In this document: positions 1 to 64,000 of the stretch, in pieces
How the letters are laid out: each line of letters begins with the position of its first letter
Position numbering within the stretch: the stretch's first letter is position 1
Assembly: GCA_036676985.1 (NCBI GenBank)
Contig: JAKFBU010000041.1
Span: 96,001 to 160,000, forward strand
Direction of reading: 5' to 3'
DNA from: Candidatus Sericytochromatia bacterium
GTDB lineage: Bacteria; Cyanobacteriota; Sericytochromatia; S15B-MN24; UBA4093
Length of the DNA: 64,000 nt
Program-made: the position numbers and the translations under genes
The notes under the pieces: model-generated
Seen by the model: the letters and a program-made list of their open reading frames with translations, nothing else
Database searches by the model: none
What the model was told of the DNA's origin: nothing

Positions 1-893
1 GGGCCGAAGATGATGACGAAGATGGTCGGGAAGATCAGGAACACCACCGGGAACGTGAGCTTCAAGGCGGCCTTGGCCGCCATCTCCTGGGCCCGCTGCC
101 AGCGCGCCTCGCGCAGCATCTCGCTCTGCGTGCGCAGCGTCTTGGCGATCGACGTGCCCATCGCCTCCGCCTGCACCATGGACACGGCCACCGAGTTCAG
201 CTCCTTGAGACCCGCGCGCTTGCCGAGCTCCCGCAAGGCCTCGGAGCGCGGACGACCGAGCTGGACCTCCTTGAGCGTCCGCTCCAGCTCGTCCCGCAAG
301 GGATGCGGCTTGCCGAGCTCCACGACCTTGGCCATGGAGGCCTGCAACGACAGGCCCGCCTCGACGCAGGTCGTGAGCAGGTCGAGCGTCGTGGGCAGGG
401 CCTTGATGATCTGGTTCTGACGCCGCTCGGTCTGGCTCTTGAGCTGCTGCGGCGGCAGGATGTAGCCGACGAAGACGCAGCCGATGACGCCCGCGATCAC
501 CACCACCACATCCAGCTCCAGGATGAGCCAGTTGGCGAACACGAAGAACACCGGCAGGATGATCGCCCACATGAGCTGCCGTGCCAGGAACTGCGCGGCC
601 GTCGTGCGGTAGTCCCCCGCGGCGTGCAGGTCGCGCAGGATGGAGACCTCCTGCTCGGGCCCCAGGCGCCGCTCGGCCATCGGCTTGAGGTAAGCCTCGA
701 TGACCGTCAGGTACTTGCTCTTGCCCTTGGTGTCCTTCTCTTCGACCTGCTGCTCGAACTGCACGCGGCTCGCGGCCGAGCGGCCCTTCTTGAGGCGCTT
801 CTCGACCTTGGTCTTGCCCTTGGGCTTCGCGAAGGAGAGGACGGCGATGGCGATCGCCGCGACCACGAGCAGGAAGATGAGGAACAACGTCAT
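1..893 (-). CDS. tadC: Tad pilus inner-membrane platform protein TadC (T2SSF family), 3' end beyond window
   Basis: Manual translation from ATG at 893: MTLFLIFLLVV...ALPTTLDLLTTCVEAGLSL...ELERTLKEVQLGRPRSEAL...GTSIAKTLRTQSEMLREARWQRAQEMAAKAALKLTFPVVFLIFPTIF; typical TadC, directly downstream of tadB. Confidence 0.9.
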   Translation of the reverse strand, partial: MTLFLIFLLVVAAIAIAVLSFAKPKGKTKVEKRLKKGRSAASRVQFEQQVEEKDTKGKSKYLTVIEAYLKPMAERRLGPEQEVSILRDLHAAGDYRTTAAQFLARQLMWAIILPVFFVFANWLILELDVVVVIAGVIGCVFVGYILPPQQLKSQTERRQNQIIKALPTTLDLLTTCVEAGLSLQASMAKVVELGKPHPLRDELERTLKEVQLGRPRSEALRELGKRAGLKELNSVAVSMVQAEAMGTSIAKTLRTQSEMLREARWQRAQEMAAKAALKLTFPVVFLIFPTIFVIIFG

Positions 894-905
894 GATCCCG
901 CCCCC

Positions 906-1772
906 CTACACGTCGATGGCCACGATCTTGGAGACCGCGAAGCTGCCGAGGCCGATCATGACGGCACAGAAGCCGACCATGGCCCAGCCCAGGGGGTGCG
1001 TGAACAGGACGCCCATGCGCTCCGGCATGATGACGTAGAGGAGCACGTAGAGGCCCACCGGGAGCAAGGAGAGCACCGTGCCGGACATGCGCCCCTGGGT
1101 GGTCAGCGTCCGGATCTGGCCCTGCATCTTCTTGCGCTGGCGCATGGTTTCCGCGAGGTTGTCCAGGATCTCGGCCAGGTTGCCGCCCGATTGGCGCTGG
1201 ATGATGACGGCGATGCCGAAGATCTCGAGGTCGTCGTTCGGCATGCGCTCGACCCAGTTGCGGATGGCCGCGTCGAGGGCCGTGCCGACCCGCAGCTCGT
1301 GCAGGACCTCTGCCACCTCGCTCGACATGGGGTCGGAGAATTCCTCGACGACGAGCTCCAGGGCCTGCTGAACGCTGTTGCCCGCCTTCACGGCATTGGC
1401 GATCACGCCCACCATGTCGGCGAGCTGCTCCTCGAAGTCCTTGCAGTAGCGGCGCCACAGGACGTTGAGGTACTGGTCCGCGCCGAACCAGCACACCGCG
1501 GCGAACACCGCCGCGATGAAGATCCGGCCGAAGATGCCCTCGCCGAGGATGAGGCCGAAGAGCGCCGCCGACCCCGTGAGGATCTGCTGGAATCGCCCGA
1601 AGCGCTCGGTCGAGAAGGGGTTGCGCGTCTTGCGAAGCCTGTCGCCCACGTCCACCCGGTAGAGCGCCAGGCGATCGGCGATCGAGCCGCCGTACTTCTG
1701 GAACGCCAGGTACGCCATGATGGCCGCCGAGGCGGCAATCAGGAAGACGATGATGAGCAGGCGAACGTCCAT
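906..1772 (-). CDS. tadB: Tad pilus platform protein TadB (T2SSF family)
   Basis: FEEQLADMVGVIANAVKAGNS, IQRQSGGNLAEILDNLAETMRQR, TTQGRMSG motifs; transmembrane segments; operon context. Confidence 0.92.
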   Translation of the reverse strand: MDVRLLIIVFLIAASAAIMAYLAFQKYGGSIADRLALYRVDVGDRLRKTRNPFSTERFGRFQQILTGSAALFGLILGEGIFGRIFIAAVFAAVCWFGADQYLNVLWRRYCKDFEEQLADMVGVIANAVKAGNSVQQALELVVEEFSDPMSSEVAEVLHELRVGTALDAAIRNWVERMPNDDLEIFGIAVIIQRQSGGNLAEILDNLAETMRQRKKMQGQIRTLTTQGRMSGTVLSLLPVGLYVLLYVIMPERMGVLFTHPLGWAMVGFCAVMIGLGSFAVSKIVAIDV

Positions 1773-1777
1773 CGGGC

Positions 1778-2365
1778 CTAGGGCTTCTTGGCGGCGGTCT
1801 CGAGGTAGCCCATCACGCTGGAGCGCAGGGACTCGAACTGACGGCGGGTCAGGTTCTCGTCGGCCTGGAAGGTCCTGTCGGGGAAGCCGTAGAAGATGCG
1901 CCGGGTGGTCAGAAGGTCGATGGCGGCCGCCGTCTCCTGGTCGGAGCTGCGATCGCGGAACTCGCGCGGCACCGTGAGCTTCACGCCGTCGCGGGCGTCC
2001 GACTCGACGAGAGTCACGACGTTGCGTAGGATCTGGGCCGCCTGCAGGCGGGTCACGGGTTTGCTGGGCTCGAAGACGCCGTAGCTGAAGCCGCTCACGC
2101 CCTCGAAGAGGCGATACTTGCTCTCCATCTCGTGAACCGTCTCCTTGAGCGAGCCGCCCAGGTCCATGTACAGGAGGATGCTCTCCTTGGGGCTCTTGAG
2201 GTCACGCTTGAACGTGTCCTCGTAGTGATAGATCCAGCGCGCGACGCTCTGGACGAACTCCCCGCGCGTCACCGGCGCGCTCACGGCGTACTCGGCCGCA
2301 GGAGCCGCCACCGCAGCGGGGGCGACCATCCCGAAACCCAACAGCGCCAAGGCCAACCAACGCAT
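1778..2365 (-). CDS. Secreted SLH (S-layer homology) domain protein within the tad operon
   Basis: Signal peptide MRWLALALLGFGMVAPAAVA; SLH-like motifs PVTRGEF, GVFEPSKPVTRLQAA, FYGFPDRTFQADENLTRRQF. Confidence 0.75.
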   Translation of the reverse strand: MRWLALALLGFGMVAPAAVAAPAAEYAVSAPVTRGEFVQSVARWIYHYEDTFKRDLKSPKESILLYMDLGGSLKETVHEMESKYRLFEGVSGFSYGVFEPSKPVTRLQAAQILRNVVTLVESDARDGVKLTVPREFRDRSSDQETAAAIDLLTTRRIFYGFPDRTFQADENLTRRQFESLRSSVMGYLETAAKKP

Positions 2366-2377
2366 CCAAGTCCTCCT

Positions 2378-4549
2378 CTAGGCGAAGCGCATGCCGCCAG
2401 GCCCGAACTGCAAGCCCACCCGGGCGAACTGGTCCGCGGCATGGGGCACCAAGCCCGTATAACGGAAACTACCGACCACCCGACCCCGGTCGTCGAGGCC
2501 CTCCTGGTCGTAGGCGAACAGGTCCTGCATCACGATGACGTCCCCCTCCATGCCGGAGACCTCGGAGATGCGGACGATCTTTCGCGAACCGTCCTTGAGG
2601 CGGCTGATCTGGACGATCACCTGGATCGCCGAGGCGATCTGCTCACGGATGGCACGGCTCGGCAGCTCGACGCCGCTCATGAGGACCATGGTCTCCAGGC
2701 GGGACAGGGCGTCGCGCGGCGTGTTGGCGTGGCCGGTGGCCAGGCTGCCGTCGTGGCCCGTGTTCATGGCCTGCAGCATGTCGAGGGCCTCGCCCCCGCG
2801 CACCTCACCCACGATGATCCGGTCGGGACGCATACGCAGGCTGTTGCGCACCAGGTCGCGGATGGTGATGGCGCCCGAGCCCTCCAGGTTGGGGGGCCGA
2901 CTCTCCAGCGAGATGACGTGCTCCTGGTGGAGCTTCAGCTCGGCGGCGTCCTCGATGGTCACGATGCGCTCGTCCGCGGGGATGAAGCCCGACAGCACGT
3001 TCAAGAGCGTGGTCTTACCGGACCCGGTGCCGCCCGAGATGAAGACGTTCAGCTTCGCGAGGATCGAGCAGCGCAGGAAGTGCGCCATGTCCTGGTTCAG
3101 GCTCCCGTACTTCACCAGGTCGTCGATGCCGAGCCGGTAGTTGGGGAACTTTCGGATGGTCACCGTCGAGCCCGTGAGCGCCAAGGGCGGCACGATGACG
3201 TTGACGCGGCTGCCGTCCGGCAATCGGGCGTCGCACATGGGCGAGCTCTCGTCCACGCGGCGGCCGATGGGCGCCACGATGCGGTCGATGATGACGCGGA
3301 GCTGCTTCTCGTCGGTGAAGCCGTCCGGCACCCGCGTCAGCTTGCCGCTGCGCTCCACGTAGATCGTCTTGGGACCGTTGACCATGACCTCGGTGACGGC
3401 CGGATCGCCCAGGTACCGCTCCAGGGGGCCGAAGCCCACGGCCTCGTCGGCAATCGCGTTGATGAAGGCGACCCGCTCCTGGCGGCCCTTGAGGGGGACC
3501 TCCTCCATCTGCTCGAGGATCTCGGCGATGACCTCCAGCACCTTGGAACGGATCTCGCCCTTGCGCGCGGGGTCGGCCAGGTACTCCAGGGACAGGTTGA
3601 AGCGCTTGAGGGCCTCCACCAGCTCCTTGTGGACCTCGCGCTTGAAGTCGTCCAACTCGGCGTCCTCGGGCACGCCCTGGTGCGGGACGACGGCCGTGAC
3701 CTCGGTCTCGGTCGCCGCCGGAACCGGAGCGGCGGGAGTCGAGGCGCCCTGTAGGGGAGCCTGCGGGGTCGCGGGGGCGGTCGCCCTTGCGAGCACGCCC
3801 TGGGCGGCGGTGAGCAGGTTGCCCGCGGGCAGGGCCAGGGCCTTGGCGCCCAGTTGCAAGATGCCCGCCGAGACTGGGTGGTTGGGCTGCTTGAGGACGA
3901 TGGGCTCGCCGCGGTTGAGCGAGCTCACGACCGCGCCGCTCGAGGGGATCTGCCCGATGATGGGGCGCTCCAGGTGCTCCTCCAGGTCGTCGGCCGTGAT
4001 CTCGCCGACCGAGCCTGCGCGGTTCATGACCACCTGGATCTTCTCCAGGGGGAAGCGCAGGGCGCGGGCCTGCTCGATGGCGGCCTTGGAGGCGTTGAGG
4101 GTCGTGATGTCGGGCGGCACCACCATGAGCACCACCGAGGCCATGTCGAAGAGCGCCACCATGGCCTCGTGGCCGAGGCTCGGGAAGGTCGTGTCGACGA
4201 TGAGGAGCTCGAACTGCTTGGCCAGATCCCGGGCCATGGCGGCCACGTGGTGGGCCCGCGGGTCCAGGAGGTCCGTGAGCGGCGGGGCGGGCAAGAGCGA
4301 GACGCCCGAGGGATGCGGGGTGAGCACGTCGTCCAGGGACTTGGAGCCCCGGATCACGTCCGCCCAAGAGCCCGGCGCGGGCTCGAGGTCCAGGTACGAG
4401 GCCTGGGATCCGCCGCCCATCCAGTCCAGGTCCCACAAGAGGGTGGGGCGCTTGGTGCGCTTGGCGATCGCCACGGCCAGGTTGCCGGCCGTCACCGACC
4501 GTCCCAGGCCTCCCTTGGCGCCAAAGACCAGAATCAGGCGGCTAGGCAT
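2378..4549 (-). CDS. cpaF: Fused CpaE/TadZ (MinD/ParA-like) - CpaF/TadA pilus assembly ATPase
   Basis: N-terminal GAKGGLGRS deviant Walker A and MinD-like motifs; Ala/Pro linker; C-terminal CpaF motifs [41 protein letters not shown]. Confidence 0.92.
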
Positions 4550-4550
4550 C

Positions 4551-5573
4551 TCACCGCTTCCCGTAGTCGTTTTCGGGCATGGCGTTGGGGTTGGTCACGA
4601 TGGTGGGCGTCAGGAGGAAGACGAGCTCCGTGTGGCTGCCGCGATCGTCATGCGTCTTGAAGAGCTCGCCCAGGAAGGGGATGCTCGACAGCAAGGGGAT
4701 GCCCGAGGTCGTCTCCTCGGTGGTGTCGGAGAGGAGGCCCGCCATGGCGATGGTCTCACCCGAGCGCAGCTGCATGTAGGACTCCGTCCAGCGGGTCGAG
4801 ATAGCGGGCACCGAGATGCCGGAGAGGGTGATGCCGTTCTGGCGGTCGATGCGCGAGACCTCGGGGCGGACGCCGAGCACGATGGTGTCGGCGCCCTCGA
4901 CCCGCGGCGTGACGGCGAGGCGGACGCCGAAGGGCTTCCACTCGATGGTGACGCTCTGGGGCAGGATGATGGGGATGGGGATCTCGCCGCCCGCCAGGAA
5001 GCTCGCGCTCGCGCCGTTGACGGCCAAGAGGGTCGGCTGCGCCAGGATCTTGGCCTTGCGCTGCTGGACCAGCATGTCGAGCTTGGCCTCGATGAGGGTC
5101 TGGCGGGTGGGCAGGCCGATCCGGAAGGGGGCGTTGGGCGGAGCCTCGATCCAGCTGACGGAGTCGCTCCAGTCCACGCCGGCCTTGGCGTCGTCGGCGC
5201 GCACGATCTCCAGCACCTTGACCCGCACGGCCACGGTCTCGGGACGGCGGTTGCTCAAGACCTCGATGTTGTAGTTGCGGACCGGTCCCTGAATGGTGCG
5301 CCCGTCCGGCCCTTTGGTGGGCGAGGGCCACACGAGAAAGTTGGTGAAGCCCGGCTTCTTGGCGCTGATCAGGAGGTCCCGGTTCTGGCCCGAGAGCGGC
5401 TTGGCGTCGATGACCTCGCCGTCGCCCACCGCCACCCGTTCGACCCCTTCGGGAACGGTGTAGACGATGGTCTGGCCCATCCGGATGACGATGTCCGGCG
5501 CTGCTGCCTGGGCGGGCAGGGCCGGAAGCATCAGGAGGAGGGTCAGGATGACGGCGAACCAGGGACGCTGCAC
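4551..5573 (-). CDS. cpaC: Short CpaC/RcpA-type secretin
   Basis: Signal peptide; pilus-formation N domain (RVAVGDGEVID...AKKPGFTNFLVW); secretin core ASFLAGGEIPI, FGVRLAVTP, GIPLLSSIPFLGELFK, ELVFLLTP. Confidence 0.88.
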   Translation of the reverse strand: MQRPWFAVILTLLLMLPALPAQAAAPDIVIRMGQTIVYTVPEGVERVAVGDGEVIDAKPLSGQNRDLLISAKKPGFTNFLVWPSPTKGPDGRTIQGPVRNYNIEVLSNRRPETVAVRVKVLEIVRADDAKAGVDWSDSVSWIEAPPNAPFRIGLPTRQTLIEAKLDMLVQQRKAKILAQPTLLAVNGASASFLAGGEIPIPIILPQSVTIEWKPFGVRLAVTPRVEGADTIVLGVRPEVSRIDRQNGITLSGISVPAISTRWTESYMQLRSGETIAMAGLLSDTTEETTSGIPLLSSIPFLGELFKTHDDRGSHTELVFLLTPTIVTNPNAMPENDYGKR

Positions 5574-5588
5574 GGTGGTACTCCTAGG

Positions 5589-6608
5589 CTACTTCTTGTG
5601 AATGAGCGTCGTGCCGCTGTAGACCTCGATGCCGGGCTTGGGCTCGACAGGCTTCGGCCTGGGCGGCTGGGGCTTGGGGCGCGCCTGGACGACCACGGGG
5701 CGCTCCTTGACGATGACCTTGGTCTGGACGGGTCGCGGCTGCGGGGCCACGGGCCGGGGGATCTTGCCCATCACGTAGCGCACGAGCTCCGCCTCGGGGA
5801 TCTCGGGGGGCGTGACGGTGGTGTCGCCCTGCTCGCGCAACGAGAGGCTCAGGTTGCCCTGCTCCTTGAGGGCGGCGAGCAGCGCCACCTTGTTGGAAGG
5901 CACGGCGAGCGTCAGCAGATCGCCGTAGGCCCCGGCCTCACCCTCGGCCTGGGGCGTCTCGTTGCTGAAGCGGTTGCCGACCGACAGCACGCGCACCCGC
6001 TGGGCGACCTTGGTCGAGAGGAAGCCGGTGTCGGTCTGGATGGTGGCCGTGAGGTCCACGTAGTCGTCCGGCTTGACCAGCGCGATGTCCTGGGCGCCCT
6101 CGGGCACGTACAGGAAGCCGCGTTCGTTGGCCTCCAGCTTGGGGGCCACGCCGGTGGCAGCAGACGCCGGGCCCACGCGCTTCTTGTGCAGGACCTCGCC
6201 CTTGACCACAGGGGCGAGGGTGATCTGGCCGAGCAGCTCCTTGGTGTCGGTGATAGCGCCGTCCGGCAGCAGGCCCTTGGGGAACTTGCGGGCCTCGATC
6301 ATGGACTCGTCGATCTGCTTGCGGGCGGGCAGGTCCTCGAGCGGCACGTAGACCTCGACCTTCTCGCCCTTGCCGGCGATGCCGTCCTCGAGGTCCGAGA
6401 GGTACGTGATGGCGAGCAGTCCCGCCACCAGGGCGATGCCCACCGAGGCGAGCAGCAGCTTTCGGTTGACGTCCATGCCCGCCAGGAGGGACTTGGACTC
6501 CTTCTTCTTGGCGGCCGGGCGCTTCTTGGTCTTGACCGTGCCCTTGACGCCCGAGCGCGCGGGCTTCTCGGGAGGCTGCTCGCGAAGCTTATCGCGTAGA
6601 TTTGCCAT
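5589..6608 (-). CDS. cpaB: Flp pilus assembly protein CpaB/RcpC
   Basis: Single TM, SAF-like segment (DLPARKQIDESMI...PDGAI...GEVL), VKPDDYVDL, RVRVLSVG, LSLSLR; Pro-rich tail. Confidence 0.88.
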   Translation of the reverse strand: MANLRDKLREQPPEKPARSGVKGTVKTKKRPAAKKKESKSLLAGMDVNRKLLLASVGIALVAGLLAITYLSDLEDGIAGKGEKVEVYVPLEDLPARKQIDESMIEARKFPKGLLPDGAITDTKELLGQITLAPVVKGEVLHKKRVGPASAATGVAPKLEANERGFLYVPEGAQDIALVKPDDYVDLTATIQTDTGFLSTKVAQRVRVLSVGNRFSNETPQAEGEAGAYGDLLTLAVPSNKVALLAALKEQGNLSLSLREQGDTTVTPPEIPEAELVRYVMGKIPRPVAPQPRPVQTKVIVKERPVVVQARPKPQPPRPKPVEPKPGIEVYSGTTLIHKK

Positions 6609-6993
6609 GGCTCGCCTCCTCCCTCGATATCCAGACCGTCGTCTTGCGTTCTTTTCCGGCCACCACGACCCTGAGTTGCGCGTCGCCCTGCTCGTAGAGC
6701 AGAAGGGCCAAGGGGACCTTTTCGAGATCCTGGTTGAGGACGTCGTCCGCGACGGCCTCCTGCCACCCGCGCTTCGGCAGCTCGCGGCGGTAGAAGGCCA
6801 CGACCTCCTTCAAGCTCGCTTGCTGGGTCGCGATCGCCTCGGTCCCATTGCCGCGATTAGTGGCGGGACGCGGCTTGGCGCCAGGATACAGCGGTATCTT
6901 ACCCGCCGCAAGGTCTGCCGTCACACCGGCGAGCGACTTGCCGGGCGCCAGAACGAGCACCAGCGCGAGCCCCAGTCCCAACCACCGGTTCAT
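6589..6993 (-). CDS. Hypothetical secreted protein of the tad operon
   Basis: Signal peptide; IPLYPGA...VVAFYRRELPKRGW motif; overlaps both neighbouring genes. Confidence 0.7.
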   Translation of the reverse strand: MNRWLGLGLALVLVLAPGKSLAGVTADLAAGKIPLYPGAKPRPATNRGNGTEAIATQQASLKEVVAFYRRELPKRGWQEAVADDVLNQDLEKVPLALLLYEQGDAQLRVVVAGKERKTTVWISREEASHGKSTR

Positions 6994-7799
6994 GGCGTCT
7001 TTCCCGACAGCGTGTTGCGGATCCAGGGGTTGAGCTCCGAGAGTCCGAACCCTGCTCCGTGCACGGGCAGCTCGCTCGGCATGTAGCCCTCGGCACGCAC
7101 GCCCACCTTGTCCCAGAGCTTGGTGGACTTGCCCGTCACGAGCTTGGAGCCCTCCTCGGCGCCCTTGCCCAGGCCGTCCATCCAGGGACCGCGAGACGTG
7201 ACACGCTGGCCGTGCATGACAAAGCCGATGCCGAACTTGCCCGTGGGGTCCTTGGCCACGTAGGCGCGGCCCATGACGCCGACCGGAATGACCTTGGTCA
7301 GCTGCTGGCGGGGCACGGCCGGCTCGTACCGCCAGGACGGACCCGAAACGTCCACCTTGCGCGACTTGCCCAGGACCTTGCGGGCATATTCGACGCGGGT
7401 GGCGGTGTTGCCCGCCTCGCGGATGATGCCGAGGCCCATGACCTTCTCGTCGGCGGCACCGTCCATGGCGGCGATGGCCGCCTCGCGCGCGGCGAAGCGC
7501 GCCGCGACGACGGCATTCTGGCTCTCGTAGATGGCAAAGCCGATGAACGCCAGGGCGAGCAGGAGGAAGACGAGCAGGGGAATGAGCAGCCCCGCCTCGA
7601 CCATGGCCTGGCCGCGCTGTCTCTTGGCATTTCCCCCCACACGAAAAGCACGCGTCAGCAGGGCGTTTCCGTCACCCCGGCGAAGGCCGGGGGCCAGGGC
7701 ATGCGCCCCGAGTGCCAACCCTGGATCCCGGCTGTCGACGGGATGACGGGCGACGCACGCAACAACGGCACGCCACACGGCGCTAATGCTCCGAGACAA
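6990..7799 (-). CDS. TadE-family pseudopilin (alternative GTG start at 7640)
   Basis: Class III signal KRQRG|QAMVEAGLLIPLLVFLLL with E+5, then AARFAAREAA; TTG at 7799 has GGAGG at 7805-7809. Confidence 0.8.
   Translation of the reverse strand: MSRSISAVWRAVVACVARHPVDSRDPGLALGAHALAPGLRRGDGNALLTRAFRVGGNAKRQRGQAMVEAGLLIPLLVFLLLALAFIGFAIYESQNAVVAARFAAREAAIAAMDGAADEKVMGLGIIREAGNTATRVEYARKVLGKSRKVDVSGPSWRYEPAVPRQQLTKVIPVGVMGRAYVAKDPTGKFGIGFVMHGQRVTSRGPWMDGLGKGAEEGSKLVTGKSTKLWDKVGVRAEGYMPSELPVHGAGFGLSELNPWIRNTLSGKTP
7669..7749. repeat. 81-bp palindromic REP-like element
   Basis: Arms CCGTCACCCCGGCGAAGGCCGGGGGCCAGGG (7669-7699) and CCCTGGATCCCGGCTGTCGACGGGATGACGG (7719-7749) are imperfect inverted repeats, each with an internal hairpin; resembles the widespread GTCATYCCCGCGnAnGCGGGRATCCA repeat type. 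Confidence 0.75.
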
Positions 7800-8667
7800 T
7801 GTTGCCTCCCGCCGCCGGACTGCCGAAGCTACCCTCGTGCTTCTGCCCCGTACGGATGAGCCTGGGGGAGTACCAGCGCAAGCTGCCGGGCCCCAGCTGC
7901 AGCTTCTTGCCCTTGGCCGCGGGGTCCTTCTCGATCTCGTGGCTCGCGGCGTAGCCCGCCGATGCCCACGCCGGCACGTCCACCGGCCCGCCGATGCCGC
8001 CGAAGCCGAAGAACGACCAGTTGAGGCCCTGGTACCGGGGCACGACCTCGATGAAGCTCTTGCCCGCGCCCTTCTTGGGACCGAGCCCCTGGTTGACGTA
8101 GTTCACGTCCGCCACGAAGGAGGACTTGTCGCTGTTCTCGCGGATGGCCCCCGGCGCCTTGATGGCGTTGAAGTTCGCCATCTCGAGGGCCTGCCCCCCG
8201 GCTGCGTGGTCGTTCATCCCCTGGATGTTGGCCACGTAGGCGAGGCGGGCGGCCTCCTCGACGATCTGGGGACCGGCCTGATCGACCCAGGCGTTGTAGG
8301 CCAGCAGGTCCTTGCGCAGGCTCTGGACCCGGCCGATGTACTGCTCCGCCCGGGCGAGGCGCCGGTTGAACTCCGCGTCGTTGTCGAGGTTGCCCATGGC
8401 ATGCATGAGCTCGATGCGGGCCCGCAGGGCCTGCCCGGTCATGGCCACGTAGGCCATCTCGCGCGTGTGGTGCACGCTCACCTTGACCGAGACGGCGGCC
8501 AGGGCCGCGGCATCCGCCGCGTTCTGGGCCCGGATCTTGGCCGTGACCAGCCGCCCCAGGTCGAATAGGGCCAAGAGCACGGTGACGAGCACCGCCATCA
8601 CGAGCGCCACGTAGATGAGCGCTTGACCGGACTCGTCTCTCAGCAGATCGGGACGGCGGGACCTCAT
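7783..8667 (-). CDS. TadG-like pilus tip protein/pseudopilin
   Basis: RDESG|QALIYVALVMAVL...DLGRLV...AQNAADAAALAA Tad N-terminal motif. Confidence 0.82.
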   Translation of the reverse strand: MRSRRPDLLRDESGQALIYVALVMAVLVTVLLALFDLGRLVTAKIRAQNAADAAALAAVSVKVSVHHTREMAYVAMTGQALRARIELMHAMGNLDNDAEFNRRLARAEQYIGRVQSLRKDLLAYNAWVDQAGPQIVEEAARLAYVANIQGMNDHAAGGQALEMANFNAIKAPGAIRENSDKSSFVADVNYVNQGLGPKKGAGKSFIEVVPRYQGLNWSFFGFGGIGGPVDVPAWASAGYAASHEIEKDPAAKGKKLQLGPGSLRWYSPRLIRTGQKHEGSFGSPAAGGNIVSEH

Positions 8668-9623
8668 TTCAGATCCCCCGTGGTGGTGAAGAGCGACATC
8701 TCCATGGCCCGGATGGGCGTCAGGATGACTCCCTCGGCGGTGGTCGCCGCCGTGCGGGCCACGCCCTGCAAGACGGAGATGGCGATCTTGACGGTCGGAT
8801 CCGAGGGCGTCTTCGAGAGGCCCTGCAGGGTGCGCATGGCGCCGGGCGCGAGCTTCATGCTGTTGTAGAGGCGCTCGGAAGGACGCAGGTAGGCCGCCTC
8901 GCCCGGGGCGGTCTCGAGGTCCGACGAGGCGTAGACGGCAGCCTCCGTGCGGCCCACCCGGTAGCGCTCGTCGCGGCCGGGGTTGTCCTGCACGGCCTGG
9001 AGGGGCGAGAAGGTGAACAGGGTGGCCAGACCCTTGACGCTGTCGGGCAGGGGCAGGGACTGAACCTGACTTGCGGCCCGCTGGAGGCCCCCCAGGTAGA
9101 CGTTGAGGCCCGGGATGTCGATGGGGTAGTTGACGATGCCGTTGGCCGGGTACTGCGCGGCCGACTTGGCGCCCCGACCCTGCACGTATTCGCGGTTGAC
9201 GACGATGGAGGCGCCGATCTGTCCCTTGCCCTGGCTGCCGCCGCCCCCGAAGGCCGCGAGCATGTCGCCGAGGGAGGTCTCCTTCTTGGTGACCTGGACC
9301 CGGATGGCACGGTCGGCGGCCTCGGTCTTGACGTCCAGCTTGCCCTCGGAGCCCGAGACCACCTTGCCGATCCAGGGCTGCTTGGAGTCCTCGGAGTAGG
9401 CGCGCATGACCTCCTGGGCCGCGAGACTCGGGTTGTTGCCCTCCTTGCCGCCCACGGTCGCGGCGCGCGCCGCGAGGAAACCCGCCCCGGAGAGGATGAT
9501 CTGGCGCTGCAGGAAGACGCCGAGCTCGATGGTCCCGATGGTCAACAGCAGGAGCATGGGCAGGATGATGGCGAACTCCGCCATGGTCTGGCCCTCTTCG
9601 CGCCGCCGTAACTGCCGGAGCAT
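8664..9623 (-). CDS. TadE-family pseudopilin
   Basis: Start MLRQLRRREEG|QTMAEFAIILPMLLLL...AARAA; AGGAGG SD upstream of ATG 9623. Confidence 0.82.
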   Translation of the reverse strand: MLRQLRRREEGQTMAEFAIILPMLLLLTIGTIELGVFLQRQIILSGAGFLAARAATVGGKEGNNPSLAAQEVMRAYSEDSKQPWIGKVVSGSEGKLDVKTEAADRAIRVQVTKKETSLGDMLAAFGGGGSQGKGQIGASIVVNREYVQGRGAKSAAQYPANGIVNYPIDIPGLNVYLGGLQRAASQVQSLPLPDSVKGLATLFTFSPLQAVQDNPGRDERYRVGRTEAAVYASSDLETAPGEAAYLRPSERLYNSMKLAPGAMRTLQGLSKTPSDPTVKIAISVLQGVARTAATTAEGVILTPIRAMEMSLFTTTGDLK

Positions 9624-9625
9624 CG

Positions 9626-10165
9626 CTAACCTCCTGAGAAGCTCAAGAGGTGCGGGTAGAGCATCGCGCAGAGGGTGCCGGCGGCGATCGCCACGCCATA
9701 CGGAAAAGGCGGCAGCGCGCTCTTGGAGAGCATCGCCTCGGGCTTGGCCCCGGGGGTGAACATGGCCAGGAGGAAGTAGTAGAGGTTGCGCAGCACGGAC
9801 CACAGGGCGCCGTAGCGCAGGGCGAACAGGAGCGCGATGATGCCGCCGGCGAGGGCCACGTCGATCATGGCCACGATGATGAGTGGATAGCCGAGCCAGG
9901 TGCCGATGGCCACCATGAGCTTGAGGTCGCCCGCCCCCATTTTGGCGAAGAGGTACAGGAGCAGGAAGACGACCGCCGCGAGGCCGCCGCCCGCGAGGCT
10001 GCTCAGCAGGCCCGGCACGCCGCCGAAGACGACGCTGAGCAGCAGGCCCAGCCCCATCGCGGGGAAGGTGAGCCAGTTATAGATCCGGTGCCACCGCATG
10101 TCGGTATAGACGGCGATCATGAGCACCGGAAGCAGGGCCCATTGCCAGACGGGGATCGAACTCAT
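9626..10165 (-). CDS. cpaA: Prepilin peptidase CpaA/TadV (A24)
   Basis: YTDMRWHRIYNWL, MGAGDLKL, FPYGVAIAAG motifs. Confidence 0.92.
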   Translation of the reverse strand: MSSIPVWQWALLPVLMIAVYTDMRWHRIYNWLTFPAMGLGLLLSVVFGGVPGLLSSLAGGGLAAVVFLLLYLFAKMGAGDLKLMVAIGTWLGYPLIIVAMIDVALAGGIIALLFALRYGALWSVLRNLYYFLLAMFTPGAKPEAMLSKSALPPFPYGVAIAAGTLCAMLYPHLLSFSGG

Positions 10166-10199
10166 GTGCAGGTACCAACCCTAGAAATGAAGACAAGAA

Positions 10200-10258
10200 G
10201 GCCCTCGCCTGCGATACCATACCCCGCTGGGGAGGCGGTATCACGCTAGGCGAGGGCC
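10200..10258 (-). terminator. Long hairpin between flp and cpaA (attenuator or pilin mRNA stabiliser)
   Basis: GGCCCTCGCCT-GCG-ATACC ... GGTAT-CACGC-TAGGCGAGGGCC inverted repeat. Confidence 0.6.
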
Positions 10259-10272
10259 TGAGAGCGTTGTGG

Positions 10273-10452
10273 TTAGATGCCCTTGCTCAGCGCATCGACC
10301 TTGTCGGCGAGCTTCTTGACCATGCCGTTGACCTTCTCACCGAGGATCTTGTAGGTACCGGCGCAAACGAGAGCCACGACGGCGATGATCAGGCCGTACT
10401 CGACCATCGACTGACCTTCCTCTTCGCGGACAATCTTCTTCAAAAGTTCCAT
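10273..10452 (-). CDS. flp: Major Flp pilin (59 aa)
   Basis: MELLKKIVREEEG|QSMVEYGLIIAVVALV Flp motif; GGAGG SD. Confidence 0.93.
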   Translation of the reverse strand: MELLKKIVREEEGQSMVEYGLIIAVVALVCAGTYKILGEKVNGMVKKLADKVDALSKGI

Positions 10453-10499
10453 CGTGGTAATCCTCCATCTGAACCGTTTGGGAAACTCCTCACACAAGG

Positions 10500-10552
10500 G
10501 TTATAGGGAGGTCCCCAGCGGATCCGGTAAGATTTACTTGAAGCTTACTTTA
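10500..10552 (-). promoter_or_regulatory. Putative flp promoter with an upstream 11-bp-spaced direct repeat
   Basis: Minus-strand TATAAC at 10505-10500; TTTACTT (10533-39) and CTTACTT (10544-50) in an AT-rich gap. Confidence 0.45.
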
Positions 10553-10579
10553 AAACGGGGCTAAATCGATCGCGAAGGC

Positions 10580-10942
10580 TCAGCGGGCGCGCATGAGGGC
10601 CTTGGAGTGGTGGCCGAAGGACAGGCCGAAGGCGCCGCCCAGCAGCTTGATGGACACAATCAGGCCCAGGGCGAGGGATCCGGCGATGAGGGCGTACTCG
10701 AGGGTGCTCTGGCCATCCTCGTTCACCAAGATCTCGCGCAGGAGGGCCGACGTTTCACCCCCCCTCCCCCCCCTGCTTCGCAAGGGGGGCACAGGGCGCC
10801 CTGCTTCGCAGGGATTGAAAGCGGGATCAGCAACGCTCGTGTCGCCCACAATAAACAACCCCCTGCGAAGCAGGGGGAAGTCCTCGTGCCCCCCTTGCGA
10901 AGCAGGGGGGGAAGGGGGGGTAGAACGAGTCACCACCCCCAT
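10580..10942 (-). CDS. Second Flp pilin with a repeat-expanded leader
   Basis: C-terminal LLREILVNEDG|QSTLEYALIAGSLALGLIV; ATG lies 2 nt after the upstream stop codon. Confidence 0.8.
   Translation of the reverse strand: MGVVTRSTPPSPPASQGGHEDFPLLRRGLFIVGDTSVADPAFNPCEAGRPVPPLRSRGGRGGETSALLREILVNEDGQSTLEYALIAGSLALGLIVSIKLLGGAFGLSFGHHSKALMRAR
10751..10927. repeat. MITE/REP-like palindromic element, copy A
   Basis: Terminal inverted repeats ACCCCCCCT(T/C)CCCCCCCTGCTTCGCAAGGGGGGCAC; inner inverted repeat CCCTGCTTCGCAGGG/CCCTGCGAAGCAGGG. Confidence 0.9.
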
Positions 10943-10944
10943 GG

Positions 10945-11442
10945 TTATTGCCCCGTCGACACGATCGGCACGTACAGCGTCAGGCTCGTGGGATAGTTGG
11001 CGTCGTCCAGGCCCATGAGCGTCACGGTCGCCGTGACGCTCCGCTTGGCCTTCAGGGCGTCCACCACCGACTGATCGACGATGGGCAGCACCGCCTTGCC
11101 CGTGCCCGCCACGAACTCCAGATCCTGGGTATTCGTCAATGACTCGCGCGGGTACTTCTTGAGGTACGTGGGCTCGACCCGCAGGCTCATGGCCATGCTC
11201 TTGTTGCCGATCCCCGAGTCCCCGTCGTACTTGATGTCCGCGCGGCCAAAGGTCGCGCCGAGCGACCCGTTCTGGCCCTGCACCGTCACCGTGGGATTTG
11301 TAAACGTTGCCTTGGAGCCCTCGATGGTCACCTGCACCGTCGCCGGCTCGATGTTCGTCACGCTGAGCTGCGCCGGCACGTTGGTGTACCAGCCGCAGCC
11401 ACTGAGGGCCGCCAACACCGCCAGGATCCCGATCCGTTTCAC
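10945..11442 (-). CDS. Lipoprotein of unknown function (possible pilotin or accessory protein)
   Basis: MKRIGILAVLAALSG|C lipobox; AGGAGG SD; beta-rich sequence. Confidence 0.8.
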   Translation of the reverse strand: MKRIGILAVLAALSGCGWYTNVPAQLSVTNIEPATVQVTIEGSKATFTNPTVTVQGQNGSLGATFGRADIKYDGDSGIGNKSMAMSLRVEPTYLKKYPRESLTNTQDLEFVAGTGKAVLPIVDQSVVDALKAKRSVTATVTLMGLDDANYPTSLTLYVPIVSTGQ

Positions 11443-11472
11443 GATCCGCCTCCTAGGTTAGGTCGCCGAATG

Positions 11473-12558
11473 CTAGCTCGAGTACGAGCCGCTGCCGTGG
11501 AAGGCTCCGCGCATCATCCGCTGGAGCTCGTTGGGGTTCTCCGAGTACGACAACGCGTCGTCCAGGGAGATCTGGTCCTCCTGGTACAGGTTGAAGAGCG
11601 CCATGTTCATGCTCTGCATGCCGTCCATCTGGCCCTGCTCGATGACGTGCCGCAGGCCGTCCAGGTCGTTCTTGAAGACCAGGTCCTGCACCGTCGGAGT
11701 CGAGACCAGCACCTCGACCGCCGCGCGGCGGCCCCGGCCGTCGCCCTTGGGGATCAAGCGCTGCGAGATGGCCCCACGCAGGATGGCGCCCAGCTGGTGC
11801 CGGATGTTGTCCTGCTCGTGCGGCGGGAAGGTCGAGATGACGCGCGAGACCGTGCCCACGCTGTCCGTGGTGTGCATGGTGCTCATGACCAAGTGGCCCG
11901 TCTCCGCCGCCTTGACCGCCGCGAGGATGGTCTCCTGGTCACGCATCTCACCCACCAGGATGACGTCCGGATCCTGACGCAGCGCGTACTTGATGGCGTT
12001 GGGGTAGGTCAGGGTGTCCGCGCCCAGCTCGCGCTGGGTGATGACCGACTTCTTGCTGGTGTAGACGAACTCGATGGGGTCCTCGATGGTGAGGATATGG
12101 ACGTCCTTGGTCGTGTTGATGAACTCGACCATGGCCGCGAGCGTCGTCGACTTGCCCGAGCCCGTGGGGCCCGTGACGAGCACGAGGCCCTGGCGCTCGA
12201 GGGCGAGCTTCTTGATGACCGGCGGCAGGTCCATCTGGTCCACCGCGGGCGGCTTGAGGGGGATGACGCGGAAGGCCGCGCCGATGTTGCCCTGCTCGAA
12301 GTAGACGTTCACGCGGAAGCGCGCGAGCCCGTCGATGGTCAAGCTGATGTCGATCTCGCGGTTCTGCTCGAACAGCTGGCGCTGCTCGGTGTTCATCAAG
12401 CTGTAGAGCGCCTGGCGCGTGTCGGCGGGGGTCAGCGTCTTGTACTCGGTCGGGACGATGCGACCGTCGATGCGCAGCACCGGCGAGGTGCCCACCTTGA
12501 CGTGGATGTCCGACGCGCGCTTCTGAACCGCGGTGCGAAGAAAGTCGATGATATTCAT
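11473..12558 (-). CDS. pilT: PilT/PilU-family type IV pilus retraction ATPase
   Basis: ASDIHVKVG, RFRVNVY, GPTGSGKSTTLAAM, TIEDPIEF, ALRQDPDVILVGEMRD, AAETGHLVMSTMHT, GMQSMN; true start MNIIDFL at 12558. Confidence 0.93.
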   Translation of the reverse strand: MNIIDFLRTAVQKRASDIHVKVGTSPVLRIDGRIVPTEYKTLTPADTRQALYSLMNTEQRQLFEQNREIDISLTIDGLARFRVNVYFEQGNIGAAFRVIPLKPPAVDQMDLPPVIKKLALERQGLVLVTGPTGSGKSTTLAAMVEFINTTKDVHILTIEDPIEFVYTSKKSVITQRELGADTLTYPNAIKYALRQDPDVILVGEMRDQETILAAVKAAETGHLVMSTMHTTDSVGTVSRVISTFPPHEQDNIRHQLGAILRGAISQRLIPKGDGRGRRAAVEVLVSTPTVQDLVFKNDLDGLRHVIEQGQMDGMQSMNMALFNLYQEDQISLDDALSYSENPNELQRMMRGAFHGSGSYSS

Positions 12559-12578
12559 GCGCGGATGATCGTCCTGTC

Positions 12579-13163
12579 TTAAGCGTTGGTCGCGGGGGCG
12601 GCCTGCGCCAGCTGCGCGAGCGGGAAGCCGACAGCGCGGTTGAGGATGCGCTGGATGTCGAACAGGTTGCGGATCGCGTCGGGGGCGGTGGTCTCCGAGA
12701 GCCACGTCTCGACGATCTGGCCCTTGTCGTCCAGGAAGGTAACGGTCATCGCGAGGTTGCTCGGCAGGAACTTGCCGGGCTGCACATTCTTGATCTCGTC
12801 CATGGCGGGCGGATCGTACTTGAGGTTGACCTCGCCGACCGTGTGGATCTTCTTCTTGCGGAAGGTGTGCGACTTGGGGAACAGGTTGATGAAGATGAAG
12901 TACGCCGAGGTCACGAGGATGACCTCGCAGGCGTAGAAGCTGCCGCCCTGCTCGCCGGGCTTGGAGGTCGTCGCCTCGAACTGGTAGTAGCAGCCCAGCA
13001 CGCGATCGGCCGGGTGGATCGTGTCGTACAGGATCTGGAGCAGGATCTGGCCCACGCCGGGGACTCCGCTCGCCTTCTTCATCAACTCCTGCATGCGCGG
13101 GTGATTGAAGGCATTGGCCTGGGGAGGCTGCTGGGGCTGCGACGACACGGTTTCTGCGCTCAC
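12579..13163 (-). CDS. Hypothetical cytoplasmic protein, first gene of the pilT unit
   Basis: GTG start with GGAGG SD; host-like codon bias; 20 nt upstream of pilT. Confidence 0.75.
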   Translation of the reverse strand: MSAETVSSQPQQPPQANAFNHPRMQELMKKASGVPGVGQILLQILYDTIHPADRVLGCYYQFEATTSKPGEQGGSFYACEVILVTSAYFIFINLFPKSHTFRKKKIHTVGEVNLKYDPPAMDEIKNVQPGKFLPSNLAMTVTFLDDKGQIVETWLSETTAPDAIRNLFDIQRILNRAVGFPLAQLAQAAPATNA

Positions 13164-13305
13164 GTTACCCTCCGCGCGGCAGGATGCGGCTCCCGCCTCA
13201 ACTCGAGTTTGCTTGGACGGTGCTATTGTACCCCGGCGCTTGAGCCCCTAACGATCGTCAGGTGCTGGCGCGGCGGGGGGCTCTGGCGCATGGTCCGACG
13301 GCTCT

Positions 13306-13454
13306 ACCCCCCCATCCCCCCCTGCTTCGCAAGGGGGGCATAGCGAGTCCTGCTGCGCAGGATTGAAAGGCAAGAGCGCGCTATCAATCCGGCCCGGCTC
13401 TGCCGGGTCCAGTCCCTAAGCCCCCCTTGCGAAGCAGGGGGGGAAGGGGGGGGT
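13306..13454. repeat. MITE/REP-like palindromic element, copy B
   Basis: Same CCCCCCCTGCTTCGCAAGGGGGGC / GCCCCCCTTGCGAAGCAGGGGGGGAAGGGGGGG ends as copy A. Confidence 0.9.
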
Positions 13455-13467
13455 CGAAAAGCAGCAA

Positions 13468-14565
13468 CTACTTCGTGAGCACGACCTCGTCGAACATCTT
13501 GCCCTCCTTGTCGATGGCCTTGAGCGTCAGGCGGTTGCCGTCCATCTCGGCGGCCATGAAGTGGTAGGCGTCCTTGTAGATCGAGGGCTTGTTCTTGTCC
13601 TGGAACTTCTGACGGCCCGGGCGCAGCCAGGCTCCGCCGCCGCCCGTGATGAGGTAGCGCGTGCCCGCGATGGGGTTCAAGAAGCGCTCGTAGTTGTGCT
13701 CGTGCCCGTTGACGTAGAGATCCACCCCGTACTTCTGGAACAGGGGCTGTACCCGGCTGCGCAGGAAGGCCTTGCCCCCGTCCGCGCCGTTGGAGTAGAA
13801 GGGATGGTGGCCGTAGACGACCTTCCAGGTGGCATTCGAGGAGGCGAGGGCCCGCTCGAGCCAGGCGACCTGGGGGGTGCCGGCCTTCATGAAGTCCCGG
13901 TCGGTGGTGTCGATGGCGAAGAACTCGGCCTGACCCCAGCGGAAGGAATAGTAGCGCTCGGTGCCGCTGGCCTTGGCGGGCAGGTCGAAGGCCCGCAGGT
14001 ACGCGGCCCCCTTCTCGGCCTTCACGTCATGGTTGCCGAAGACCGGGTAGACGGGCGCGTTGGCGCTGATGGGCGCGAACGGCTTGAAGAACCGCCCCGG
14101 ATAGAGCCGCTCCTCGCCGTCGTCGTAGACCACGTCCCCCGTGTGCAGGACGAACTCGGGCTGGTAGGCCGCGAGCCGCTCGGCAATCGCCTTCTGATTG
14201 GCGTTGCCGCTGCCGGTGTCCCCGACGATGGCGAAGCGCGCCTTGCCGGAGCCCGCGGGCGGCGTGCGGAACGTGCCCTCGGCCACGACGCGATCGCCCG
14301 ACAGCAGCTGGTAGGGAACGGCCGTCCCGGCCGGCAGGCCCGTGAGCTGGACGTTGTGGTGCGTCGTCGCCGCGAGCTCCTTGACCGTCCGGCTGTTGGC
14401 GTAGCGCACCTGGCCGATGCCGGCCTCGTCCGTGCGCCACATGAGGATCGCCGACGAGGTCGTCACGTTCTGGACGTACGGCTTCACGGTCAGCGTCTCG
14501 GCCAGGGCGGGAGACGCAAGGGCGATCGCGAGCACGGCCGCGACGGAGTACGAAAGACGGGTCAT
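13468..14565 (-). CDS. Secreted metallophosphoesterase (purple acid phosphatase-like, FN3-like N domain)
   Basis: GDTG, HTGDVVY, GNHD, GHHP, GHEHNYER motifs; signal peptide. Confidence 0.9.
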   Translation of the reverse strand: MTRLSYSVAAVLAIALASPALAETLTVKPYVQNVTTSSAILMWRTDEAGIGQVRYANSRTVKELAATTHHNVQLTGLPAGTAVPYQLLSGDRVVAEGTFRTPPAGSGKARFAIVGDTGSGNANQKAIAERLAAYQPEFVLHTGDVVYDDGEERLYPGRFFKPFAPISANAPVYPVFGNHDVKAEKGAAYLRAFDLPAKASGTERYYSFRWGQAEFFAIDTTDRDFMKAGTPQVAWLERALASSNATWKVVYGHHPFYSNGADGGKAFLRSRVQPLFQKYGVDLYVNGHEHNYERFLNPIAGTRYLITGGGGAWLRPGRQKFQDKNKPSIYKDAYHFMAAEMDGNRLTLKAIDKEGKMFDEVVLTK

Positions 14566-14643
14566 CACTACCTCCTGGGGACGGGACCTACCAACCCGCA
14601 CAGCTTACCGCCAACCTCGGCGCCTGTCACCCCTCATGACGAA

Positions 14644-14668
14644 GGCCCCGCCTCAAAGAGACGGGGCC
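14644..14668. terminator. Hairpin downstream of serS
   Basis: GGCCCCG-CCTCAAAGAGA-CGGGGCC. Confidence 0.45.
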
Positions 14669-14740
14669 CCCAGGGAGCGCCGGCGTCCTCGCCGGCATGG
14701 GCTCATGCCGGCGAGGACGCCGGCGCTCCCAGATAGTCCG

Positions 14741-16039
14741 CTAAGACCGGAGCGCGCCCTCGCGCTGCGGCTCGGCCTTGAGGACCGCGACACCGCGCAT
14801 GTAGGGCCGCAGGGCCTCGGGCACCACCACCGAGCCGTCGGCCTGCTGGTAGTTCTCGAGGATGGCCGCCACCGTCCGGCCCACGGCCACGCCCGAACCG
14901 TTGAGCGTGTGCGGGTTCATGAGCTGCTTGTCCCGGCGGAAGCGGAGGCCGCCGCGCCGCGCCTGGAAGTCGGTGCAGTTCGAGCAGCTCGAGATCTCGC
15001 GGTACTTGCCCTGGGCGGGCATCCAGACCTCGAGGTCGTAGGTCTTGGCCGAGTTGAAGCCGACGTCCGCCGAGCAGAGCAGGATCTTGCGGTAGGGCAG
15101 GCCCAGGCGCTGCAGCACGGCCTCGGCGTTGGCCGTCATCTTCTCCAGCTCGTCGAAGGAGGTCTCGGGCGACACCACCTTCACCAGCTCGACCTTGTCG
15201 AACTGGTGGACGCGGATCAGGCCCTTGGTGTCGCGGCCGGCGGCCCCCGCCTCCGAGCGGAAGCAAGGCGTGCCCGCCGTGAGGTGCATGGGCAGCATGT
15301 CCTCGTCGATGATCTCGTCCCGGTACAGGTTGGTGAGGGGGACTTCCGCCGTCGGGATCAGGTAGTACTTGGTGCCCTCGAGCTTGAAGAGCTGATCCGC
15401 GAACTTGGGCAGGTTGCCGTTGGCGAGCAGCGTCTCCTCGTTGGCGACGTAGGGGGGCTGCACCTCGGTGTAGCCGTGCTCGCCCGTGTGCAGGTCCAGC
15501 ATGAAGTTGATGAGCGCCCGCTCGAGCTGGGCGCCAGGGCCGCGCATGAGCGTGAAGCGGGTGCCCGCGAGCTTGACCGCGCGCTCGAAGTCGATGATGC
15601 CGAGGGCCTCGCCCAGCTCCCAGTGAGCCTTGGGCTCGAAGCCGAACGCGGGCACGTCGCCCCAGCGCACGACCTCGACGTTGTCGTCCTCGCTCTCGCC
15701 GTCCGGCACCGACTCGTCCAGCAGGTTGGGAATCTGGTACATGAGCTCGGTGCGCCGGGCCTCGATGTCAGACATCTGGGCCTCGAGGGCCTTGATCCGC
15801 TCGCCGTTGGCCTTGACCGACGCGATGACCTCGGAGGCGTCCTGGCCCGACTTCTTGAGGGCGGCCACCTGCTCGCTCGCCTGGTTGCGCTTGGCGCGCA
15901 GGTCGTCGAGCTCGGTCTGGGTCTCGCGGAACTGCTGGTCGAGCTGCTGCAACGCGCTCAGGTCGAAGGCCATGCGCCGCCGCTGGAGGCTCTTCTCGAC
16001 GCGCTCGGGCTCTTGCCGGATCAGCTTGATGTCTAACAC
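14741..16039 (-). CDS. serS: Serine--tRNA ligase
   Basis: GTG start VLDIKLIR; [56 protein letters not shown]. Confidence 0.97.
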
Positions 16040-16146
16040 GGGATCGCTCCTTGTCAATTGGCGTGAATGTCCTAGTATATCGTGGCGAGGGAAGGCACGC
16101 CAACTTGCTTCACACCACCCCCCTGCATGCATCCCGGGAGGCTTCG

Positions 16147-16581
16147 ATGCGCAACTTTCGACCCTGGACCCAGGCCTGGAGCCAAGAGCTCGGCTGGCTC
16201 ATCGTCCGTGTGACCTTCGGACTGGCACTCGCCACCCATGGCTGGGCCAAGCTCTTCGGAGAGCACGGAGTCTCGGCTTTCGCCGAGCGGGCCGTGGCGC
16301 CCATGGGCTTCCCCGCGCCCCTGCTGTTCGCCTACCTCGCGGCCCTCTCCGAGCTGGTCGGTGGCCTCATGGTCGCCATCGGCCTCTGCACGCCGCTGGC
16401 CGCGCTGACGACCGCCTTCACCATGGCCGTCGCCGTCTTCCGGCACATGAGCGCGGGCGATCCCTTCCAGCGCTACGAGCTGGCCGTCATCTACCTGGCT
16501 ATCTCCGTGGCGGCCATCCTCAAGGGCGGCGGGCGCTTCTCGATCGACGCGAAGCTGCCCTTCTTCCGGACCGATCGCTAA
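16147..16581 (+). CDS. DoxX family membrane protein
   Basis: [36 protein letters not shown]. Confidence 0.88.
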
Positions 16582-16582
16582 A

Positions 16583-16610
16583 AGAGGCGCGTCCGCCCGG
16601 ACGCGCCTCT
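16583..16610. terminator. Hairpin between convergent doxX and sodC
   Basis: AGAGGCGCGTCC-GCCC-GGACGCGCCTCT perfect 12-bp stem. Confidence 0.7.
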
Positions 16611-16620
16611 CGACGACCCA

Positions 16621-17238
16621 CTAGTGGTTGTGATGGCCGCGGTGATCGTGCGGGGCCCCCTGGGTCCCCATGGCGACCACCGGGCCGCAGGCGATGCGCG
16701 CCCCGGCGTTGCCCGCCGGATCCGTGAGGTAGTCGTCCGGGTTGGCGTGGATCATCAGGGACGAGCCGTCCGCATCCAGCAGGGAGTACTTGCCCGGTTT
16801 CAGGGTCAGCAACGGGGCGACGAAGTCCAGCTTGAGCCGGCCCTGCTCGTCTACCACCACGTTGGGCAGGTCGCCCGCATGCGGGCCCTTGGGGTTCTGC
16901 AGGCCGTGCTGCTTGCCGTCCGGGTTGAAGTGGCTCCCGGCGGACGTGAAGGTGGGTCCCTCGCACTGGTTGGTGGCGTGGACGTGGAAGCCGTGCACGC
17001 CCGGCGGCAGGTTGGCGGCGTCGACCTCGATCCGCAGGCCGTCCGCGACCTCGGTGAGGCGCGCCGTTCCGACCTTGGCGCCCTTGCCGTCGATGAGCTC
17101 CGCGGTGGCGGTCATGCCCTTGGCCTGAGCAGGCGCGGCCTTGGCGGGAGCCTGAGGCGTCTGGTGGGCCAGGGCGGCACCCGCTCCGCCGATGGAAGCG
17201 GCCACGAGCCCGGCCACGATGATTCCCTTGCTGATCAT
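16621..17238 (-). CDS. sodC: Periplasmic Cu/Zn superoxide dismutase
   Basis: [16 protein letters not shown]...[23 protein letters not shown]; signal peptide; start MISKG. Confidence 0.93.
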
Positions 17239-17489
17239 GGAGGTTCTCCTTCTAAGCGTGACGCGGCGCGGGGGCGACTCACGGCAGGCTGAGCAGCCGA
17301 CCCGTTCCGCCTCCATTTGACCCCGCGTCCGAGCAGAACGCAATCGACCCTTCTCCGCCGGCGCCGCCCCGAGGTCAAGTTGGGAGCAGGTGGGGGGTGG
17401 CCTCACGGCGCACGCTCGGCAAGCTCGGTTGTTGGCCTGCCGTGCCGATGGTATAGTCAAGGCCACAGCACAGGAAGGGACACCCGTTC

Positions 17490-17891
17490 ATGCCGCACGT
17501 TTCGCTGTCAACTAGCTTGCTGCGCCGCCCCGGCAACCTGCTGCTGGCCCTCTGCTTGGCGTTTGCGGTCTCGAACCTGTTCTCGGTCCTGCCCTTCGGC
17601 AACGCGACCTCGGGCTACATGCCCCCCGTTCCGGCCCCCGTCGCCCAGGCGGTCGACCCCGCGCACCCCGACCTGACAGCCGATACCCTGAACTGGGAAG
17701 ACACCTGCCAGGTCATCTGGGGCGCCCTCTACGACCGCACGGATCCGAGCCAGGGGTGGGCAGCCGTCGGAGCCACCGCCCTCTGGCTGGCCGCGACCGC
17801 GCAGGATCCCCTCGGCGTTACGAGCCCCCGGATTCCGCCGCGCCCCCCGGCGCTCCGCTACTTCCTTCGAGCTCCACCCCGTCTCGCCTGA
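17490..17891 (+). CDS. Small exported protein ending in RAPP; candidate translation-arrest leader
   Basis: Hydrophobic N-terminal segment LLLALCLAFAVSNLFSVL; C-terminus RIPPRPPALRYFLRAPPRLA; purine-rich SD (AGGAAGGGA) and TATAGT -10-like element upstream. Confidence 0.7.
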   Translation: MPHVSLSTSLLRRPGNLLLALCLAFAVSNLFSVLPFGNATSGYMPPVPAPVAQAVDPAHPDLTADTLNWEDTCQVIWGALYDRTDPSQGWAAVGATALWLAATAQDPLGVTSPRIPPRPPALRYFLRAPPRLA

Positions 17892-18025
17892 TCGCCCGCT
17901 GCGATCGCGCCCGGATGCCGCCGCATCCTCCACCCGGTCCCGACCCGGCACTTCCGCGCGTCCGCGCCGGAATGGCCGCGTCGCCATCCTTCCTTTCCGC
18001 GCGACCTTAGATAGGAGTAGTTGCC

Positions 18026-19249
18026 TTGACGCACGTGAAACTCGCTCTCTCCCTCGGTCTCTGTGCCCTCATGGGCCTGGCCTCGCCGGCCTTCGCGAGC
18101 CTCGCCTCGGACATCTTCAAGGACGTGCCCGACGGCCACTGGGCCGAGCAGGGCGTCGCCGAGGTGGCCATCAAGCGCGACCTCATGAAGGGCTATCCCG
18201 ACGGGACCTTCCGCGGCGACCAGCCCTTCACGCGCCTCCAGTTCGTGAGCAGCATGACGGTCCTGCTCAAGGAGCTCGAGGCGCTCTCGAAGGTCACTTG
18301 GCGCCCCGTCGAGCACCCGACCTACGACTTCAAGGACGTCCCCGCCGACCAGAAGACCGAGACCCAGAACCTCACCAACGACTACGGCCTCTTCGAGGGC
18401 GTGCCCGGCATCACGAAGAGCCGCTTCAACGGCGAGCAGACCGTCACGCGCTACGAGATGGCCAAGATCATCAACAACCTCATGCGGCTCGCCGAGGCCA
18501 AGGACGTGGTCCGGCCCCAGGGCAAGGTGGGCGAAGGCCCGACCTTCTCGGACGTGAACCCGTCCGATTGGGCCTATCAGGACATGCAGGGCGTCTCGCA
18601 GCGCTACAAGGTGATGGTGGGCTTCCCTGACGGGACGTTCCGCGGCAACGAGGAGCTGACCCGCTACCAGTACGCCCAGGCCATCTCCCAGACCGTGCCG
18701 CTGATCCGCGAGCTCATCGCCCAGACCACCGAGGTCAAGCAGGAAGAGAAGCGCCAGGCCACCGGCCCGTGGCGCATCCAGGAGCAGCAGCCCATCCGCA
18801 CCGATCTCGGCATCACGTCGAGCGGCCAGACGTCGCTCCGCGCCCGCCTGGTCGGCTATCCCGGCTGGCTCTTCCTGTTCGCCGAGCCGCGCCTCACGGT
18901 CCTGCCGGCTGTCGGGGCCGACGTGGAGGTCGGGGCCTCGGTCAAGTTCCCGTTCCTCGGCCCCCTCCAGTTCCAGCCCTACGTGAGCGGCCAGTACTTC
19001 GGCGGCTCGGGCGCGACGGACCTCGGCCTCGGGGCGTTCGTCTACTGGCGGCCGACCTACTCGTGGGGTGTCTACGGCAAGGGCGGCTACGGCTTCTTGC
19101 AGGCGGTCAGGAACGGCGAACTCGGGGCCGAGTACCACGTGTCGGATCGCCTGTCGTTCGCGGCCGGGTTCTCCGCCTGGCAGACGCCCGCCGCGGGGAC
19201 ACCGACGACCAACTTGGGCTTTACCTTCGGGCCGCAGTTCCGGTTCTAA
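18026..19249 (+). CDS. SLH-domain outer-membrane beta-barrel protein (outer membrane-peptidoglycan tether type)
   Basis: Signal peptide; three SLH repeats (FKDVPDGHWA...GYPDGTFRGDQPFTR; FKDVP...TRYEMA; FSDVNPSDWAY...GFPDGTFRGNEELTRYQYA); amphipathic beta C-terminus ending FGPQFRF. Confidence 0.88.
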   Translation: MTHVKLALSLGLCALMGLASPAFASLASDIFKDVPDGHWAEQGVAEVAIKRDLMKGYPDGTFRGDQPFTRLQFVSSMTVLLKELEALSKVTWRPVEHPTYDFKDVPADQKTETQNLTNDYGLFEGVPGITKSRFNGEQTVTRYEMAKIINNLMRLAEAKDVVRPQGKVGEGPTFSDVNPSDWAYQDMQGVSQRYKVMVGFPDGTFRGNEELTRYQYAQAISQTVPLIRELIAQTTEVKQEEKRQATGPWRIQEQQPIRTDLGITSSGQTSLRARLVGYPGWLFLFAEPRLTVLPAVGADVEVGASVKFPFLGPLQFQPYVSGQYFGGSGATDLGLGAFVYWRPTYSWGVYGKGGYGFLQAVRNGELGAEYHVSDRLSFAAGFSAWQTPAAGTPTTNLGFTFGPQFRF

Positions 19250-19386
19250 TGGCCTGTCGCTCGGGTGAGTCCTCGTAGCGCCGCTGGGAAAAGGATGCGT
19301 GCGGAACGGGGCGGCAAAGGCGCCTTTTGGGCCCTTTCTCCAATTTCGTTCCGCAGCCCGAGCCCCTCTTAATCAGGAGTTCAATC

Positions 19387-20823
19387 ATGCCCCTATTCGC
19401 TCTGCTCATCGCCGTCGCGAGCCTCTGGCCGGCCGCGGCCTGGGCGGCGACCGGGATCGAGACCGTCGATCTGACGGGTAGCTGGGTCGGAATTTCGGCC
19501 CTGCTCCTCTTCGCCTTCGCCTACGTCCTGGTGATGGCCGAGGAGGTCCTGCACCTCAAGAAGTCCAAACCGGTCATGGTCGCGGCCGGCGTCATCTGGA
19601 TCCTGATCGGCCTTGCCTACGCCGGCATGGGCGACACGCACACGGCCGAGACGGCCATCCGGGCCAACCTACTGGAGTTCGGCGAGCTCTTCCTCTTCCT
19701 GCTCGCGGCCATGACCTTCATCAACACCATGGACGACCGGGGCGTCTTCGACGCCCTGCGCGGCTGGCTGGTGGGACGCGGCCTCTCCCTACGCGCCCTG
19801 TTCTGGGTGACGGGGGGGCTCGCCTTCGTCATCTCGCCGGTGGCCGACAACCTCACGACGGCCCTGTTGATGGGAGCGGTGGTCATGGCCCTCGGCGCGG
19901 GCAAGCCGCAGTTCGTCGCCCTCTCTTGCATCAACATCGTGGTCGCGGCGAACGCCGGCGGGGCCTTCAGCCCCTTCGGGGACATCACCACCCTCATGGT
20001 CTGGCAGGCAGGCCGGGTCACGTTCGCCGAATTCTTCGCCCTGTTCGTCCCGTCGCTCGTCAACTGGCTGGTGCCCGCCGCCCTCATGTCCTTCGCCATC
20101 GAGGCGGGCAAGCCAAACCCCATCCACGCAAAGGCCGTCCTGCACGACGGGGCCTGGACGGTGGTGGGGCTCTTCATAGGGACCATCGCCCTGGCGGTCT
20201 CGTTCCACAACTTCCTGCACATGCCGCCGGTCATCGGCATGATGACGGGGCTCGGCGTCCTCAAGCTCTACGGCTACTTCATGAAGCGCACGGCCCCCAA
20301 GAACCGGCAGGTGACCATCAACGAGCCGGACGACGTGTTCGCCGAGCCACTGGCCATCCCCCATGCCCACGTACACAAGGATCCCTTCGACGTGTTCAAG
20401 CAGCTCGAGCGTACGGAGTGGGACACGCTCATGTTCTTCTACGGCGTGATCCTGTGCGTGGGAGGCCTCGGCACCATCGGATACCTGGCCTTGGCCTCCC
20501 AGTTCATGTATGGGGACCTGGGCGCGACCACAGCCAACGTGCTGGTGGGCGTGCTCTCGGCCGTTGTCGACAACATCCCGGTCATGTTCGCCGTCCTGTC
20601 CATGAACCCGGACATGTCACACGGCCAGTGGCTCCTGGTCACGCTGACCGCGGGGGTGGGCGGCTCCATGCTGAGCATCGGCAGTGCCGCAGGCGTCGCC
20701 CTCATGGGCCAGGCGCGCGGCGTCTATACCTTCATGTCACACCTCAAGTGGACCTGGGCGATCGCCCTCGGCTACGCCGCGAGCATCGGCGTCCACTTGC
20801 TGGTGAACCGCCACCTGTTCTGA
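19387..20823 (+). CDS. nhaD: Na+/H+ antiporter NhaD
   Basis: KKSKPV, ISPVADNLTTALLM, AANAGGAFSPFGDITTLMVWQ, EWDTLMFFYG, VDNIP, GGSMLSIGSAAGVALMG. Confidence 0.93.
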   Translation: MPLFALLIAVASLWPAAAWAATGIETVDLTGSWVGISALLLFAFAYVLVMAEEVLHLKKSKPVMVAAGVIWILIGLAYAGMGDTHTAETAIRANLLEFGELFLFLLAAMTFINTMDDRGVFDALRGWLVGRGLSLRALFWVTGGLAFVISPVADNLTTALLMGAVVMALGAGKPQFVALSCINIVVAANAGGAFSPFGDITTLMVWQAGRVTFAEFFALFVPSLVNWLVPAALMSFAIEAGKPNPIHAKAVLHDGAWTVVGLFIGTIALAVSFHNFLHMPPVIGMMTGLGVLKLYGYFMKRTAPKNRQVTINEPDDVFAEPLAIPHAHVHKDPFDVFKQLERTEWDTLMFFYGVILCVGGLGTIGYLALASQFMYGDLGATTANVLVGVLSAVVDNIPVMFAVLSMNPDMSHGQWLLVTLTAGVGGSMLSIGSAAGVALMGQARGVYTFMSHLKWTWAIALGYAASIGVHLLVNRHLF

Positions 20824-20856
20824 GCCTTCCGAGCCCGGCCCTCAATCCGCAGTCGG

Positions 20857-20885
20857 AGGACCCGCCCCTACCGGGCGGGTCCTCA
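20857..20885. terminator. Hairpin after nhaD
   Basis: GAGGACCCGCCC-CTACC-GGGCGGGTCCTC. Confidence 0.65.
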
Positions 20886-20955
20886 CTCCACGGTTGATGC
20901 CTGTCCGGGCGAATCCGAGGTTTATGGCCAGGCCCCCGGGTTCGCGCGGCCCGCG

Positions 20956-21420
20956 CTAACCACCCGCCGCTGCTCCCTGATGAATGTGCTGTTGAGGGGT
21001 CGACCATTCAGGCGAATCATAACTTGGCCCGGGAGAGAACGTATCGAAATCGTCCCGCAAGCCGCGGCCGTAATCGGGCGCAACCCAGGTTCGCACCAAC
21101 GGGCGCCACGGCGCTCGTACGGGTACGAAGCGGGGCCAGGATCCGCGGCGACGGAAGCCTCCATAGCCGCTATAGATCACGCTGCCACGGGCAGGCATGC
21201 CTCCGTAACGATAGCGGTAGCGATAGTACTGCTGGGTACTGTAGCCCGGCTGGTCACTCACCTGCTGGATCCCGTAGCCTTGCTGGGCCTCCATCGGCTG
21301 TGAGGGAGGCTGAAGACCAGGCGGCGGGACCTGTGTCAATGGTGCCGGCGCGCCACAGCCTACCACCCCGAAGGTCAAGCAAAGCCCGAGCATCCCCTGG
21401 GTCACGTGACGTCGGTTCAT
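20956..21420 (-). CDS. Low-complexity lipoprotein of unknown function
   Basis: GGAGG SD then MNRRHVTQGMLGLCLTFGVVG|C lipobox; Q/P/Y/R-rich body. Confidence 0.65.
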   Translation of the reverse strand: MNRRHVTQGMLGLCLTFGVVGCGAPAPLTQVPPPGLQPPSQPMEAQQGYGIQQVSDQPGYSTQQYYRYRYRYGGMPARGSVIYSGYGGFRRRGSWPRFVPVRAPWRPLVRTWVAPDYGRGLRDDFDTFSPGPSYDSPEWSTPQQHIHQGAAAGG

Positions 21421-21659
21421 ACGCTTTCCTCCATGTTGGACGCCGAGGAAACGACCGTCAGCATCCGGCGACCCATGATGTATAGACGTCGCCATACAAC
21501 TGAGGCAATAGCCTGACGATTGATGGAGGGTCGGAATAGCGGTTAGAGGCCAGACATGGCGGAAAGAAGTCGCCGTTGCCCCTCATGAGAATGCCCGTGG
21601 CAACGGCGTCCCCTGGAGGGAGCCTCCACCAGATCGGGCCCCTGACGGCTTTTACTGAC

Positions 21660-22763
21660 CTAGGGGCGATACGAGATCCGGTAGATCCGCCCGCCCGCGT
21701 CATCCGTGAGGAAGAGCGCCCCGTCCGGCGCCGTCAGGACGTCCACCGGCCGCCCCCAGTCCTGGGTGCCCCGCAGCCAGCCCGTGGCGAAGTCCTCCGT
21801 GCCCGCGGGCTTGCCGTCCTTGAACTTGACCCGGACCACCTTGTAGCCCGCCGGCGGAAAGCGGTTCCACGAGCCGTGCATGGCGACGAAGGCGTTGTGG
21901 CGGTACTCGGCCGGAAACTGCGCGCCCGTGTAGAACGTGAGGCCAAGCGGGGCCATGTGGGCCGGGAACTCGACCGCCGGCGGGATGGTCTTGGCGCAGA
22001 AGGCCGCATCCCCCTGATCCGGCTTGCGATCGCCGTAGCACTGGGGCCAGCCGTAATGCCCCCCGAACTGGACGCGGTTCAGCTCCTCGGGGGGCAGGTT
22101 GTTGCCGAGCCAGTCGCGGCCGTTGTCCGTGGCCCACAGGTCCCGCGTGGTCGGGTGCCACGAGAAGCCCACGGCGTTCCGCAGGCCGCGCGCGTAGATC
22201 TCTCGCCCGCTGCCGTCCGGCTTGAAGCGCATGATCGTCGCCCGGGCGGGGTCCTCCTCGACGCAGGCGTTGCAGCTCGACCCGGCCGAGACGTACATCA
22301 TCCCGTCCGGTCCGAAGCCGATCGTGCGGGTCCAGTGCATGCCGCCGTCGGGCAGGCCGCGGGTCACGAGCTGCTTGTCTTCGGCGACGAGATCCCCGTC
22401 CGCATCCGTCAGGCGCTGCACCGCTCCGGTCTCGGCCACGTAGAGGGCGCCATCCCGCCAGGCGACGCCGTGCGGGCGGTTGAGGCCCGTCGCAAAGACG
22501 CTCACGCGGTCGGGCTTGCCGTCCCGGTTGCGGTCGGGCAGCACCAGGATCTCCCCGCTGCGCGGGCGGCTGACCGTGAGATCCCCCTTCGGCGAGAGGG
22601 CCATGAAGCGCACGCCGGAAAGGTCGTCCGCATAGACCTCGATCCGGAAGCCCGGTGGCAGCTTGATCGGATGCGGCAGCGCCTGCGGTGCCGCCTGAGA
22701 GGCGGTCGATAGGGCGCCCAGGATGAACAGCCCAACGAGGGTACGGCCCGGCGCGTGTCCCAT
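21660..22763 (-). CDS. PQQ-dependent sugar/sorbosone dehydrogenase family protein
   Basis: LPPGFRIEVYA, HWTRTIGFGPDG, GSSCNAC, GLRNAVG, YGWP, HGSWNR, GRPVDV. Confidence 0.9.
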   Translation of the reverse strand: MGHAPGRTLVGLFILGALSTASQAAPQALPHPIKLPPGFRIEVYADDLSGVRFMALSPKGDLTVSRPRSGEILVLPDRNRDGKPDRVSVFATGLNRPHGVAWRDGALYVAETGAVQRLTDADGDLVAEDKQLVTRGLPDGGMHWTRTIGFGPDGMMYVSAGSSCNACVEEDPARATIMRFKPDGSGREIYARGLRNAVGFSWHPTTRDLWATDNGRDWLGNNLPPEELNRVQFGGHYGWPQCYGDRKPDQGDAAFCAKTIPPAVEFPAHMAPLGLTFYTGAQFPAEYRHNAFVAMHGSWNRFPPAGYKVVRVKFKDGKPAGTEDFATGWLRGTQDWGRPVDVLTAPDGALFLTDDAGGRIYRISYRP

Positions 22764-22820
22764 GACTCCTCCTCTCCTGGCGGTCAGCCGGGTCATGGTA
22801 CGCCCTCGGAGGCGCGAACG

Positions 22821-24524
22821 CTAGGGCTGGAGGATGGGCTCCGCCGATGGTTCCTCGACGAGCGGCAACGTGACGATGAAGGTGCTGCCCTCGCTCAAGG
22901 CGCTCTCGACCCGGATGCTTCCGCCATGGCCCTCTTCGACGATGGCCTTGCAGATGGCGAGCCCGAGGCCCGTCCCGCCCACCGAGCGGGTGGAGCTGCT
23001 GTCCACCTGGAAGAACTTCTGGAAGATGCGCTCGCGGTGCTCTTGCGCGATGCCAATCCCGGTGTCCTCCACCTCGATCCGCGCCGTGCCGTCCGTCTCG
23101 GTGAGGCGAAGGGTCACCTTGCCCCCGGGAGACGTGAACTTGGCGGCATTGGAGAGTAGGTTGAGCAGGACCTGCCGGATCCGGTCGTGGTCGACGCAGG
23201 CCGACACCGTCTCGGCATGCAGTTCGAGGGCGAGCTCGAGGCGCTTCTCGCCGAAGAGCTGGGACAGGCTGACGGTCACCTCGCGAACCAGACGCGCCAG
23301 GTCGTCTTGCACGTACTTGTAGCGCATCTCCCCGGACTCCAACTTCGAGAGATCCAGCAGGTCGTCGATCATGCGGTGCAGGTGCTCGGCATGCGTGATG
23401 ACGATGGAGACGATGGCCTCCTGCTTGTCGTTCAGCTCGCCTTCCAGGCGCTGCTCGAGTATCCAGGCCGCCGCCTTGATGGCCGTCAGCGGCGTCCTGA
23501 ACTCGTGGCTGATGGTCGAGAGGAACTCGTCCTTGAGGCGGCTGAGCTCCTGGAGCTGCTGATACGCCGTCTCCAGCTCCATGCGCGCGTCATGGCGCTC
23601 CAGCGTCGAGCCCACCCAGCGGGCCATGAGGCGCACGAGATCCACATCCGTCGCGGAAAAGGGGGCGTGCGGCACGTCGCTGGTGAAGTTGAGCAGGCCG
23701 ACCGGCATGCCGTCGATGACGATCAGGTCCCCCAGGCAGGCGCGCATGGCATGGTGGCGAACGATAGGAAGCTCGCTCAAGGGGCTCGCCGTCAGGTCGT
23801 GGACGGCCAGGGGCTCCTCCTGCTCGAGCAGCATGGCGGCGAAGGTCTCCTCGAACGGATAGGACTGACCCGCCGTCAGGCGCTCACCCACCGCACTCGC
23901 CACGTGCGTGACGACCGTTCGCCCTTGCTGCTGGTCGAAGCGGGAGATCACCCCATAGCCCAGTCCGAACATGCGGCAGCCGCGTTGCAGCAGCTCGTGG
24001 ATCTGATCGTCCTGCGAAATGCCCGCCAGGGCCGAGACCTCGTAGAGGGCCCGGATCCGCTCGGCTTGCTTGGCCTGCGCCTCCTGGGCCGTCACCAGCG
24101 CATGGGTCCGCTCGGAAACCAATGCCTCGAGCTCGATGGCCTGGGTCCGGGCGGCATCCCGCTCCGCCTCGAGACGCGACAACTGAACGAGGCGGGTCCG
24201 CAGGAGGGAGATGAGGTAGACGACCAGGGGATAGGACAGTCCCGTGACGACGAGAAAGGCCCCCCGTCCCGCCTCAGGGGAGAGGCGGAGGAAGAGGTAG
24301 AGCCAGGCGAGGGCTGCGCTGGCGAGGCCCGGACGGAGGCCCCCCAGGAGGGCGGCGATGATGGCGGAGAAGCCGAGGTACCCCGGCAGGGGACGCGGCG
24401 CGGGCCCCGTGATCAGGTCCCGGGCGAACCCCTCCATCACCAGGATCATGATCAGCGTCAGCAGAGGACCGCCTACCTGATGCCATGCGATGTTCGGGTT
24501 GTTTAAGGGCGTTCGCCAGTTCAT
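22821..24524 (-). CDS. Membrane sensor histidine kinase (TM + GAF + HisKA + HATPase)
   Basis: SHEFRTPL H-box, NLLSNAAKF, DTGIGI, GGTGLGL; GAF-like segment. Confidence 0.92.
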   Translation of the reverse strand: MNWRTPLNNPNIAWHQVGGPLLTLIMILVMEGFARDLITGPAPRPLPGYLGFSAIIAALLGGLRPGLASAALAWLYLFLRLSPEAGRGAFLVVTGLSYPLVVYLISLLRTRLVQLSRLEAERDAARTQAIELEALVSERTHALVTAQEAQAKQAERIRALYEVSALAGISQDDQIHELLQRGCRMFGLGYGVISRFDQQQGRTVVTHVASAVGERLTAGQSYPFEETFAAMLLEQEEPLAVHDLTASPLSELPIVRHHAMRACLGDLIVIDGMPVGLLNFTSDVPHAPFSATDVDLVRLMARWVGSTLERHDARMELETAYQQLQELSRLKDEFLSTISHEFRTPLTAIKAAAWILEQRLEGELNDKQEAIVSIVITHAEHLHRMIDDLLDLSKLESGEMRYKYVQDDLARLVREVTVSLSQLFGEKRLELALELHAETVSACVDHDRIRQVLLNLLSNAAKFTSPGGKVTLRLTETDGTARIEVEDTGIGIAQEHRERIFQKFFQVDSSSTRSVGGTGLGLAICKAIVEEGHGGSIRVESALSEGSTFIVTLPLVEEPSAEPILQP

Positions 24525-24565
24525 CCGTTGCTCCTCGGGCGCTAGTCCATCTTACCCTCAAACGA

Positions 24566-24595
24566 GACCGGCCTCCCCAGATGGGGAGGCCGGTC
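24566..24595 (-). terminator. Hairpin after the CRP-family gene
   Basis: GACCGGCCTCCCCA-GA-TGGGGAGGCCGGTC. Confidence 0.6.
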
Positions 24596-24609
24596 CGATC
24601 GATTGGGGC

Positions 24610-25323
24610 TTAGCGCCAGCGCATCAGGGCGTTGGGCTGGTTGATGGTGATCTGCTGGTGGGCGATCGAGATGACGCCCTCGTCTTGCAGGCGGTTGAGC
24701 GCCCGGGTGACGGTCTCGCGGCTGGAGCCGACCATGTTGGCCAGATCCTGGTGGGTCATCTTGAGGTTGATGAGCACCTTGCTGCCGATCTGGCGCCCCT
24801 CGCTCTTGGAGAGGTGGTTGAGGGTGCTCGCCACGCGCTCGTGGACGTCCTTGAAGGCCAGGTCCTCGACCTGCTGGTTCACCTGACGGATGCGGCGGGT
24901 GAGGTCGCGCATGATCTGCAGGGCGATGCTCGGGTGATCCATGAGCGTGCGCTCGAAGTCACGCTTGGCGACGGTGTAGACGCTCGCGGCGTCGTCGATG
25001 ACCTCGGCGGTCGCCGAGCGGGGCAGGTTGTCGAAGATGGCCATCTCGCCGAAGAAGTCGCCGGGCTGCATGATGCAGAGGGTCTTCTCGCGGCCGTCCT
25101 CGGTGATCTTGGCGATCTTGACCCGGCCGGACTTGAGGATGTAGAGGGTGTCGCCCACGTCGCCCTCGTGGAAGATGATGCTCTTCTTGGGGAAGGTCTT
25201 CTCGCCGGTGATCGTGGCGATGCGGGCCAGGCCATCGCTGCCCACGCCCTGGAAGATGGATACCCGCTGGAGGAAGCTAACGGCGTTCATGGCCGCCGGC
25301 ACGGGGATTTCCTTGAGCGCCAA
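24610..25323 (-). CDS. CRP/FNR-family transcriptional regulator (cAMP-receptor-like)
   Basis: FFGEMAIFDNLPRSATA phosphate-binding cassette; HTH THQDLANMVGSSRETVTRAL. Confidence 0.93.
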   Translation of the reverse strand: MALKEIPVPAAMNAVSFLQRVSIFQGVGSDGLARIATITGEKTFPKKSIIFHEGDVGDTLYILKSGRVKIAKITEDGREKTLCIMQPGDFFGEMAIFDNLPRSATAEVIDDAASVYTVAKRDFERTLMDHPSIALQIMRDLTRRIRQVNQQVEDLAFKDVHERVASTLNHLSKSEGRQIGSKVLINLKMTHQDLANMVGSSRETVTRALNRLQDEGVISIAHQQITINQPNALMRWR

Positions 25324-25678
25324 TGGGACCTCCTTCTCCGTTCAGGACTTGAGCACGATGTCAACATGTCTAAGGCGTTGATTGTGTGGGTCGCAATTAT
25401 AACAACGCGCGATCACCCAACACAAGAATGAAAGCCCGCTCGCTGACACCTTTTACGAAACGTAACAACGCTCGTAACGTTACATAATCTGCGGTACGTT
25501 TTAACATAACAAGCGAAAACGAGATCACTCGGTGCTCCGCGTCACATGGATCGAAATTACGTTATGTTCGGCAATTCGAACGAGCGTTCGATCGGCTTAG
25601 CACTTATTCGGCTGGAAAATGGGCGGATTTAAGGGGTTGTGAAGCTACGGGGCGGTGCTGCAGGAGGCGTGACTTCTT

Positions 25679-25828
25679 ACCCCCCCTTCCCCCCCTGCCT
25701 TCGGCAAGGGGGGCACAGGGACTGGACCCGGCGGAGCCGGGCCTGATTGGTTGTGGCTCACTCACGTTCAAACCTGCGCAGCAGGACTCCCTATGCCCCC
25801 CTTGCGAAGCAGGGGGGGAAGGGGGGGT
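25679..25828. repeat. MITE/REP-like palindromic element, copy C (inverted relative to copy B)
   Basis: Reverse complement shares the ends and the internal GAGTCCTGCTGCGCAGG and GGCCCGGCTCyGCCGGGTCCAGTCCCT with copy B. Confidence 0.9.
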
Positions 25829-25850
25829 CATATGGCTATGAATACGAGAG

Positions 25851-26999
25851 CTAGGACTTGACCGCCTGCTTACCCGGCGAGAACTCGTCCGTGGGCCGAT
25901 CGCCCCGGATCCCGAAGAAGTACCGGATCGCCTCCACGGTCCGCCGCGCGGCATGGCCGTCCCCGTAGGGGTTCACGGCGTTCGCCATCCGCTCGTAGGC
26001 CGCCTGGTCGTCCAGCAGCTCCTGCGCGTTGCGGAAGATGTCCTCCCGCTTAACGCCCACCAGGCGCACCGTGCCTGCGTCGACCGCCTCCGGGCGCTCG
26101 GTGGTCGTGCGCATGACGAGCACCGGCTTGCCGAGGCTCGGTCCCTCTTCCTGCACGCCGCCCGAATCCGTCAGGATGAGCGTCGCCTCCTTCATCGCCT
26201 TGACGAAGGGTGCGTAGTCGAGCGGATCGATGATCCGCACCCGGTCCAGCCCGCCCAGGATCTCGCGGGCCGTGTTCTGCACGATCGGGTTGAGGTGCGC
26301 CGGGAAGACCACCCGCACGTCCGGGTTCTTCTCGACCAGGTCCCGCACCGCCCAGCAGATGTCTCGCAGCGGCTCACCCCAGTTCTCCCGGCGATGGGCC
26401 GTCACGAGGATCGTCCGACCAGGGGCGGGCTCGGCCTCGATCTTGCCGGCCGTCTCGAGCAGGGCGTCGATGACGGTGTTGCCCGTCAGGAAGATGCCCG
26501 CAGGGTCGATGCCGTCCTTCCGAAGATTATTCACGGCCGTCTCGGTGGGCGCGAAGTGCAGCCGCGTGAGTTGGCTCGTCAGGCGGCGGTTCATCTCCTC
26601 GGGGAAGGGATTGTAGAGGTCATCCGTGCGCAGGCCCGCCTCCACGTGACCGACCGGGATCTGCTCGTAGAAGGAGGCCAGGCTCGCGGCCATGGTCGTG
26701 GACGTGTCCCCGTGCACCAGGACCAGCTGCGGCTTGCGCGCCTTGAGGACCGGCGTGAGCTGGGTCAGCACGCGCGACGTCAAATCCGGCAGCGTCTGGC
26801 CGGGCTGCATCAGGTCCAGGTCGTCGTCCGGCACGATGCCGAAGAGCTCCAGGACCTGGTCCAGCATCTGGCGGTGCTGGGCCGTCACGCAGACCTTGAG
26901 ATCGAGATCCGGGCACGTGGCGATCGCGAGCACGACCGGAGCCATCTTGATGGCCTCCGGACGGGTGCCGAACACGCACATCACGGTGGGCTTGGACAC
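25851..26999 (-). CDS. wecB: UDP-N-acetylglucosamine 2-epimerase (non-hydrolysing)
   Basis: FGTRPEAIKMAP, HGDT, HVEAGLRT, PFPEEMNR, TDSGGVQEE, TTERPE. Confidence 0.97.
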   Translation of the reverse strand: MSKPTVMCVFGTRPEAIKMAPVVLAIATCPDLDLKVCVTAQHRQMLDQVLELFGIVPDDDLDLMQPGQTLPDLTSRVLTQLTPVLKARKPQLVLVHGDTSTTMAASLASFYEQIPVGHVEAGLRTDDLYNPFPEEMNRRLTSQLTRLHFAPTETAVNNLRKDGIDPAGIFLTGNTVIDALLETAGKIEAEPAPGRTILVTAHRRENWGEPLRDICWAVRDLVEKNPDVRVVFPAHLNPIVQNTAREILGGLDRVRIIDPLDYAPFVKAMKEATLILTDSGGVQEEGPSLGKPVLVMRTTTERPEAVDAGTVRLVGVKREDIFRNAQELLDDQAAYERMANAVNPYGDGHAARRTVEAIRYFFGIRGDRPTDEFSPGKQAVKS

Positions 27000-27003
27000 G
27001 GAG

Positions 27004-28080
27004 TTAGTCCCCTTTCGGAGGTTGCTTCGGAGCGAGCCTGGAGGCCTGCACCAGGCGGATGACGCCGTAAACGAGGAAGGCCACGCCGCCCAGGAGGACC
27101 GTGTAGCCGCCCTCGATCTTGGCTAGCGCCAGGCTCGTACCGCCGAGCACCAGGCAGATGCCGTAGATGACGAGCACCGCGCGGCGCTGAGTCAGGCCCG
27201 CGTCCAAGAGGCGGTGGTGCAGGTGGCCGCGATCCGGGCTGAAGATGGGCTTGCGGTTCCACGCCCGGCGCAGGATGGCAAAGGAGGTGTCCAGGATGGG
27301 CACCCCCAGGATTAGGAGCGGCAGCACGAAGGCCACCGCCGCGATGAGCTTGAGGACGCCCATGATGGCGATCGCCGCCAACGTGAAGCCCAGGAACAGC
27401 GCCCCGCCGTCGCCCATGAAGATCTTGGCCGGGTTGAAGTTGTAGCGCAAGAAGCCGATGGTGCTGCCTGCGAGCGCCAGCGCCAACAGGCCCACGATGG
27501 GCTGGTTGGTCTGCAACGCGATGACGCCGATGGTGCCCGCGGCGATGAGGCTCACGCCGCCCGCGAGTCCGTCCAGGCCGTCGATCAGGTTGATGGTGTT
27601 GGTGATGCCCACCAGCCAGAAGACCGTGATGGCCATGGGCACGATGCCCGGCAAGAAGGTGAGCCCGCCCGTCCAGGGGTTGGACACGAAGTCGATGCGC
27701 ACCCCGTAGTAGTAGGCGGCGAGCGCGGCGAGGATCTGCAGGCCGAACTTGAGCTTGGCGGGCAGGGGCTTGAGGTCGTCGACGATGCCCACGAGGAACA
27801 TCAGAGCGCCGCCGATGAGCACGCCCTTGAGCGGTCCCTCGAGGGCGAAGAGCTCGCCCGGCACCAGGAGCTCCAGCACCGTGAGCCCCACCAGGAAGCC
27901 CAGGAAGATGGCCACGCCGCCCAGACGCGGGATGGGGACGGTGTGGACCTTGCGCGCGTCCGGGGTGTCCACCTTGCCGATCTTGTAGGCCAGGCGCACG
28001 ACCCACGGGATGAGGATGTCCGTGGCGAGCCACGACCCCATCAGGGAGACGGCGACGATGAGGAACCAGTAGTCCGTCAC
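27004..28080 (-). CDS. wecA: Undecaprenyl-phosphate GlcNAc-1-phosphate transferase (WecA/TagO, MraY family)
   Basis: RKVHTVPIPRLGG, NLIDGLDGLA, FNPAKIFMGDGG, DRGHLHHRL. Confidence 0.93.
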   Translation of the reverse strand: MTDYWFLIVAVSLMGSWLATDILIPWVVRLAYKIGKVDTPDARKVHTVPIPRLGGVAIFLGFLVGLTVLELLVPGELFALEGPLKGVLIGGALMFLVGIVDDLKPLPAKLKFGLQILAALAAYYYGVRIDFVSNPWTGGLTFLPGIVPMAITVFWLVGITNTINLIDGLDGLAGGVSLIAAGTIGVIALQTNQPIVGLLALALAGSTIGFLRYNFNPAKIFMGDGGALFLGFTLAAIAIMGVLKLIAAVAFVLPLLILGVPILDTSFAILRRAWNRKPIFSPDRGHLHHRLLDAGLTQRRAVLVIYGICLVLGGTSLALAKIEGGYTVLLGGVAFLVYGVIRLVQASRLAPKQPPKGD

Positions 28081-28083
28081 GGC

Positions 28084-29352
28084 TTAGTGCGCGCTACCGA
28101 CGGGCGCTTCGGCGTAGAGCGGGAACTCGCGGCACAGGGTGGCCACCGTCCGCTCGACCTGGGTGCGCACCACCGGCGACTCGGGGGCCCGGAGGATGCT
28201 CGCGATCGCCTCGGCGATCTGGTCCATCTGGGCCTCCTGCATGCCGCGCGTGGTGACCGCCGGCGTGCCGATCCGAACGCCCGAGGTGACAAAGGGGCTC
28301 TCGGGGTCGAAGGGGATGGTGTTCTTGTTGACGGTGATGCCCACCTCGTCCAGGGTAGCGCTCGCCACCTTGCCCGTGAGGCCGACGCTGCGGACGTCGA
28401 GGCTGAAGAGGTGGTTGTCCGTGCCGCCCGAGACGATCCGCAGGCCTTCCTTGGCGAGCTGCGAGCTCAGGCGCTTGGCATTGGCCACCACCTGCGTCTG
28501 GTAGGTCGTGAAGCTCGGGTCCAGGGCCTCCTTGAAGGAGACGGCCTTGGCCGCGATGACGTGCATGAGGGGGCCGCCCTGGATGCCGGGGAACACGGCC
28601 TTGTCCACCTGCTTGGCCCACTCCTCGGTCGTGAGGATCATGCCGCCGCGCGGGCCGCGCAGGGTCTTGTGGGTGGTGGTGGTGACGAAGTGCGCGTGCG
28701 GCACCGGGTTGGGGTGCAGGCCGGCGGCGACCAGGCCCGCGATGTGGGCCATGTCGACCATCAGGAGGGCGCCGACGGAGTCGGCGATCGCCCGGAAGCG
28801 CTCGAAGTCGAGGATCCGCGAGTAGGCGGACGCCCCGGCGATGATCAGCTTGGGCTTGTGCTCCTTGGCGAGGCGCTCGACCTCGTCGTAGTCGAGACGC
28901 TCGGTCTCCTTGTCCACGCCGTAGGGCACGATGTTGTAGTAGAGGCCCGAGAAGTTGACGGGGCTGCCGTGCGTGAGGTGGCCGCCGTGCGAGAGGTTCA
29001 TGCCGAGCACGGTGTCGCCGGGCTTGAGGGCGGCGACGAAGACGGCCATGTTGGCGTTGGCGCCCGAGTGCGGCTGCACGTTGGCGTGCTGGGCCCCGAA
29101 GAGCCGCTTGGCGCGCTCGATGGCGAGGTTCTCCATGCCGTCGACGTACTCGCAGCCACCGTAATAGCGCTTGCCGGGATAGCCCTCGGCGTACTTGTTG
29201 GTGGGCACCGAGCCCATGGCCTCCATCACGGCCTCGGACGTGAAGTTCTCGGAGGCGATGAGCTCCAGGTGGTCGCGCTCGCGGCCGAGCTCCTGATCCA
29301 GGAGACCGGCGATCTCGGGGTCGATGCGGCGCAGGTGCGGGAACTCGTTCAA
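28084..29352 (-). CDS. glyA: Serine hydroxymethyltransferase
   Basis: [44 protein letters not shown]. Confidence 0.98.
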
Positions 29353-29367
29353 GGCTCTCTCCTCAGG

Positions 29368-29808
29368 CTAGCGGGTAGGGACGGACTCGATCTGCTCGAC
29401 GCGGGCCTGGTGGCGACCGCCGGCGAACGGGGTGTCGAGGAAGACGTTCAGGATCTCGCGGGCCATGTCCGGCCCGACCAGGCGGGCGCCCATGCACAGC
29501 ACGTTGGCGTCGTTGTGCTCGCGCGAGAGGCGCGCCGAGACGGGCTCGTTGACGAGTGCTGCGCGCGCTCCGGGGACGCGGTTGGCGGCGATGGAGACGC
29601 CGATGCCGGAGCCGCACACCAGCACGCCGCGCTCGGCCTGGCCGCCCGCGACGGCCTGGGCCACCTGGTGGGCGTAGGTCGGGTAGTCGACCCGCTCGGG
29701 CGAGTGACAGCCCAGGTCCTCGACCTGGTGGCCCGCTTCCTGGAGCCATGTCTTCACGGCTTCCTTGAGGTCGTATCCGGCGTGATCGCTACCGATGGCG
29801 AGGCGCAT
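29368..29808 (-). CDS. rpiB: Ribose 5-phosphate isomerase B
   Basis: GSDHAG, VDYP, CGSGIG, HNDANVL, GGRHQARV. Confidence 0.96.
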   Translation of the reverse strand: MRLAIGSDHAGYDLKEAVKTWLQEAGHQVEDLGCHSPERVDYPTYAHQVAQAVAGGQAERGVLVCGSGIGVSIAANRVPGARAALVNEPVSARLSREHNDANVLCMGARLVGPDMAREILNVFLDTPFAGGRHQARVEQIESVPTR

Positions 29809-30003
29809 GGCTCCCCCTGTGGACGTTCGTTTGCTGAACCACGCCAGTATAACGCGTTTCCCCTCTGGCCGGAAGCCTCGGGACGGCGCGCTCCGGCGCG
29901 CATGGGGACATCGCCCGGCTGCCGAACATTAGAGTCGGCTAGGAATCAGCATACCGGAACCCACCCGGGTATAAGGGACGCACGCCACCTACCAGGAGAC
30001 CCC

Positions 30004-30591
30004 ATGCGACGGCTCGTCCCCGCGACCCTGCTTACGCTTTCGCTGAGCGTACCGGCCTTCGCCGGTCCGGAGCGGACCTACGAGCTGCCCACCGGAACCA
30101 CCCTCGATCGGATTCAGTCGCCCCAGACCCCGCCGCAGGCTCCCGCGAAGGCCCCGGAGCTCCGGAATCCATGGCTGGCCGCGGGCCTGACGCTGGGTGC
30201 TCCGCTGTTGGTCTCCGGGCTGTCGTACTACGGGTCCGCAGCCTCCGGCCAGGGCGACCTCTACTCGGTGACACCCGCCATCGCGGTCGCGGGCCCCCTC
30301 TCGCTCATGGCGGGGCACCTCTACACCGGTGCGCTCGCGCGCGGCGGCGCGGTGATGCTCGGAGGCTACGTGGCCGAGGCCCTCGGGGCCGTGATCGCGG
30401 CCCCCGCCATCGCCCTCGCGTCCGGAAAGGAGGGCGAAGGAGCGGGCTTCGCCTTCCTGAGCGGACTCTTCATCGGCCCCTTGATTGCCCTCGGGGTCTA
30501 CGGCGCCGGAGCCGCTCTGGACGCCTACATGACGACCCTAGGACACAACGAGCGCGCGCTGAAGGAAGCCGAGCCGGCGGCTACTCCGTAG
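30004..30591 (+). CDS. Hypothetical membrane protein with signal peptide
   Basis: AGGAG SD; MRRLVPATLLTLSLSVPAFA; several Gly/Ala-rich hydrophobic helices. Confidence 0.7.
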   Translation: MRRLVPATLLTLSLSVPAFAGPERTYELPTGTTLDRIQSPQTPPQAPAKAPELRNPWLAAGLTLGAPLLVSGLSYYGSAASGQGDLYSVTPAIAVAGPLSLMAGHLYTGALARGGAVMLGGYVAEALGAVIAAPAIALASGKEGEGAGFAFLSGLFIGPLIALGVYGAGAALDAYMTTLGHNERALKEAEPAATP

Positions 30592-31456
30592 CCGGAGGGG
30601 CGTCCAGGGTCATGGGGCCGAGCGCCCCGGTGCGCAGGTCCGCCAGGAAGTTGCGGGCGACCCGCTCCGGGTCGATCACGCCGCCCGGCTTGAGGATGCC
30701 GCGCTTCTTGCCGATGACCTCCAGGTCGACCTCGGGGCCGAAGCCCGCAAGCGTCCCCGGTGCTTCCTGCTGGAGCATGCCGAGGGCGAAGCGCGCCACT
30801 TCGGCCGGGTCGTAGGCCTCGGTGCTCACGGCCCCGGTCATGGCGAGCTTGATGGCCACGATGGGGTCCTCGAGCTTGGGCGGGATGATGCCCGGGGTGT
30901 CCATCAACTCCAGGTCCTTGCCGATGCGGATCCAGGACGGAGCCCGGGTCACGCCGGGCTTGTCGCCGGTCTTGGCCTTGCCCGAGCGGGTCAGGCGGTT
31001 GATGAGGGAGCTCTTGCCGACGTTGGGCAGGCCCACGACCATGACGCGCGCCGGGCGGGGCAGGCGGCCACGGGCCTTCATCTTGGCCTGCACGTCCGCG
31101 TTGAGGCGCGCGATCTCCTGCTTGAGGCCCGAGATGCCCTCGCCCGAGTGGGCGTTGAGGGAGACGACGCGCAGGCCCTGGGAGCGCCAGCGCTGGACCC
31201 AGTAACGGGTACGCTCCGGGTCCGCGAGGTCCGACTTGGTCAGGACGACGATGACGGGCTTGTGCTGGAAGAGCTCCGAGGTCTGGCCGAAGCGGCTGCT
31301 CTCGGGGATGCGCGCATCCACGAGCTCGAGCACGAAGTCGATGATCTTCAGGCGCTCCTTGAGCTCGCGCAGGGCCTTGCCGATGTGCCCGGGGAACCAC
31401 TGGATGACGGGATAGGGGGATGAGGGCTTCTCTTCGGCCTCGTCGTGCTGGGACAT
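30581..31456 (-). CDS. rbgA: Ribosome biogenesis GTPase RbgA/YlqF
   Basis: IQWFPGH, DARIP, GLPNVGKSSLIN, KPGVTR, DTPGI. Confidence 0.96.
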   Translation of the reverse strand: MSQHDEAEEKPSSPYPVIQWFPGHIGKALRELKERLKIIDFVLELVDARIPESSRFGQTSELFQHKPVIVVLTKSDLADPERTRYWVQRWRSQGLRVVSLNAHSGEGISGLKQEIARLNADVQAKMKARGRLPRPARVMVVGLPNVGKSSLINRLTRSGKAKTGDKPGVTRAPSWIRIGKDLELMDTPGIIPPKLEDPIVAIKLAMTGAVSTEAYDPAEVARFALGMLQQEAPGTLAGFGPEVDLEVIGKKRGILKPGGVIDPERVARNFLADLRTGALGPMTLDAPPATE

Positions 31457-31529
31457 GGGGGTCCTTCTTGGCGGTTTATAAGCTTGCGATTGTGGGCTTG
31501 GCGTGTTCGAAGACAGTCTAAAGCAAACG

Positions 31530-31553
31530 AGCCCCGGATAGCTCCGGGGCTCG
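31530..31553 (-). terminator. Intrinsic terminator after rplS
   Basis: GAGCCCCGGA-n4-TCCGGGGCTC followed by GTTT on the minus strand. Confidence 0.7.
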
Positions 31554-31567
31554 AAAGCAGTAGCAGC

Positions 31568-31942
31568 CTACTTGGCGTTGCGGGCCTTCTCCTTGATGCG
31601 AGCCGCCTTGCCCTGCAGACCACGGAGGTAGTACAGCTTGGCGCGACGGACGTCACCGCGGCGCAGGACCTCGAAGCGGTCCACGCGGGGCGAGTGGAGG
31701 AGGAAGGTGCGCTCGACGCCGACGCCCTGGAAGATACGGCGGACCGAGATGGTCTCGTTGATGCCGGACCCACGGCGCTTGATCACGACGCCTTCGTAGG
31801 CCTGGATGCGCTCTTTGCCGCCCTCAACGATCTTGGCATAAACCTTGACGGTGTCGCCAGGGTTGATAGGCGGCAACGACTCCTTGAGCTGGGCTTTCTC
31901 GATCTGGTTGATGACGTCGCGCGCAATCAGGCGGGTGCTCAT
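31568..31942 (-). CDS. rplS: 50S ribosomal protein L19
   Basis: PGDTVKV...[15 protein letters not shown]...GVGVERTF...[12 protein letters not shown]. Confidence 0.98.
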
Positions 31943-32030
31943 TGAAAACTCCTATTAGACGGCTTCCGTTTGTATGGAAAGCGAAGCCGGCTCACAGCCA
32001 GCTAGTGGCAAACAGCAACAGCGATCCGAG

Positions 32031-32059
32031 ATGTTATCACAGTCAAAACGAAGATGCAA
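32031..32059 (-). promoter_or_regulatory. Putative sigma70 promoter of rplS
   Basis: TTGCAT-17nt-TAACAT on the minus strand. Confidence 0.55.
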
Positions 32060-32072
32060 CCGACATTTAACC

Positions 32073-33092
32073 CTAGGCCTCGGCCGGCTGCTCGATCAGC
32101 AAGGGCAGATCCGGATCCGGCGCCCGGCTGATGAGCTCGAAGGCGCACGATTCGGCGGCCGTGAGCTCCCGTTCGAGCGCCCACTTGCCTCGCTCCTTGG
32201 CGTAGATTCTCAGCGTCATGTCGGCGATCTTGGTGTGATAGCCGTAGATCAGCTCACCGTCCGGATCCTGGCTGACCATGCCGACCATGCGGTTGAAGGC
32301 GGCCTCGATGGTCCCCTCGAACTTGCGATCGCGGCACGTCACCTCGAAGAACCAGCCGCCCGTGTCGTAGCGGCTGCGGGTGGTGAGCATCTGGTAGACG
32401 CCGTTGGCGACGTAGTCCTCGCCGTCCACACGGAAGCGGAAGACCGACAGGACGGGCTCCAAGGGACCGACCTTGGCCGGCTGGTCCACGAAGCCCTCGA
32501 AGAGGACGTCGGCCTCTTCGGAAAAGGTGTTGCAGTGGGCCCACACGCCCCCCAAAGAGGCCTTGGTGCCCCACATGTGCTCCTGGATGGCCGGAGCGTC
32601 CACGAGCTCGACCCGCCGCCGGTTGAGCAGCACCTCGCCGCTGATGCGCAGGTCCGGGTTGGGGGCCAAGATCTTGGTGGGCGGAAAGCCCCCGTCGTAG
32701 AAGGCCTTCATGGGGAAGTGCAGGAACGACTCCTCGCACGGCTCCCAGTTGAGCACCCAGCCGAGGCGCAGGTCATGGTCCTCGATGCGGCCGCGAGCGG
32801 CGCGGTTGGTGAGGACGGAGCGGCCCACCTGGAACGCGAACGGGTCGGAGTCCAGCCGCACCGCGTCGAAGCCGTGCGTCTCGCGGATGGCGATGTGCTT
32901 GCCGCGACCGGCCCCGTTGTAGGCGATCCCCCAGAGCTCGGCAAAGGGGTCGCCCTCGACCGGCGCCATCAAGACGTACCGGATCCAGAGGGCGACCCCT
33001 TGCCTGGGATCGGTGATCTTCAGGACGTAGCTCTCATGCCAGCCAGGCTGGCCTTGCCAACGCGGCAGGTTGTTGGATTCGGAGGCCAACAT
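32073..33092 (-). CDS. Hypothetical protein, possibly tocopherol-cyclase/AttH-like beta fold
   Basis: WHESY, LWIRY, EHMWG...WAHCN pattern in a Trp/aromatic beta-rich sequence; family call uncertain. Confidence 0.55.
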   Translation of the reverse strand: MLASESNNLPRWQGQPGWHESYVLKITDPRQGVALWIRYVLMAPVEGDPFAELWGIAYNGAGRGKHIAIRETHGFDAVRLDSDPFAFQVGRSVLTNRAARGRIEDHDLRLGWVLNWEPCEESFLHFPMKAFYDGGFPPTKILAPNPDLRISGEVLLNRRRVELVDAPAIQEHMWGTKASLGGVWAHCNTFSEEADVLFEGFVDQPAKVGPLEPVLSVFRFRVDGEDYVANGVYQMLTTRSRYDTGGWFFEVTCRDRKFEGTIEAAFNRMVGMVSQDPDGELIYGYHTKIADMTLRIYAKERGKWALERELTAAESCAFELISRAPDPDLPLLIEQPAEA

Positions 33093-33130
33093 GGGACCCT
33101 GCCGTTCTCGTACGTCCGGAGTGCGGGAGC

Positions 33131-33820
33131 TTAGGCGCCGAGGCGGTAGCCGAAGCCGCGCACGGTCTGGATGAACTTCGGATTCGAGGGATCTTCCTCG
33201 ATCTTCTCGCGCAGCCAGCGGATGTGCACGTCGACCGTCTTGGTGTCGCCGTAGAAGTCCAGGCCCCAGACCTGCTCGAGCAGCTCTTCGCGGCTGAACA
33301 CGCGACCGGGCGCGCCCATCAGCATGGCGAGGATCTTGAACTCCTTGGGCGAGAGCTCGACCTGGCGCTCGGCCACCATCACGCGGTGCTCCGAGAGGTT
33401 CATCATCAGGTCGCCGTGCTGGTAGACCTTGGCCTTGGCCTCGGAATCGCTCGGCTTGCTGCGACGCAGGAGCGCCTTGATGCGGGCCACCAGCTCACGC
33501 AGGCTGAAGGGCTTGATGAGGTAATCGTCGGCACCGACCTCGAGGCCGATGACGCGGTCGATCTCCTCACCCTTGGCGGTGAGCATGATGATGGGAATGT
33601 CGTTCTGCTCGCGGCGCAACAGACGGCAGACCTCAAGACCGCTGAGCTTGGGCAGCATGAGGTCCAAGACGATCAGATTCGGCTTGGTCAGCTGGACTTG
33701 TTGGAGGGCTTCTTGTCCATCATGAGCCTTGACGACCTCGTACCCTTCCTGGGCGAGGGCGAACTCGATGGATTCAACGATCATTTCTTCGTCGTCGACA
33801 AGCAGAATCTTCTCGGCCAT
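33131..33820 (-). CDS. OmpR-family response regulator, PhoB/SphR/RegX3-like
   Basis: LLVDDE, LDLMLP, MLTAK, GADDYLIKPF; C-terminal GDTKTVDVHIRWLREKIEEDPSNPKFIQTVRGFGYR. Confidence 0.92.
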   Translation of the reverse strand: MAEKILLVDDEEMIVESIEFALAQEGYEVVKAHDGQEALQQVQLTKPNLIVLDLMLPKLSGLEVCRLLRREQNDIPIIMLTAKGEEIDRVIGLEVGADDYLIKPFSLRELVARIKALLRRSKPSDSEAKAKVYQHGDLMMNLSEHRVMVAERQVELSPKEFKILAMLMGAPGRVFSREELLEQVWGLDFYGDTKTVDVHIRWLREKIEEDPSNPKFIQTVRGFGYRLGA

Positions 33821-34055
33821 AGCGACTCCTTTGCATGCGCGGGTTGGTCCGGGCGAAAACCCTGGTCCGCAGGTATTTTACCCACCCTCCGCGATTTTCT
33901 TAACCTTGATGATAACATCGGGCCTTAACCTTGACAAGAATTCGCTAAAGGGCCTTTAAGAACGCCTCATGTCGAGTGGTCTCCGGGAGCCTGGCGACTT
34001 GGTTTGAGGAGGAGCAAGCCCCCGCCCGATGTTGTGGGCGGAGGCTCTCGGGCGA

Positions 34056-37000
34056 TTAGAATCGGCGCTGGGTCGACAGGGTGATCGACGGGTTGAAATT
34101 CAGGCCTTCGATGGTCGGCTTGGCCTGACCCTTCAGGTCGAGGTTGTCGAGACCCACGTTGAGCGATAGGAACTCGTTGATGCCGTAATTGAAGCTCGCC
34201 TGGTACACGTTCTCCGAGTTCTGGCGGAAAGTGTAGCGTCCCGACAGGCTGACGCTCCCGAGCAAGGGGCGTGTTTGGGTGTAAACGGAGGGATTGAGGC
34301 CGAGCTGCTGGAAAAAGGCGCTGTTCGGATCGCTGCCGGGCAGTGACGCCAGGTCGAACCCCAGGGACTCGAGCTGAAGGAAATCCTGAAGACGCGAGGT
34401 TACGGGCGTGAAGAAGCGTCGACTCGCCGTCGAGAGGAAGCCCGAGACCTCGGTGGCCACGATGGTGTTCCGCTCTTTCTCAGTTTCGGCCTCGAGGATG
34501 CCCGTGACCAGGGAATCCTTGCCCAATAGCCGCTCGATGCGATCCTGCTGGACCGATGCATCGTTGACGGCCTCGAAGCGCCGTTCCATGTTGTCCAGGG
34601 AGCCCGTCAAGGTCATCTTGATGTCGAGGTTCTTCGGCTGACGTTGCCCGTTGACCACGTAGGCATAGTCGTAGACCTGCCCCTTGGCCACTATGTTGAG
34701 GCGGGCGTTGGGCAGGGTCGACGTCTTGACCTGGGCAACCTGAGGCAGCAGATCTTCGAACTCGGCGTCGGGTGTGTTGGCGACACCGGGCCCCAGGAAC
34801 TCGATGTTACCGGACACGACGTCAAACGGCGTGTTGAGTGGGTTGATGTTACCGTTTGATGTCCGGATGGTGCCTCGAACCTGCGGATTGGATAGTGGAC
34901 CATTGACGTTCAGGCTGCCATCAATGCCCATATCGAAGATGCGCGCGTCCGCAAGCACCACGACGGGCTGACGGGGGCCCAGTACCGTAACGCCCTGGTG
35001 CACCCGCAAGGTCAAGTCCTTGAGCTCAATGGGCACGTCCGAGGCAGCGGCCGACGAGGCGGCGCCCTCTTCGGGCGTCAACGCGGCCAGGTCCACGACG
35101 CCGCGGCTTACGGCGACGGTGCCACCGACCACCGGACGCGGCAGGGTGCCCGTGATGTCCAAGGAGGCCTCGACCATGCCCTTGTAGAGGCCGTTGGTCA
35201 GCGCGAAGTCCACCTGACGCGCCAGGACCTGGAGGCGCAGGCGATCTAGCTGGAAGCGCTTGAGCTTGATCTGGCCGCTCGCCGTGATGGTGCCGCCCCC
35301 GTAGTTACCGGCGGCGCGCTGGATGGTGACGGCGTCGGTGGTGATGGTGGCGTAGGCCCGGATGTTGGTGATGTCCTCGGTCAGGTTGCGATCGCGAATC
35401 GCCACCCCCTGCAGGTCCACCACGCCGGACAGCTCGGGATCCTCCAGGGTGCCGCCCAGCTTCAGGGTGGCCGTGCCCGGCCCGCCCTTCCACTGGATCT
35501 CGCCGCGGGTGAAGGCTGTGACGATGCCGAGGCTGTCTCCTTCGAGGGCCAGGGACACGTCCAGCTCGTCGTTGGCGATACCCGGCAGCACCGGGAAGCT
35601 CCCCAGGATGCGCGCATCCTTGCCGTCCTTGACGACCCGGGCGTTGTCCAGCGTGACCCGGCCCTGGTAGTAAGTCGCCTTGACCTCGCCCTGCTCGTAG
35701 GTGAAGCGCTCCTCGGAGTCCGGCTTGGCGCCGGGCGGCGCGATGGAGCCCTGATAGACCTCGGCCGAGATCTCGAGTCGGGGATCGCTCGGATCCCCCT
35801 TGGCGAGGAGCGTGAAGCCGCCGGTGCCCGACAGCTCCAGATCCTGGGCCTGCAGCCAGGGGTTCGCCCAGGCTAGGTCCAGGTTCTGACCGTAGATGCC
35901 GAGCACGCCGTCCGGTCCCAGCATGCCGCGCGCCTGCAGCGCTGCGCCCGTGCCGCCCTCCTCGATCACATCGAAGACGGGCACGTAGAGGCGATCGTTG
36001 CGGTAGACCGCCGTCAGGTGCGCGCTGCGCAAGGGGTGCCCGTAGGCCACGGCCTCCTTGAGGCTCGACTTCACCCGAACCTCGGGCTTGCTCACGAGCC
36101 CCTGGTAGGCGACCTCGAGCGTCAGCTTGCCGTCGACGGACTGCCAGAAGGGATCCTTGGCCTGCAGATACGCCTGGTTGGTCTTGAGGGGCTCGAGGCT
36201 GTTGCGGTCCCAGTGCGCGAGCAGCTTGCCCAGGTTGACGTCGCCGCGCTCGTCCACCACCGGCTCGCGCTCGAAGGAGGCCACCGTCGTCTGGGGGCCC
36301 TCCGTCTCCTTGACGCCGAGGCGGCGGCCGATCCAGGTGCCCTGCAGGAGGCGCTGCCAGTGGACGGCGGACAGGGCATCCCGCGCGGGGACGTCCTGCA
36401 TGGAGAATTCCAGGTCGAAGGCGGGCTCCGGCCGATCGAAGGCGATGGAGCCGCGCAGCTGCGCCGGGCTGCGGTTGGCGAGCAAGAGGGACAGGTCCCC
36501 GAGCGTGATGCGCTCGTGGCCGAAGTAGACGGGCCCCGCGACGCGCGTCACCCGTCCGAAGCGCTCCGCGTCGATGCCGGCGCCCACCGTGTCCGCCTGG
36601 GCGCGCCAGGCCTGCCCGTCCGACTGCACGCTGCCGGTGGCGGAAACCGTCCCGCGCAGGCTGCCGACGTCGGCGACGAGCAGCTCCTGCAAGGGCTCGA
36701 TCTGACCGAGCTCCACGCCGTTGGCGGCGAAGTCGGCCTTCAGGACGGGCAGCTTCGACTGGCCGAACAGGGCGACGGTCGCATGCCCCTTGACCGAGCC
36801 GCCCGCGCCCTGCGCCAGGACGTCCGAGAGGCGCAGCTCGCGGTCCGAGATAGCCCAGTCCGCCGAGGCCCGGCTGACGGGCTGACCGTAGAGCACACCC
36901 GACTCGACATGGGCCTGACCGCGGGCCCGGATAGCCTCCATGCGGGTGAAATCGCCAGCGTAGGAGCCCGTCGCCGTCGCCCGGCCGGCCACGTCGACGT

Positions 37001-38717
37001 CCAGGCCGAGGGCCTTGAGCTGCGAGAGGGCCACGTCCCCCGCGTCGAAGCGGCCCGCGAAGACGCCGTTCTCGGTGCCGTGCGCCGAGAAGCGCACGCT
37101 GCCCGCGCCGAGGGCGAGCTCCCCTTGCGGGACCTCCCAGCGATTCTTGACGTACGTGAAGTCCGCCTTGGCGGTGTCGAAGGTCTGGCGCTCGTAGCGC
37201 GCCTCGGCCACCTGCACGCTGCCCGCCACCTCCGGACGCATGGCGGTACCGCGCACCGTGACCTTGCCGCCGAGGCGACCGGCGACGGGCAACGCCTCCT
37301 CCAGGTACGGCGCGAGCGACGCGCCGAGATCGACGCCCTGGTACTGGGCATCGACCGTGATGACGGGATCCTGATCGAGGGTGAAGCCAGCAAGACCCCA
37401 GACGCGACCGCCGTTGAGCGTGCCCTGGAAGACGGGCAGGGTGACGGAGGTGCCCTCGTAGTGGAACTGACCCGTGACGTTGGAGGCGAGCTGGTCCAGC
37501 ACATGGCCCTGTGGGATCACCGCCGAGCCGTCCACGATGGGGTGCATGGTCGTGCCCGAGACCACGGCCGTGGCCGACCCCTTGCCCGAGGGCTCCCACA
37601 TGGCCAGGTCCGGCACCAGAGGGATGAGGCTCGCGACGTCCACGTTCTCGGCGCCGCCCGTGAAGGCCAGGCGCTGGACCGGCTTGTTGAGGTCGAAGAC
37701 CTTGCCCGAGCCCGAGAAGGAGTTGCCGAGCATCGTGCCCCGGATCTCGGGGACATCGGCCGTGGTGTTGTCGAAGGTGGCCCGGGCGTAGATGCCCTCC
37801 ACCGGGCGGCGGACGCCAACGGCCTCGAGCGACATGCCCCGGAGCTCCACGCCCCCCGTGAACTTGACGGCCTCGGGCGCCGGGCGATCCCAGACGACGG
37901 CGGTGGTGACGCGGCCGGCGCCGCCGGTGATCGTGAAGTTGGGGTTGGGCGCGAGGTAGTTGATCCAGCGCGCCGTCGGGACGTGGTCGGCTTCGGCGCG
38001 CACCTCGCCCGCCATCCGCTCGATGACGTACTTGCCCGTCACCGCGAGGCGCGAGGCGTCCTCCTGGGCGGTGGCCCGGAACGTGACGGCCTTGTCGGCC
38101 AGGTCCGCCGTGCCCGAGACGCGCGACAGTCGAGCCTGGAAGCGCGCCGTGCGCGGCATGCCGAGGTCGATCCAAGTGGCGGTGCCGGAGTGGACCCGGA
38201 CCCGGACCTTGGGGAGGTTGGGGATCTCGGGGGGCTCGGCGGGCCCCGGCTTGAAGGTGGGCTGGTAGTTGAGGGTGCCGCGGGCGTCGCGCGCAAGCGT
38301 CAGGGTGGGACCGTAGACGTCCACCATGATGGGCTGCTTGCCGAGCTTGAGGATCTCGAGGATCGAGTAGGAGGCCCGGGCGCGCGGCGCGTGGGCGAGC
38401 ACGGGCGCCCCCGGCTTGTTCGAGGCGTAGACCGTGAGGTCGCGCAGCTCGAGTCCGTTCCAGTAGGGACCCGCGACCTTGCCGACCTTGACCGGCACGC
38501 CGAGGGCTTCGGAGGCGCCGACCTCGACGGCATGAACGGCCTGGGCCAGGATCTCGTGCCGGGATTGGTACACCGAAACGCCGGCCACGGTCAGCGCGCC
38601 ACCGATCAAACAGGTGACGGCCAACAGGATCCGGCTCAGCAGCGTAAAAAATGACAGCCTGTGGGCGTTTGGGGCCTCGGAAGGCGTTTCGTTCTGGCTA
38701 ACCACGGCGTCTTCCAT
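34056..38717 (-). CDS. tamB: TamB/AsmA-like translocation-assembly or lipid-bridge protein
   Basis: N-terminal TM; 1553-aa Gly-rich beta-taco repeats (GTxxxPxxxG); DUF490-like C-terminus. Confidence 0.85.
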   Translation of the reverse strand: MEDAVVSQNETPSEAPNAHRLSFFTLLSRILLAVTCLIGGALTVAGVSVYQSRHEILAQAVHAVEVGASEALGVPVKVGKVAGPYWNGLELRDLTVYASNKPGAPVLAHAPRARASYSILEILKLGKQPIMVDVYGPTLTLARDARGTLNYQPTFKPGPAEPPEIPNLPKVRVRVHSGTATWIDLGMPRTARFQARLSRVSGTADLADKAVTFRATAQEDASRLAVTGKYVIERMAGEVRAEADHVPTARWINYLAPNPNFTITGGAGRVTTAVVWDRPAPEAVKFTGGVELRGMSLEAVGVRRPVEGIYARATFDNTTADVPEIRGTMLGNSFSGSGKVFDLNKPVQRLAFTGGAENVDVASLIPLVPDLAMWEPSGKGSATAVVSGTTMHPIVDGSAVIPQGHVLDQLASNVTGQFHYEGTSVTLPVFQGTLNGGRVWGLAGFTLDQDPVITVDAQYQGVDLGASLAPYLEEALPVAGRLGGKVTVRGTAMRPEVAGSVQVAEARYERQTFDTAKADFTYVKNRWEVPQGELALGAGSVRFSAHGTENGVFAGRFDAGDVALSQLKALGLDVDVAGRATATGSYAGDFTRMEAIRARGQAHVESGVLYGQPVSRASADWAISDRELRLSDVLAQGAGGSVKGHATVALFGQSKLPVLKADFAANGVELGQIEPLQELLVADVGSLRGTVSATGSVQSDGQAWRAQADTVGAGIDAERFGRVTRVAGPVYFGHERITLGDLSLLLANRSPAQLRGSIAFDRPEPAFDLEFSMQDVPARDALSAVHWQRLLQGTWIGRRLGVKETEGPQTTVASFEREPVVDERGDVNLGKLLAHWDRNSLEPLKTNQAYLQAKDPFWQSVDGKLTLEVAYQGLVSKPEVRVKSSLKEAVAYGHPLRSAHLTAVYRNDRLYVPVFDVIEEGGTGAALQARGMLGPDGVLGIYGQNLDLAWANPWLQAQDLELSGTGGFTLLAKGDPSDPRLEISAEVYQGSIAPPGAKPDSEERFTYEQGEVKATYYQGRVTLDNARVVKDGKDARILGSFPVLPGIANDELDVSLALEGDSLGIVTAFTRGEIQWKGGPGTATLKLGGTLEDPELSGVVDLQGVAIRDRNLTEDITNIRAYATITTDAVTIQRAAGNYGGGTITASGQIKLKRFQLDRLRLQVLARQVDFALTNGLYKGMVEASLDITGTLPRPVVGGTVAVSRGVVDLAALTPEEGAASSAAASDVPIELKDLTLRVHQGVTVLGPRQPVVVLADARIFDMGIDGSLNVNGPLSNPQVRGTIRTSNGNINPLNTPFDVVSGNIEFLGPGVANTPDAEFEDLLPQVAQVKTSTLPNARLNIVAKGQVYDYAYVVNGQRQPKNLDIKMTLTGSLDNMERRFEAVNDASVQQDRIERLLGKDSLVTGILEAETEKERNTIVATEVSGFLSTASRRFFTPVTSRLQDFLQLESLGFDLASLPGSDPNSAFFQQLGLNPSVYTQTRPLLGSVSLSGRYTFRQNSENVYQASFNYGINEFLSLNVGLDNLDLKGQAKPTIEGLNFNPSITLSTQRRF

Positions 38718-38756
38718 TATATAACAGAGACGCCGTTGACGGGCCGTTCGTTCCCG

Positions 38757-38794
38757 AAAAAAGCCCGGCGCCGTCCAATCGAACGGCGCCGGGC
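38757..38794 (-). terminator. Intrinsic terminator after the tRNA
   Basis: GCCCGGCGCCGT-loop-ACGGCGCCGGGC followed by TTTTTT on the minus strand. Confidence 0.85.
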
Positions 38795-38798
38795 CCTA

Positions 38799-38873
<75 letters not shown>

Positions 38874-38986
38874 GATCTCAAGATAACACACCCCTAACGT
38901 AGAATCAACCGTCCCTCAATAATTCGCCGCCGTTTCGGCGTCATCCTCTGCTTGACGGCGGGGAATGGGTCCCGGATCATGGCGGC

Positions 38987-39835
38987 ATGCCGCTCTTTGT
39001 CTCCACTCGCAGCCTGGCAGCCCCCGCCGACCTCGCGGGGATGCTCGAGATCTTCCGCCTCGCGTCGCTCGATCGCGTCGCGATCGAGGACGGGCCGCTC
39101 CTGGTGCCCGATGACCCGGGTCGCCTCGCGGCCTTCACGCTGGCGGCGCATGGGACGTTCCTGCCGAGCGAGGAGCCCTTCGGGCCCAACCTCGCGGCAG
39201 GGGACGAGGACTACCGGAGGCGCTCGGTGCGGCGGCTCGAGGAGCACCTCGCCTTCTGCGCGGAGCGCGGCATCCCCCGCTACACGTTCTTGGCGGGCTA
39301 CGCCCTCGAGGAGACGCATGACCCGGCCGTGCCGAGCCGGGTCGTCTCGGCTAACCGCGCCCGGGACCAGCTGCTCAAGTCGCTGGACCGGCTCGCGGAG
39401 TTCGCCGACGCGCGGGGGGTCGCCCTCGGGCTGATGAACGGGGACGCGCGCCGGGCGGAGATGCTCGGGTGCGAGGCTTCTGAGCTGGCGGGCATCCTGG
39501 ACACCCTGCAGATCCCGTTCCTGGGCCTGCGGCTGGATGTGGGGCACCTGTTACTTGCCGCCCGGCGACGGGGCTTCGAGGTCGAGGAGTTCGCGGCGGT
39601 GCTCCGGGGCAGGGTCGTCGGCCTGCGGTTGCACGAGGTGAGCAAGGCCGATGGGGCTCATCGGCTGCCCGTGCCGGAGGGTCCGGTCGAGGAGCTGCTG
39701 GCGTCCCATCCGGAATGGCACGAGTTGCCCATGGTGCTGGATGCGCGCGGGGTGGACCTGGGGCGGCTGATGGATGCCAAGGAACGGCTGGAATCCCGGT
39801 TGGCCATGCCGGTCCAGGGGCCTAGTCCGGCTTAG
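38987..39835 (+). CDS. Sugar-phosphate isomerase/AP endonuclease 2-like TIM barrel, divergent
   Basis: NLAAGDEDYRRRSV, LRLDVGHL, LRLHE...HRLP pattern. Confidence 0.7.
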   Translation: MPLFVSTRSLAAPADLAGMLEIFRLASLDRVAIEDGPLLVPDDPGRLAAFTLAAHGTFLPSEEPFGPNLAAGDEDYRRRSVRRLEEHLAFCAERGIPRYTFLAGYALEETHDPAVPSRVVSANRARDQLLKSLDRLAEFADARGVALGLMNGDARRAEMLGCEASELAGILDTLQIPFLGLRLDVGHLLLAARRRGFEVEEFAAVLRGRVVGLRLHEVSKADGAHRLPVPEGPVEELLASHPEWHELPMVLDARGVDLGRLMDAKERLESRLAMPVQGPSPA

Positions 39836-39850
39836 GGCGCTTTTCTCAAA

Positions 39851-39904
39851 GGAACCGTTCGCCCTTGGAGAGCCTCAGGGTGAACGGTTTTGTTGTGAGT
39901 CTCA
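39851..39904. repeat. Short palindromic repeat, family 3, copy 1
   Basis: GGAACCGTTCGCCCT...AGGGTGAACGGTTTT followed by GTTGTGAGTCT. Confidence 0.65.
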
Positions 39905-39922
39905 AGAGAATGCCGCTAAAGA

Positions 39923-41494
39923 CTAGTCGGAGATCGGCAACTCAGCCACCGGGGTCTTGAGGTAATCGACGATCGAGCGCGCGAGAGCCTCGCCCAGGTC
40001 CTTCTGGAAGGACTCGCTGGCCATGAGCTTCTCTTCCTGCGGGTTCGAGAGGTAGGCCGACTCCAGCAAGACCGAGGGTATCTCGGAGTTTCGCAGCACG
40101 TAGAGCCGTCCCTGCCGCACGCCCCGATCCGGTCGGCCCAAGGCTTTCACCAGGTCCGCATGCAGGTGCCGGGCCAGGGGAAGGCTCGTATCGTGGCGAT
40201 AATAGGTCTCGAGCCCGCCGATCTCGGGCGTCTCGCAGGAGTTGCCGTGCAGGCTGACGAAGAGCGACGGCCGCAGGGCCTGCACCAGCCGGGCGCGTGA
40301 GGCCAGATCGACGGACACGTCGGCCGTGCGGCTCATGACCACGTTGACGTCGCCCTTGGCGTCCAGGGCTGCCTTGACGGCCTGAGCGAGCCCCAGGTTC
40401 ACCTTGGCCTCATAGGTACCGCCCGGTCCGATGGCCCCCGGATCGTCCCCGCCATGACCCGCGTCCAGCACCACCGTCGGGCGGGACTCGGCGATCGCCG
40501 CCTTCTTCCAGCTGACCTCCAGGGTGCGCCCACCAGCCTTGCGACGGGCGTCGTAGGTGTAGACCGCGCGACTCAGATCGAGCTTGAGGACCCAGTCCGA
40601 GCCGTCCTGCTGCGCGCTCAGGGCCTCGACGCCCTCGAAGGCGTTGGGCAAAGCACCGTCGTAGCTGCCCTTGGGGATGCGCAGGACCAGGCGCGGAGGC
40701 GCCCACTCCTGCTGCACCCGCACCGCGAGGCGACGCTCGGACTCGAGACGCAGGGTCGTGACACCTTTACGGCGCTGGAGGTGAAGGCCGGAGAGACGCT
40801 GCGGCTCGCCGTTCCAGACGGGAGTAGGTTCGTCCGCCGTCGGCGGCTCCGGCTCGGGCGTCGCCTCGGGAGCCGGCGGGCCATAGGGCTCGCGGACGCG
40901 CTCGGGCAGGGGCGGGCCGTAGACGAGGCGCGGCGCCTCGGGCTCGGGAGGACCGTAGGCCTCCCGGACGGGCTTCACCGGAGGCAGCTCGGGACCATAG
41001 GTCTCGACCGGTGCGGGATCCGGGCCGAAGCGCTCGCTGGCCACGGCAAGAAGGGGCTCGCCCTTGTGGCGCGGATGGGGCTTCAGATCCAGCAGCTGGC
41101 CGCCGGAGGTCTGGGTGAGCTGGATGGAGGTGGGGCGATCGCAATCCAGCACGAAGCGGATGAAGCCCTCCTCGGCATGCATGGCGCCGCGCAGCGCGCG
41201 ATACGGGCCGGAGGCGATGGGCACGGCCTGCAGAAGGGTCGGATCGGACAGCTCGGCCCCGTAGAGGTCGATGACCACGCGGTAAGGGGCCTCCAGGGCG
41301 AACAGCCTGGCATTGAGAGGGCGATCGGCCTCGAAGCGGAGCTTGCCGTCGATCCACCGCACGGACGAGACCACCGCCGGATCCTGCTCCTGGCGCACGG
41401 CCGGGCGCGCAGGCTTGGCCGTCACCGGAGCGGCCACGCCGGCAAGCATGAACCCGGCGACGAGCGTCGTCATCCATCCGTTGAGTCGTTGCAT
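39923..41494 (-). CDS. amiC: N-acetylmuramoyl-L-alanine amidase with AMIN-like domains
   Basis: Signal peptide; PYRVVIDL AMIN motif; LDAGHGGDDPGA, EAKVNL, SLHGNS, LYVLR, SVLLE. Confidence 0.9.
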   Translation of the reverse strand: MQRLNGWMTTLVAGFMLAGVAAPVTAKPARPAVRQEQDPAVVSSVRWIDGKLRFEADRPLNARLFALEAPYRVVIDLYGAELSDPTLLQAVPIASGPYRALRGAMHAEEGFIRFVLDCDRPTSIQLTQTSGGQLLDLKPHPRHKGEPLLAVASERFGPDPAPVETYGPELPPVKPVREAYGPPEPEAPRLVYGPPLPERVREPYGPPAPEATPEPEPPTADEPTPVWNGEPQRLSGLHLQRRKGVTTLRLESERRLAVRVQQEWAPPRLVLRIPKGSYDGALPNAFEGVEALSAQQDGSDWVLKLDLSRAVYTYDARRKAGGRTLEVSWKKAAIAESRPTVVLDAGHGGDDPGAIGPGGTYEAKVNLGLAQAVKAALDAKGDVNVVMSRTADVSVDLASRARLVQALRPSLFVSLHGNSCETPEIGGLETYYRHDTSLPLARHLHADLVKALGRPDRGVRQGRLYVLRNSEIPSVLLESAYLSNPQEEKLMASESFQKDLGEALARSIVDYLKTPVAELPISD

Positions 41495-41645
41495 CGAGGC
41501 CTCCTAGCCGGAACCAGCGTAGCTCCGGACGGCCTGGGGACGCCGTGCGCCCGGTCACCGCCACCGGAGCGACGACTGGTTTCGAAAGCGGGCGGGAACG
41601 GTATGATCGGACAGGCAAGCTATCGACCGCGCGAAAGGGAAAGGA

Positions 41646-42620
41646 ATGGCCAACGTCAACTACGACCGGCTCTCGAAGCTCCCGGCCCTCCAGGGCCTGA
41701 GCCAGGAGGAGATGACCGAGTTCTTCCGGATCGCCACCAAGCACGCCATCAAGCCCGGCGACGCGGTGATCCGCACCGGAGACAAGGCCGACTGCTTCTT
41801 CTTGATCGCGACGGGCCACCTGGAAATCCTGCTGCCGCAGAAGAACCAGCCGCCCACCTCGCTCGCGCAGCTTGGCCCCGGCCAGCTGGTCGGCGAGATG
41901 CCCCTGCTCTACGCGCAGCCCATCCGCCAGGCCGACGTGGTGGCCAACAGCGATGCGGTGCTCTTGCGCTTCAGCTACGCCGACTACGAGGGGCTCGCCC
42001 ACACGCACCCCGAGATCGGCAAGAAGTTTCGCTCCAACCTGGGCAAGATCGTGGCGGGCCGCGTCTGGAGCACCCTGCCGAGCGATCCCGCCGCTGGCTC
42101 CGCCAAGAAGATCGAGGAGCCCAAGGTCAACAAGCCCGCCCAGACGAGCAACCACGAGGCCATGGCCAAGGCCACCATCTTCAACGGGCTCACCGAGGAG
42201 GAGTTCGCGGCGCTGGAGGCGATCGCCATCCCACTCGCGGCCCATCCCGGTCAGCCCATCGTGCGGATGGGCGAGCCTGCGGACTCCTTCTACCTGGTGA
42301 CCAACGGCTACTGCGAGGTGCAGATCCCCAAGGACGGCCAGGCGATGCCAGTCGCGCGCCTCGGCAGCGGCCAGGTGTTCGGCGAGATGGCGCTCGTTTA
42401 CAAGCAGCCCACGCGTACGGCCGACGTGGTGGCCGTGGCCGATGCGAAGCTCTTGAACTTCTCGTTCGAGGACTACAACCGGCTCGTCAAGGGGATGCCC
42501 GAGATTGGCCGCAAGCTGCGCAACAACCTGGGCCGGGTGGCCGCGAGCCGGGCCTGGACCATGCAGAGCGACGAGACCCAGTCCATGCGGCAGCGGTCGG
42601 GGACAGGTCCGCTCAACTAG
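41646..42620 (+). CDS. Tandem cyclic-nucleotide-binding domain protein
   Basis: Two cNMP domains: GEMPLLYAQPIRQADVVA and FGEMALVYKQPTRTADVVA. Confidence 0.9.
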   Translation: MANVNYDRLSKLPALQGLSQEEMTEFFRIATKHAIKPGDAVIRTGDKADCFFLIATGHLEILLPQKNQPPTSLAQLGPGQLVGEMPLLYAQPIRQADVVANSDAVLLRFSYADYEGLAHTHPEIGKKFRSNLGKIVAGRVWSTLPSDPAAGSAKKIEEPKVNKPAQTSNHEAMAKATIFNGLTEEEFAALEAIAIPLAAHPGQPIVRMGEPADSFYLVTNGYCEVQIPKDGQAMPVARLGSGQVFGEMALVYKQPTRTADVVAVADAKLLNFSFEDYNRLVKGMPEIGRKLRNNLGRVAASRAWTMQSDETQSMRQRSGTGPLN

Positions 42621-42634
42621 CGGTTTTCAGTTCG

Positions 42635-42664
42635 AGCGGCAGGCGGGGAGCCTGCCGCTTTTTT
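42635..42664 (+). terminator. Intrinsic terminator
   Basis: AGCGGCAGGC-GGGGA-GCCTGCCGCT followed by a T-tract. Confidence 0.85.
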
Positions 42665-42705
42665 CATGGGGAATTCGGAAACGGGCGGATGGCATGGTTC
42701 TTAGC

Positions 42706-42783
42706 GGAACCGTTTGCCCCTTCGACAGGCTCAGGACAGGCTTTCGACCTGGCTCAAGACAAACGGTTTTTTTGTGGGTCTTA
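42706..42783. repeat. Short palindromic repeat, family 3, copy 2
   Basis: GGAACCGTTTG...CCCTTCGACAGGCTCAGGACAGG...CAAACGGTTTTTTTGTGGGTCT; ends match the 39851 copy. Confidence 0.7.
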
Positions 42784-42962
42784 CGATGGATACAACACGG
42801 TTCACCACTGCCCCGCTCCCTTTGAAACCCAGTCCATCCAGCCATCCGCAGCGGCCAAATCGGCTGAAACGCTCGCGGCGCGCGCCCGGCGAGCGTTGCG
42901 CGGGGCGGAGTGCGGGAGCTATCTTTACATTCGATAACAATCGAGACAGAGGAGGACTTGGA

Positions 42963-43376
42963 ATGGCTTTGGCTGGGCTGCTGGATCTCGAGGGCTACCA
43001 CGTCGCCCAGGGCAGTGTCGACGCCCGGGGCTGGCCGCTCTACGACGCGCGCGGCGACCTGGTGGGGACCATCGAGGATCTGATCGTCGATACCGAGGCC
43101 ATGGTGGCCCGCTACATGCAGGTCGCCCTGCACGACCTCGCCCGCTCGGTGGTGCTCTCGGTGCCCGAGCTCCAGATCGATGCCCGCCACGAGGTCGTCA
43201 TCTGCCCGCGCGCCAGCAAGGACCAGATCGAGATGCTGCCCTACATCGGCGGCAGCGACCTGAACGAGGGACAGGAGCGCCGCCTGGTCGCCGCCTTCGC
43301 CCCCACCCTCGAGGAGGAGGCGATCCTCGCCTCTCCCACCCGCATCATCATGCGCGTGCAGCGGATCGAGGACTAA
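42963..43376 (+). CDS. PRC-barrel domain protein
   Basis: GGAGG SD; DARGWPLYDARGDLVGTIEDLIVD...RYMQV. Confidence 0.82.
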   Translation: MALAGLLDLEGYHVAQGSVDARGWPLYDARGDLVGTIEDLIVDTEAMVARYMQVALHDLARSVVLSVPELQIDARHEVVICPRASKDQIEMLPYIGGSDLNEGQERRLVAAFAPTLEEEAILASPTRIIMRVQRIED

Positions 43377-43403
43377 AAAACCGCCCGGGAAAGCCCGGGC
43401 GGC
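43375..43403 (-). terminator. Terminator between convergent genes
   Basis: CCGCCCGGG-AAAG-CCCGGGCGG flanked by an A-tract. Confidence 0.8.
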
Positions 43404-43430
43404 GAGTGTGGGTCAGGTTGGAGTGGTGGG

Positions 43431-43823
43431 TTAGCGGCTCTTCTTGGGAAGCTGCGACATCCAGTCGCTGCCGAGGTTCGTGAAGAACGAGTGCGCATCG
43501 AGCACCTCGTCCTGCGAGATGGGGGGCATCCCGGCGAACTTCTCCTCTTCGCGGCGCGACGAGAAGATGCCGCGGACGCGAGCCGTGCCGGCCGCCGCCT
43601 CACGGGTCGACGCCTCGGCCGGAGCCGTCACGTCGCTCGACTCGTACTCGACGCCGACGATCGCGACGCCTGCGGGCTGGTTGCACGCGGTGCAGTGCAC
43701 GCGGACGACCCAGTAATCCTTCTCCTCGCGAAGCAGCTTCACGCCTTCAGGCGTGAAGGCCTCGTTGCAATGCGCACAGCGCAACTTGCGGAAGTGCTCT
43801 TGAACCACCGAAAAGTTTTTCAT
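43431..43823 (-). CDS. Zn-ribbon hypothetical protein
   Basis: CAHC...CTAC; C-terminal PPISQDEVLDAHSFF. Confidence 0.75.
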   Translation of the reverse strand: MKNFSVVQEHFRKLRCAHCNEAFTPEGVKLLREEKDYWVVRVHCTACNQPAGVAIVGVEYESSDVTAPAEASTREAAAGTARVRGIFSSRREEEKFAGMPPISQDEVLDAHSFFTNLGSDWMSQLPKKSR

Positions 43824-43935
43824 CCCCCACACTCCAATCCTGTTAAAACGGCCATTACAGCGGTTACGGCGTTCTGAGGCTTCTATACCCTTGGGGGCGC
43901 GAAAATTATCACCGATATCAGTTTGTTGACACTGT

Positions 43936-44655
43936 TTAACATAATGGCTTGGCCGACGGCTGACCCGCACGGCGCGGGTATCCCTTGGGGGTCGGCCCCA
44001 CTTTTTCGACCACCACCAGGGCCCGTTCGCCGAAGCCTTCCGGCAGCGCAAATCGCTCGATCTCCCGGATCGATCCGCCCAGGACCTTGAGCGCCTTTTG
44101 GGCTCCGGCCACCTCCGCGTCCACGTTGGCGCCCTTCATCGCGATGAAGCGCCCTCCGGGCTTCAAGAAGGGCAAGCACAGCTCGCTGAGCACGTTCAGC
44201 TCCGCCACCGCCCGCGCGAACACCAGATCGTAGGCCCCGCGGTGCGCCGGATCCTGGCCGAACTCCTCCGCGCGACCGTGCAGGGCCGTCCCGCTCAGCC
44301 CGAGCGCCTGGATCGCCTCGTTCATGAAGTCGACCTTCTTGCGCGTCGCCTCGAGCATGGTGCCCGACCAGTGACGCTGCATCACCAGCAGGGGCAACCC
44401 CGGGAAGCCGGGCCCGGCGCCCACGTCGATGAAGCGGAAGGGAGCCTGGCGGTCCGGAACGGCGCGCAGCACGGAGATCGAGTCGAGGAAGTGCTTGACG
44501 ACCGCCTCGCGTTCGTCGGTGATGCGCGTGAGGTTGGCGCGGCGGTTGCCTTCCAGCAGGAGATCGTAGAGCCGCCGGAAACCGTCCAGCGTCGCGGGAT
44601 CGACCGGGATCCCCCAGTCGGAGGCGTGGTGGGACAAGAGTTGCCAGGGGTCCAT
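43936..44655 (-). CDS. rsmG: 16S rRNA G527 methyltransferase
   Basis: NLTRI, KHFLDS, DVGAGPGFPGLPL, RAEE, ARAVA, TPKGYPRRAG. Confidence 0.96.
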   Translation of the reverse strand: MDPWQLLSHHASDWGIPVDPATLDGFRRLYDLLLEGNRRANLTRITDEREAVVKHFLDSISVLRAVPDRQAPFRFIDVGAGPGFPGLPLLVMQRHWSGTMLEATRKKVDFMNEAIQALGLSGTALHGRAEEFGQDPAHRGAYDLVFARAVAELNVLSELCLPFLKPGGRFIAMKGANVDAEVAGAQKALKVLGGSIREIERFALPEGFGERALVVVEKVGPTPKGYPRRAGQPSAKPLC

Positions 44656-44738
44656 GGCGGCGCATCCTCTCGGGACAAAGCAAGCGGGCGTCACATGTTA
44701 GCATGCACGACCGGCCGCTTTTGCGCTAGAATGGGCCC

Positions 44739-45320
44739 ATGCAGGCATTCATCCCTTCACGCTGGGTCGTCGTGGACCTCGAGACGACGGGCATGTCCCC
44801 CCTCAAGGGCGACCGCATCGTCGAGATCGGGGCGGTCGCCGTGGAGAACGGCGCCATCACCGAAGAGTTCAGCACCCTGGTCGATCCCGAACGGCTCATC
44901 CCGTACTTCGTGCAGCGGGTGCACGGGATCTCCGACGCCATGGTCATGGGCAAGCCCGTCTTCGCCGACGTGCTGCCGTCGTTCCTGCGGTTCTGCGGGG
45001 ACTCGGTGCTGGTCTCGCACAACGCCAACTTCGACCGGGGCTTTCTCGATCACCAGGCCATGGAGGTCATGCACACGCCCCTGCCGCATGCGCACGTGGA
45101 CACCCTGCGGGTCTCGCGGATCCTCCTGCCCAAGCTCGGCAAGCACAACCTGGATGCCCTGACCAACCACTTCGCGGTGCGGATCCCGCCCAGCCAGCGC
45201 CACCGGGCGCTGGGCGACGCGCGGGCCACCGCCGAGGTCTGGCTCAAGATGCTGACCATGGCCATGCAAGAAGGCAAGTCCATCAGCAAGGGCTTCATCC
45301 GTCAGGTGGCCGTCAACTAA
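44739..45320 (+). CDS. DEDDh 3'-5' exonuclease (DnaQ-like)
   Basis: DLETTG, HNANFD, HRALGDA. Confidence 0.92.
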   Translation: MQAFIPSRWVVVDLETTGMSPLKGDRIVEIGAVAVENGAITEEFSTLVDPERLIPYFVQRVHGISDAMVMGKPVFADVLPSFLRFCGDSVLVSHNANFDRGFLDHQAMEVMHTPLPHAHVDTLRVSRILLPKLGKHNLDALTNHFAVRIPPSQRHRALGDARATAEVWLKMLTMAMQEGKSISKGFIRQVAVN

Positions 45321-45384
45321 GCACCGGCGCTCCCGGGCCACGCGCATTTGACGCCCTTGCGCGCTTCCATTAACCTGGACCGTT

Positions 45385-46140
45385 ATGAACGCATCGATTT
45401 CGTTGCCCACGGCCTTCCTGGCGGGGCTCATCTCCTTCATCTCGCCCTGCGTCCTGCCGCTGGTGCCGGGCTACCTGTCCTTCATCTCCGGCGTCTCGAG
45501 CGAGGAGATGCGCACCGGCGCGAGCGCCGAGATGCGCCGCAAGGTGATGCTCAACTCCCTGGGCTTCATCCTGGGCTTCTCGATCGTCTTCATCGCCCTC
45601 GGCGCGACGGCGACCTTCATCGGCTCCTTCCTGACCGAGCAACTCCCGCTCTTGAGCAAGATCGCAGGCGTCATCATCGTCCTGTTCGGCCTTCACACCA
45701 TGGGCCTCTTCAAGATCAAGGCGCTCTACATGGAGAAGCGCTTCCAGGTCGGAAACAAGCCGGCGGGCTTCCTCGGCTCGGTGGTGGTGGGCCTCGCCTT
45801 CGCCTTCGGCTGGACGCCGTGCATCGGCCCCATCCTGGCCGGGATCCTCACCTACGCCAGCCAGCAGGAGACCCTGGGCCAGGGCATGGCCCTGCTCGTC
45901 GCCTACTCGCTGGGCCTGGGCGTGCCCTTCTTCGCGACGGCCGTCGCCATCAACGGCTTCTTTGCCCTCTTCAACCGCATCAAGCGCCACATGCGCGCCG
46001 TCGAGATCGTGAGCGGCCTCTTGCTGGTGGCCGTGGGCGTCCTCATCTACACCAACAACCTCGCGCTCCTGGCCAACGCCCTCCAGAGCTCGCAGGCGGG
46101 CCAGAGCCTGCTCGAGATCGAGCAGAAGCTCGGGAAATAG
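45385..46140 (+). CDS. ccdA: Cytochrome c biogenesis/thiol-disulfide transporter CcdA
   Basis: SFISPCVLPLVP and GWTPCIGPIL. Confidence 0.93.
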   Translation: MNASISLPTAFLAGLISFISPCVLPLVPGYLSFISGVSSEEMRTGASAEMRRKVMLNSLGFILGFSIVFIALGATATFIGSFLTEQLPLLSKIAGVIIVLFGLHTMGLFKIKALYMEKRFQVGNKPAGFLGSVVVGLAFAFGWTPCIGPILAGILTYASQQETLGQGMALLVAYSLGLGVPFFATAVAINGFFALFNRIKRHMRAVEIVSGLLLVAVGVLIYTNNLALLANALQSSQAGQSLLEIEQKLGK

Positions 46141-46142
46141 GC

Positions 46143-46586
46143 ATGGCCGCCCCGCTGACGCTCGACCTGTTTCCCGGCACCGACCCGCAGCTGCGCGATG
46201 CCCTCCAGGTGCGCGAGGCGGTCTTCGTGCAGGAGCAGGGCGTGCCCATCGAGGAAGAGATCGACGACTACGACGGCGTCGCATGGCATGTGATCGCGCG
46301 GGTGGACGACGCCCCCGTGGCCACGGCCCGCCTGGTCAGCATGGATGCCGACCGGGTCAAGATCGGCCGGGTGGCGACCCTTCCCGACTACCGGGGCCAG
46401 GGCATCGCCACCAAGCTCGTGAAGCTGCTCATGGAGTACGCCCGGCGCGAAGGCTTCAGCGAGGCCGTCTTGGACAGCCAGCTTGCGGCCATGCCCCTGT
46501 ACGAGAAGCTCGGCTTCGTGGCCGGCGGCGAGGTCTTTCTGGACGCCGGCATCCTGCACCGCCGGATGACCCGCAAACTGGCCTAG
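46143..46586 (+). CDS. GNAT acetyltransferase (ElaA/YjcF-like)
   Basis: REAVFVQEQGVP, KIGRVA, RGQGIA, FLDAGILH. Confidence 0.9.
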   Translation: MAAPLTLDLFPGTDPQLRDALQVREAVFVQEQGVPIEEEIDDYDGVAWHVIARVDDAPVATARLVSMDADRVKIGRVATLPDYRGQGIATKLVKLLMEYARREGFSEAVLDSQLAAMPLYEKLGFVAGGEVFLDAGILHRRMTRKLA

Positions 46587-47177
46587 ATGTCGTATGACTG
46601 GGTCGCGGCCCTCTACGACCCCCTGATCCGTCCGCTCGAAGCCCGTCACCTCGCGCCCTGGCGCCGCGAACTGATGCGCCACGTCCACGGCGAGGTGCTG
46701 GAGGTGGGCGTCGGCACCGGGGCGAACCTCGGACTCTACCCTCCAGACGTTCGCTTGACGGGCATCGAGCCGAGCGCCGGCATGCTGGAGCGCGCCCGCC
46801 ATAAGGCCCACTCGCTAAACCTCGCCGTCGATCTGCGCCAGGAGGGCGTCGAAGGCCTCGATCTCCCGTCCGATCGTTTTGACACCGTCGTGAGCACGCT
46901 GGTATTCTGCGCGGTGCGCGATCCCCTCCTGGGCCTCCAGGAGGTGCGGCGGGTCCTCAAGCCGGGCGGCACGCTCGTCATGCTGGAGCACACCCGCTCG
47001 TGCCGAGCCTGCCTCGACCTGCTCTTGAAGGCCATGACGCCCGTGACGGCGGCCCTCTTCGGGGAGCACTTCGACCGGGACACGGCCAGGACCGTCCAGA
47101 CAGCAGGCTTCTCGTTGCAGGAGAACCGCCTGCTGGGACTTCAGATCTTCCACCTGATTCGCGCCACCAAGCCCTGA
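46587..47177 (+). CDS. Class I SAM-dependent methyltransferase
   Basis: VLEVGVGTGAN, FDTVV, RRVLKPGG, LEH. Confidence 0.9.
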   Translation: MSYDWVAALYDPLIRPLEARHLAPWRRELMRHVHGEVLEVGVGTGANLGLYPPDVRLTGIEPSAGMLERARHKAHSLNLAVDLRQEGVEGLDLPSDRFDTVVSTLVFCAVRDPLLGLQEVRRVLKPGGTLVMLEHTRSCRACLDLLLKAMTPVTAALFGEHFDRDTARTVQTAGFSLQENRLLGLQIFHLIRATKP

Positions 47178-47341
47178 CGCCACGGGCCGCCTCGCGGCCC
47201 AGCGTTCGGCCGACCGCTGGAAGCCCCCTCACTCGATCGAGCGGGAGGCGGCTCCAAAACGTTGCTCACTAGCAGCCACTGTGTTAAGCTTGCCTTATGA
47301 GCTTAACCTGATATTAACGGTACCCCCGGAAAGGATGGCGC

Positions 47342-48556
47342 GTGCTCAATCTTCGCAAACCCACCGCGGCACTTCTCGGCCTCACCCTCTCGATCGCGGC
47401 CCTGTCGGGCTGCGGCCTCGACAACCGGATGCTCTCCGACCGCAACCCCAAGGTAGCGGCGCTCGGCATCGCGGACCGCACCCAGGTGCAGATCAAGTTC
47501 AAGGACAAGGCCGAGCTCGATGCGGTCGCCGCCTCGGGCGTGGACCTGTTCGAGAACGTCGACATGGAGGCCCGGACGGTCGATGCGACCGTGACCAAGC
47601 AGACCGAGGCCACGCTCAAGCGCATGGGCGTGACGTACGTCGTCACGCAGAAGCTCTCGGCCATGGCCTTTCCGGCCGGCTACATGACCGTCGAGAACGT
47701 CATGGCGGACATGCAGTCGATCGCGACGCAGCACCCGGCGGTCGCGCGCCTGGTGACCATCGGCAAGTCCCTCGAGGGCCGGCCCATCGTCGCCCTGCGG
47801 ATCACCTCCAAGCTCGACCAGACGCTGCCGTCGGTGCTCCTCACCTCGGGCCAGCATGCCCGCGAGCTGCCGCCCGTCCAGATCACGACCCGCTTCGCGC
47901 ACCACCTGGTCGAGAACTACGGCAAGGACCCCGCCATCACCAAGCTCGTCGACACCCGCGACCTGTGGATCGTGCCCCTGGTGAACCCCGACGGCCGCAC
48001 GCACGTCGAGAAGAGCGACGGCATGTGGCGCAAGAACCGCCGCGACAACGGCGACGGCTCGCGCGGCGTGGACACCAACCGCAACGCCGACGACCACTGG
48101 TCGCAGGGCGAGCGGAACAGCAGCTCGGACGCCTACCGTGGCAGCGCTCCCTTCTCGGAGCCCGAGACGCAGGCGCTGCGTGACCTGGCCAACCAGCAGA
48201 AGTTCAAGATCGCGCTCGACATGCACTGCTACGGCGGCATGATCCTGTGGCCGCCCGGCTACAGCAACGGGCTCACCAAGGACGACGCGGCCTTCCGTAA
48301 GATCGGCACGGCCATGGCCCAGCCCATCGGCTACAAGGCGGGCACGATCGCGCAGACCATCTACAAGGCCTACGGCGACCTGGCCAACTGGATGTACGCG
48401 ACGCACGGCACGCTCGCCTACGGCATCGAGCTCAACGACGGCCGCTTCAACCCGCCGGCCACCCAGGTGGAGAAGGACTGGAAGGACTGGAAGGACAACC
48501 TCCTCTACGTCCTCGACGCGGCGGGCAACCCCCAGGCGACGCGCCCGCAGAGCTAG
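47342..48556 (+). CDS. M14 zinc carboxypeptidase (carboxypeptidase T-like) lipoprotein
   Basis: LSG|C lipobox; QHARE, NPDG, WRKNR, GVDTNRN, FSEPET, DMHCYG. Confidence 0.92.
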   Translation: MLNLRKPTAALLGLTLSIAALSGCGLDNRMLSDRNPKVAALGIADRTQVQIKFKDKAELDAVAASGVDLFENVDMEARTVDATVTKQTEATLKRMGVTYVVTQKLSAMAFPAGYMTVENVMADMQSIATQHPAVARLVTIGKSLEGRPIVALRITSKLDQTLPSVLLTSGQHARELPPVQITTRFAHHLVENYGKDPAITKLVDTRDLWIVPLVNPDGRTHVEKSDGMWRKNRRDNGDGSRGVDTNRNADDHWSQGERNSSSDAYRGSAPFSEPETQALRDLANQQKFKIALDMHCYGGMILWPPGYSNGLTKDDAAFRKIGTAMAQPIGYKAGTIAQTIYKAYGDLANWMYATHGTLAYGIELNDGRFNPPATQVEKDWKDWKDNLLYVLDAAGNPQATRPQS

Positions 48557-48665
48557 ACATCGGGAGGATTTCCGCGCCTCTAGCCGACGCTTGATATTCG
48601 GAGCCAAACAGGCTTCCATGACCGGAGGGCCCGCCTGGGCCCTCCGGTTTCTGCGAGGTGCGGCC

Positions 48666-50471
48666 ATGCGACGCGGATGGGTCCTCCCCCTGGCCATGCT
48701 GCTGGGCGCATGCGACGACGTGCGCCCTCCCGTCACGCCCACCCGGCCCCCGACGCTGACGTTCGCGGAGGTGCCGGCCGGCCCGGACGAGCTGGAGGCG
48801 AGCCTCACGCTCGGCCTGGTCGACCGGGGCGTCACCACCCAGACCCTGCCCGCCGCCTGGAATGCCGTGAGCGTGCGACTGGATCACGCGACGGCCCTCA
48901 GCCAGGTCATCGAGCGCACGCTCCTCAAGGACACGGATCTGCTGGCCAACGGCACGGGGGGCTACGTGGCGTCCGGTGCGTTCGGCAGCCGCCTGCGCCC
49001 GGCAAGCAACTACGTCCTGACGGCCTCTCTCTGGAACGGGGGAGGCGGCGGTACGCTCGTCGGCGAAAAGCGTCGCTCCGTCGACCTGGTGGCAGGGAAC
49101 AACGCCGTCGTCCTGTCCATCGAGACCTATCCGGCGCTCGGTCTTGCGAGCTTCGCGCCGTCCTCCGGGCAGCAGGGGGACACCGTGACGCTCGCGGGGC
49201 AGGGCTTCAGCGTCGTTCCGGGTCTCGATCAGGTCACGCTCGGCGGCACGGCCGCAGTCGTCACGAGCGCGTCGAGCGTCTCGCTGTCCGTGACGACGCC
49301 GGACCTGGGCCCCGGCAGCTACTCCTGGCAGGTGCAGGTCGGCTCCTCGCTCGCGGCACGAGCCGGCTTCTCGATCCTCGGCACCATCGGCACGCGCCTG
49401 CCCTGGGTGGTGCGAAGCCAGCAAGAGGTGGATCCGGCCCTCGCGCTGGGCCCGAACGAGTACTTCGGCGTCTGGTCGGACCTCCAGGGCGGCGGCAAGC
49501 TCGCCATCTACGGCGGGCGGTTCAACCTGTCAGGGACCCTCGTGGGGTCGATCGCCATGGTCGGGAGCAACAGCCAGGTCGAGTCGGAGCCCTGTATCGG
49601 CTACAACCCGACCGACAACCAGTACCTGGTCGCATGGAACGAGTCCAACGGCGGCAACCGCACGCGCGCCCGTCTCGTGAACGGTGCAGGAACCCTCGTC
49701 TCGGGCATCCTGGACCTGGTCCTCGACGACTCGGCCTTGCCCCAGGTGGGCTACTCGTCCACCAACAACCGCTACCTGGTGGTCTGGGGGGACAGCAGGA
49801 ACGCCACGACCGACCTCTACGGGCAGCTGGTGGCGCCCGACGGCACCCTGGCAGGCGGCAACCTCGCGCTGGCCAGCGGCGCGGGCGATCAAGAACGGCC
49901 GGCGATCGCCTACTCCTCGAGCGCTCAGCAGTACCTGCTGGTCTGGGAGGACCACCCCAGCACGGGCGTCGCCAAGATCCGCGGGCGCCTCGTCAACCCG
50001 GAAGGGACCCTGGGGACGGGGCCCTTCGACATCGGCACGGGCACCTCCGACCAGCTGGAGGCCACGGTGGCCTACGACGGCGTGTCGGGCGACTTCATGG
50101 TCGCCTGGCGGAGCGCCCAGAGCCCCCACACCATCCGTGCGCAGCGCGTGAGCGCTACAGGCTCCCTGGTAGGCGGCGCCGTCACGCTCAGCAACGTCAG
50201 CGGCAACAAGTCCTTGCCCCGCATCGCCTACGAGCCCTGGCGCCAGAAGTTCGTGGTGGTCTGGGGCGATCTGCGGGGCGCCAACCTGGACGTGTACGGC
50301 CAGTACGTCGCCCCCGACGGCTCGCTCTGGGGCGGCAACTTCCTGGTCGCCGGCGGAGCGGGCAACCAATCGGTGCCCGACGTGGCCGCCTCTGTCACCC
50401 AGCAGAGCGGCATGGTCGTCCTCGAGGACAGCGCCAACAGCGGTGACATCTACGCTCAGCAGATCCGCTGA
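48666..50471 (+). CDS. Lipoprotein with IPT/TIG domain and seven-repeat beta-propeller-like C-terminus
   Basis: LLGA|C lipobox; FAPSSGQQGDTVTLAGQGF IPT motif; seven PxxxY...YLVVWxD repeats. Confidence 0.75.
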   Translation: MRRGWVLPLAMLLGACDDVRPPVTPTRPPTLTFAEVPAGPDELEASLTLGLVDRGVTTQTLPAAWNAVSVRLDHATALSQVIERTLLKDTDLLANGTGGYVASGAFGSRLRPASNYVLTASLWNGGGGGTLVGEKRRSVDLVAGNNAVVLSIETYPALGLASFAPSSGQQGDTVTLAGQGFSVVPGLDQVTLGGTAAVVTSASSVSLSVTTPDLGPGSYSWQVQVGSSLAARAGFSILGTIGTRLPWVVRSQQEVDPALALGPNEYFGVWSDLQGGGKLAIYGGRFNLSGTLVGSIAMVGSNSQVESEPCIGYNPTDNQYLVAWNESNGGNRTRARLVNGAGTLVSGILDLVLDDSALPQVGYSSTNNRYLVVWGDSRNATTDLYGQLVAPDGTLAGGNLALASGAGDQERPAIAYSSSAQQYLLVWEDHPSTGVAKIRGRLVNPEGTLGTGPFDIGTGTSDQLEATVAYDGVSGDFMVAWRSAQSPHTIRAQRVSATGSLVGGAVTLSNVSGNKSLPRIAYEPWRQKFVVVWGDLRGANLDVYGQYVAPDGSLWGGNFLVAGGAGNQSVPDVAASVTQQSGMVVLEDSANSGDIYAQQIR

Positions 50472-50481
50472 CCCGCGGGGA

Positions 50482-52692
50482 CTAGCCCTGGTTCGCCCGC
50501 ACCGCGAGGGCGATCCGGATGGCCCCGTAGGAGACCGATCCGCCCAGGGCCTCGAAGATGGGTTTCAGGCGCTCCGCGGCTAGCTCGTTGGCCTTGGAAA
50601 GCACCTGCTCGTACGTCTCCCGGTCCACCCAGGGCTCGGGGCTCGTGACCCTCTCCTCTTGCAGGTACTCCAGGAGATAGCCCTCGATGGTGCTCGCGGC
50701 CCGGCCCGTCTGCTCGGACACCTCGGCGACGGTGCGGCCCTGGCCGAAGGCCTCGAAGGCCGTCTCGCGGGTCGGGTTGGCACGCGGCGCGCTCGCCTTG
50801 GGGGCCGGCTTGGCGACGGTCATCAGCGGAGCGTCCCCGCCCAGCTCGAGCCCATTGGCCTCGGCACCCTGCCGCAGGGCCTCGAGCAGGCGATCGCCCA
50901 GATCGCGCGCCTTGGTCTCGCCGATGCCCTTGATGGCCCTGAGGGCGAGATCCGAGGCCGGCCGGCGGCTCGCGAGCTCGCGCAGGGTCGCATCCCCGAG
51001 CACCAGGTAGGGCGGCACGCCGCGCTCCTGGGCCATGGTGCGACGCCAGCCGCGCAGGTCCTGGAAGAGCGCCTCCTCGGCCGGGCTGAGCGGCAGATCC
51101 TCGGAGCTCTTGACCGTCTTGGCCACCGTCGCCCGCGGCATGGTGAGCTGCACCGAATCCTCGCCCTTGAGCAGGGCTCGGCCCTCGGGCGTGACCTTGA
51201 GGACCTGGTACTCCCCGGCCCGGACCAGGTAGCCGTGACCGACGAGCTGGTCGATCCAGTCGGAGAGGTCGGCAATCGCATGGTCGGCCAACAGGCCGTA
51301 GGTGCTGAGCTTGTCGTGGCCCAGCTGCAGCAGCTTGGCGGTCTTGGAGCCCTTGAGGACCTCGGCCACATGGCGCGCGCCGAAGCGCTCCTGGACCCGG
51401 ACCACGCAGGAGAGGATCTTCTGGGCGACCACCGTCGAGTCGGGCAGGACCTGGTGCTCGCCGAGGCAGACGTCGCAGGCCCCGCACGGCGTCGCCTCGA
51501 AGGCCTCGCCGAAGTAGGTGACCAGGAACCGGTGCCGGCAGGTCAGCGTCCGGCAGAAGCGGTACATCTCGCGGATCTTGTCGAGGGCATGCTGGTCGTA
51601 GGGAGTCTTGGGCTCGCCCTGGATGCTCTTCCAGGAGACGGGATCGGCTGCGCCGTACAAGAGGACGCACTCGGCCGCGAGGCGATCGCGGCCCGCGCGG
51701 CCCGCCTCCTGCTGGTAGTTCTCGATGGACTTGGGCATGCCCGTGTGGATGACAAAGCGGACGTTGGAACGGTCGATGCCCATGCCGAAGGCCACCGTCG
51801 CCACCATGAGGTCCACTTCCTCCTTGGAGAAGGCCTCCTGGTGCTGGCGCCGGGTCTCGGCGGGCAAGCCCGCATGGTACGGCAAGGCCCGGTAGCCCAG
51901 GCCCTGCAGCGTCTCGCACAGCGACTCGACGTCCGCTCGGCGGATGCAGTAGAGAATGCCCGCCTCGCCGGGGTGGCGGTCCAGGACCGCGCGGACCTGG
52001 GGGACGAGATCGCGCCGGAACTCGGCGCGGTAGAAGAGGTTGGGGCGGTCGAAGCTGCCGACCACGACCGAGGCCTCCTTGAGCCCGAGGGCCGCGACGA
52101 TGTCGTCCCGCACGGTCTGGGTGGCCGTGGCCGTGAAGGCGTGCATGCTCACGTTCGGGAACCAGGTCCGGAGCTGCGCGAGGTTGCGGTAGTCCGGCCG
52201 GAACTCGTGGCCCCACTGGCTCACGCAGTGGGCCTCGTCGATGGCGATGAAGCTGATGGCGGCCTGGCTCAGGAGCTCGAAGGAGTCGGGAGAGGCCAGG
52301 CGCTCGGGCGAGAGGTAGAGGAGCTTGAGGCGGCCCGCGCGCAGGTCGTCCACCACGCGCCGCTTCTCGTCGCTCGTCATGCTGCTGTTGAGGGATGCCG
52401 CCGCCACGCCGTTGGCGACCAGCGAGTCCACCTGGTCCTTCATGAGGGCCAGCAGCGGCGAGATGACGATGGCCATGCCGGGCTTGGCGAGGGCGGGCAG
52501 CTGGTAGCAGATGGATTTGCCGCCGCCGGTCGGCAGGATGGTCAGGGAGTCGCGCCCCGTCATGAGGGCCTCGACGGCCTCCGCCTGGTTGGGGAGGAAG
52601 GCCTCGTACCCCCAGATCCGCTTGAGCAAGTCCAAGAGGGCCGGATCCGTGGCGGCCTTGGGCAGGGCGGAGGGCGGAGCGCTGTGCGGCAT
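50482..52692 (-). CDS. recQ: ATP-dependent DNA helicase RecQ (start may be at 52740)
   Basis: PTGGGKSICYQLP, DEAHCVSQWGHEFRP, ATVAFGMGID, QEAGRAGRD, Zn-binding Cys, RQC, HRDC and C-terminal HTH. Confidence 0.96.
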   Translation of the reverse strand: MPHSAPPSALPKAATDPALLDLLKRIWGYEAFLPNQAEAVEALMTGRDSLTILPTGGGKSICYQLPALAKPGMAIVISPLLALMKDQVDSLVANGVAAASLNSSMTSDEKRRVVDDLRAGRLKLLYLSPERLASPDSFELLSQAAISFIAIDEAHCVSQWGHEFRPDYRNLAQLRTWFPNVSMHAFTATATQTVRDDIVAALGLKEASVVVGSFDRPNLFYRAEFRRDLVPQVRAVLDRHPGEAGILYCIRRADVESLCETLQGLGYRALPYHAGLPAETRRQHQEAFSKEEVDLMVATVAFGMGIDRSNVRFVIHTGMPKSIENYQQEAGRAGRDRLAAECVLLYGAADPVSWKSIQGEPKTPYDQHALDKIREMYRFCRTLTCRHRFLVTYFGEAFEATPCGACDVCLGEHQVLPDSTVVAQKILSCVVRVQERFGARHVAEVLKGSKTAKLLQLGHDKLSTYGLLADHAIADLSDWIDQLVGHGYLVRAGEYQVLKVTPEGRALLKGEDSVQLTMPRATVAKTVKSSEDLPLSPAEEALFQDLRGWRRTMAQERGVPPYLVLGDATLRELASRRPASDLALRAIKGIGETKARDLGDRLLEALRQGAEANGLELGGDAPLMTVAKPAPKASAPRANPTRETAFEAFGQGRTVAEVSEQTGRAASTIEGYLLEYLQEERVTSPEPWVDRETYEQVLSKANELAAERLKPIFEALGGSVSYGAIRIALAVRANQG

Positions 52693-52862
52693 GGGCAAGA
52701 CCTCCCAATGGGGCTCGTAGAGCGGCGGACGAGCCTCCATTAAAACATAAGTTCGACCTCCGGAGGGGGGATCGGCCGAAGCGTCATGCCCGCTGAGCCT
52801 TCCCTTGACACCCCCGCGCGGGCTGTGGGTTCATTAAGGGATCGCACCGACAGGAAGGGACC

Positions 52863-54077
52863 ATGATGGCCGCAACCAGCTCCGAGACCCGCCTCATCAA
52901 CACGCGCGAGGGGCTCACGCTCCTCGCCGCCGAGCTCGAGGGGGCCGACGTCCTGGCCCTCGACACCGAGTTCATCCGCGAGCGCAGCTACGCGCCCCGC
53001 CTCGAGCTGGTGCAGGTGGCCTCGCGCACGGGCGTCATCGCGGCCATCGACTACGGCACTCTCGGCCGCATGGAGAACGACCCGTTCGTCGAGCTCCTGC
53101 GCGACCCGACCATCCTCAAGGTCTTCCACGCGGCCGAGCAGGATCTCGAGATCCTCCAGATGCTCACGGGCTCGCCCCTCACGCCCATGTTCGACACCCA
53201 GCTCGCGGCGGGCCTGGTGGGCTTCACGGCCAAGCCGGGCTACGGAGCGCTCGTCGAGGGCGTCCTCAAGATCCGGCTGCCCAAGGGCGAGAGCATGACC
53301 GACTGGTCCATCCGCCCCCTGACCCAGGCGCAGCTGGACTATGCCCTCGACGACGTGCGGCACCTGTTGCCCGTCTTCGACCGGCTCCGCTCCATGCTCC
53401 ACGAGAACGGCCGCATGGCCTGGGCCGAGCAGGAGTGCGAGCGGCTGCAGAGCTCGGTGCTCGCCCAGTTCGCGGCCCGCGCCAACCCCGAGACCCTCTA
53501 CATGCGCGTCCGCGGGCGCGGCGGCCTGGACTCCCAGGGCCTGCACGTCCTGAGGGCCCTTGCCATGTGGCGCGAGGAGGAGGCCCGTAGGCGCGATCGC
53601 CCTCGCGGCTCCATCCTCAAGGACGAGATGCTGGTGGAGCTCGCCCGCCGCGCGCCCAAGCGCGCGCAGCAGCTGCGGAACCTGCGGGGCATCCAGCCCC
53701 GGGACCTCGACCGCTACGGCGAGACGTTCGTGCAGGTGATTGCCGACGCGCTCAGCCGGCCGAGGTCCGAGTACCCGGCGGCCGAGCCCCCCTCGGGTCC
53801 GCCCGACGAGGCGACCCTCGCCCTGGCGGACCTCCTGCAGGCCGTCACGCACACCATCGCCGCGGAGTCGGGCATCGCCGCCACCCTGCTCGCCACCAAC
53901 TCCGACCTGCAACGGTTGGCCGAGGGCTACCGGCGCGGGGAGCACCTCAACGTCAGCTTCCTCGAGGGCTGGCGCGCGGAGCTGTTGGGCGATCGCCTGC
54001 TGGAGGTCCTGGAAGGCCGCTCGGCGCTCGGGTGGGATCCAGCCGGCCAGCGGCTGCGGCTCGTGCCCCTGGCCTAG
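52863..54077 (+). CDS. rnd: Ribonuclease D
   Basis: LDTEFIRERSY, HAAEQDL, DTQLAA, DWSIRPL...YALDDV, HRDC, GWR. Confidence 0.93.
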   Translation: MMAATSSETRLINTREGLTLLAAELEGADVLALDTEFIRERSYAPRLELVQVASRTGVIAAIDYGTLGRMENDPFVELLRDPTILKVFHAAEQDLEILQMLTGSPLTPMFDTQLAAGLVGFTAKPGYGALVEGVLKIRLPKGESMTDWSIRPLTQAQLDYALDDVRHLLPVFDRLRSMLHENGRMAWAEQECERLQSSVLAQFAARANPETLYMRVRGRGGLDSQGLHVLRALAMWREEEARRRDRPRGSILKDEMLVELARRAPKRAQQLRNLRGIQPRDLDRYGETFVQVIADALSRPRSEYPAAEPPSGPPDEATLALADLLQAVTHTIAAESGIAATLLATNSDLQRLAEGYRRGEHLNVSFLEGWRAELLGDRLLEVLEGRSALGWDPAGQRLRLVPLA

Positions 54078-54115
54078 CTCCGAGAGGCAAGAACCCGAGC
54101 GGTCGTCGCGATAAC

Positions 54116-54949
54116 ATGCCTGGTCCCACCGGGCCAGGAGGCTGGATGGATCCCATCGGACGCCGGAGCGCCACCCCAAAGCCCAACCGATCGCCCGAGC
54201 GCCCCACCGAAGGGCCGCGCCCGGAGGGCCTCCTCACGCGCCTGCGCCAGGACACCTGGGCGGCGGGGGACGTCGCGGGCTTCACCCACCACCTGCAAGA
54301 CGCCATCCAGAGCAACCAGGCCCGGCGCGAGTACTACGCCCGGGTCTCCGGCGGAGCCTCCCGGGCGCTCTCCAACCACCTGATCCGGCTCGAGCGGCTC
54401 ACCTTGCCGTTCGCCTGGTACTTCGACGCGCGCGCCGACCGCTTCAACCGGCAGGGGCTCGCGGTGGTCGATGGGGACTTCGTGTCCATGCAAGCCGTGC
54501 GCCCGCCCGAAACGCCCCCCACCCACCGCAAGGTGGCAGGCCAAGCGGACATCAAGCGGCTCGACGCCTGGCTGGACACCTACCGCGCGGATCTGTCGAA
54601 GGCGCTCGACACCCGGGACTTCGGGCGGATCGCCGAGCTCACGGACACCTTGCTCTCGCGGATCGAGGGACTGGAAGCCTCGGCCGACGCCCACTTCGCC
54701 ATGACCAAGCACGTGGCCGAGTCCGTAGGCTACGCCGCCATGCACGCCCTGGACTACCACCAACAGAGCGGCGGGAAGACCGACGACCTGACGGCCCGGT
54801 TCGTCCAGCTGCAGGCCTTCGGCCTCACGGGCACCATCGGCATCGACCGGCGCGCCCAGGAGCTGCACCGGCAAGGCATCGGCATCATCGTCAACGACCT
54901 GCCCCACATCCCCTTCCAGGCGGAGTGGAGGGCGCGCCAGGCGCGCTAA
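54116..54949 (+). CDS. Hypothetical protein with an internal repeat
   Basis: Host-like codon bias; start at ATG 54116 or 54146; no family recognised. Confidence 0.65.
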   Translation: MPGPTGPGGWMDPIGRRSATPKPNRSPERPTEGPRPEGLLTRLRQDTWAAGDVAGFTHHLQDAIQSNQARREYYARVSGGASRALSNHLIRLERLTLPFAWYFDARADRFNRQGLAVVDGDFVSMQAVRPPETPPTHRKVAGQADIKRLDAWLDTYRADLSKALDTRDFGRIAELTDTLLSRIEGLEASADAHFAMTKHVAESVGYAAMHALDYHQQSGGKTDDLTARFVQLQAFGLTGTIGIDRRAQELHRQGIGIIVNDLPHIPFQAEWRARQAR

Positions 54950-55668
54950 TCGCCGCCCTTGATGGCCTCGAAGAGGGGTCTGAGCTGGCGCATGGCCTCT
55001 CGGGCCTGCCGCTGCGGCGAGCAGTCCCTACGATCGCTCTGCAACGCGAGCACGCCGTTGAAGCCGCTGGCCTTGAGGGCCGCCACCTTGGCTGGCAGCT
55101 CGGCCTCGCCCGCACTGAGCGGGATCCGCATGCTCCAGAGGCGCTCGCCCCAGCCCTCGACGGGCACGCGCCAGTCGCCCTCCACGCCCTCCAGGTCCAC
55201 GCTGACGCCCACCATGCGGACATCCGTCTTCTTGAGCCACTGCTTGAGGGCCTTGGGGGGCTGAGCGGGCAGATCCAGGGAGAGGCGCACGCCGCGCCGC
55301 TCGGCATGGGTCACGAGCTTGGGGAGGCGGGCGTCCAGGTCGGCCGGGCCCAGGCCCGCCAGGTGGATCTCGGCCACCGGTGAGGCCACCCCGTAGGCCG
55401 CGTCCACCGTCGCCTTGGCGCGGCGCAGCCACTCCTCGCCGTCCTGGGAGTGCCTCTGGTGGCGCCCGTCCAGCAGGGCCACGCGCATCCGGTGGCCGTC
55501 CAGGCGCGCCTGCAAGCGGGCGAGCGATCGCCAGTCCAACAGCTCCAGGGGGTTGGCGGGCTCCTCGAGGACCATCTCGACGGCCTCGCAGCCGATGACC
55601 GACAGCTGCTCGAGCGTCTCCTCGAGCGGGTACTCCTCGAACCCCAACGTGCTGCAGACTAGACGCAT
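54946..55668 (-). CDS. Sugar-phosphate isomerase/epimerase-like TIM barrel, degenerate
   Basis: MRLVCSTLGF...PLEETL...GCEAVEM; GFNGVLALQ; metal ligands appear lost. Confidence 0.65.
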   Translation of the reverse strand: MRLVCSTLGFEEYPLEETLEQLSVIGCEAVEMVLEEPANPLELLDWRSLARLQARLDGHRMRVALLDGRHQRHSQDGEEWLRRAKATVDAAYGVASPVAEIHLAGLGPADLDARLPKLVTHAERRGVRLSLDLPAQPPKALKQWLKKTDVRMVGVSVDLEGVEGDWRVPVEGWGERLWSMRIPLSAGEAELPAKVAALKASGFNGVLALQSDRRDCSPQRQAREAMRQLRPLFEAIKGGD

Positions 55669-55785
55669 GGCTCCCCCTAGACCGGAGGCATCGAGCCCCG
55701 GCTTACGATCTGTAACGAAGCAGCATCGTAATCCGGGGCTCAAGGAGCGTCTAGTTCAAAACGACCAAGCAGTCCCTGGGCAACC

Positions 55786-57360
55786 CTAGCCGATCTCGGT
55801 CAGCCGCAGCGACTCGTTGCGCTCCTGGACGAAGCGCAGCATCCACTGGTCTCGGAACAGGAGGACGTACTTGTCGTCCCGGTCCTTGAGCGTGAGGGCG
55901 TCCCGGATCGAGCGGGGATCGAAGTCGGGGCTGGCGACCCAGCGCGCGATCTCGTAGGGCATCGAGTCGAGGGCGATGTCCACGCCGTACTCGGCCTTGA
56001 GCCGGTGCTGCAACACCTCGAACTGCAGGACGCCGACCGCGCCCGCGATGGGCTCCTGTTCGCCCACGTCCGGACGCACGAAGAGCTGGACCGCGCCCTC
56101 CTCGGAGAGCTGGTCGAGGCCCTTCTTGAGCTGCTTGCGCTTGGATGGGTCCCGGAGCCGGATCTGGGCGAAGTGCTCGGGCATGAAGCGGGGAATCCCC
56201 TGGTACTCGAAGCCCTTGCCCTCGCAGAGGGTGTCGCCGATGCGGAAGTTGCCCGAATCGAAGAGGGCCACGATGTCGCCCGGGTACGCCTCCTCGACGG
56301 CCTGACGATCCTGCGCCATGAGCTGGTGGCTGTTGGCCAGGCGGATGTCCCGGCCGAGGCGCACGTGCTTGACGCTCATGCCGCGCGTGAACTTGCCGGA
56401 GCAGACCCGCATGAAGGCCATGCAGTCCCGGTGCGCGGGGTTCATGTTGGCCTGGATCTTGAAGATGAAGCCGCTGAACTGCTCGGCCTCGGGCGCCACG
56501 GGACCGTCGTCGGTCTCGCGCGGCACGGGCGAAGGTGCCAGGCGCACGAAGTCATCCAGGAAGATCTGGACGCCGAAGTTGGTCATGGCCGAGCCGAAGA
56601 AGAGCGGCGTCAGCTCGCCCGCGAGCACCCGCTCGTGATCGAAGGGATCCCCCGCAATCTCGAGCATCTCGATGTCCTCGAGCAGCTGGGCGTAGAGGCC
56701 CGCTCCCAGGACCTCGGGCAGGCTCGGATCCTCGAGCGTCAGCACGTCGACGCTGCCCTGCTTCTGGCCGTGGCTGGTGGAGTTGAACAGGTGGATCTTG
56801 CCGCTCTGACGGACGTAGACGCCCTTGAAGTCCGAGCCCATGCCGATGGGCCAGTTCATGGGGCAAGAGCGGATGCCGAGCACCTTCTCCAGCTCGTCCA
56901 TCAGGTCGAGGGGATCCCGGCCGTGCCGGTCCAGCTTGTTCACGAAGGTGAAGATGGGGACATGGCGCAGCCGGCAGACCTGGAAGAGCTTCTTGGTCTG
57001 CGCCTCGACGCCCTTGGCGGCGTCGATCAGCATGACCGCCGAGTCCGCTGCCGTCAGGGTCCGGTAGGTGTCCTCCGAGAAGTCCTGGTGGCCCGGGGTG
57101 TCGAGCAGGTTGACCTCGAAGCCCTCGTACGGGAACTGCAGCACGCTCGAGGTGATGGAGATGCCGCGCTGCCGCTCCATCTCCATCCAGTCCGAGGTGG
57201 CATGCCGCTGCGACCGGCGCGCCTTGACCGAGCCCGCCAGGTGGATGGCGCCTCCGTACAGGAGGAGCTTCTCGGTCAGGGTGGTCTTCCCCGCGTCGGG
57301 GTGCGAGATGATGGCGAACGTCCGGCGGCGCTGGACTTCTTCGGCGAGGGTCGGGGGCAA
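55786..57360 (-). CDS. prfC: Peptide chain release factor 3
   Basis: RRTFAIISHPDAGKTTLTEKLLL, DTPGHQDFSEDTYR, FKIQANM, GVLQFEV. Confidence 0.98.
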   Translation of the reverse strand: MPPTLAEEVQRRRTFAIISHPDAGKTTLTEKLLLYGGAIHLAGSVKARRSQRHATSDWMEMERQRGISITSSVLQFPYEGFEVNLLDTPGHQDFSEDTYRTLTAADSAVMLIDAAKGVEAQTKKLFQVCRLRHVPIFTFVNKLDRHGRDPLDLMDELEKVLGIRSCPMNWPIGMGSDFKGVYVRQSGKIHLFNSTSHGQKQGSVDVLTLEDPSLPEVLGAGLYAQLLEDIEMLEIAGDPFDHERVLAGELTPLFFGSAMTNFGVQIFLDDFVRLAPSPVPRETDDGPVAPEAEQFSGFIFKIQANMNPAHRDCMAFMRVCSGKFTRGMSVKHVRLGRDIRLANSHQLMAQDRQAVEEAYPGDIVALFDSGNFRIGDTLCEGKGFEYQGIPRFMPEHFAQIRLRDPSKRKQLKKGLDQLSEEGAVQLFVRPDVGEQEPIAGAVGVLQFEVLQHRLKAEYGVDIALDSMPYEIARWVASPDFDPRSIRDALTLKDRDDKYVLLFRDQWMLRFVQERNESLRLTEIG

Positions 57361-57449
57361 GAGGATCCTCCTAGAATCGAGGGTCGAACACGACTAGCCC
57401 CCTATTATATCTCCTCAAGACGGCGCCGGGAGCCGTCTCTCAAGATCGT

Positions 57450-59264
57450 TCAGCTCGCGCGGCGCTCCGCCTCCGGCGTCATGAGGCGCTGGAAGGCCTC
57501 GGGCGGCACCGGACGGCTGATGAGATAGCCCTGGATCTCGTCGCAGCCGTGGGCGGCGAGGTAGGCGCGCTGCTGCTCGGTCTCGACGCCCTCGGCGATG
57601 ACGCGCATCCCGAGGCTGTGGGCGAGCCCGATGATGGCCTTCACGAGCACCGCATCGTCCGTGACGGCCTGGATCTCCCGCACGAAGCTCTGATCGATCT
57701 TGAGCATGCCGATGGGGAAGCGCTGCAGGTAGCTCAGGGAGCTGTAGCCGGTGCCGAAGTCGTCGATGGAGACGGCGACGCCGGTGGCCCGCAGCGTCTG
57801 GAGGGTGGCGAGCGTCCTGGCGTGGTCCTCCATGAAGATGCTCTCCGTCATCTCCAGCTCGAGCATGCTCGGCGGCAGGTCGCACTCCGCGAGCACCGCG
57901 GCGATGGCGTCGGTCACCTCGCGCTGCTTGAAGTAGAGGCCCGAGAGGTTCACGGCCATGCGGCGCAGGGGTGCTCCGGCGCTCAGCCATTCCCTGGCCT
58001 GTCGGCAGGCCTTGCGCAGGACCAGGTCGGTGATGGGCAGGATGAGCCCCGTCTCTTCGGCGAGCGGAATGAACTTGGCCGGCGACACCATCCCGAGCTC
58101 CGGGTGGTGCCAGCGGATCAGGGCCTCGGCCCCGACGATTTCCCCCGTGCGCAGGTCGACCTGCGGCTGGTAGTGAAGGACGAACTCGTCGTGCTCGATG
58201 GCCCTGTGAAGCCGGCTCTCGAGCGACAGTCGCTCCAGGGCCGCCTCGTGCATGGAGGACGAGTAGAGCACGCAGGTGTTGCGCTGGTGCTTGGCCCGGT
58301 ACATGGCCGTTTCGGCGTTCATGAGGAGCTCCGAGGGCTCCTCGCCGTCGCACGGGAAGTGGCTGATGCCGACGCTCGCCGAGACGTACAGGTCGTGCTC
58401 CGAGACCTTGAACGGCTTTTCGAGGGCCTCCAGCAGGCTGTTGGCGGCGGTCATGGCGTCTTGCTCCTCGGTGACCCGGCTCAGGATGACCGAGAACGAG
58501 TCGCCGCCGATGCGGGCGAAGAAGACCCCGTGGTGCAGCGTCTCCTGGAGGCGCCGGGCGATGGCCTGGAGGAGCGCATCACCGATCTCGTGCCCGAGGG
58601 TGTCGTTGATGTTCTTGAAGCGATCCAGGTCGAGCAGCAGGATGGCCAGCTGTCGGTCGTGGTGCTTGGCCAGGGAGACGGCATGCTGCATGCGATCGCG
58701 GAACTGGCGGCGATTGGGAAGCCCCGTCAACGGATCCACGTAGGCGTTGTGCTCGGCGAGGGCCTCGGCGTGCTTGCGCCTGCTGATGTTGCGCGCGACG
58801 ACCTGCGAGGCCGGCCGCCCCTCGTGGCTCGTGGGCATGCCGATGATCTCGACGTCCACGATCGAGCCGTCCAGGGCCACGAGCTTGGTCTCGACGAGCG
58901 GCGTCGCCATGGCCTCCTCGAGGACGCGCTGGACCCGGGCGACCATCAGGGCCTCGTGCTCAGGATGGATGAAGTCCCAGATGAGGCGACCGTGGAGGTC
59001 CTGGGGATCCGCTACGCCCAGCATGCGGGCGCCTGCCTGGTTGATGAACACGATGCGACCTTCGCAGTGGACGGCCACCAGGTCGGTCATGTGCTCGACC
59101 AGTAGCCGGAAGCGAGCGTCGTCCTCAGGCATGGGCGAGCGCCGCGAGTCGCGCGCCGCCTCCGTATCACCAGCCATTCCCGCTATCCTCTTGCCGTGCA
59201 GCCGTATACGCAAGTCTAAGTTTCCGGCAGGGAAGCGAGCCCAGGGACCGTAGTTATTCCGCAA
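57450..59264 (-). CDS. PAS-GGDEF-EAL protein, probable c-di-GMP phosphodiesterase (start uncertain, 59132-59264)
   Basis: PAS domain; DPLTGLPNR, GGDSF; YQPQ, EALIRW, DDFGTGYSSL, AEGVE, QGY. Confidence 0.93.
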   Translation of the reverse strand: MRNNYGPWARFPAGNLDLRIRLHGKRIAGMAGDTEAARDSRRSPMPEDDARFRLLVEHMTDLVAVHCEGRIVFINQAGARMLGVADPQDLHGRLIWDFIHPEHEALMVARVQRVLEEAMATPLVETKLVALDGSIVDVEIIGMPTSHEGRPASQVVARNISRRKHAEALAEHNAYVDPLTGLPNRRQFRDRMQHAVSLAKHHDRQLAILLLDLDRFKNINDTLGHEIGDALLQAIARRLQETLHHGVFFARIGGDSFSVILSRVTEEQDAMTAANSLLEALEKPFKVSEHDLYVSASVGISHFPCDGEEPSELLMNAETAMYRAKHQRNTCVLYSSSMHEAALERLSLESRLHRAIEHDEFVLHYQPQVDLRTGEIVGAEALIRWHHPELGMVSPAKFIPLAEETGLILPITDLVLRKACRQAREWLSAGAPLRRMAVNLSGLYFKQREVTDAIAAVLAECDLPPSMLELEMTESIFMEDHARTLATLQTLRATGVAVSIDDFGTGYSSLSYLQRFPIGMLKIDQSFVREIQAVTDDAVLVKAIIGLAHSLGMRVIAEGVETEQQRAYLAAHGCDEIQGYLISRPVPPEAFQRLMTPEAERRAS

Positions 59265-59343
59265 TCGCGGCTAACGAATTGTCAGGATCCAGGGACGATG
59301 GGACGGCCGCAAAGCACCGATTACCCCAACGTCCCGCCGGGAA

Positions 59344-60339
59344 TCAGGCCGAGACCTCACCGGCCAGGGGCAGGAGCAGGTTGCGAACGGCACGCTGGGG
59401 GCTGCCCAGCTGCCCCAGGAGGAACATGAGCTTCACGGTGGCGGCCTCCACGGTCATGTCGCCGCAGGAGACGGCGCCCGCCTTCTGGGCCAGGGCCCCG
59501 CACTCGTAGAGGCCGAGGTTGACGCCCCCCGAGAAGGCCTGGCTGCAGATGGCGACGATCTTGCCCTTGGCAGTCGCCCGCTCGATGAAGGGGATGAGGC
59601 TGTGGTCCCCGGTGGGGACGTTGCCCGCGCCGAAGGCCTCGAGCACGATGGCCTCGGCCGAGCCCTCTGCGAGCGGCATCAGGAGGTCGGGGGCCATGCC
59701 CGGCGAAACCCGGATGGCGAGCACGCGATCGCTGAACTCGCGGTGCAGCCGAAAGAGCCCGGACGGGCGGCGGATGCCCTCGGCGTTGAGGGCCACGTTG
59801 AGGCCCACCTCGGCCAAGGGCGCGAAGTTGGGCGAGGCGAAGGCGTCGAACTCGTGGATGCTGACCTTCTTGGCGCGGTTGCCCCGCAGGAGCCGGTGGT
59901 TGAAGAAGATGCCGACCTCGGGCACGTCCATGGTGGCGAGCTCCAGGGCCGAGATGAGGTTGTGGCGCGCGTCGCTGCGGATCTCGGAGATGGGGCGCTG
60001 GGCGCCTGTCAGGATGACGGGCTTGGCGAGGTTCGAGAGCATGAACGACAGGGCCGAGGCCGTGTAGACCATGGTGTCGGTGCCGTGGATGACGACGAAG
60101 CCGTCGTAGGCGTCCATGTGCGCGTCGATGGCGTCGGCGATCGCCTGCCACTGGGGGATGCCCACGTTGGAGCTGTCCAGGTTGAAGAGGACCTTGGCAT
60201 CAATGTGGGCGATCGAGCGCGCCTCGGGCAGGCTCGTGAGCAGCTCGTCGGCGACCTCGGGCGGTCGAAGGGACCCTTCGACCGTCTTGTGGGTCATGCC
60301 GAGGGTGCCGCCGGTCTGGAGGAGGAGTAGGCGCTTCAT
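59344..60339 (-). CDS. ansA: L-asparaginase type I
   Basis: TGGTLGM, DSS, HGTDTM, TGAQ, RGNRAKK; ATG overlaps the serC stop. Confidence 0.93.
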   Translation of the reverse strand: MKRLLLLQTGGTLGMTHKTVEGSLRPPEVADELLTSLPEARSIAHIDAKVLFNLDSSNVGIPQWQAIADAIDAHMDAYDGFVVIHGTDTMVYTASALSFMLSNLAKPVILTGAQRPISEIRSDARHNLISALELATMDVPEVGIFFNHRLLRGNRAKKVSIHEFDAFASPNFAPLAEVGLNVALNAEGIRRPSGLFRLHREFSDRVLAIRVSPGMAPDLLMPLAEGSAEAIVLEAFGAGNVPTGDHSLIPFIERATAKGKIVAICSQAFSGGVNLGLYECGALAQKAGAVSCGDMTVEAATVKLMFLLGQLGSPQRAVRNLLLPLAGEVSA

Positions 60340-61436
60340 TGGTTTCCTTGGGCGAAGTGATCCATGTAGTCGGCGAGCAGGCGCACGCTCTTCACGGGCA
60401 TGGCGTTGTAGATGGAGGCCCGGCAGCCGCCCACCGAGCGGTGCCCCTTGAGGCCGACGAGATCCCGCTCCTCGGCTCCCTTGAGGAAGGCCTTCTCCAG
60501 CTCCTCGCTCGACAGGCGCCAGGTGACGTTCATGGTCGAGCGCGAGTCGAGGCGCGCGTGGCCCTGATAGAGGCCGGGGTGGCGGTCGATGGCCGCGTAG
60601 AGGAGGCGGGCCTTCTCGTGGTTGCGGCGCTCGGCCTCCGCGAGGCCGCCCTGGGCCTTGAGCCAGGCGAGCACGTTGCGGAGCATGTAGACGCCGAAGG
60701 TCGGGGGCGTGTTGTAGAGCGAGTCGTTCTGGACATGGGTCGGGTAGGAGAGCATCGTCGTGAGGCCCTCGTTGCACTTCGCGAGCAGGTCGTCCCGGAT
60801 GACGACGAGGGTCACGCCCGAGGGCCCGAGGTTCTTCTGGGCACCCGCGTAGAGGAGGCCGAAGGGGCGCACGTCGAAGGGCCGCCACATGACGTCGCTC
60901 GACATGTCGGCGACGATGGGCACGCCCCGGGTGTCCGGGACGCGGTGGAACTGGGTCCCGAAGATGGTGTTGTTGCTCGTCAGGTGCACGTAGGCGGCCC
61001 CCGGCGTGAGCGTGAGCTCGTCGTCCGATTGGGGCACCCGGTCGAAGTTTGTGGCCTCGGAGGAGTAGGCCACGTTCGTCTTGCCGAAGCGCTTGGCCTC
61101 CTTGAGGGCCTTTTTCGCCCAGTCGCCCGTGACGACGTAGTCGGCGACGCGATCGCCGCCCAGCAGGTTCATGGGGACCATGCCGAACTGGAGGCTGGCG
61201 CCGCCCTGCAGGAAGAGGACGTGGTAGTCGGATGGCAGCTGCATCAGCTCGCGCACGAGGGCCTTGGCCTCTTCGTGGAGGGCCAGGTACTCCTTGGAGC
61301 GGTGGCTGATCTCCATGACCGACATGCCGGTCCCCTCGAAGTCCAAGAGCTCCCGCTGGGCCCGCTCGAGGGCCTCCAGGGGCATGGTGGCGGGACCCGC
61401 GTAGAAGTTGTGGACACGCTTTTGCTGGGTGATCAC
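60336..61436 (-). CDS. serC: Phosphoserine aminotransferase
   Basis: NFYAGPA, EISHRS, QGGASLQF, DMSSD, AGAQKNLG, NTPP, GHRSVGG. Confidence 0.97.
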   Translation of the reverse strand: MITQQKRVHNFYAGPATMPLEALERAQRELLDFEGTGMSVMEISHRSKEYLALHEEAKALVRELMQLPSDYHVLFLQGGASLQFGMVPMNLLGGDRVADYVVTGDWAKKALKEAKRFGKTNVAYSSEATNFDRVPQSDDELTLTPGAAYVHLTSNNTIFGTQFHRVPDTRGVPIVADMSSDVMWRPFDVRPFGLLYAGAQKNLGPSGVTLVVIRDDLLAKCNEGLTTMLSYPTHVQNDSLYNTPPTFGVYMLRNVLAWLKAQGGLAEAERRNHEKARLLYAAIDRHPGLYQGHARLDSRSTMNVTWRLSSEELEKAFLKGAEERDLVGLKGHRSVGGCRASIYNAMPVKSVRLLADYMDHFAQGNQ

Positions 61437-61545
61437 GGCGTTTCGCTCCTCAAGGGGACGGGCGCTCGGGCTCCACTCTTACGACTTGGCCCGGCATCGA
61501 TTATACTGAAGCGCTTCAGGCAAGATCCAGGGAAAGGACGGACAC

Positions 61546-61986
61546 ATGGTGAAACACGCAGTCCTGATTGTCGCAATGATCGCAGCCTTCGGCCTGGTGG
61601 GCTGCCGAGGAGGGGATAAGATGGAGAATCAACCGTCTGACAAGGCCGTGGCAACCGCATCGGGCCTCAAGTACGACGTCATCCAGCCGGGGACCGGCGA
61701 GACGGCGACCGCCGGCAAGGTCGTGGCCGTGCACTACACCGGCTGGCTGCAGTCGGACGGCACCAAGTTCGACAGCTCGCGCGACCGTGGGCAGCCCTTC
61801 GAGTTCGTGCTCGGCCGGGGCCAGGTCATCCGGGGCTGGGACGAGGGCGTGGCCGGGATGAAAGAGGGCGAGAAGCGCAAGCTCTACATCCCCGCGGACC
61901 TCGCCTACGGCACCCGCGGCGTCCCCGGCGTGATCCCCCCCAACTCCACCCTCGTCTTCGAGGTGGAACTCCTGGACGTGAAGTAA
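61546..61986 (+). CDS. FKBP-type peptidyl-prolyl isomerase lipoprotein 1
   Basis: LVG|C lipobox; [33 protein letters not shown]. Confidence 0.95.
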
Positions 61987-61996
61987 GGAAAGCGGC

Positions 61997-62497
61997 ATGA
62001 AGATTCAGTACGTTGCCATCGGCCTCTTAGCGGCCGCCCTGAGCCTGACGGCTTGCCAGAAGAGCGAGGAGCCCGCGACCACCGGCGGCGAGGCCACCGG
62101 CTCGGCCGTGGCCACCGATTCCGCCGCGGCGACCGACTCCGCGGGCGCCACGGGCGCCAACACCGTCACCACGGCCTCGGGTCTCAAGTACGAGGACCAG
62201 AAGGTCGGTACCGGCGCCGAGGCGGTGGCCGGCAAGACGGTCAAGGTCCACTACACGGGCTGGCTCCTGGACGGCACCAAGTTCGACAGCTCGGTGGACC
62301 GCGGCGAGCCCTTCGAGTTCGCGCTCGGCCAGGGCCAGGTCATCAAGGGCTGGGACGAGGGCGTGGCCGGCATGAAGGTCGGCGGCAAGCGCAAGCTGAC
62401 CATCCCGCCCGATCTGGGTTACGGGGCGGCGGGCGCTGGCCCGATTCCTCCCAACTCGACGCTCGTCTTCGATGTCGAGCTGCTCGACGTCAAGTAA
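61997..62497 (+). CDS. FKBP-type peptidyl-prolyl isomerase lipoprotein 2
   Basis: LTA|C lipobox; same FKBP motifs. Confidence 0.95.
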
Positions 62498-62503
62498 CGA
62501 GGC

Positions 62504-62532
62504 AGAGGGCCGCCCGCTGGGCGGCCCTTTTT
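62504..62532 (+). terminator. Intrinsic terminator
   Basis: AGGGCCGCCC-GCT-GGGCGGCCCT followed by TTTT. Confidence 0.85.
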
Positions 62533-62533
62533 C

Positions 62534-62833
62534 GTGATGAAGACCGAGCGCTGGAGACTGAAGGTGGCGGCGAGCCGCTCCATCTGGACCATGCTCTTCG
62601 TGGCCCTGTTGACGAGCCCCTTCGGGGGCTACCTGTACATCGGGCACTTCAAGCGCAGTGGGTGGTTCCTGCTGGTCTTCGCCGTCGCCATGGCCACCGT
62701 GGGCCTGAGCATCGACTACCTGGGACTACCCATGTGGGCGGCCGATCTGACGGTGGCGGTGGGCTTCGCGGGAGCCCTGGCGGATATGGCGCTCATTATT
62801 CTGAAAGCGCGGCGCGAGCTGGTTTTGGAATAA
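62534..62833 (+). CDS. Small hypothetical membrane protein
   Basis: Three hydrophobic segments; PFGGYLYIG (TM2-like) motif. Confidence 0.6.
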   Translation: MMKTERWRLKVAASRSIWTMLFVALLTSPFGGYLYIGHFKRSGWFLLVFAVAMATVGLSIDYLGLPMWAADLTVAVGFAGALADMALIILKARRELVLE

Positions 62834-62981
62834 GGAGGACCCCCCGGCCCCCCTCTAGAGGGGGGTGGGGATCATGGGTGGGTGGACAGCAAGGTGGCTC
62901 CAACCGATCAGGGGTGAAGCACCCCCTCCCAATGGCTTCCCCCCTTCTTGAGGGGGGGGGCTAGGGGGGTCCTCCTTATTC
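62828..62981. repeat. Palindromic C/G-tract element, divergent relative of copies A-C
   Basis: Perfect 18-bp terminal inverted repeat GAATAAGGAGGACCCCCC / GGGGGGTCCTCCTTATTC with inner CCCCCCT..AGGGGGG hairpins. Confidence 0.8.
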
Positions 62982-62982
62982 T

Positions 62983-63318
62983 TTAACCCTGCAAATGCTC
63001 CGTCGCGAACCAGAACAGCTGGCCGCGCAGCTTCTCGTCGATCTCGCGGTACTCGAGGGCCACTCGGAACAAACCCTCGACCGGCTGCACCCGGATGACC
63101 CGGGCCGTGAAGAGTTGCTCGCCCTCTTCGCCCATGTTCACGGAGACCCGCACCTGGCCGCCCTCGGGCAGCGACTCGCGCGAGAGCACCAACGCCCCGC
63201 CGCCCGACACGTTCTCGAACTGGCCCATGACCGGGGGCGCATACGCCCCCGCCGACTCGACCTCCAGCGTGCAGGGCAAGTGCGACTCACCCCGCGCAAA
63301 GACACGCCGCTCGTCCAT
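62983..63318 (-). CDS. PilZ-domain protein
   Basis: ERRVFAR (RxxxR) and NVSGGG (D/NxSxxG) c-di-GMP-binding motifs. Confidence 0.88.
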   Translation of the reverse strand: MDERRVFARGESHLPCTLEVESAGAYAPPVMGQFENVSGGGALVLSRESLPEGGQVRVSVNMGEEGEQLFTARVIRVQPVEGLFRVALEYREIDEKLRGQLFWFATEHLQG

Positions 63319-63365
63319 CCGACGCTCCTCTAACTAGCAGCCGACAGGCTCAGCCTACCACGCCC

Positions 63366-64000
63366 CTACCGGCCGCGGCGAGACGGCCCCTGACCGGGCT
63401 TGCGACCAGGTCCCTGGCCCGGCCGCTGGGCAGGACCCTGCCCAGGCTTCTTGGCCGGTCCCTGACCGGACTTCTTGGCGGGCCCGGTCGTCGCCTTCTG
63501 GGCTGCCTTCGGAGCCGGACCAGCGGCGGCCGCCTTGCGGGGTGCCGCCGGAGCGGCCTTGCGGGCAGCCCCCTGAGCCGGACGCTGAGCCGCCCCCGGA
63601 CCACCCGCCGAGGGGCGGCGGGGCGCCACCGTGGCGATCTTGCGCGGCAGGGGATCGACCACCAGGCCGCGCAAGGGCCTGAAGGTCACGAGCTTCTGGA
63701 TGGCCTGGAGCGCCCGCAGCTCGCTGGGCGCCACGAGCGTCAGGGCCATGCCCTCGCGGCCCGCCCGGCCCGTGCGGCCCGTGCGGTGGACGAAGGTCTC
63801 GACGGTGGTGGGCACCGTGTAGTTGACCACGTGGGTCACGCCCGGCACGTCGATGCCGCGCGCTGCGAGGTCCGTCGCGATGAGCAGGGGCAGGTCGCCC
63901 GTCCGGAACGCCTCCAGGATGCGGCTGCGCTTGGCCTGCGAGAGCTCGCCCGACAGGTACTCGTTCTCGAAGCCGAGCGTGCTCAGCTGATCGGCCAGCC
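63366..64000 (-). CDS. DEAD-box RNA helicase, C-terminal part (5' end beyond window)
   Basis: LSGELSQAKR, LIATDLAARGIDVPGVTHVVNY, HRTGRTGRAG; basic tail. Confidence 0.92.
   Translation of the reverse strand, partial: LADQLSTLGFENEYLSGELSQAKRSRILEAFRTGDLPLLIATDLAARGIDVPGVTHVVNYTVPTTVETFVHRTGRTGRAGREGMALTLVAPSELRALQAIQKLVTFRPLRGLVVDPLPRKIATVAPRRPSAGGPGAAQRPAQGAARKAAPAAPRKAAAAGPAPKAAQKATTGPAKKSGQGPAKKPGQGPAQRPGQGPGRKPGQGPSRRGR

Follow-up and report, generated by a model that had tools for sequence, protein, structure and literature searches.

Does a PilT-family retraction ATPase encoded at the head of a Tad/Flp pilus locus drive that pilus as a second motor, or does it belong to another pilus system whose genes adjoin the Tad genes? 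This question is raised by the window, a stretch of 64,000 nucleotides from a non-photosynthetic bacterium of Candidatus Sericytochromatia, a class related to the cyanobacteria. A sequence-only reading had proposed either a Tad machine that has a PilT of its own or the co-regulation of two pilus systems. Tad systems have been reported to be without PilT (PMC6668835, PMC6920026), and our search of the open-access literature returned no account of a PilT gene belonging to a Tad locus and none of Sericytochromatia pili; at listing level it returned no description of a CpaE-CpaF fusion. Among 45 PilT matches in a plasmid collection, eight loci were opened, of which six were annotated, all with type IVa-type or pilT-pilU neighbours and zero Tad genes. 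The locus contains the following features.

14741..16036, minus strand: serS, seryl-tRNA synthetase (Pfam tRNA-synt_2b and Seryl_tRNA_N), head of a class-wide serS-PH-pilT block
13468..14601, minus strand: metallophosphoesterase gene, flanked by serS and the PH gene (Pfam Metallophos)
13303..13452, no strand: intergenic copy of a terminal-inverted-repeat element (repeat comparison)
12579..13163, minus strand: protein of 194 aa, predicted to adopt a bacterial pleckstrin-homology-like (PH) fold (AF2 model and fold match)
11473..12558, minus strand: PilT/PilU-family ATPase of the PilT2-like clade, 361 aa (TIGR01420, 457 bits)
10945..11442, minus strand: 165-aa lipoprotein with an invariant Cys16 and a predicted beta-sandwich (orthologues and model)
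10580..10942, minus strand: Flp-type pilin A (flpA), likely minor pilin (Flp_Fap 18.8 bits, under cut-off; orthologues of 54-65 aa)
10751..10927, no strand: 177-nt element in frame in the flpA leader, bounded by 42-nt terminal inverted repeats
10273..10452, minus strand: Flp pilin B (flpB), likely major pilin (Flp_Fap 26.4 bits, under cut-off)
9626..10165, minus strand: cpaA/tadV prepilin peptidase (Pfam Peptidase_A24)
8664..9623, minus strand: TadE-like pseudopilin (PF07811)
7783..8667, minus strand: TadE/G-like protein (PF13400)
6990..7799, minus strand: TadE-like pseudopilin, real start probably further downstream (PF07811 at residues 63-105)
6589..6993, minus strand: 134-aa secreted-type protein (no Pfam match; kept in the Tad clusters of families f1 and f3)
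5589..6608, minus strand: cpaB/rcpC (TIGR03177 over cut-off)
4551..5573, minus strand: cpaC/rcpA secretin (Pfam Secretin and T2SS-T3SS_pil_N)
2378..4549, minus strand: CpaE(TadZ)-CpaF(TadA) fusion, 723 aa (Pfam/NCBIfam)
1778..2365, minus strand: SLH-domain protein (PF00395)
906..1772, minus strand: tadB/cpaG platform (single T2SSF domain)
1..893, minus strand: tadC/cpaH platform, 307 aa, end just outside the window (T2SSF)

The coordinates of the four-gene minus-strand unit running from the PH gene to flpA, and its gaps of 20, 30 and 2 nt, were correct as first read. Pfam and NCBIfam profiles bore out the downstream order flp-cpaA-tadE-tadG-tadE-cpaB-cpaC-cpaE/F-SLH-tadB-tadC, into which only the previously missed 134-aa gene had to be inserted between tadE and cpaB. 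The Tad parts were all present by these profiles (Flp pilin, TadV, RcpC, RcpA, TadZ, TadA, TadB, TadC and TadE/G), and no TadD/CpaO or RcpB was recognised by them in the locus. The gene set thus resembles the Caulobacter crescentus Cpa/Tad system in flp, cpaA, tadE/G, cpaB, cpaC, cpaE, cpaF, tadB and tadC, but differs in the fusion of CpaE to CpaF, in three additional proteins (the lipoprotein, the 134-aa protein and the SLH protein), and in the pilT gene that lies upstream of the Tad genes in some relatives. The SLH-domain gene occupied its Tad position only in this genome (G000) and in G001, G003, G006 and G009. The CpaF part of the fusion aligned with C. crescentus CpaF at E 1e-125 and retained the equivalents of P386/R387, the beta13-14 turn and the C-terminal motif; the two residues were retained in 28/28 CpaF orthologues, and a preprint (bioRxiv 10.64898/2026.02.24.707734) ties them to self-retraction. 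The neighbouring Tad pilus is accordingly predicted, from these residues, to extend and retract by its own CpaF.

The ATPase was assigned to the PilT family at 457.3 bits against a TIGR01420 cut-off of 319.1, in agreement with the first reading. Its catalytic boxes were intact (Walker A GPTGSGKST, Asp box TIEDPIE, Walker B RQDPDVILVGEMRD, His box STMHT), it was without the PilB N1 domain, and it ended in a conserved RGAFHG tail. The motif TVQDLVFK, singled out earlier as a replacement for AIRNLIRE, did fall on the AIRNLIRE helix when aligned with solved PilT structures. That helix is predicted to contact PilC, and PilU, which also lacks AIRNLIRE, acts through PilT (bioRxiv 10.1101/2025.10.30.685630). 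AIRNLIRE was absent throughout the clade of the ATPase, with or without adjacent Tad genes, and the paralogue on contig C26 of the same genome (PilT1) carried AIANLIRE. In a 57-row tree the ATPase formed a clade with the Pro-rich cyanobacterial PilT2, the Vampirovibrionia-type second PilT and two paralogues from its own genome, C48/C51 (SH-aLRT/UFBoot 96.5/97); the C26 PilT1 was placed elsewhere, and gammaproteobacterial PilU formed a separate clade (100/100) with the ATPase outside it. Support for a sister relationship between the ATPase and the sequences of family f9 was weak (84.1/77), and in a 75-row quick tree the wider PilT2 clade was an unresolved fork.

A separate type IVa set was found in the genome, comprising a canonical pilB-pilT-pilC locus together with pilD-pilM-pilN-pilO, and in total four PilT paralogues and three PilC platforms were counted. 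The ATPase differs from canonical PilT1 in the missing AIRNLIRE, in its tree position and in its location outside pilB-pilT-pilC. With PilU of Vibrio, Pseudomonas and Acinetobacter it shares TIGR01420 membership, the absence of AIRNLIRE and a conserved C-terminal tail, but its clade is another one, its tail is short, and its gene neighbours are the PH and lipoprotein genes rather than pilT. Cyanobacterial PilT2 is a close likeness: the two fall in the same clade, both are without AIRNLIRE, and in both cases the gene lies away from pilB/pilC in a genome with a canonical pilBTC locus. The ATPase here nevertheless is without the proline-rich N-terminal extension that the comparison sequences carry, has the RGAFHG tail, and is tied to serS and the PH-fold gene. 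A PilU-like role has been suggested for PilT2, and pilT2 mutants retain pili and competence (PMC12288463). These results place the ATPase in the PilT/PilU family, in a PilT2-like clade, within a class-wide serS-PH-pilT block.

We compared gene order across 40 orthologous pilT loci, with 38 genomes informative for the junction between pilT and lipoprotein-flp. The PH gene lay directly upstream of pilT in 40/40 loci, and serS preceded the PH gene in all 37 loci with enough upstream sequence, overlapping it in several f6/f7 genomes; in relatives the unit therefore does not start at 13163, as had been read. The metallophosphoesterase gene was missing at the serS/PH position in relatives, where serS and pilT were about 2 kb apart, compared to 3.5 kb here. 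Lipoprotein-flp followed pilT in 16/38 informative genomes, namely in 16/16 of f1, f2 and f4, which are three families within a single order, and in 0/22 of f3, f5, f6 and f7. In f3 an intact Tad cluster with the lipoprotein gene occurred without pilT in 5/5 loci fetched; in f5-f7, lipoprotein-flp stood by itself in 5/5 and cpaE/F by itself in 6/6, although the separation of pilT from Tad says less in these families, where the Tad genes are scattered anyway. Since lipoprotein-flp is a block of its own, the earlier argument that the link goes beyond adjacency because the pilT unit ends in a Flp pilin does not hold. The genes are truly adjacent, and by inheritance, but what was read as one four-gene unit is made of two blocks that are conserved independently, [serS]-PH-pilT and lipoprotein-flp. 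As the junction has been inherited throughout f1, f2 and f4, pilT is likely co-transcribed with the first two Tad-associated genes.

The linkage to the Tad machinery itself was less constant. The machinery was detached in 9/16 genomes that retained pilT-lipoprotein-flp, and pilT was contiguous with cpaA-cpaB in 6/38 informative genomes, which is not the stable linkage expected of a hybrid machine. Presence and absence within the class could not serve as a test, because both systems were near-universal (pilT 41/47, cpaF 45/47, tadB 44/47 and cpaB 46/47 genomes) and the apparent losses coincided with missing serS: five genomes without this pilT were also without serS, and therefore look like assembly gaps. 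The SerS and PilT trees conflict on the position of f3, and either one gain of the junction or a gain plus a loss would fit them.

Taken together, the ATPase is probably a PilT2/PilU-like accessory motor in the retraction of type IVa pili, and the head of the Tad cluster was likely captured by its operon. Being without AIRNLIRE, it would grip no platform itself and would probably stack on the canonical PilT1 (C26), perhaps via the conserved RGAFHG tail, adding force under load, with the PH-fold protein as its putative adaptor or localiser. A single rearrangement, in the ancestor of f1/f2/f4 or of the order, would have placed lipoprotein-flpA-flpB-tad after pilT, and thanks to the 30-nt gap lipoprotein-flpA was probably drawn into the serS-PH-pilT transcript. 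Such capture would explain why the pilT-lipoprotein junction held while flpA/flpB, flpB/cpaA and cpaB/cpaC broke repeatedly. Were this reading true, its value would be modest. It would make the PilT2-like paralogue a core gene in an uncultured sister class of cyanobacteria, with the pilus toolkit of the class mapped; it would give this poorly understood paralogue a candidate partner in the PH-fold protein; and it would warn that "pilT next to tad" can mean a junction of two blocks.

An unlikely alternative, and the one that survives best, is that co-regulation itself was selected: the pilT block and the Tad head would be kept on a shared transcript, making type IVa retraction power co-vary with the supply of Tad minor pilin and lipoprotein, while the motors remain separate. 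The persistence of the pilT-lipoprotein-flpA junction across three families despite the downstream breaks, and the gaps of 30 and 2 nt, are consistent with this. However, all 22 other informative genomes still have both systems without the junction, the housekeeping gene serS heads the block, in G018 and G010 an insertion of about 1 kb separates pilT from the lipoprotein gene, and passive promoter capture fits the pattern equally well.

Less probable still is a hybrid machine, in which PilT docks on TadB/TadC, or binds an inverted CpaF in the way PilU binds PilT, acting as a second, stronger Tad retraction motor, the adjacency being its trace. In its class-wide form, which we consider improbable, a CpaE-fused CpaF would be aided by the dedicated AIRNLIRE-less PilT through the PH-fold adaptor, and this would be the first two-motor Tad machine. 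The contiguity of pilT with a Tad motor gene in four genomes (G000, G003, G004, G007) and probably also in G001, the vertical retention of both systems across the class, the altered helix predicted to contact PilC and the excess of PilT paralogues over PilC platforms (four vs three) all point in this direction, and the CpaE fusion might hinder the inversion of CpaF. Against it stand the conserved retraction-face residues of CpaF and the loss of linkage to the machinery, which occurred repeatedly. Related ATPases were also kept in genomes with no TadB/C match: a CpaF match was missing in four PilT2-bearing genomes, and five small f9 genomes with a related second PilT had two-domain PilC-type platforms only and a degenerate CpaF. 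The motif change is older than the adjacency, and the linked genomes showed no sequence signature in PilT, with zero columns diagnostic for the six genomes in which pilT continues into the Tad machinery. On the other side, and against the type IVa reading, eight PilT columns set f1 and f4 apart from the rest, compared to 0 in SerS, but none fell in residues 290-296 and they cannot be told from shared ancestry. The published absence of PilT from Tad systems weighs against the hybrid. Thus the claim that the Tad machine has its own dedicated PilT stands as to an inherited adjacency and is otherwise weakly supported, given the inconstant linkage and the grouping of the ATPase with the genome's own PilT paralogues and cyanobacterial PilT2, two findings that correspond, partly or fully, to what the first reading had named as refuting it. 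If true, it would break the rule of one bidirectional motor for Tad pili and provide a natural setting in which to examine how PilT-type motors select a platform.

Finally, it is very doubtful that the PH protein and the ATPase form a regulatory or non-pilus module (e.g. for signal-dependent motor sequestration) that is mechanically direct in neither pilus, as the PH gene being the sole invariant neighbour, its overlap with serS and the pili and competence kept by pilT2 mutants would allow, whereas the retraction-ATPase catalytic motifs are all intact and the related f9 PilT genes have no PH gene alongside.

The 194-aa PH-fold protein had no Pfam (including bPH) or NCBIfam match. Its AF2 model (pLDDT 84) was predicted as a PH beta-sandwich that has a C-terminal helix as its cap, with 3b77 (the Exig_2160 PH protein) as best fold match at a modest Z of 8.8 (rmsd 3.5, 121 aligned; next match Z 5.8); the two share the predicted fold at 5% identity. 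Its Atlas neighbours included a cluster named "YokE-like PH domain" (0.94), and the named ones among 62 database homologues all look like members of this lineage. Complex prediction with PilT scored 0.00 in two runs and was counted neither way.

The lipoprotein gene accompanies the first flp gene and, in f3, the entire Tad cluster. Among 19 orthologues no Pfam family reached its cut-off, Foldseek returned generic beta-sandwich matches only (TM ~0.35, rmsd ~10), and the Atlas matches were unnamed clusters, so that the profile, fold and Atlas searches gave no pilotin or TadD assignment. A promoter scan was uninformative, with zero sigma-70 matches within the unit and 2 sites near 16050-16100, compared to 0.7 expected. 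Both Flp open reading frames scored under the Flp_Fap cut-off of 32.2 bits, but each carries a processing site of the Flp type (GQS.xEY) and has orthologues that are conserved. Of the 120 flpA codons, 59 belong to the terminal-inverted-repeat element, which has 17 paired copies genome-wide and is absent from the 57-aa orthologues in G004 and G007. The flpA ATG aligns with the start in these two genomes, and the idea that the element had produced the 2-nt lipoprotein-flpA gap as an artefact was thus rejected. The flpB gene lies behind an AT-rich gap of 127 nt and has a ribosome-binding site of its own; in G004 it is present in four tandem copies.

The open reading frames named in the sequence-only reading were all confirmed at their coordinates; the first four are separated by 20, 30 and 2 nt. 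The Tad cluster downstream was confirmed too (prepilin peptidase, three TadE/G proteins, CpaB, secretin, CpaE-CpaF fusion, SLH protein, TadB and TadC). The principal genes are:

12579-13163, minus strand, 194-aa protein
11473-12558, minus strand, PilT/PilU-family protein (the window ATPase)
10945-11442, minus strand, lipoprotein
10580-10942, minus strand, flpA
10273-10452, minus strand, flpB
2378-4549, minus strand, CpaE(TadZ)-CpaF(TadA) fusion, 723 aa, a single ORF (from ORF and domain matches)

The window ATPase (361 aa) scored 457 bits with TIGR01420 (cut-off 319), and alignment to the helix of solved PilT proteins bore out TVQDLVFK in the AIRNLIRE position. Each component is a representative of an already known kind; literature searches found no report of this pilT-Tad arrangement.

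Orthologues of the window pilT (60-97% identity) were present in 41 of the 47 genomes of the class (Sericytochromatia), the window's own genome (G000) counted. Among the six pilT-negative genomes, serS was also missing in all five tested, indicating assembly gaps, and the sixth carried a fragment of the gene upstream of pilT at a contig end. We read 40 of the 41 pilT loci (G043 left out). The 194-aa gene lay upstream of pilT in 40/40, and serS upstream in 37/37 loci with room, the other three contigs ending too early. Of the 38 informative loci (two contigs stop within pilT), 16 had the lipoprotein gene behind pilT, so the suggested pilT-flp-tad synteny held at this junction in families f1 (8/8), f2 (1/1) and f4 (7/7) and failed in f3, f5, f6 and f7 (0/22). 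The junction required one change on the PilT tree and two on the SerS tree (30 rows each). Six of the 16 genomes ran on into cpaA-cpaB (G000, G001, G003, G004, G007 and G026), and four of these reached the motor gene, whereas the contig ends too early in G001 and the run breaks after cpaB in G026. The Tad machinery was detached in nine (G002, G005, G008, G012, G014, G016, G018, G020 and G027), on a different contig or inverted about 20 kb off, and G010 was assigned to neither group. At the G010 locus (L052) a frameshift near residue 130 splits the pilT orthologue; cpaE/F and tadB are fragmented in the same assembly, so these breaks are probably all sequencing errors.

In f3 the lipoprotein-flp-...-tadC cluster was whole without pilT in 5/5 loci examined, and G023 of that family had a rearranged Tad cluster, again without pilT. 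Within f5-f7, lipoprotein-flpA stood on its own in 5/5 genomes checked and cpaE/F in 6/6. Given these pilT-free clusters and the constant 194-aa gene and serS beside pilT, the four genes form a junction of two blocks, each conserved independently: the adjacency stands, and the single unit proposed earlier does not. The Tad genes of f5-f7 (L163-L167, L170-L174) were dispersed over the chromosome; multi-locus Tad systems are described as very rare in PMC6668835. In f3 (L058, L060-L063) a lexA-like gene (judged by eye) precedes the lipoprotein-Tad cluster in divergent orientation, and downstream of pilT lies a fliD-like gene; in G004 (L036) four near-identical flpB copies lay between flpA and cpaA at 1.0-1.8 kb spacing.

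Counting against an adjacency-only reading, every informative f1/f2/f4 genome (16 of 16) retained the junction, and the Tad genes were as widespread as the window pilT (cpaF 45/47, tadB 44/47 and cpaB 46/47 genomes). Selected co-regulation of the pilT block with lipoprotein-flpA is an unlikely explanation. Eight PilT columns mark f1+f4 (SerS: none), none of them within residues 290-296, a pattern indistinguishable from shared ancestry, and the PilT alignment held no column specific to the six genomes with the long pilT-to-cpaB run.

Caulobacter CpaF powers both directions (PMC6920026), and PMC6668835 detected no orthologue of PilT in the Caulobacter system. CpaF retraction has been tied to P386/R387, the beta13-14 turn and a C-terminal motif, features lost by some orthologues (preprint 10.64898/2026.02.24.707734). 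If Tad retraction had been handed over to PilT, decay of these residues would be expected. Aligned with C. crescentus CpaF, the window CpaF had equivalents of all three features (PR at 386/387, the turn as RLKDGSRKI and the C-terminal stretch intact); the PR pair was found in 28/28 orthologues read, and the other two CpaFs of G000 retained only the Arg. These undecayed residues, together with a gene-order survey favouring adjacency over partnership, make the Tad machine with a dedicated PilT, as first proposed, improbable. Orthologues of the CpaE-CpaF fusion occurred class-wide as open frames of ~720-760 aa, including where the gene stands alone; the fusion bears on the ATPase-inversion model.

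Two PilT trees were built, a 75-row quick tree and a 57-row tree with bootstraps, in which PilB outgroups, four long plasmid rows and redundant rows were removed and four rows added. In both, the serS-linked orthologues formed one clade roughly tracking host families (SH-aLRT/UFBoot 93.8/100). Its weakly supported sister (84.1/77) includes the second PilTs of the small-genome family f9, which we infer to be Vampirovibrionia; these f9 sequences share a C-terminal G.FHG tail. These groups, the G000 paralogues on contigs C48/C51 and PilTs with proline-rich N-termini, a mark of cyanobacterial PilT2 (PMC12288463), made a wider clade in the 57-row tree (96.5/97) that was an open fork in the quick tree. 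The PilT/PilU phylogeny, raised as a check in the sequence-only reading, set canonical AIxNLIRE PilTs and gammaproteobacterial PilU apart from the window ATPase. A CpaF-level match was absent from four PilT2-bearing genomes searched, and in a fifth, G130, CpaF was present and the only PilT seen was of PilT1 type. Five f9 genomes (99% complete) had exclusively two-domain PilC-type platforms, and their weak CpaF-like match (2/5 read) lacked Walker B and His-box residues. The AIRNLIRE change is common to Tad-linked and unlinked lineages. A cpaE-like gene and degenerate cpaF were kept in f9 (L175:5161-7752, L176:5450-7983), possibly as a relic or repurposed pair; TadB/C was not found in these genomes. 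Another Sericytochromatia PilT clade (L143-L146) carries inserted residues within the AIRNLIRE helix, and its Asp box reads LENPVE.

The AF2 model of the 194-aa protein (19-row alignment, pLDDT 84) matched best, among 48,161 chains, the bacterial PH protein Exig_2160 (Z 8.8, rmsd 3.5, 121 aligned); the next hits were PH domains of eukaryotes (Z <=5.8). An Atlas comparison agreed. A profile search gave 62 homologues, those named belonging to the same lineage. As the single invariant neighbour of the window pilT, this gene is the best candidate for a putative PilT partner; that the two form a module with a non-mechanical job is very improbable.

The window ATPase probably serves type IVa pili as an accessory retraction motor. 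G000 holds four TIGR01420 members over the cut-off, five PilB/GspE-type ATPases, three two-domain PilC-type platforms and three TadB/TadC pairs, hence three Tad loci. A separate type IVa set, raised as a check in the sequence-only reading, was present: a canonical pilB-pilT-pilC locus on contig C26, whose PilT has AIANLIRE, and pilD-pilM-pilN-pilO on C6, downstream of which a secretin match was found, so that a full system is on hand for a spare PilT. Modelling for Vibrio places AIRNLIRE where PilT meets PilC, and PilU, without this motif, acts via PilT through a C-terminal tail (bioRxiv 10.1101/2025.10.30.685630). The window ATPase likewise lacks AIRNLIRE and has a C-terminal tail. By analogy with PilU it would be stacked on C26 PilT1, perhaps contacting it through the conserved RGAFHG tail and possibly positioned by the PH protein, and the Tad pilus would cycle on its own CpaF. 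The pilT-Tad adjacency probably had a single origin, by rearrangement, and serS-PH-pilT read-through into lipoprotein-flpA may lock that junction; flpB is preceded by a 127-nt AT-rich gap that could house its own promoter. Two more type IVa/T2SS-like clusters (C63:157-12021 and C76:42929-52596) both contain PilB, PilC, secretin and pilins but lack a PilT; the three unlinked PilT paralogues may serve them.

The flpA gene and the 2-nt gap before it are real. An element of 177 nt (10751-10927), bounded by 42-nt terminal inverted repeats, lies in frame directly after the flpA start codon, within the leader, and would be removed by cleavage. In G001 (L035) this site holds a distinct version of 139 nt, likewise in frame, and G004 and G007 have flpA without the element, as 57-aa prepilins beginning straight after the lipoprotein stop. 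The insertions resemble in-frame palindromic insertions known from Rickettsia. A terminator-like hairpin of the element on the coding strand (10877-10859) could tune flpA expression. The family has 17 paired copies of 127-191 nt in G000; another copy in the window, at 13303-13452, adjoins a metallophosphoesterase gene (13468-14601) that splits the serS-PH junction in G000 only.

Follow-up and report, generated by a model that had tools for sequence, protein, structure and literature searches.

A composite palindromic repeat of 165 nt lies in frame, and without a stop codon, within the open reading frame of a Flp-like minor prepilin encoded in the window, the 64,000-nt stretch of Candidatus Sericytochromatia DNA analyzed here (GC content 67.5%). 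The best overall explanation, which we consider reasonably probable, is that the repeat fell into a leader that is translated and then cleaved from the pilin, and that it was tolerated there. The in-frame, stop-free state by itself is within chance. What goes beyond chance is the palindrome together with the repeat-like peptides found in the leaders of orthologous pilins.

The repeat-bearing pilin gene and its tad cluster

A Pfam scan revealed a tad cluster on the minus strand of the window, consisting of genes for a pilT-like ATPase, a lipoprotein-like protein, the repeat-bearing pilin, a second Flp pilin, an A24 peptidase, three TadE-like proteins, RcpC, a secretin, a CpaE/F-like ATPase, and a T2SSF protein. 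The repeat-bearing ORF (10580..10942, minus strand) encodes 120 aa and is the last gene after the pilT-like and lipoprotein-like genes. A preliminary reading made from the sequence alone (hereafter the sequence-only reading) had placed a palindromic element in the frame of this pilin without a stop, and the 120-aa ORF, open from 10942 to 10580, bears this out. The protein divides into a 77-aa leader and a 43-aa mature part. Its match to the Pfam family Flp_Fap (E 0.0014, 18.8 bits) falls short of the curated cut-off of 32.2 bits, and PF04964 is present in four of its eight close orthologs. The Flp features of the protein are a G|xxxxE-Y motif followed by a hydrophobic helix, and its gene lies in a tad cluster with an A24 peptidase.

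Read from its 5' end, the gene opens with a start segment (10922..10942, minus strand), comprising the ATG and codons 2-7, which is host sequence 5' of the insert and resembles the N-terminus of the ortholog P0005. The repeat follows (10757..10921, codons 8-62), and then the retained host leader (10712..10756, minus strand, codons 63-77), a predicted helix that ends at the cleavage residue G-1, and the mature pilin (10580..10711, minus strand), which carries the Glu5-Tyr6 motif and the hydrophobic helix. Codon adaptation is 0.18 in the start segment, 0.26 in the repeat portion, 0.62 in the retained host leader, and 0.81 in the mature pilin (0.68-0.88 in 14 reference genes), where GC3 is 0.95. 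The start segment is probably a former spacer that was taken over by an upstream start.

The gene immediately upstream (10945..11442, minus strand) is labeled lipoprotein-like on the basis of its N-terminus, and no Pfam family reaches its cut-off in it. Its stop codon ends 23 nt before the repeat; the TAA ends at 10945 and the pilin ATG stands at 10942, which agrees with the two-nucleotide spacing previously read from the sequence. The pilT-like ATPase gene (11473-12558) is located directly upstream in the cluster. On the other side, the second Flp pilin gene (10273..10452, minus strand) encodes a 13-aa leader and has a strong SD, as judged by Pfam and SD energies, and its product is probably the major pilin. 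An A24 prepilin peptidase is also present: its gene, of the CpaA/TadV type (9626..10165, minus strand; PF01478, E 4e-16), lies two genes downstream of the repeat-bearing pilin gene. Between the second flp gene and the peptidase gene, a nested hairpin at 10199-10259 overlaps a terminator-like site. Elsewhere in the cluster, the T2SSE ATPase (2378-4549) is fused to a ParA/MinD-like domain in a single ORF of 723 aa.

Boundaries, fold, and copies of the repeat

The repeat is composed of two outer arms and two inner hairpins. A 177-nt stretch that includes it (10751-10927) folds at -141.9 kcal/mol (z -13.2), a stability equaled by none of 200 shuffled sequences. The sequence-only reading had regarded all 177 nt as the insert and proposed that their deletion restores a leader of normal length. 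When in-frame deletions were scored against the empty ortholog P0005, however, the best 12 all corresponded to 165 nt, with a global score of 51 and a gapless fit of 22 against 22 aa, compared with a score of 33 when 177 nt were removed. We therefore rejected the 177-nt boundary, whose outer 4-bp pairing is host sequence, in favor of the 165-nt core (10757-10921, 55 codons); removal of this core leaves a leader of 22 residues.

Two intergenic copies have the lengths reported in that reading: one of 149 nt (13305..13453) lies 14 nt after a stop codon, and the other, of 150 nt (25679..25828), lies 22 nt past the end of wecB, counted from its stop codon. All three copies in the 64 kb sit 14-23 nt past a stop codon, and the arms of the pilin copy are near-identical to those of the others. 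Length is divisible by three in two of the three copies, and open frames number four of six in the pilin copy and 8 of 18 across all three.

The repeat hairpins at 10757-10921 contain GCGAAGC or its complement. GCGAAGC forms an unusually stable single-stranded DNA mini-hairpin, and these hairpins may possibly hint at a single-strand (HUH-type) mobilizer. The inverted-repeat regions listed for the window number 20; six of them, which lie in or overlap genes (11017, 32944, 37491, 49178, 53061, and 53251), were dismissed on visual inspection as coding hairpins due to chance, and nine intergenic single hairpins were not counted as dispersed repeats. A second-family palindrome of similar build, with a C-run and a G-run, lies between convergent genes at 62821-62988 and overlaps both of their stop codons. 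In addition, a perfect 27-bp inverted repeat is present as one copy in the window just after serS (14673-14730).

A series of leaders in orthologous pilins

A search with the 56 residues that follow the repeat returned all eight candidates as close proteins, and a profile search returned 102 of the 7999 proteins scored, the clear orthologs being P0001-P0017. The named orthologs originate from MAGs labeled Stenomitos sp. and Pantanalinema sp. by NCBI, GC-rich genomes that we take to be Sericytochromatia. In the outgroup, the leader has 14 aa in seven of the eight proteins with a called leader and 18 aa in the remaining one, and the called leaders of the close orthologs measure 32, 31, 47, 22, 29, and 35 aa; these starts are gene-caller output, and in shuffled DNA a start codon precedes any stop in 62% of cases. 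Two of the eight close proteins (P0003 and P0009) are called from downstream starts, that of P0009 being a Met inside the mature part. The 77-aa leader of the window pilin is longer than all of 85 generic Flp leaders, which have a median of 17 aa and a maximum of 59 aa.

The empty site that the sequence-only reading had proposed to look for was found, at the protein level, in P0005, which has no insert and whose 22-aa leader fits gaplessly after removal of the 165 nt. Its N-terminus is matched by the start-segment peptide, and none of 3000 null peptides did as well; of 15 N-terminal pairs, only 2 show significant similarity. In P0002, the left arm of the repeat occurs at the same junction and in the same frame as in the window (score 50, reached by none of 1500 random segments), and the frame is kept despite a different net insert length. 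Similarly, P0003 carries the right arm at the same junction and in the same frame (scores 61-66, again reached by none of 1500 random segments). The inner hairpin appears in P0007 in another frame, with a score of 36 against a null maximum of 33. P0004 shares with P0007 the same seven-residue motif at a weaker score (p 0.009, uncorrected for four targets), and the comparison of the P0006 leader with the repeat gave p 0.06; on these values, both were left out of the clear repeat peptides. Across the six close orthologs, the leader peptide is clearly repeat-derived in three, weakly so in one, unclear in one, and not repeat-derived in one. Judged from the protein sequences, remnants of the repeat seem to occupy the matching spot in the leaders of these relatives, and this series supports the in-frame repeat better than a lone copy would.

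In the same six orthologs, 38-43 of the 43 mature residues are identical to the window pilin, compared with 5-7 of the last 14 leader residues. This conservation of the mature part against a variable leader end makes the gene look functional. Mature identity and host-like codon use (0.81) also argue that it is not a pseudogene, a doubt raised in the sequence-only reading. A tree of 15 orthologs over 53 columns, in which none of 12 branches is well supported, fits either one eroding insertion or several.

Start codon and alternative explanations

Sequence comparisons make translation from ATG 10942 likely. The SD energy is -5.0 kcal/mol for this ATG, -1.8 kcal/mol for the TTG at -6, and -3.3 kcal/mol for the GTG at -5. 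The sequence-only reading had pointed to a TTG/GTG start as a threat to its interpretation; such a start is disfavored, rather than dismissed, by these weaker SD energies and by the residues upstream of it, which are hydrophobic at -11 in six of seven proteins and at -10 and -7 in all seven, as well as by Trp at -6 in two orthologs. Position -5 is Val in one of seven. Met occurs at -14 in none of the seven close proteins, and the window has an ACG there (10753-10751), the position at which the outgroup starts; the start thus seems to have moved upstream in this lineage. Support for the ATG from the frame test is weak (P 0.04-0.10 for 4 of 6). A codon-score gene caller picks GTG 10726, not ATG 10942, and scores codons 2-62 as non-coding.

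That last result would suit a repeat located in an untranslated spacer, with the pilin starting downstream at the ACG (-14), the CTG (-10), or the TTG/GTG (-6/-5) and the frame of the ATG open by accident. We judge this arrangement unlikely, although it agrees with the position of all three copies just past stop codons, with Leu at -10 in all seven proteins, and with the ease of an accidental open frame, given a one-in-three chance for the length and four of six frames open. Similarly, REPs at the 5' ends of ORFs are described, in sections of PMC3733652, as often being misannotated UTRs. The right arm of the repeat also supplies a strong SD (-12.4) ahead of the ACG aligned with the outgroup Met, but in the predicted fold this SD is entirely base-paired (unpaired 0.00), and the residue at -14 varies among orthologs and is never Met. 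Moreover, ACG and CTG are very weak start codons, the insert-free P0005 has a matching N-terminus, and P0002 stays in frame although its net insert length differs, all of which favors a translated leader.

Two further alternatives concern an effect of the repeat on expression. The repeat could have acquired a role as an attenuator-like or mRNA-stability element, keeping the minor pilin at a low level, with translation blocking termination at the inner hairpin. Indeed, an inner hairpin (10859..10877, minus strand), together with the U-rich tail that comes after it, resembles a terminator on the sense strand, bases right after the AUG pair with the first C-run of the repeat in partial folds, and the relic in P0002 and that in P0007 correspond to one hairpin each. 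Terminator-like sites are, however, not enriched (4 in 5 kb versus 2.5 in shuffled sequences), and the type of insert varies freely among orthologs, one of which has none, which renders co-option improbable. No sigma-70 promoter was matched in 9800-14800. Tuning of pilin output by the repeat, as suggested in the sequence-only reading, is plausible at most. Alternatively, a recent insertion may have silenced a gene whose mature part is too young to have decayed. The near-identity of the arms to other copies and the extreme stability of the stem, which at -142 kcal/mol starts 21 nt after the A of the AUG and could suppress translation, are in keeping with silencing; we nonetheless find it quite improbable in view of same-junction arm remnants in orthologs that differ at 7-9 of 14 positions at the leader end and at only 1-2 of 43 in the mature part.

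Classification of the repeat

The element had been described as MITE-like, and it does have terminal inverted repeats, a non-coding core, and a length below about 200 nt (a definition given in part of PMC3184786), with three dispersed copies in 64 kb. Yet a flanking direct repeat of 2-12 nt is absent at two of the three copies, including the pilin copy, the copy at 13305-13453 having a 2-nt match, and scanning of 59 window proteins (16 + 43) identified no RAYT or other transposase. MITE status is not supported given that the pilin copy lacks a flanking direct repeat, and the earlier label was abandoned on this ground and on the lack of a transposase in the window. The architecture is that of a REPIN, in which two inverted REP-like hairpins and a spacer form one long hairpin, and the in-frame insertion relative to the empty ortholog P0005 is RPE-like at the protein level. 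The repeat is therefore REPIN/RPE-like rather than a proven MITE, and it would act like a coding palindrome of the RPE type, its peptide probably being discarded.

Database searches placed the repeat in no named family. Among NCBIfam families, including the named RPE models, none matched the repeat peptide at E 0.1, and no Rfam family matched the repeat, tRNA being the only Rfam match. The repeat peptide, a short, low-complexity query for which a blank is weak evidence, had no match at E 0.001 among 1.84 billion representatives, and a search restricted to 66-210 aa returned pilin orthologs only (6 of 60 candidates), a blank that is equally weak. A scan of GTDB with the 22-nt arm gave one match, in an Acetatifactor MAG (L001 10001-10022), which we took as unrelated since it is a lone hairpin with no second arm nearby. 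Searches yielded one weak partial match among plasmids and no matches among phages.

A second repeat in the frame open into a TadE-like gene

A different palindrome, a CGTC-type REP dimer of 81 nt (7669..7749, 27 codons), is open in frame into the third TadE-like gene (6990..7799, minus strand), whose TadE domain spans residues 63-105 and whose start is uncertain. The dimer is more stable than all of 200 shuffled sequences (z -5.7), occurs once in the window, and lies 33 nt past a stop codon by hand count. By eye, it shows a CGTC tag, an 8-bp stem, a 4-nt loop, a CCA tail, and a head-to-head arrangement, features described in part of PMC3733652. Among the in-frame starts, TTG 7799 ranks best (SD -10.3) and would produce a 63-aa leader running through the repeat; the other starts are GTG 7778, GTG 7640, which is almost without an SD, and ATG 7630 (SD -7.8). 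As ATG 7630 is one base out of frame, a short, frameshifted leader is a live rival for this gene. The TadE-like protein had no matches among plasmids.

The window contains five dispersed-type palindromes. Two of them occupy frames leading into class III genes, which represent 5 of about 60 window genes, and the other three are intergenic. Because the first palindrome prompted the search, the fair chance figure is that of the second alone, 4/59 or about 0.07 by hand calculation. As support for a leader pattern, this second repeat in a class III leader frame is suggestive only.

Proposed sequence of events

In the explanation we favor, a non-autonomous REPIN/RPE-like repeat would have inserted 23 nt past the stop codon of the upstream gene, a spot that is coding because the minor Flp pilin begins at the ATG two bases after that stop. 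An older Met at -14 would have been lost in this lineage. Since the 165-nt insert keeps the frame, ribosomes would read 55 extra disordered, hydrophilic residues, while the last 14 leader residues and G-1 would be left intact. The prepilin would then enter the membrane with its leader remaining in the cytoplasm, and the A24 peptidase would cut this leader off, so that the pilin would be unchanged. Frame-breaking inserts would be purged, and in-frame inserts would persist and subsequently erode. In this account, the anatomy of the sequence, the empty-type ortholog, the conserved mature part, and the repeat-like peptides of other leaders are observed, whereas translation from ATG 10942, cleavage, neutrality, and the order of events are inferred.

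The leader contains no membrane-like segment (hydropathy 0.72 versus 2.06). In a structure model built with nine sequences (mean pLDDT 56), residues 1-60 are unstructured at low confidence, and two helices follow, one at 62-74 and that of the pilin at 80-119. Class III leaders are described, in parts of PMC10191384, PMC6497953, and PMC12075869, as variable in length, cytoplasmic, and cut after Gly; our literature search found no cleavage test of a leader as long as 77 aa. The simplest account of the position is that the repeat sits at its usual place after a stop codon and that the leader is tolerant. The best reading is accordingly that the repeat is tolerated, not targeted, and we do not claim that it is useful.

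Relation to known systems and implications

Palindromic repeats of about 100-170 nt, namely RPEs and intragenic GTAG/CGTC REPs, are described in sections of PMC3733652 as occurring both between genes and in frame within them, including at N-termini; RPE-1-bearing N-termini are reported there as expressed, and REPs as usually located just after stop codons. In-frame repeats are also treated in part of PMC3184786. Like the Rickettsia RPEs and intragenic REPs, the pilin repeat is palindromic and found both in intergenic regions and in frame in a gene, but an RPE peptide is kept in the protein, whereas the pilin repeat peptide would be cut off by the peptidase. It shares with REPINs the inverted hairpins around a spacer that fold as one hairpin (PMC3116915, in part); REPINs are described as extragenic, while the pilin repeat is in the frame of a gene, with no RAYT among the 59 window proteins. 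Bacterial MITEs such as Nezha, RU/ERIC, and RUP likewise have terminal inverted repeats, a length below 200 nt, no transposase gene, a stable RNA stem, and ORF fusions (according to parts of PMC2759123), but they have a target-site duplication, and the pilin copy has none. Within the same parts of PMC2759123, a predicted Sec signal peptide, that of YPO1552, is described as made up in part by RU-2; there the element provides the signal itself, whereas the pilin repeat would be a passenger, with an intact class III signal downstream of it. As in other Flp/Tad prepilins, the repeat-bearing pilin combines G|xxxxE and a short, all-helical mature part with a tad cluster and an A24 peptidase, but its leader, with 77 aa, 55 of which are repeat-derived, exceeds all 85 generic leaders compared.

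In-frame repeats are thus already known, and the present case is a neat variant rather than a new system. In the literature searched, mostly open-access and with the original RPE papers outside its scope, we found no prepilin leader described as carrying a repeat; pilin, Flp, and TadE genes are absent from the four supplementary files of PMC3733652. The view of the sequence-only reading that class III leaders would be a neutral safe harbor for repeats is supported in part by the single leader analyzed here. More tentatively, class III leaders could be a recurrent sink for palindromic selfish DNA. One Flp leader would have been repeatedly filled and eroded in different frames, a second repeat family would have entered a TadE-like leader, and the peptidase would edit the peptide out after translation, as a host-supplied counterpart of intein self-removal. 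We regard this broader idea as doubtful at present.

For annotation, these findings serve as a warning that such genes may be mis-started or missed, as in the two of eight close proteins called from downstream starts. If translation does run through the repeat, the leader would offer palindromic mobile DNA a route into coding sequence that costs the mature protein nothing. It would likewise provide a natural series, in which a near-invariant pilin is combined with called leaders ranging from 14 to 77 aa, for testing how indifferent prepilin peptidases are to the leader.

Follow-up and report, generated by a model that had tools for sequence, protein, structure and literature searches.

A family of RAPP-motif leader proteins upstream of cation:proton antiporter genes, with a proposed translational switch in a Sericytochromatia bacterium

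The 133-aa ORF that precedes a gene for an SLH-domain outer-membrane protein in Candidatus Sericytochromatia bacterium belongs to a small family of proteins with a C-terminal R-[A/G/S]-P-P motif, whose genes lie in front of monovalent cation:proton antiporter genes at most of the genomic loci compared. From its sequence features, this ORF is probably a RAPP-class regulatory leader acting as a translational switch on the genes behind it. In the proposed mechanism the N-terminal segment would bring the nascent chain to the membrane, and a ribosome that had reached R127-A128-P129 and held the codon for P130 in its A site would pause or arrest, as in ApdA, ApdP, and CruR. The parked ribosome would hide CU-rich stall-site codons that are otherwise predicted to pair with the Shine-Dalgarno (SD) sequence of the next gene. 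The freed SD would then permit translation of the SLH protein, and the NhaD Na+/H+ antiporter would probably follow. Membrane insertion or export would pull on the chain and end the arrest, so that the switch would report how well insertion or export runs. The window analyzed was a stretch of 64,000 nucleotides (GenBank assembly GCA_036676985.1, contig JAKFBU010000041.1, positions 96,001 to 160,000, forward strand); the coordinates of its relevant features are given in Table 1.

The leader ORF ends in LRAPPRLA, and its RAPP motif occupies residues 127–130 of 133. The length, the position of the motif, the spacing of about 90 residues between the hydrophobic stretch and R127, and the 134-nt gap (17892–18025) to the co-directional SLH gene were all as originally described. 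The claimed N-terminal signal or membrane segment was also found: two arginines (residues 12–13) give a basic N-terminus upstream of the hydrophobic stretch, and helix 14–33 has the highest pLDDT of the AF2 model. The model as a whole is mostly unstructured (mean pLDDT 64, pTM 0.29); it has a low-confidence helix at residues 87–104, which overlaps the second, moderately hydrophobic segment. That segment starts 39 residues before the putative P-site proline. The arrest register, with 17874–17876 in the P site and 17877–17879 in the A site, is presumed by analogy with ApdA and ApdP (PMC10951233) and CruR (PMC12992588, section 14). The gene proper begins downstream of promoter-like hexamers which, together with a TGG before the −10 element, are identical in the orthologous locus of genome G001; we infer that this element functions as the leader promoter. 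Contigs of related strains from four other runs also cover the leader and the gap.

Table 1. Positions of the leader, its neighboring genes, and the predicted regulatory elements in the window
Feature	Position	Strand	Remarks
sodC, Cu/Zn superoxide dismutase gene, divergent	16621–17238	minus	PF00080
Promoter-like element of the leader	17429–17457	+	TTGTTG 17429–17434, 17-nt spacer, TATAGT 17452–17457
SD-like AGGAAGGG of the leader ORF	17472–17479	+	kept as AGGAGGGG in G001
Leader ORF, 133 aa	17490–17891	+	ATG 17490, TGA 17889–17891
N-terminal membrane segment, L17–F36	17538–17597	+	hydropathy; predicted signal anchor or signal peptide
Second, moderately hydrophobic segment, W90–A104	17757–17801	+	hydropathy 1.39; predicted
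Anti-SD of the original prediction, GCTACTTCCT	17857–17866	+	predicted to pair with 18013–18020 in MFE and centroid folds
R-A-P-P codons, CGA GCT CCA CCC	17868–17879	+	putative arrest site; followed by R-L-A and stop
GC-rich spacer with three predicted hairpins	17892–18012	+	weak terminator-like hairpin 17972–17987, then CCTTCCTTTC
SD AGGAGTAG and TTG start of the SLH gene	18013–18028	+	SD 18013–18020; block kept in G001 (TGGAGTGG...TTG)
SLH-domain outer-membrane protein gene, 407 aa	18026–19249	+	TTG start; PF00395, 74 bits
Structured spacer between SLH gene and nhaD	19258–19364	+	84% identity to G001 across 100 nt
nhaD, NhaD-type sodium:proton antiporter gene	19387–20823	+	NF038006, 581.5 bits (scored on 19387–20820; NCBIfam equivalog cut-off 80); PF03600

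Neither the leader protein (Pfam and NCBIfam) nor the family as a whole has a named domain. Because its GC content by codon position is gene-like (0.70/0.56/0.85), an orthologue (G001, 45% identical) and a paralogue in the source genome (G000) exist, and the R, P, and P residues are invariant among its 26 relatives, we conclude that the leader ORF is a true gene rather than a chance reading frame. The family, 26 distinct proteins in all, is small, rare, and restricted to one lineage, cyanobacterial relatives that do not have a photosystem I core gene. It gave 14 matches among 1.84 billion representatives and 18 in a word-indexed search. Eight genomes carry it, out of 47 for the class and 301 in the phylum sample. 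A scan of genome contigs with subfamily B returned one locus, already known from the genome search, and metagenome contigs searched with subfamilies A and B yielded no locus. The locus counts given below (13 loci in 8 genomes) exclude five metagenomic subfamily-A proteins.

Conservation within the family is concentrated at the two ends of the protein. In the N-terminal membrane segment, V27, L30, and P35 are invariant; outside it, the only invariant residues are the R, P, and P of the motif, which reads RAPP in 23 members, RSPP in two, and RGPP in one. Exactly three residues follow PP in 23 of the 26 members, and the other positions of the C-terminal half are variable. Net charge over the final 34 residues ranges from +3 to +8, and 14 of the 26 members have a hydrophobic segment starting 35–42 residues before the arginine. 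Codon choice at the motif was examined in the 13 loci and was enriched in rare codons: CCT and CCA made up 11 of 26 proline codons compared with 9% genome-wide, GCT 6 of 10 alanine codons compared with 4.2%, and AGA 5 of 13 arginine codons compared with 1.2%. In a rough set of long ORFs from the source genome, RAPP was found 25 times, whereas 63 occurrences were expected from composition. This depletion and the rare codons at the motif give indirect support to the putative stalling.

The sequence CTACTTCCT at 17858–17866 is, as had been claimed, the reverse complement of the SD of the SLH gene with one extra, bulged T. When sliding windows were compared as duplex partners of the SD region, the anti-SD that contains it ranked first, and the MFE fold of 17840–18045, which includes three hairpins in the spacer, is closed by the anti-SD/SD helix. 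The helix is predicted in the window, but its anti-SD is not conserved in G001, the only orthologue for which DNA is available. In that locus the gap is poorly conserved apart from the block next to the SD and start codon, with a 49-nt indel.

To compare loci, the ensemble probability of pairing between the 31-nt stall footprint and the SD core was calculated for 10 loci, with shuffled footprints as the control. Because proline-rich codons are CU-rich, the shuffled footprints of the window already reached a mean of 0.47; the value for the window itself was 0.85, which none of 25 shuffles matched. No shuffle reached the observed values for G008C74 (0.82), G005 (0.83), G002 (0.96), G008C28 (1.00), or the G000 paralogue (0.55) either. 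The stall footprint is thus the preferred predicted partner of the SD, beyond all shuffles, in 6 of the 10 loci. The outcome varies with the flank: when 60 nt of upstream sequence were included, the SD of the G000 paralogue was paired elsewhere in the MFE fold. Pairing in G001 was no better than in the shuffles (0.27 compared with 0.30, with 10 of 25 shuffles reaching the observed value); that in G007 (0.46, matched by 2 of 25 shuffles) was not significant, nor was that in G004 (0.00) or the second copy in G018 (0.02). In three loci of genus g2, which are close kin, the A-P-P codons are predicted to pair with the SD, and one U-A to C-G compensatory change was seen. The rule that recurs across the family is looser than the anti-SD first proposed: it is the stall-site codons themselves that are complementary to the SD. 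From this covariation, the stall codons may also serve as an anti-SD. When the footprint was forced to be single-stranded, the 15-nt SD region opened in the window (0.37 to 0.67) and in G008C28 (0.26 to 0.59), but the opening was clear in only these 2 of the 10 loci; it was slight in the G001 orthologue and in G005, and absent from the other six.

A stalled leader could instead control transcription, with the parked ribosome blocking Rho loading or the hairpin at 17972–17987 and so allowing read-through into the SLH gene and nhaD. The source genome has a Rho homologue (PF07497, 116 bits), the spacers of the family are long (134 to about 400 nt), untranslated, and C-rich, and the terminator-like hairpin is followed by a C/T-rich tail. 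That hairpin, however, has just five pairs, is not conserved in G001, and lies about 100 nt downstream of the stall site; terminator-like sites in 17200–21000 numbered four, compared with 1.9 expected. Control of transcription seems unlikely to us, as it would account neither for the complementarity of stall site and SD with its compensatory change nor for the rare codons.

A second alternative is that the product of the ORF is itself a functional small membrane protein, such as a transporter accessory subunit or assembly factor, in which RAPP has a structural, interaction, or self-tuning role and the downstream genes are not controlled. The N-terminal membrane segment and the PF(G/K) turn are as strongly conserved as RAPP, the exported part retains W69, W77, and D82 throughout subfamily A, and the leader is much larger than filling the ribosomal exit tunnel requires. 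Against this, the largely unstructured model does not favor a folded subunit, and one physical subunit is unlikely to serve three unrelated antiporter families as well as an SLH protein, SecF, and a response regulator. A role at the level of the mRNA or ribosome fits better with the fixed spacing of three residues between motif and stop, with the rare codons, and with the complementarity to the SD. We regard a purely protein-level function as improbable.

The SLH protein has a signal peptide-like N-terminus and ends in FGPQFRF. Its match to PF00395 falls in two stretches, and PDB SLH-domain chains (8bz2, 8bys, 8bym, and 7zgx; E 3e-9 to 1e-7) match the SLH part only. The best stretch of its match to NF033921 (98.2 bits; cut-off 100) was likewise the SLH part, and residues 240–407 had no family or PDB match. 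The C-terminal phenylalanine and an alternating pattern suggest a candidate beta-barrel. The gene is the second of two paralogues, the other copy (G000:C56:11943-13340) adjoining a cinA-like gene. The order leader-SLH-nhaD is the same in G001, and nhaD is probably the distal gene of the leader unit, with which it would be co-transcribed. It is preceded by a conserved structured spacer of its own (33 predicted pairs, two of them compensatory; z = −1.85), which we counted against the leader-switch explanation; an Rfam scan of 16500–21500, this spacer included, gave no match at E ≤ 1. Because SLH orthologues in seven other genomes have no such leader upstream, and none of 12 NhaD loci examined in other genomes has an SLH gene or a leader in front, the link between SLH and NhaD is supported by two genomes, both from a single genus.

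These comparisons bear on a third alternative, in which leader and SLH gene are separate units, a promoter for the latter lies inside the gap, and their adjacency is incidental. Both the length of the gap, with its divergence between the two orthologous loci, and the fact that SLH orthologues elsewhere manage without a leader are in its favor. Yet gene order is kept in G001, conservation within the gap is confined to the SD/start block, and the SD in the window is predicted to pair with the stall site. A strict sigma-70 scan of 17200–21000 found no promoter, and so none in the gap, although it also missed the conserved −35/−10-like pair before the leader. Separate units are, in our estimate, about as improbable as a membrane protein without regulatory function. 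A metal sensor of the CruR/CutF type, tied to the divergent Cu/Zn-SOD gene and hinted at by a protein-language-model search that linked family member P0001 to a DUF2946 cluster (score 0.90, a lead only; DUF2946 is present on 40% of the cluster's members, and the other look-alikes of P0001 are unnamed clusters), is very improbable, and copper sensing was rejected in agreement with the original prediction: the leader has only two cysteines (C22 and C73) and no CxxC, none of the 26 members matched DUF2946 (PF11162) at E ≤ 1, the family has no conserved cysteine beyond a single, semi-conserved one in 6 of 7 subfamily-A members, 12 of 13 loci have no metal genes directly downstream of the leader, and in G001 a histidine-kinase gene lies between sodC and the leader.

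Gene neighborhoods across the family showed what the leaders have in common. All 13 loci, from 8 genomes, have a co-directional downstream gene, 60 to about 400 nt away, and in 11 of them the leader is followed, in first or second place, by a gene for a monovalent cation:proton antiporter. The antiporters belong to three unrelated families, CPA2, CPA1, and NhaD. A CPA2 antiporter gene comes first in seven loci and a CPA1 K+/H+ antiporter gene in one; an SLH gene followed by nhaD is found in two, and secF (TIGR00966, 275 bits) followed by two CPA2 genes in one, the second copy in G018. In the remaining two loci the leader precedes a Usp gene and then a second leader copy, or an OmpR-type regulator gene. 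Machinery for protein localization was found behind the leader only in the second G018 copy; the window has SLH and NhaD genes instead. The common target of the family is therefore cation:proton antiporters rather than the SLH tether, and with the leaderless SLH orthologues this result does not sustain the view that such a tether is the target of the family as a whole.

Leaders of this general kind have been described. A census by Fujiwara, Tsuji, Sakiyama, Niki, and Chiba (EMBO J 2025; PMC12992588) collected small secretory or membrane proteins with RAPP or RGPP upstream of non-Sec genes and reported that such small membrane proteins stall in vitro (section 14). Like those uORFs, the leader is small (<300 aa), has an N-terminal localization signal and RAPP a few residues from its end, and is followed by a gene in the same direction. 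In the source data of their Fig. 4B, "cation:proton antiporter" is attached to 75 RAPP compared with 81 AAPP uORFs (3.6-fold). Their uORF list includes P0001, a member of the family, in front of a cation:proton antiporter gene, and RAPP uORFs of other lineages in front of NhaD genes. Because of these entries, "new arrest-peptide system," as the ORF was first called, is an overstatement, and the original interpretation as a whole is partly supported. Antiporters have no occurrence in the main text of the census, and no antiporter case was tested there. "S-layer homology" had no occurrence in the seven of its eight supplementary files that were searched, and among the matches listed in the literature none joined "arrest peptide" with "antiporter." The kind of leader is thus already catalogued. 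The census text (section 13) also states that RAPP/RGPP uORFs are absent from Cyanobacteriota, whereas the NCBI records of three family members are labeled with cyanobacterial genus names; RAPP leaders do occur in cyanobacterial relatives, for whose phylum the 2025 text had none.

Comparison with characterized systems shows how far the likeness extends. The arrest peptides ApdA of Amycolatopsis japonica and ApdP of Sinorhizobium medicae, both with RAPP, are encoded ahead of secDF (Sakiyama et al. 2021, PMC7897499; Morici et al. 2024, PMC10951233). The leader resembles them in its C-terminal RAPP, its N-terminal export signal, and a downstream ribosome-binding site (RBS) thought to be unmasked; unlike theirs, its target is not the protein-export machinery (secF in only 1 of 13 loci), the sequence relationship is limited to the motif, and arrest in the leader would be by analogy. 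E. coli SecM-secA, as presented in PMC10951233, likewise combines a force-sensitive arrest motif near the C-terminus (RAGP in SecM), an exported N-terminus, and SD unmasking, but differs in motif variant, target, and lineage. The copper-responsive DUF2946 leaders CruR of Bordetella pertussis and CutF of Rhodobacter capsulatus (PMC9426467; 10.1101/2025.02.05.636593) are also reported to be exported or membrane proteins with a C-terminal proline-rich or RAPP motif and control by an RBS-masking stem-loop, which in our leader is predicted; unlike them, the leader family has, besides the features already excluded, no His/Met cluster. In Vibrio alginolyticus, low Na+ leaves the Na+-driven SecDF1 inactive, VemP is then not pulled, the ribosome stalls, and the RBS of secDF2 is exposed (PMC5449182). 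VemP offers an earlier example of an exported peptide whose arrest reflects ion conditions, and the same logic is proposed for the antiporter leaders; it has another arrest sequence, without RAPP, and its target is a Sec component rather than an ion transporter. Helices are reported to first touch the membrane about 45 residues from the peptidyl transferase center (10.1101/2021.12.23.474019). By analogy, the position of the second hydrophobic segment of the leader would be compatible with release by force. The strength of RAPP arrest varies with the species of the ribosome (PMC12992588, section 14).

Because the leaders precede three unrelated antiporter families, we think that the variable they sense is linked to membrane ion or proton-motive conditions. 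A more specific version, offered tentatively and with a good deal of doubt, is that the leaders are membrane-energy or ion sensors in which release of arrest would depend on insertion or export of the nascent chain and, through it, on the proton- or sodium-motive force, or else on an effect of pH or cations on the loop that is exported. If so, falling motive force would directly switch on cation/proton antiporters and, in the window, a dedicated outer-membrane channel or tether paralogue as well. Such control would have evolved independently in this lineage, in actinomycetes and sphingomonads, and ahead of NhaD genes in other organisms, and the principle known from VemP would then apply to ion homeostasis itself as well as to Sec components.

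For antiporters, riboswitches are otherwise the main known means of post-transcriptional control. Should the leader act as a translational switch, it would tie the well-understood chemistry of ribosome arrest to regulation of Na+/H+ and K+/H+ antiporters, and one motif in front of three unrelated antiporter families and an outer-membrane protein would provide a compact test case. For the organism itself, an SLH paralogue under such a leader would hint at joint tuning of sodium extrusion and of envelope architecture or the permeability of the outer membrane.

The original prediction described an exported RAPP-ended uORF (the leader) in front of an SLH-domain gene, and its components were all found as described: the ORF, its RAPP codons, the N-terminal segment (RR at residues 12−13, followed by the 20-residue hydrophobic stretch L17−F36), the gap of 134 nt, and the SLH gene. 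The leader has no CxxC, and sodC is divergent from it, as had been claimed; its cysteines number two in all. The proposed anti-SD is also complementary to the SD with one bulged T. The order serS–sodC–leader–SLH–nhaD–dehydrogenase was common to the window and G001, a genome of the same genus, in which a histidine-kinase gene sits between sodC and the leader. The CU-rich tail of a weak hairpin in the leader–SLH spacer could be an alternative local anti-SD.

Features of the leader region
Feature	Position	Strand	Remarks
Metallophosphoesterase-like exported protein	13468-14601	-	from its sequence only
Seryl-tRNA synthetase-like ORF	14741-16132	-	from its sequence only
DoxX family membrane protein	16051-16581	+	ORFs and Pfam
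Cu/Zn-SOD gene	16621-17238	-	Pfam; divergent from leader
Leader ORF, 133 aa	ATG 17490 to TGA 17889-17891	+	C-terminal end ...ALRYFLRAPPRLA
Proposed anti-SD CTACTTCCT	17858-17866	+	complement of SD octamer plus one additional T
R-A-P-P codons CGA GCT CCA CCC	17868-17879	+	within leader ORF
Weak terminator-like hairpin ATGGCCGCGTCGCCAT, then CCTTCCTTTC	17972-17987		inside leader–SLH spacer
SD AGGAGTAG	18013-18020	+	5' of TTG start 18026
SLH-domain protein gene, 407 aa	TTG 18026 to 19249	+	PF00395, 74 bits
SLH–nhaD spacer	19258-19364		long stem-loop
Palindrome AAAGGCGCCTTT	19316-19327		inside the stem-loop
NhaD gene	19387-20823	+	NF038006, 581.5 bits vs cut-off 80
Glucose/sorbosone dehydrogenase-like beta-propeller protein	21660-22796	-	ORFs and Pfam

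Because long ORFs arise by chance in genomes as GC-rich as this one, conservation of the leader was examined. When 41 related genomes were searched in six frames, an orthologue turned up within the genus, 45% identical over its full length, along with a paralogue from the window's own genome and some weaker relatives; every one of these proteins ended in RAPP plus three residues. A six-member profile retrieved 18 proteins from a word-indexed collection of 5.8 billion clusters and 14 from an exhaustive reading of 1.84 billion representatives; pooling both searches gave an alignment (A2) of 26 distinct sequences. The predicted conservation of RAPP was borne out in these, R127, P129, and P130 being invariant, as were three residues of the membrane segment (V27, L30, and P35). 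Ala occupied position 128 in 23 members, Ser in two, and Gly in one, and exactly three residues followed PP in 23 of the 26. The GC content of the leader by codon position (0.70/0.56/0.85) was like that of real genes of this genome. None of the 26 members had a convincing Pfam match or matched DUF2946, and the window's leader protein had no match in NCBIfam. The family was present in 8/47 genomes of the class and 8/301 sampled from the phylum, in one order only. Records of three members bear cyanobacterial genus names as NCBI labels, and PsaA/PsaB were not found in the window's genome (100% complete), which fits a non-photosynthetic relative of cyanobacteria. Two metagenomic proteins of subfamily A, P0021 and P0014, have two RAPP motifs spaced 13 residues apart (..ERAPPARSR.AFLLRAPP..A), and P0003 has an internal RAPP, then RGPP in the terminal region.

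The downstream genes were scanned at 13 loci in eight genomes. The first gene was a CPA2 (Kef/YbaL-like) antiporter with TrkA_N and TrkA_C domains at seven loci, and a CPA1 K+/H+ antiporter (NF003716, 609 bits) at one, behind a divergent family member ending ...RIARSPPRLRLRDPPHHA (L037 1634−3710, G008:C28). At two loci, the window and its G001 orthologue, it was the SLH gene, followed by that of the Na+/H+ antiporter NhaD, and at the RGPP paralogue of G001 it was an OmpR-type response regulator. The other two belong to a tandem cluster (L033 2353−10324, G018:C124): copy 1, ending ...HLRSPPFAR, is followed by a Usp gene and then by copy 2, which ends ...FLRAPPTGA and precedes a lone secF-like gene and two CPA2 genes. 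This cluster was the sole locus tying the family to a Sec component. The SLH gene had been proposed as the regulated target; family-wide, that role would fall instead to monovalent cation:proton antiporters of three unrelated transporter families, first or second downstream in 11 of the 13 loci, including the two in which the SLH gene comes first.

SLH orthologues were present in 42/47 genomes of the class. In seven other genomes inspected they adjoin a cinA-like gene, and no RAPP-ended ORF was found upstream of them, contrary to the conservation expected at orthologous SLH genes. Because a housekeeping copy in the same cinA-linked context is also present in the window's genome (G000:C56:11943−13340, minus strand), the gene between the RAPP leader and nhaD is a second paralogue; these two SLH-domain outer-membrane proteins share 61% identity. 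NhaD orthologues were present in 17/47 genomes, and 12 NhaD loci inspected from other genomes had neither an SLH gene nor a leader in front. Since both genes occur elsewhere without the leader, the leader–SLH–NhaD arrangement is peculiar to one genus among the genomes examined, five metagenomic subfamily-A proteins lying outside this count.

The SLH–nhaD spacer was better kept than the leader–SLH spacer (84% over 100 nt versus G001). Its stem-loop has 33 predicted pairs with 2 compensatory changes between the two sequences (z = −1.85), and the spacer had no match in Rfam; it may be a repeat, a processing site, or a second element that regulates nhaD. A third copy, limited to the 5' half (76% over 51 nt), lies in an RGPP-paralogue locus (L079 1501−1551; G001:C162:11642−11692), immediately 5' of a small ORF whose start is GIY-YIG-like (..YIYQLRCQDGSYYAAATRDL..); the distance from this copy to the NRAMP transporter gene downstream is ~230 nt.

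The motif codons were strikingly rare for these GC-rich genomes. Against a reference of 1075 long ORFs, all from the window's genome, and counted over motif loci that are related to one another, CCT plus CCA made up 11/26 of the Pro codons (9% genome-wide), GCT 6/10 of the Ala codons (4.2%), and AGA 5/13 of the Arg codons (1.2%). GCU-CCU-CC is complementary to GGAGGAGC. The RNA between a point 40 nt ahead of the motif and one just beyond the downstream start was folded as an ensemble, and the probability of pairing between the SD core and the 31-nt footprint that a stalled ribosome would cover was compared with shuffled controls.

Predicted probability of SD/footprint pairing (G, genome, G000 being the window's own; C, contig)
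Locus	Pairing	Shuffles reaching it
Window	0.85	0/25
G008C74	0.82	0/25
G005	0.83	0/25
G002	0.96	0/25
G008C28	1.00	0/25
G000 paralogue	0.55	0/10
G007	0.46	2/25
G001 orthologue	0.27	10/25
G004	0.00	21/25
G018 copy 2	0.02	2/10

In a duplex scan the stall window was the top partner of the SD region in 5/10 loci; in the window itself the top partner, with its center 20 nt 5' of the P site, was the proposed anti-SD. At G008:C28 the predicted partner of the SD, ACGAGG, is the stretch made up of the RSPP codons and those after them. In the consensus structure of the three loci of genus g2, UCCUCC, from the Ala-Pro-Pro codons, pairs with GGAGGA, and the UUG start region pairs with the Leu-Arg codons; one genome has the compensatory change of CCC for CCU and GGGGGA for GGAGGA. 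Against the RNA model, shuffling already gave a mean of 0.47 in the window, the g2 genomes are three close relatives, and the SD of the G000 paralogue had another partner in the MFE once the upstream flank was 60 nt. Forcing the footprint open made the SD clearly more accessible, as predicted, in two loci only, because other CU-rich proline codons took its place. The anti-SD codons were also not kept in G001 (CGC TAC TTC CTT versus CTG TAT CGC CTG), whereas the SD/start block was, so the expected conservation of the pair failed there. That the helix between the proposed anti-SD and the SD is the switch seems to us possible but somewhat doubtful.

In the peptides, the N-terminal flank of the membrane segment is basic, and the subfamilies differ in the loop that follows: acidic in A (net −5 to −7 in 6/7 members), close to neutral in B. 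The C-terminal 34 residues include almost no acidic ones and are strongly basic (+3 to +8). A moderately hydrophobic segment begins 35–42 residues before R in 14/26 members; in the window's leader this second segment is W90−A104, an AF2 helix of low confidence. At the presumed arrest it would lie just outside the ribosomal tunnel, which would fit a force-sensitive mechanism.

The chemistry of RAPP arrest is well established from ApdA and ApdP (PMC10951233). According to Fujiwara et al. (2025; PMC12992588), proteomes are depleted of RAPP/RGPP motifs, which are concentrated near the C-termini of small secretory/membrane proteins upstream of diverse genes, and in vitro arrest was shown for CruR and for seven Streptomyces proteins of this kind. 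The reading that fits best is that of a new family in a known class, the RAPP arrest leaders; the proposed "new arrest-peptide system" stands as to the family and not as to the class. The common targets are best read as cation/proton antiporters, the leader in the window's genus probably also controlling the second SLH outer-membrane protein. In the Fig. 4B source table of that census, "cation:proton antiporter" is the weakest of 30 classes (75 RAPP versus 81 AAPP uORFs, 3.6-fold), and "carbohydrate porin" is another class; its uORF list includes P0001, a member of the present family, upstream of a cation:proton antiporter, as well as RAPP uORFs that precede NhaD genes in other lineages (PMC12992588). 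Antiporters are absent from the main text, which gives such uORFs as absent from Cyanobacteriota (PMC12992588).

On balance, the leader probably regulates the downstream gene(s) by stalling. Transcriptional polarity is a rival explanation, and a Rho homologue is present in the window's genome; alternatively, the leader could be a structural small protein. A third reading separates the leader from the SLH gene, which would then be an independent unit with its promoter inside the gap. That the leader senses ion-motive conditions is speculative and rather unlikely; VemP, an exported arrest peptide reporting an ion condition through SecDF, is a precedent (PMC5449182). The profile search of 1.84 billion representatives found no relatives outside the present lineage, which suggests that the RAPP leaders of other phyla are probably independent inventions. 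Such an independent origin would make the recurrent pairing of leader and antiporter more interesting.
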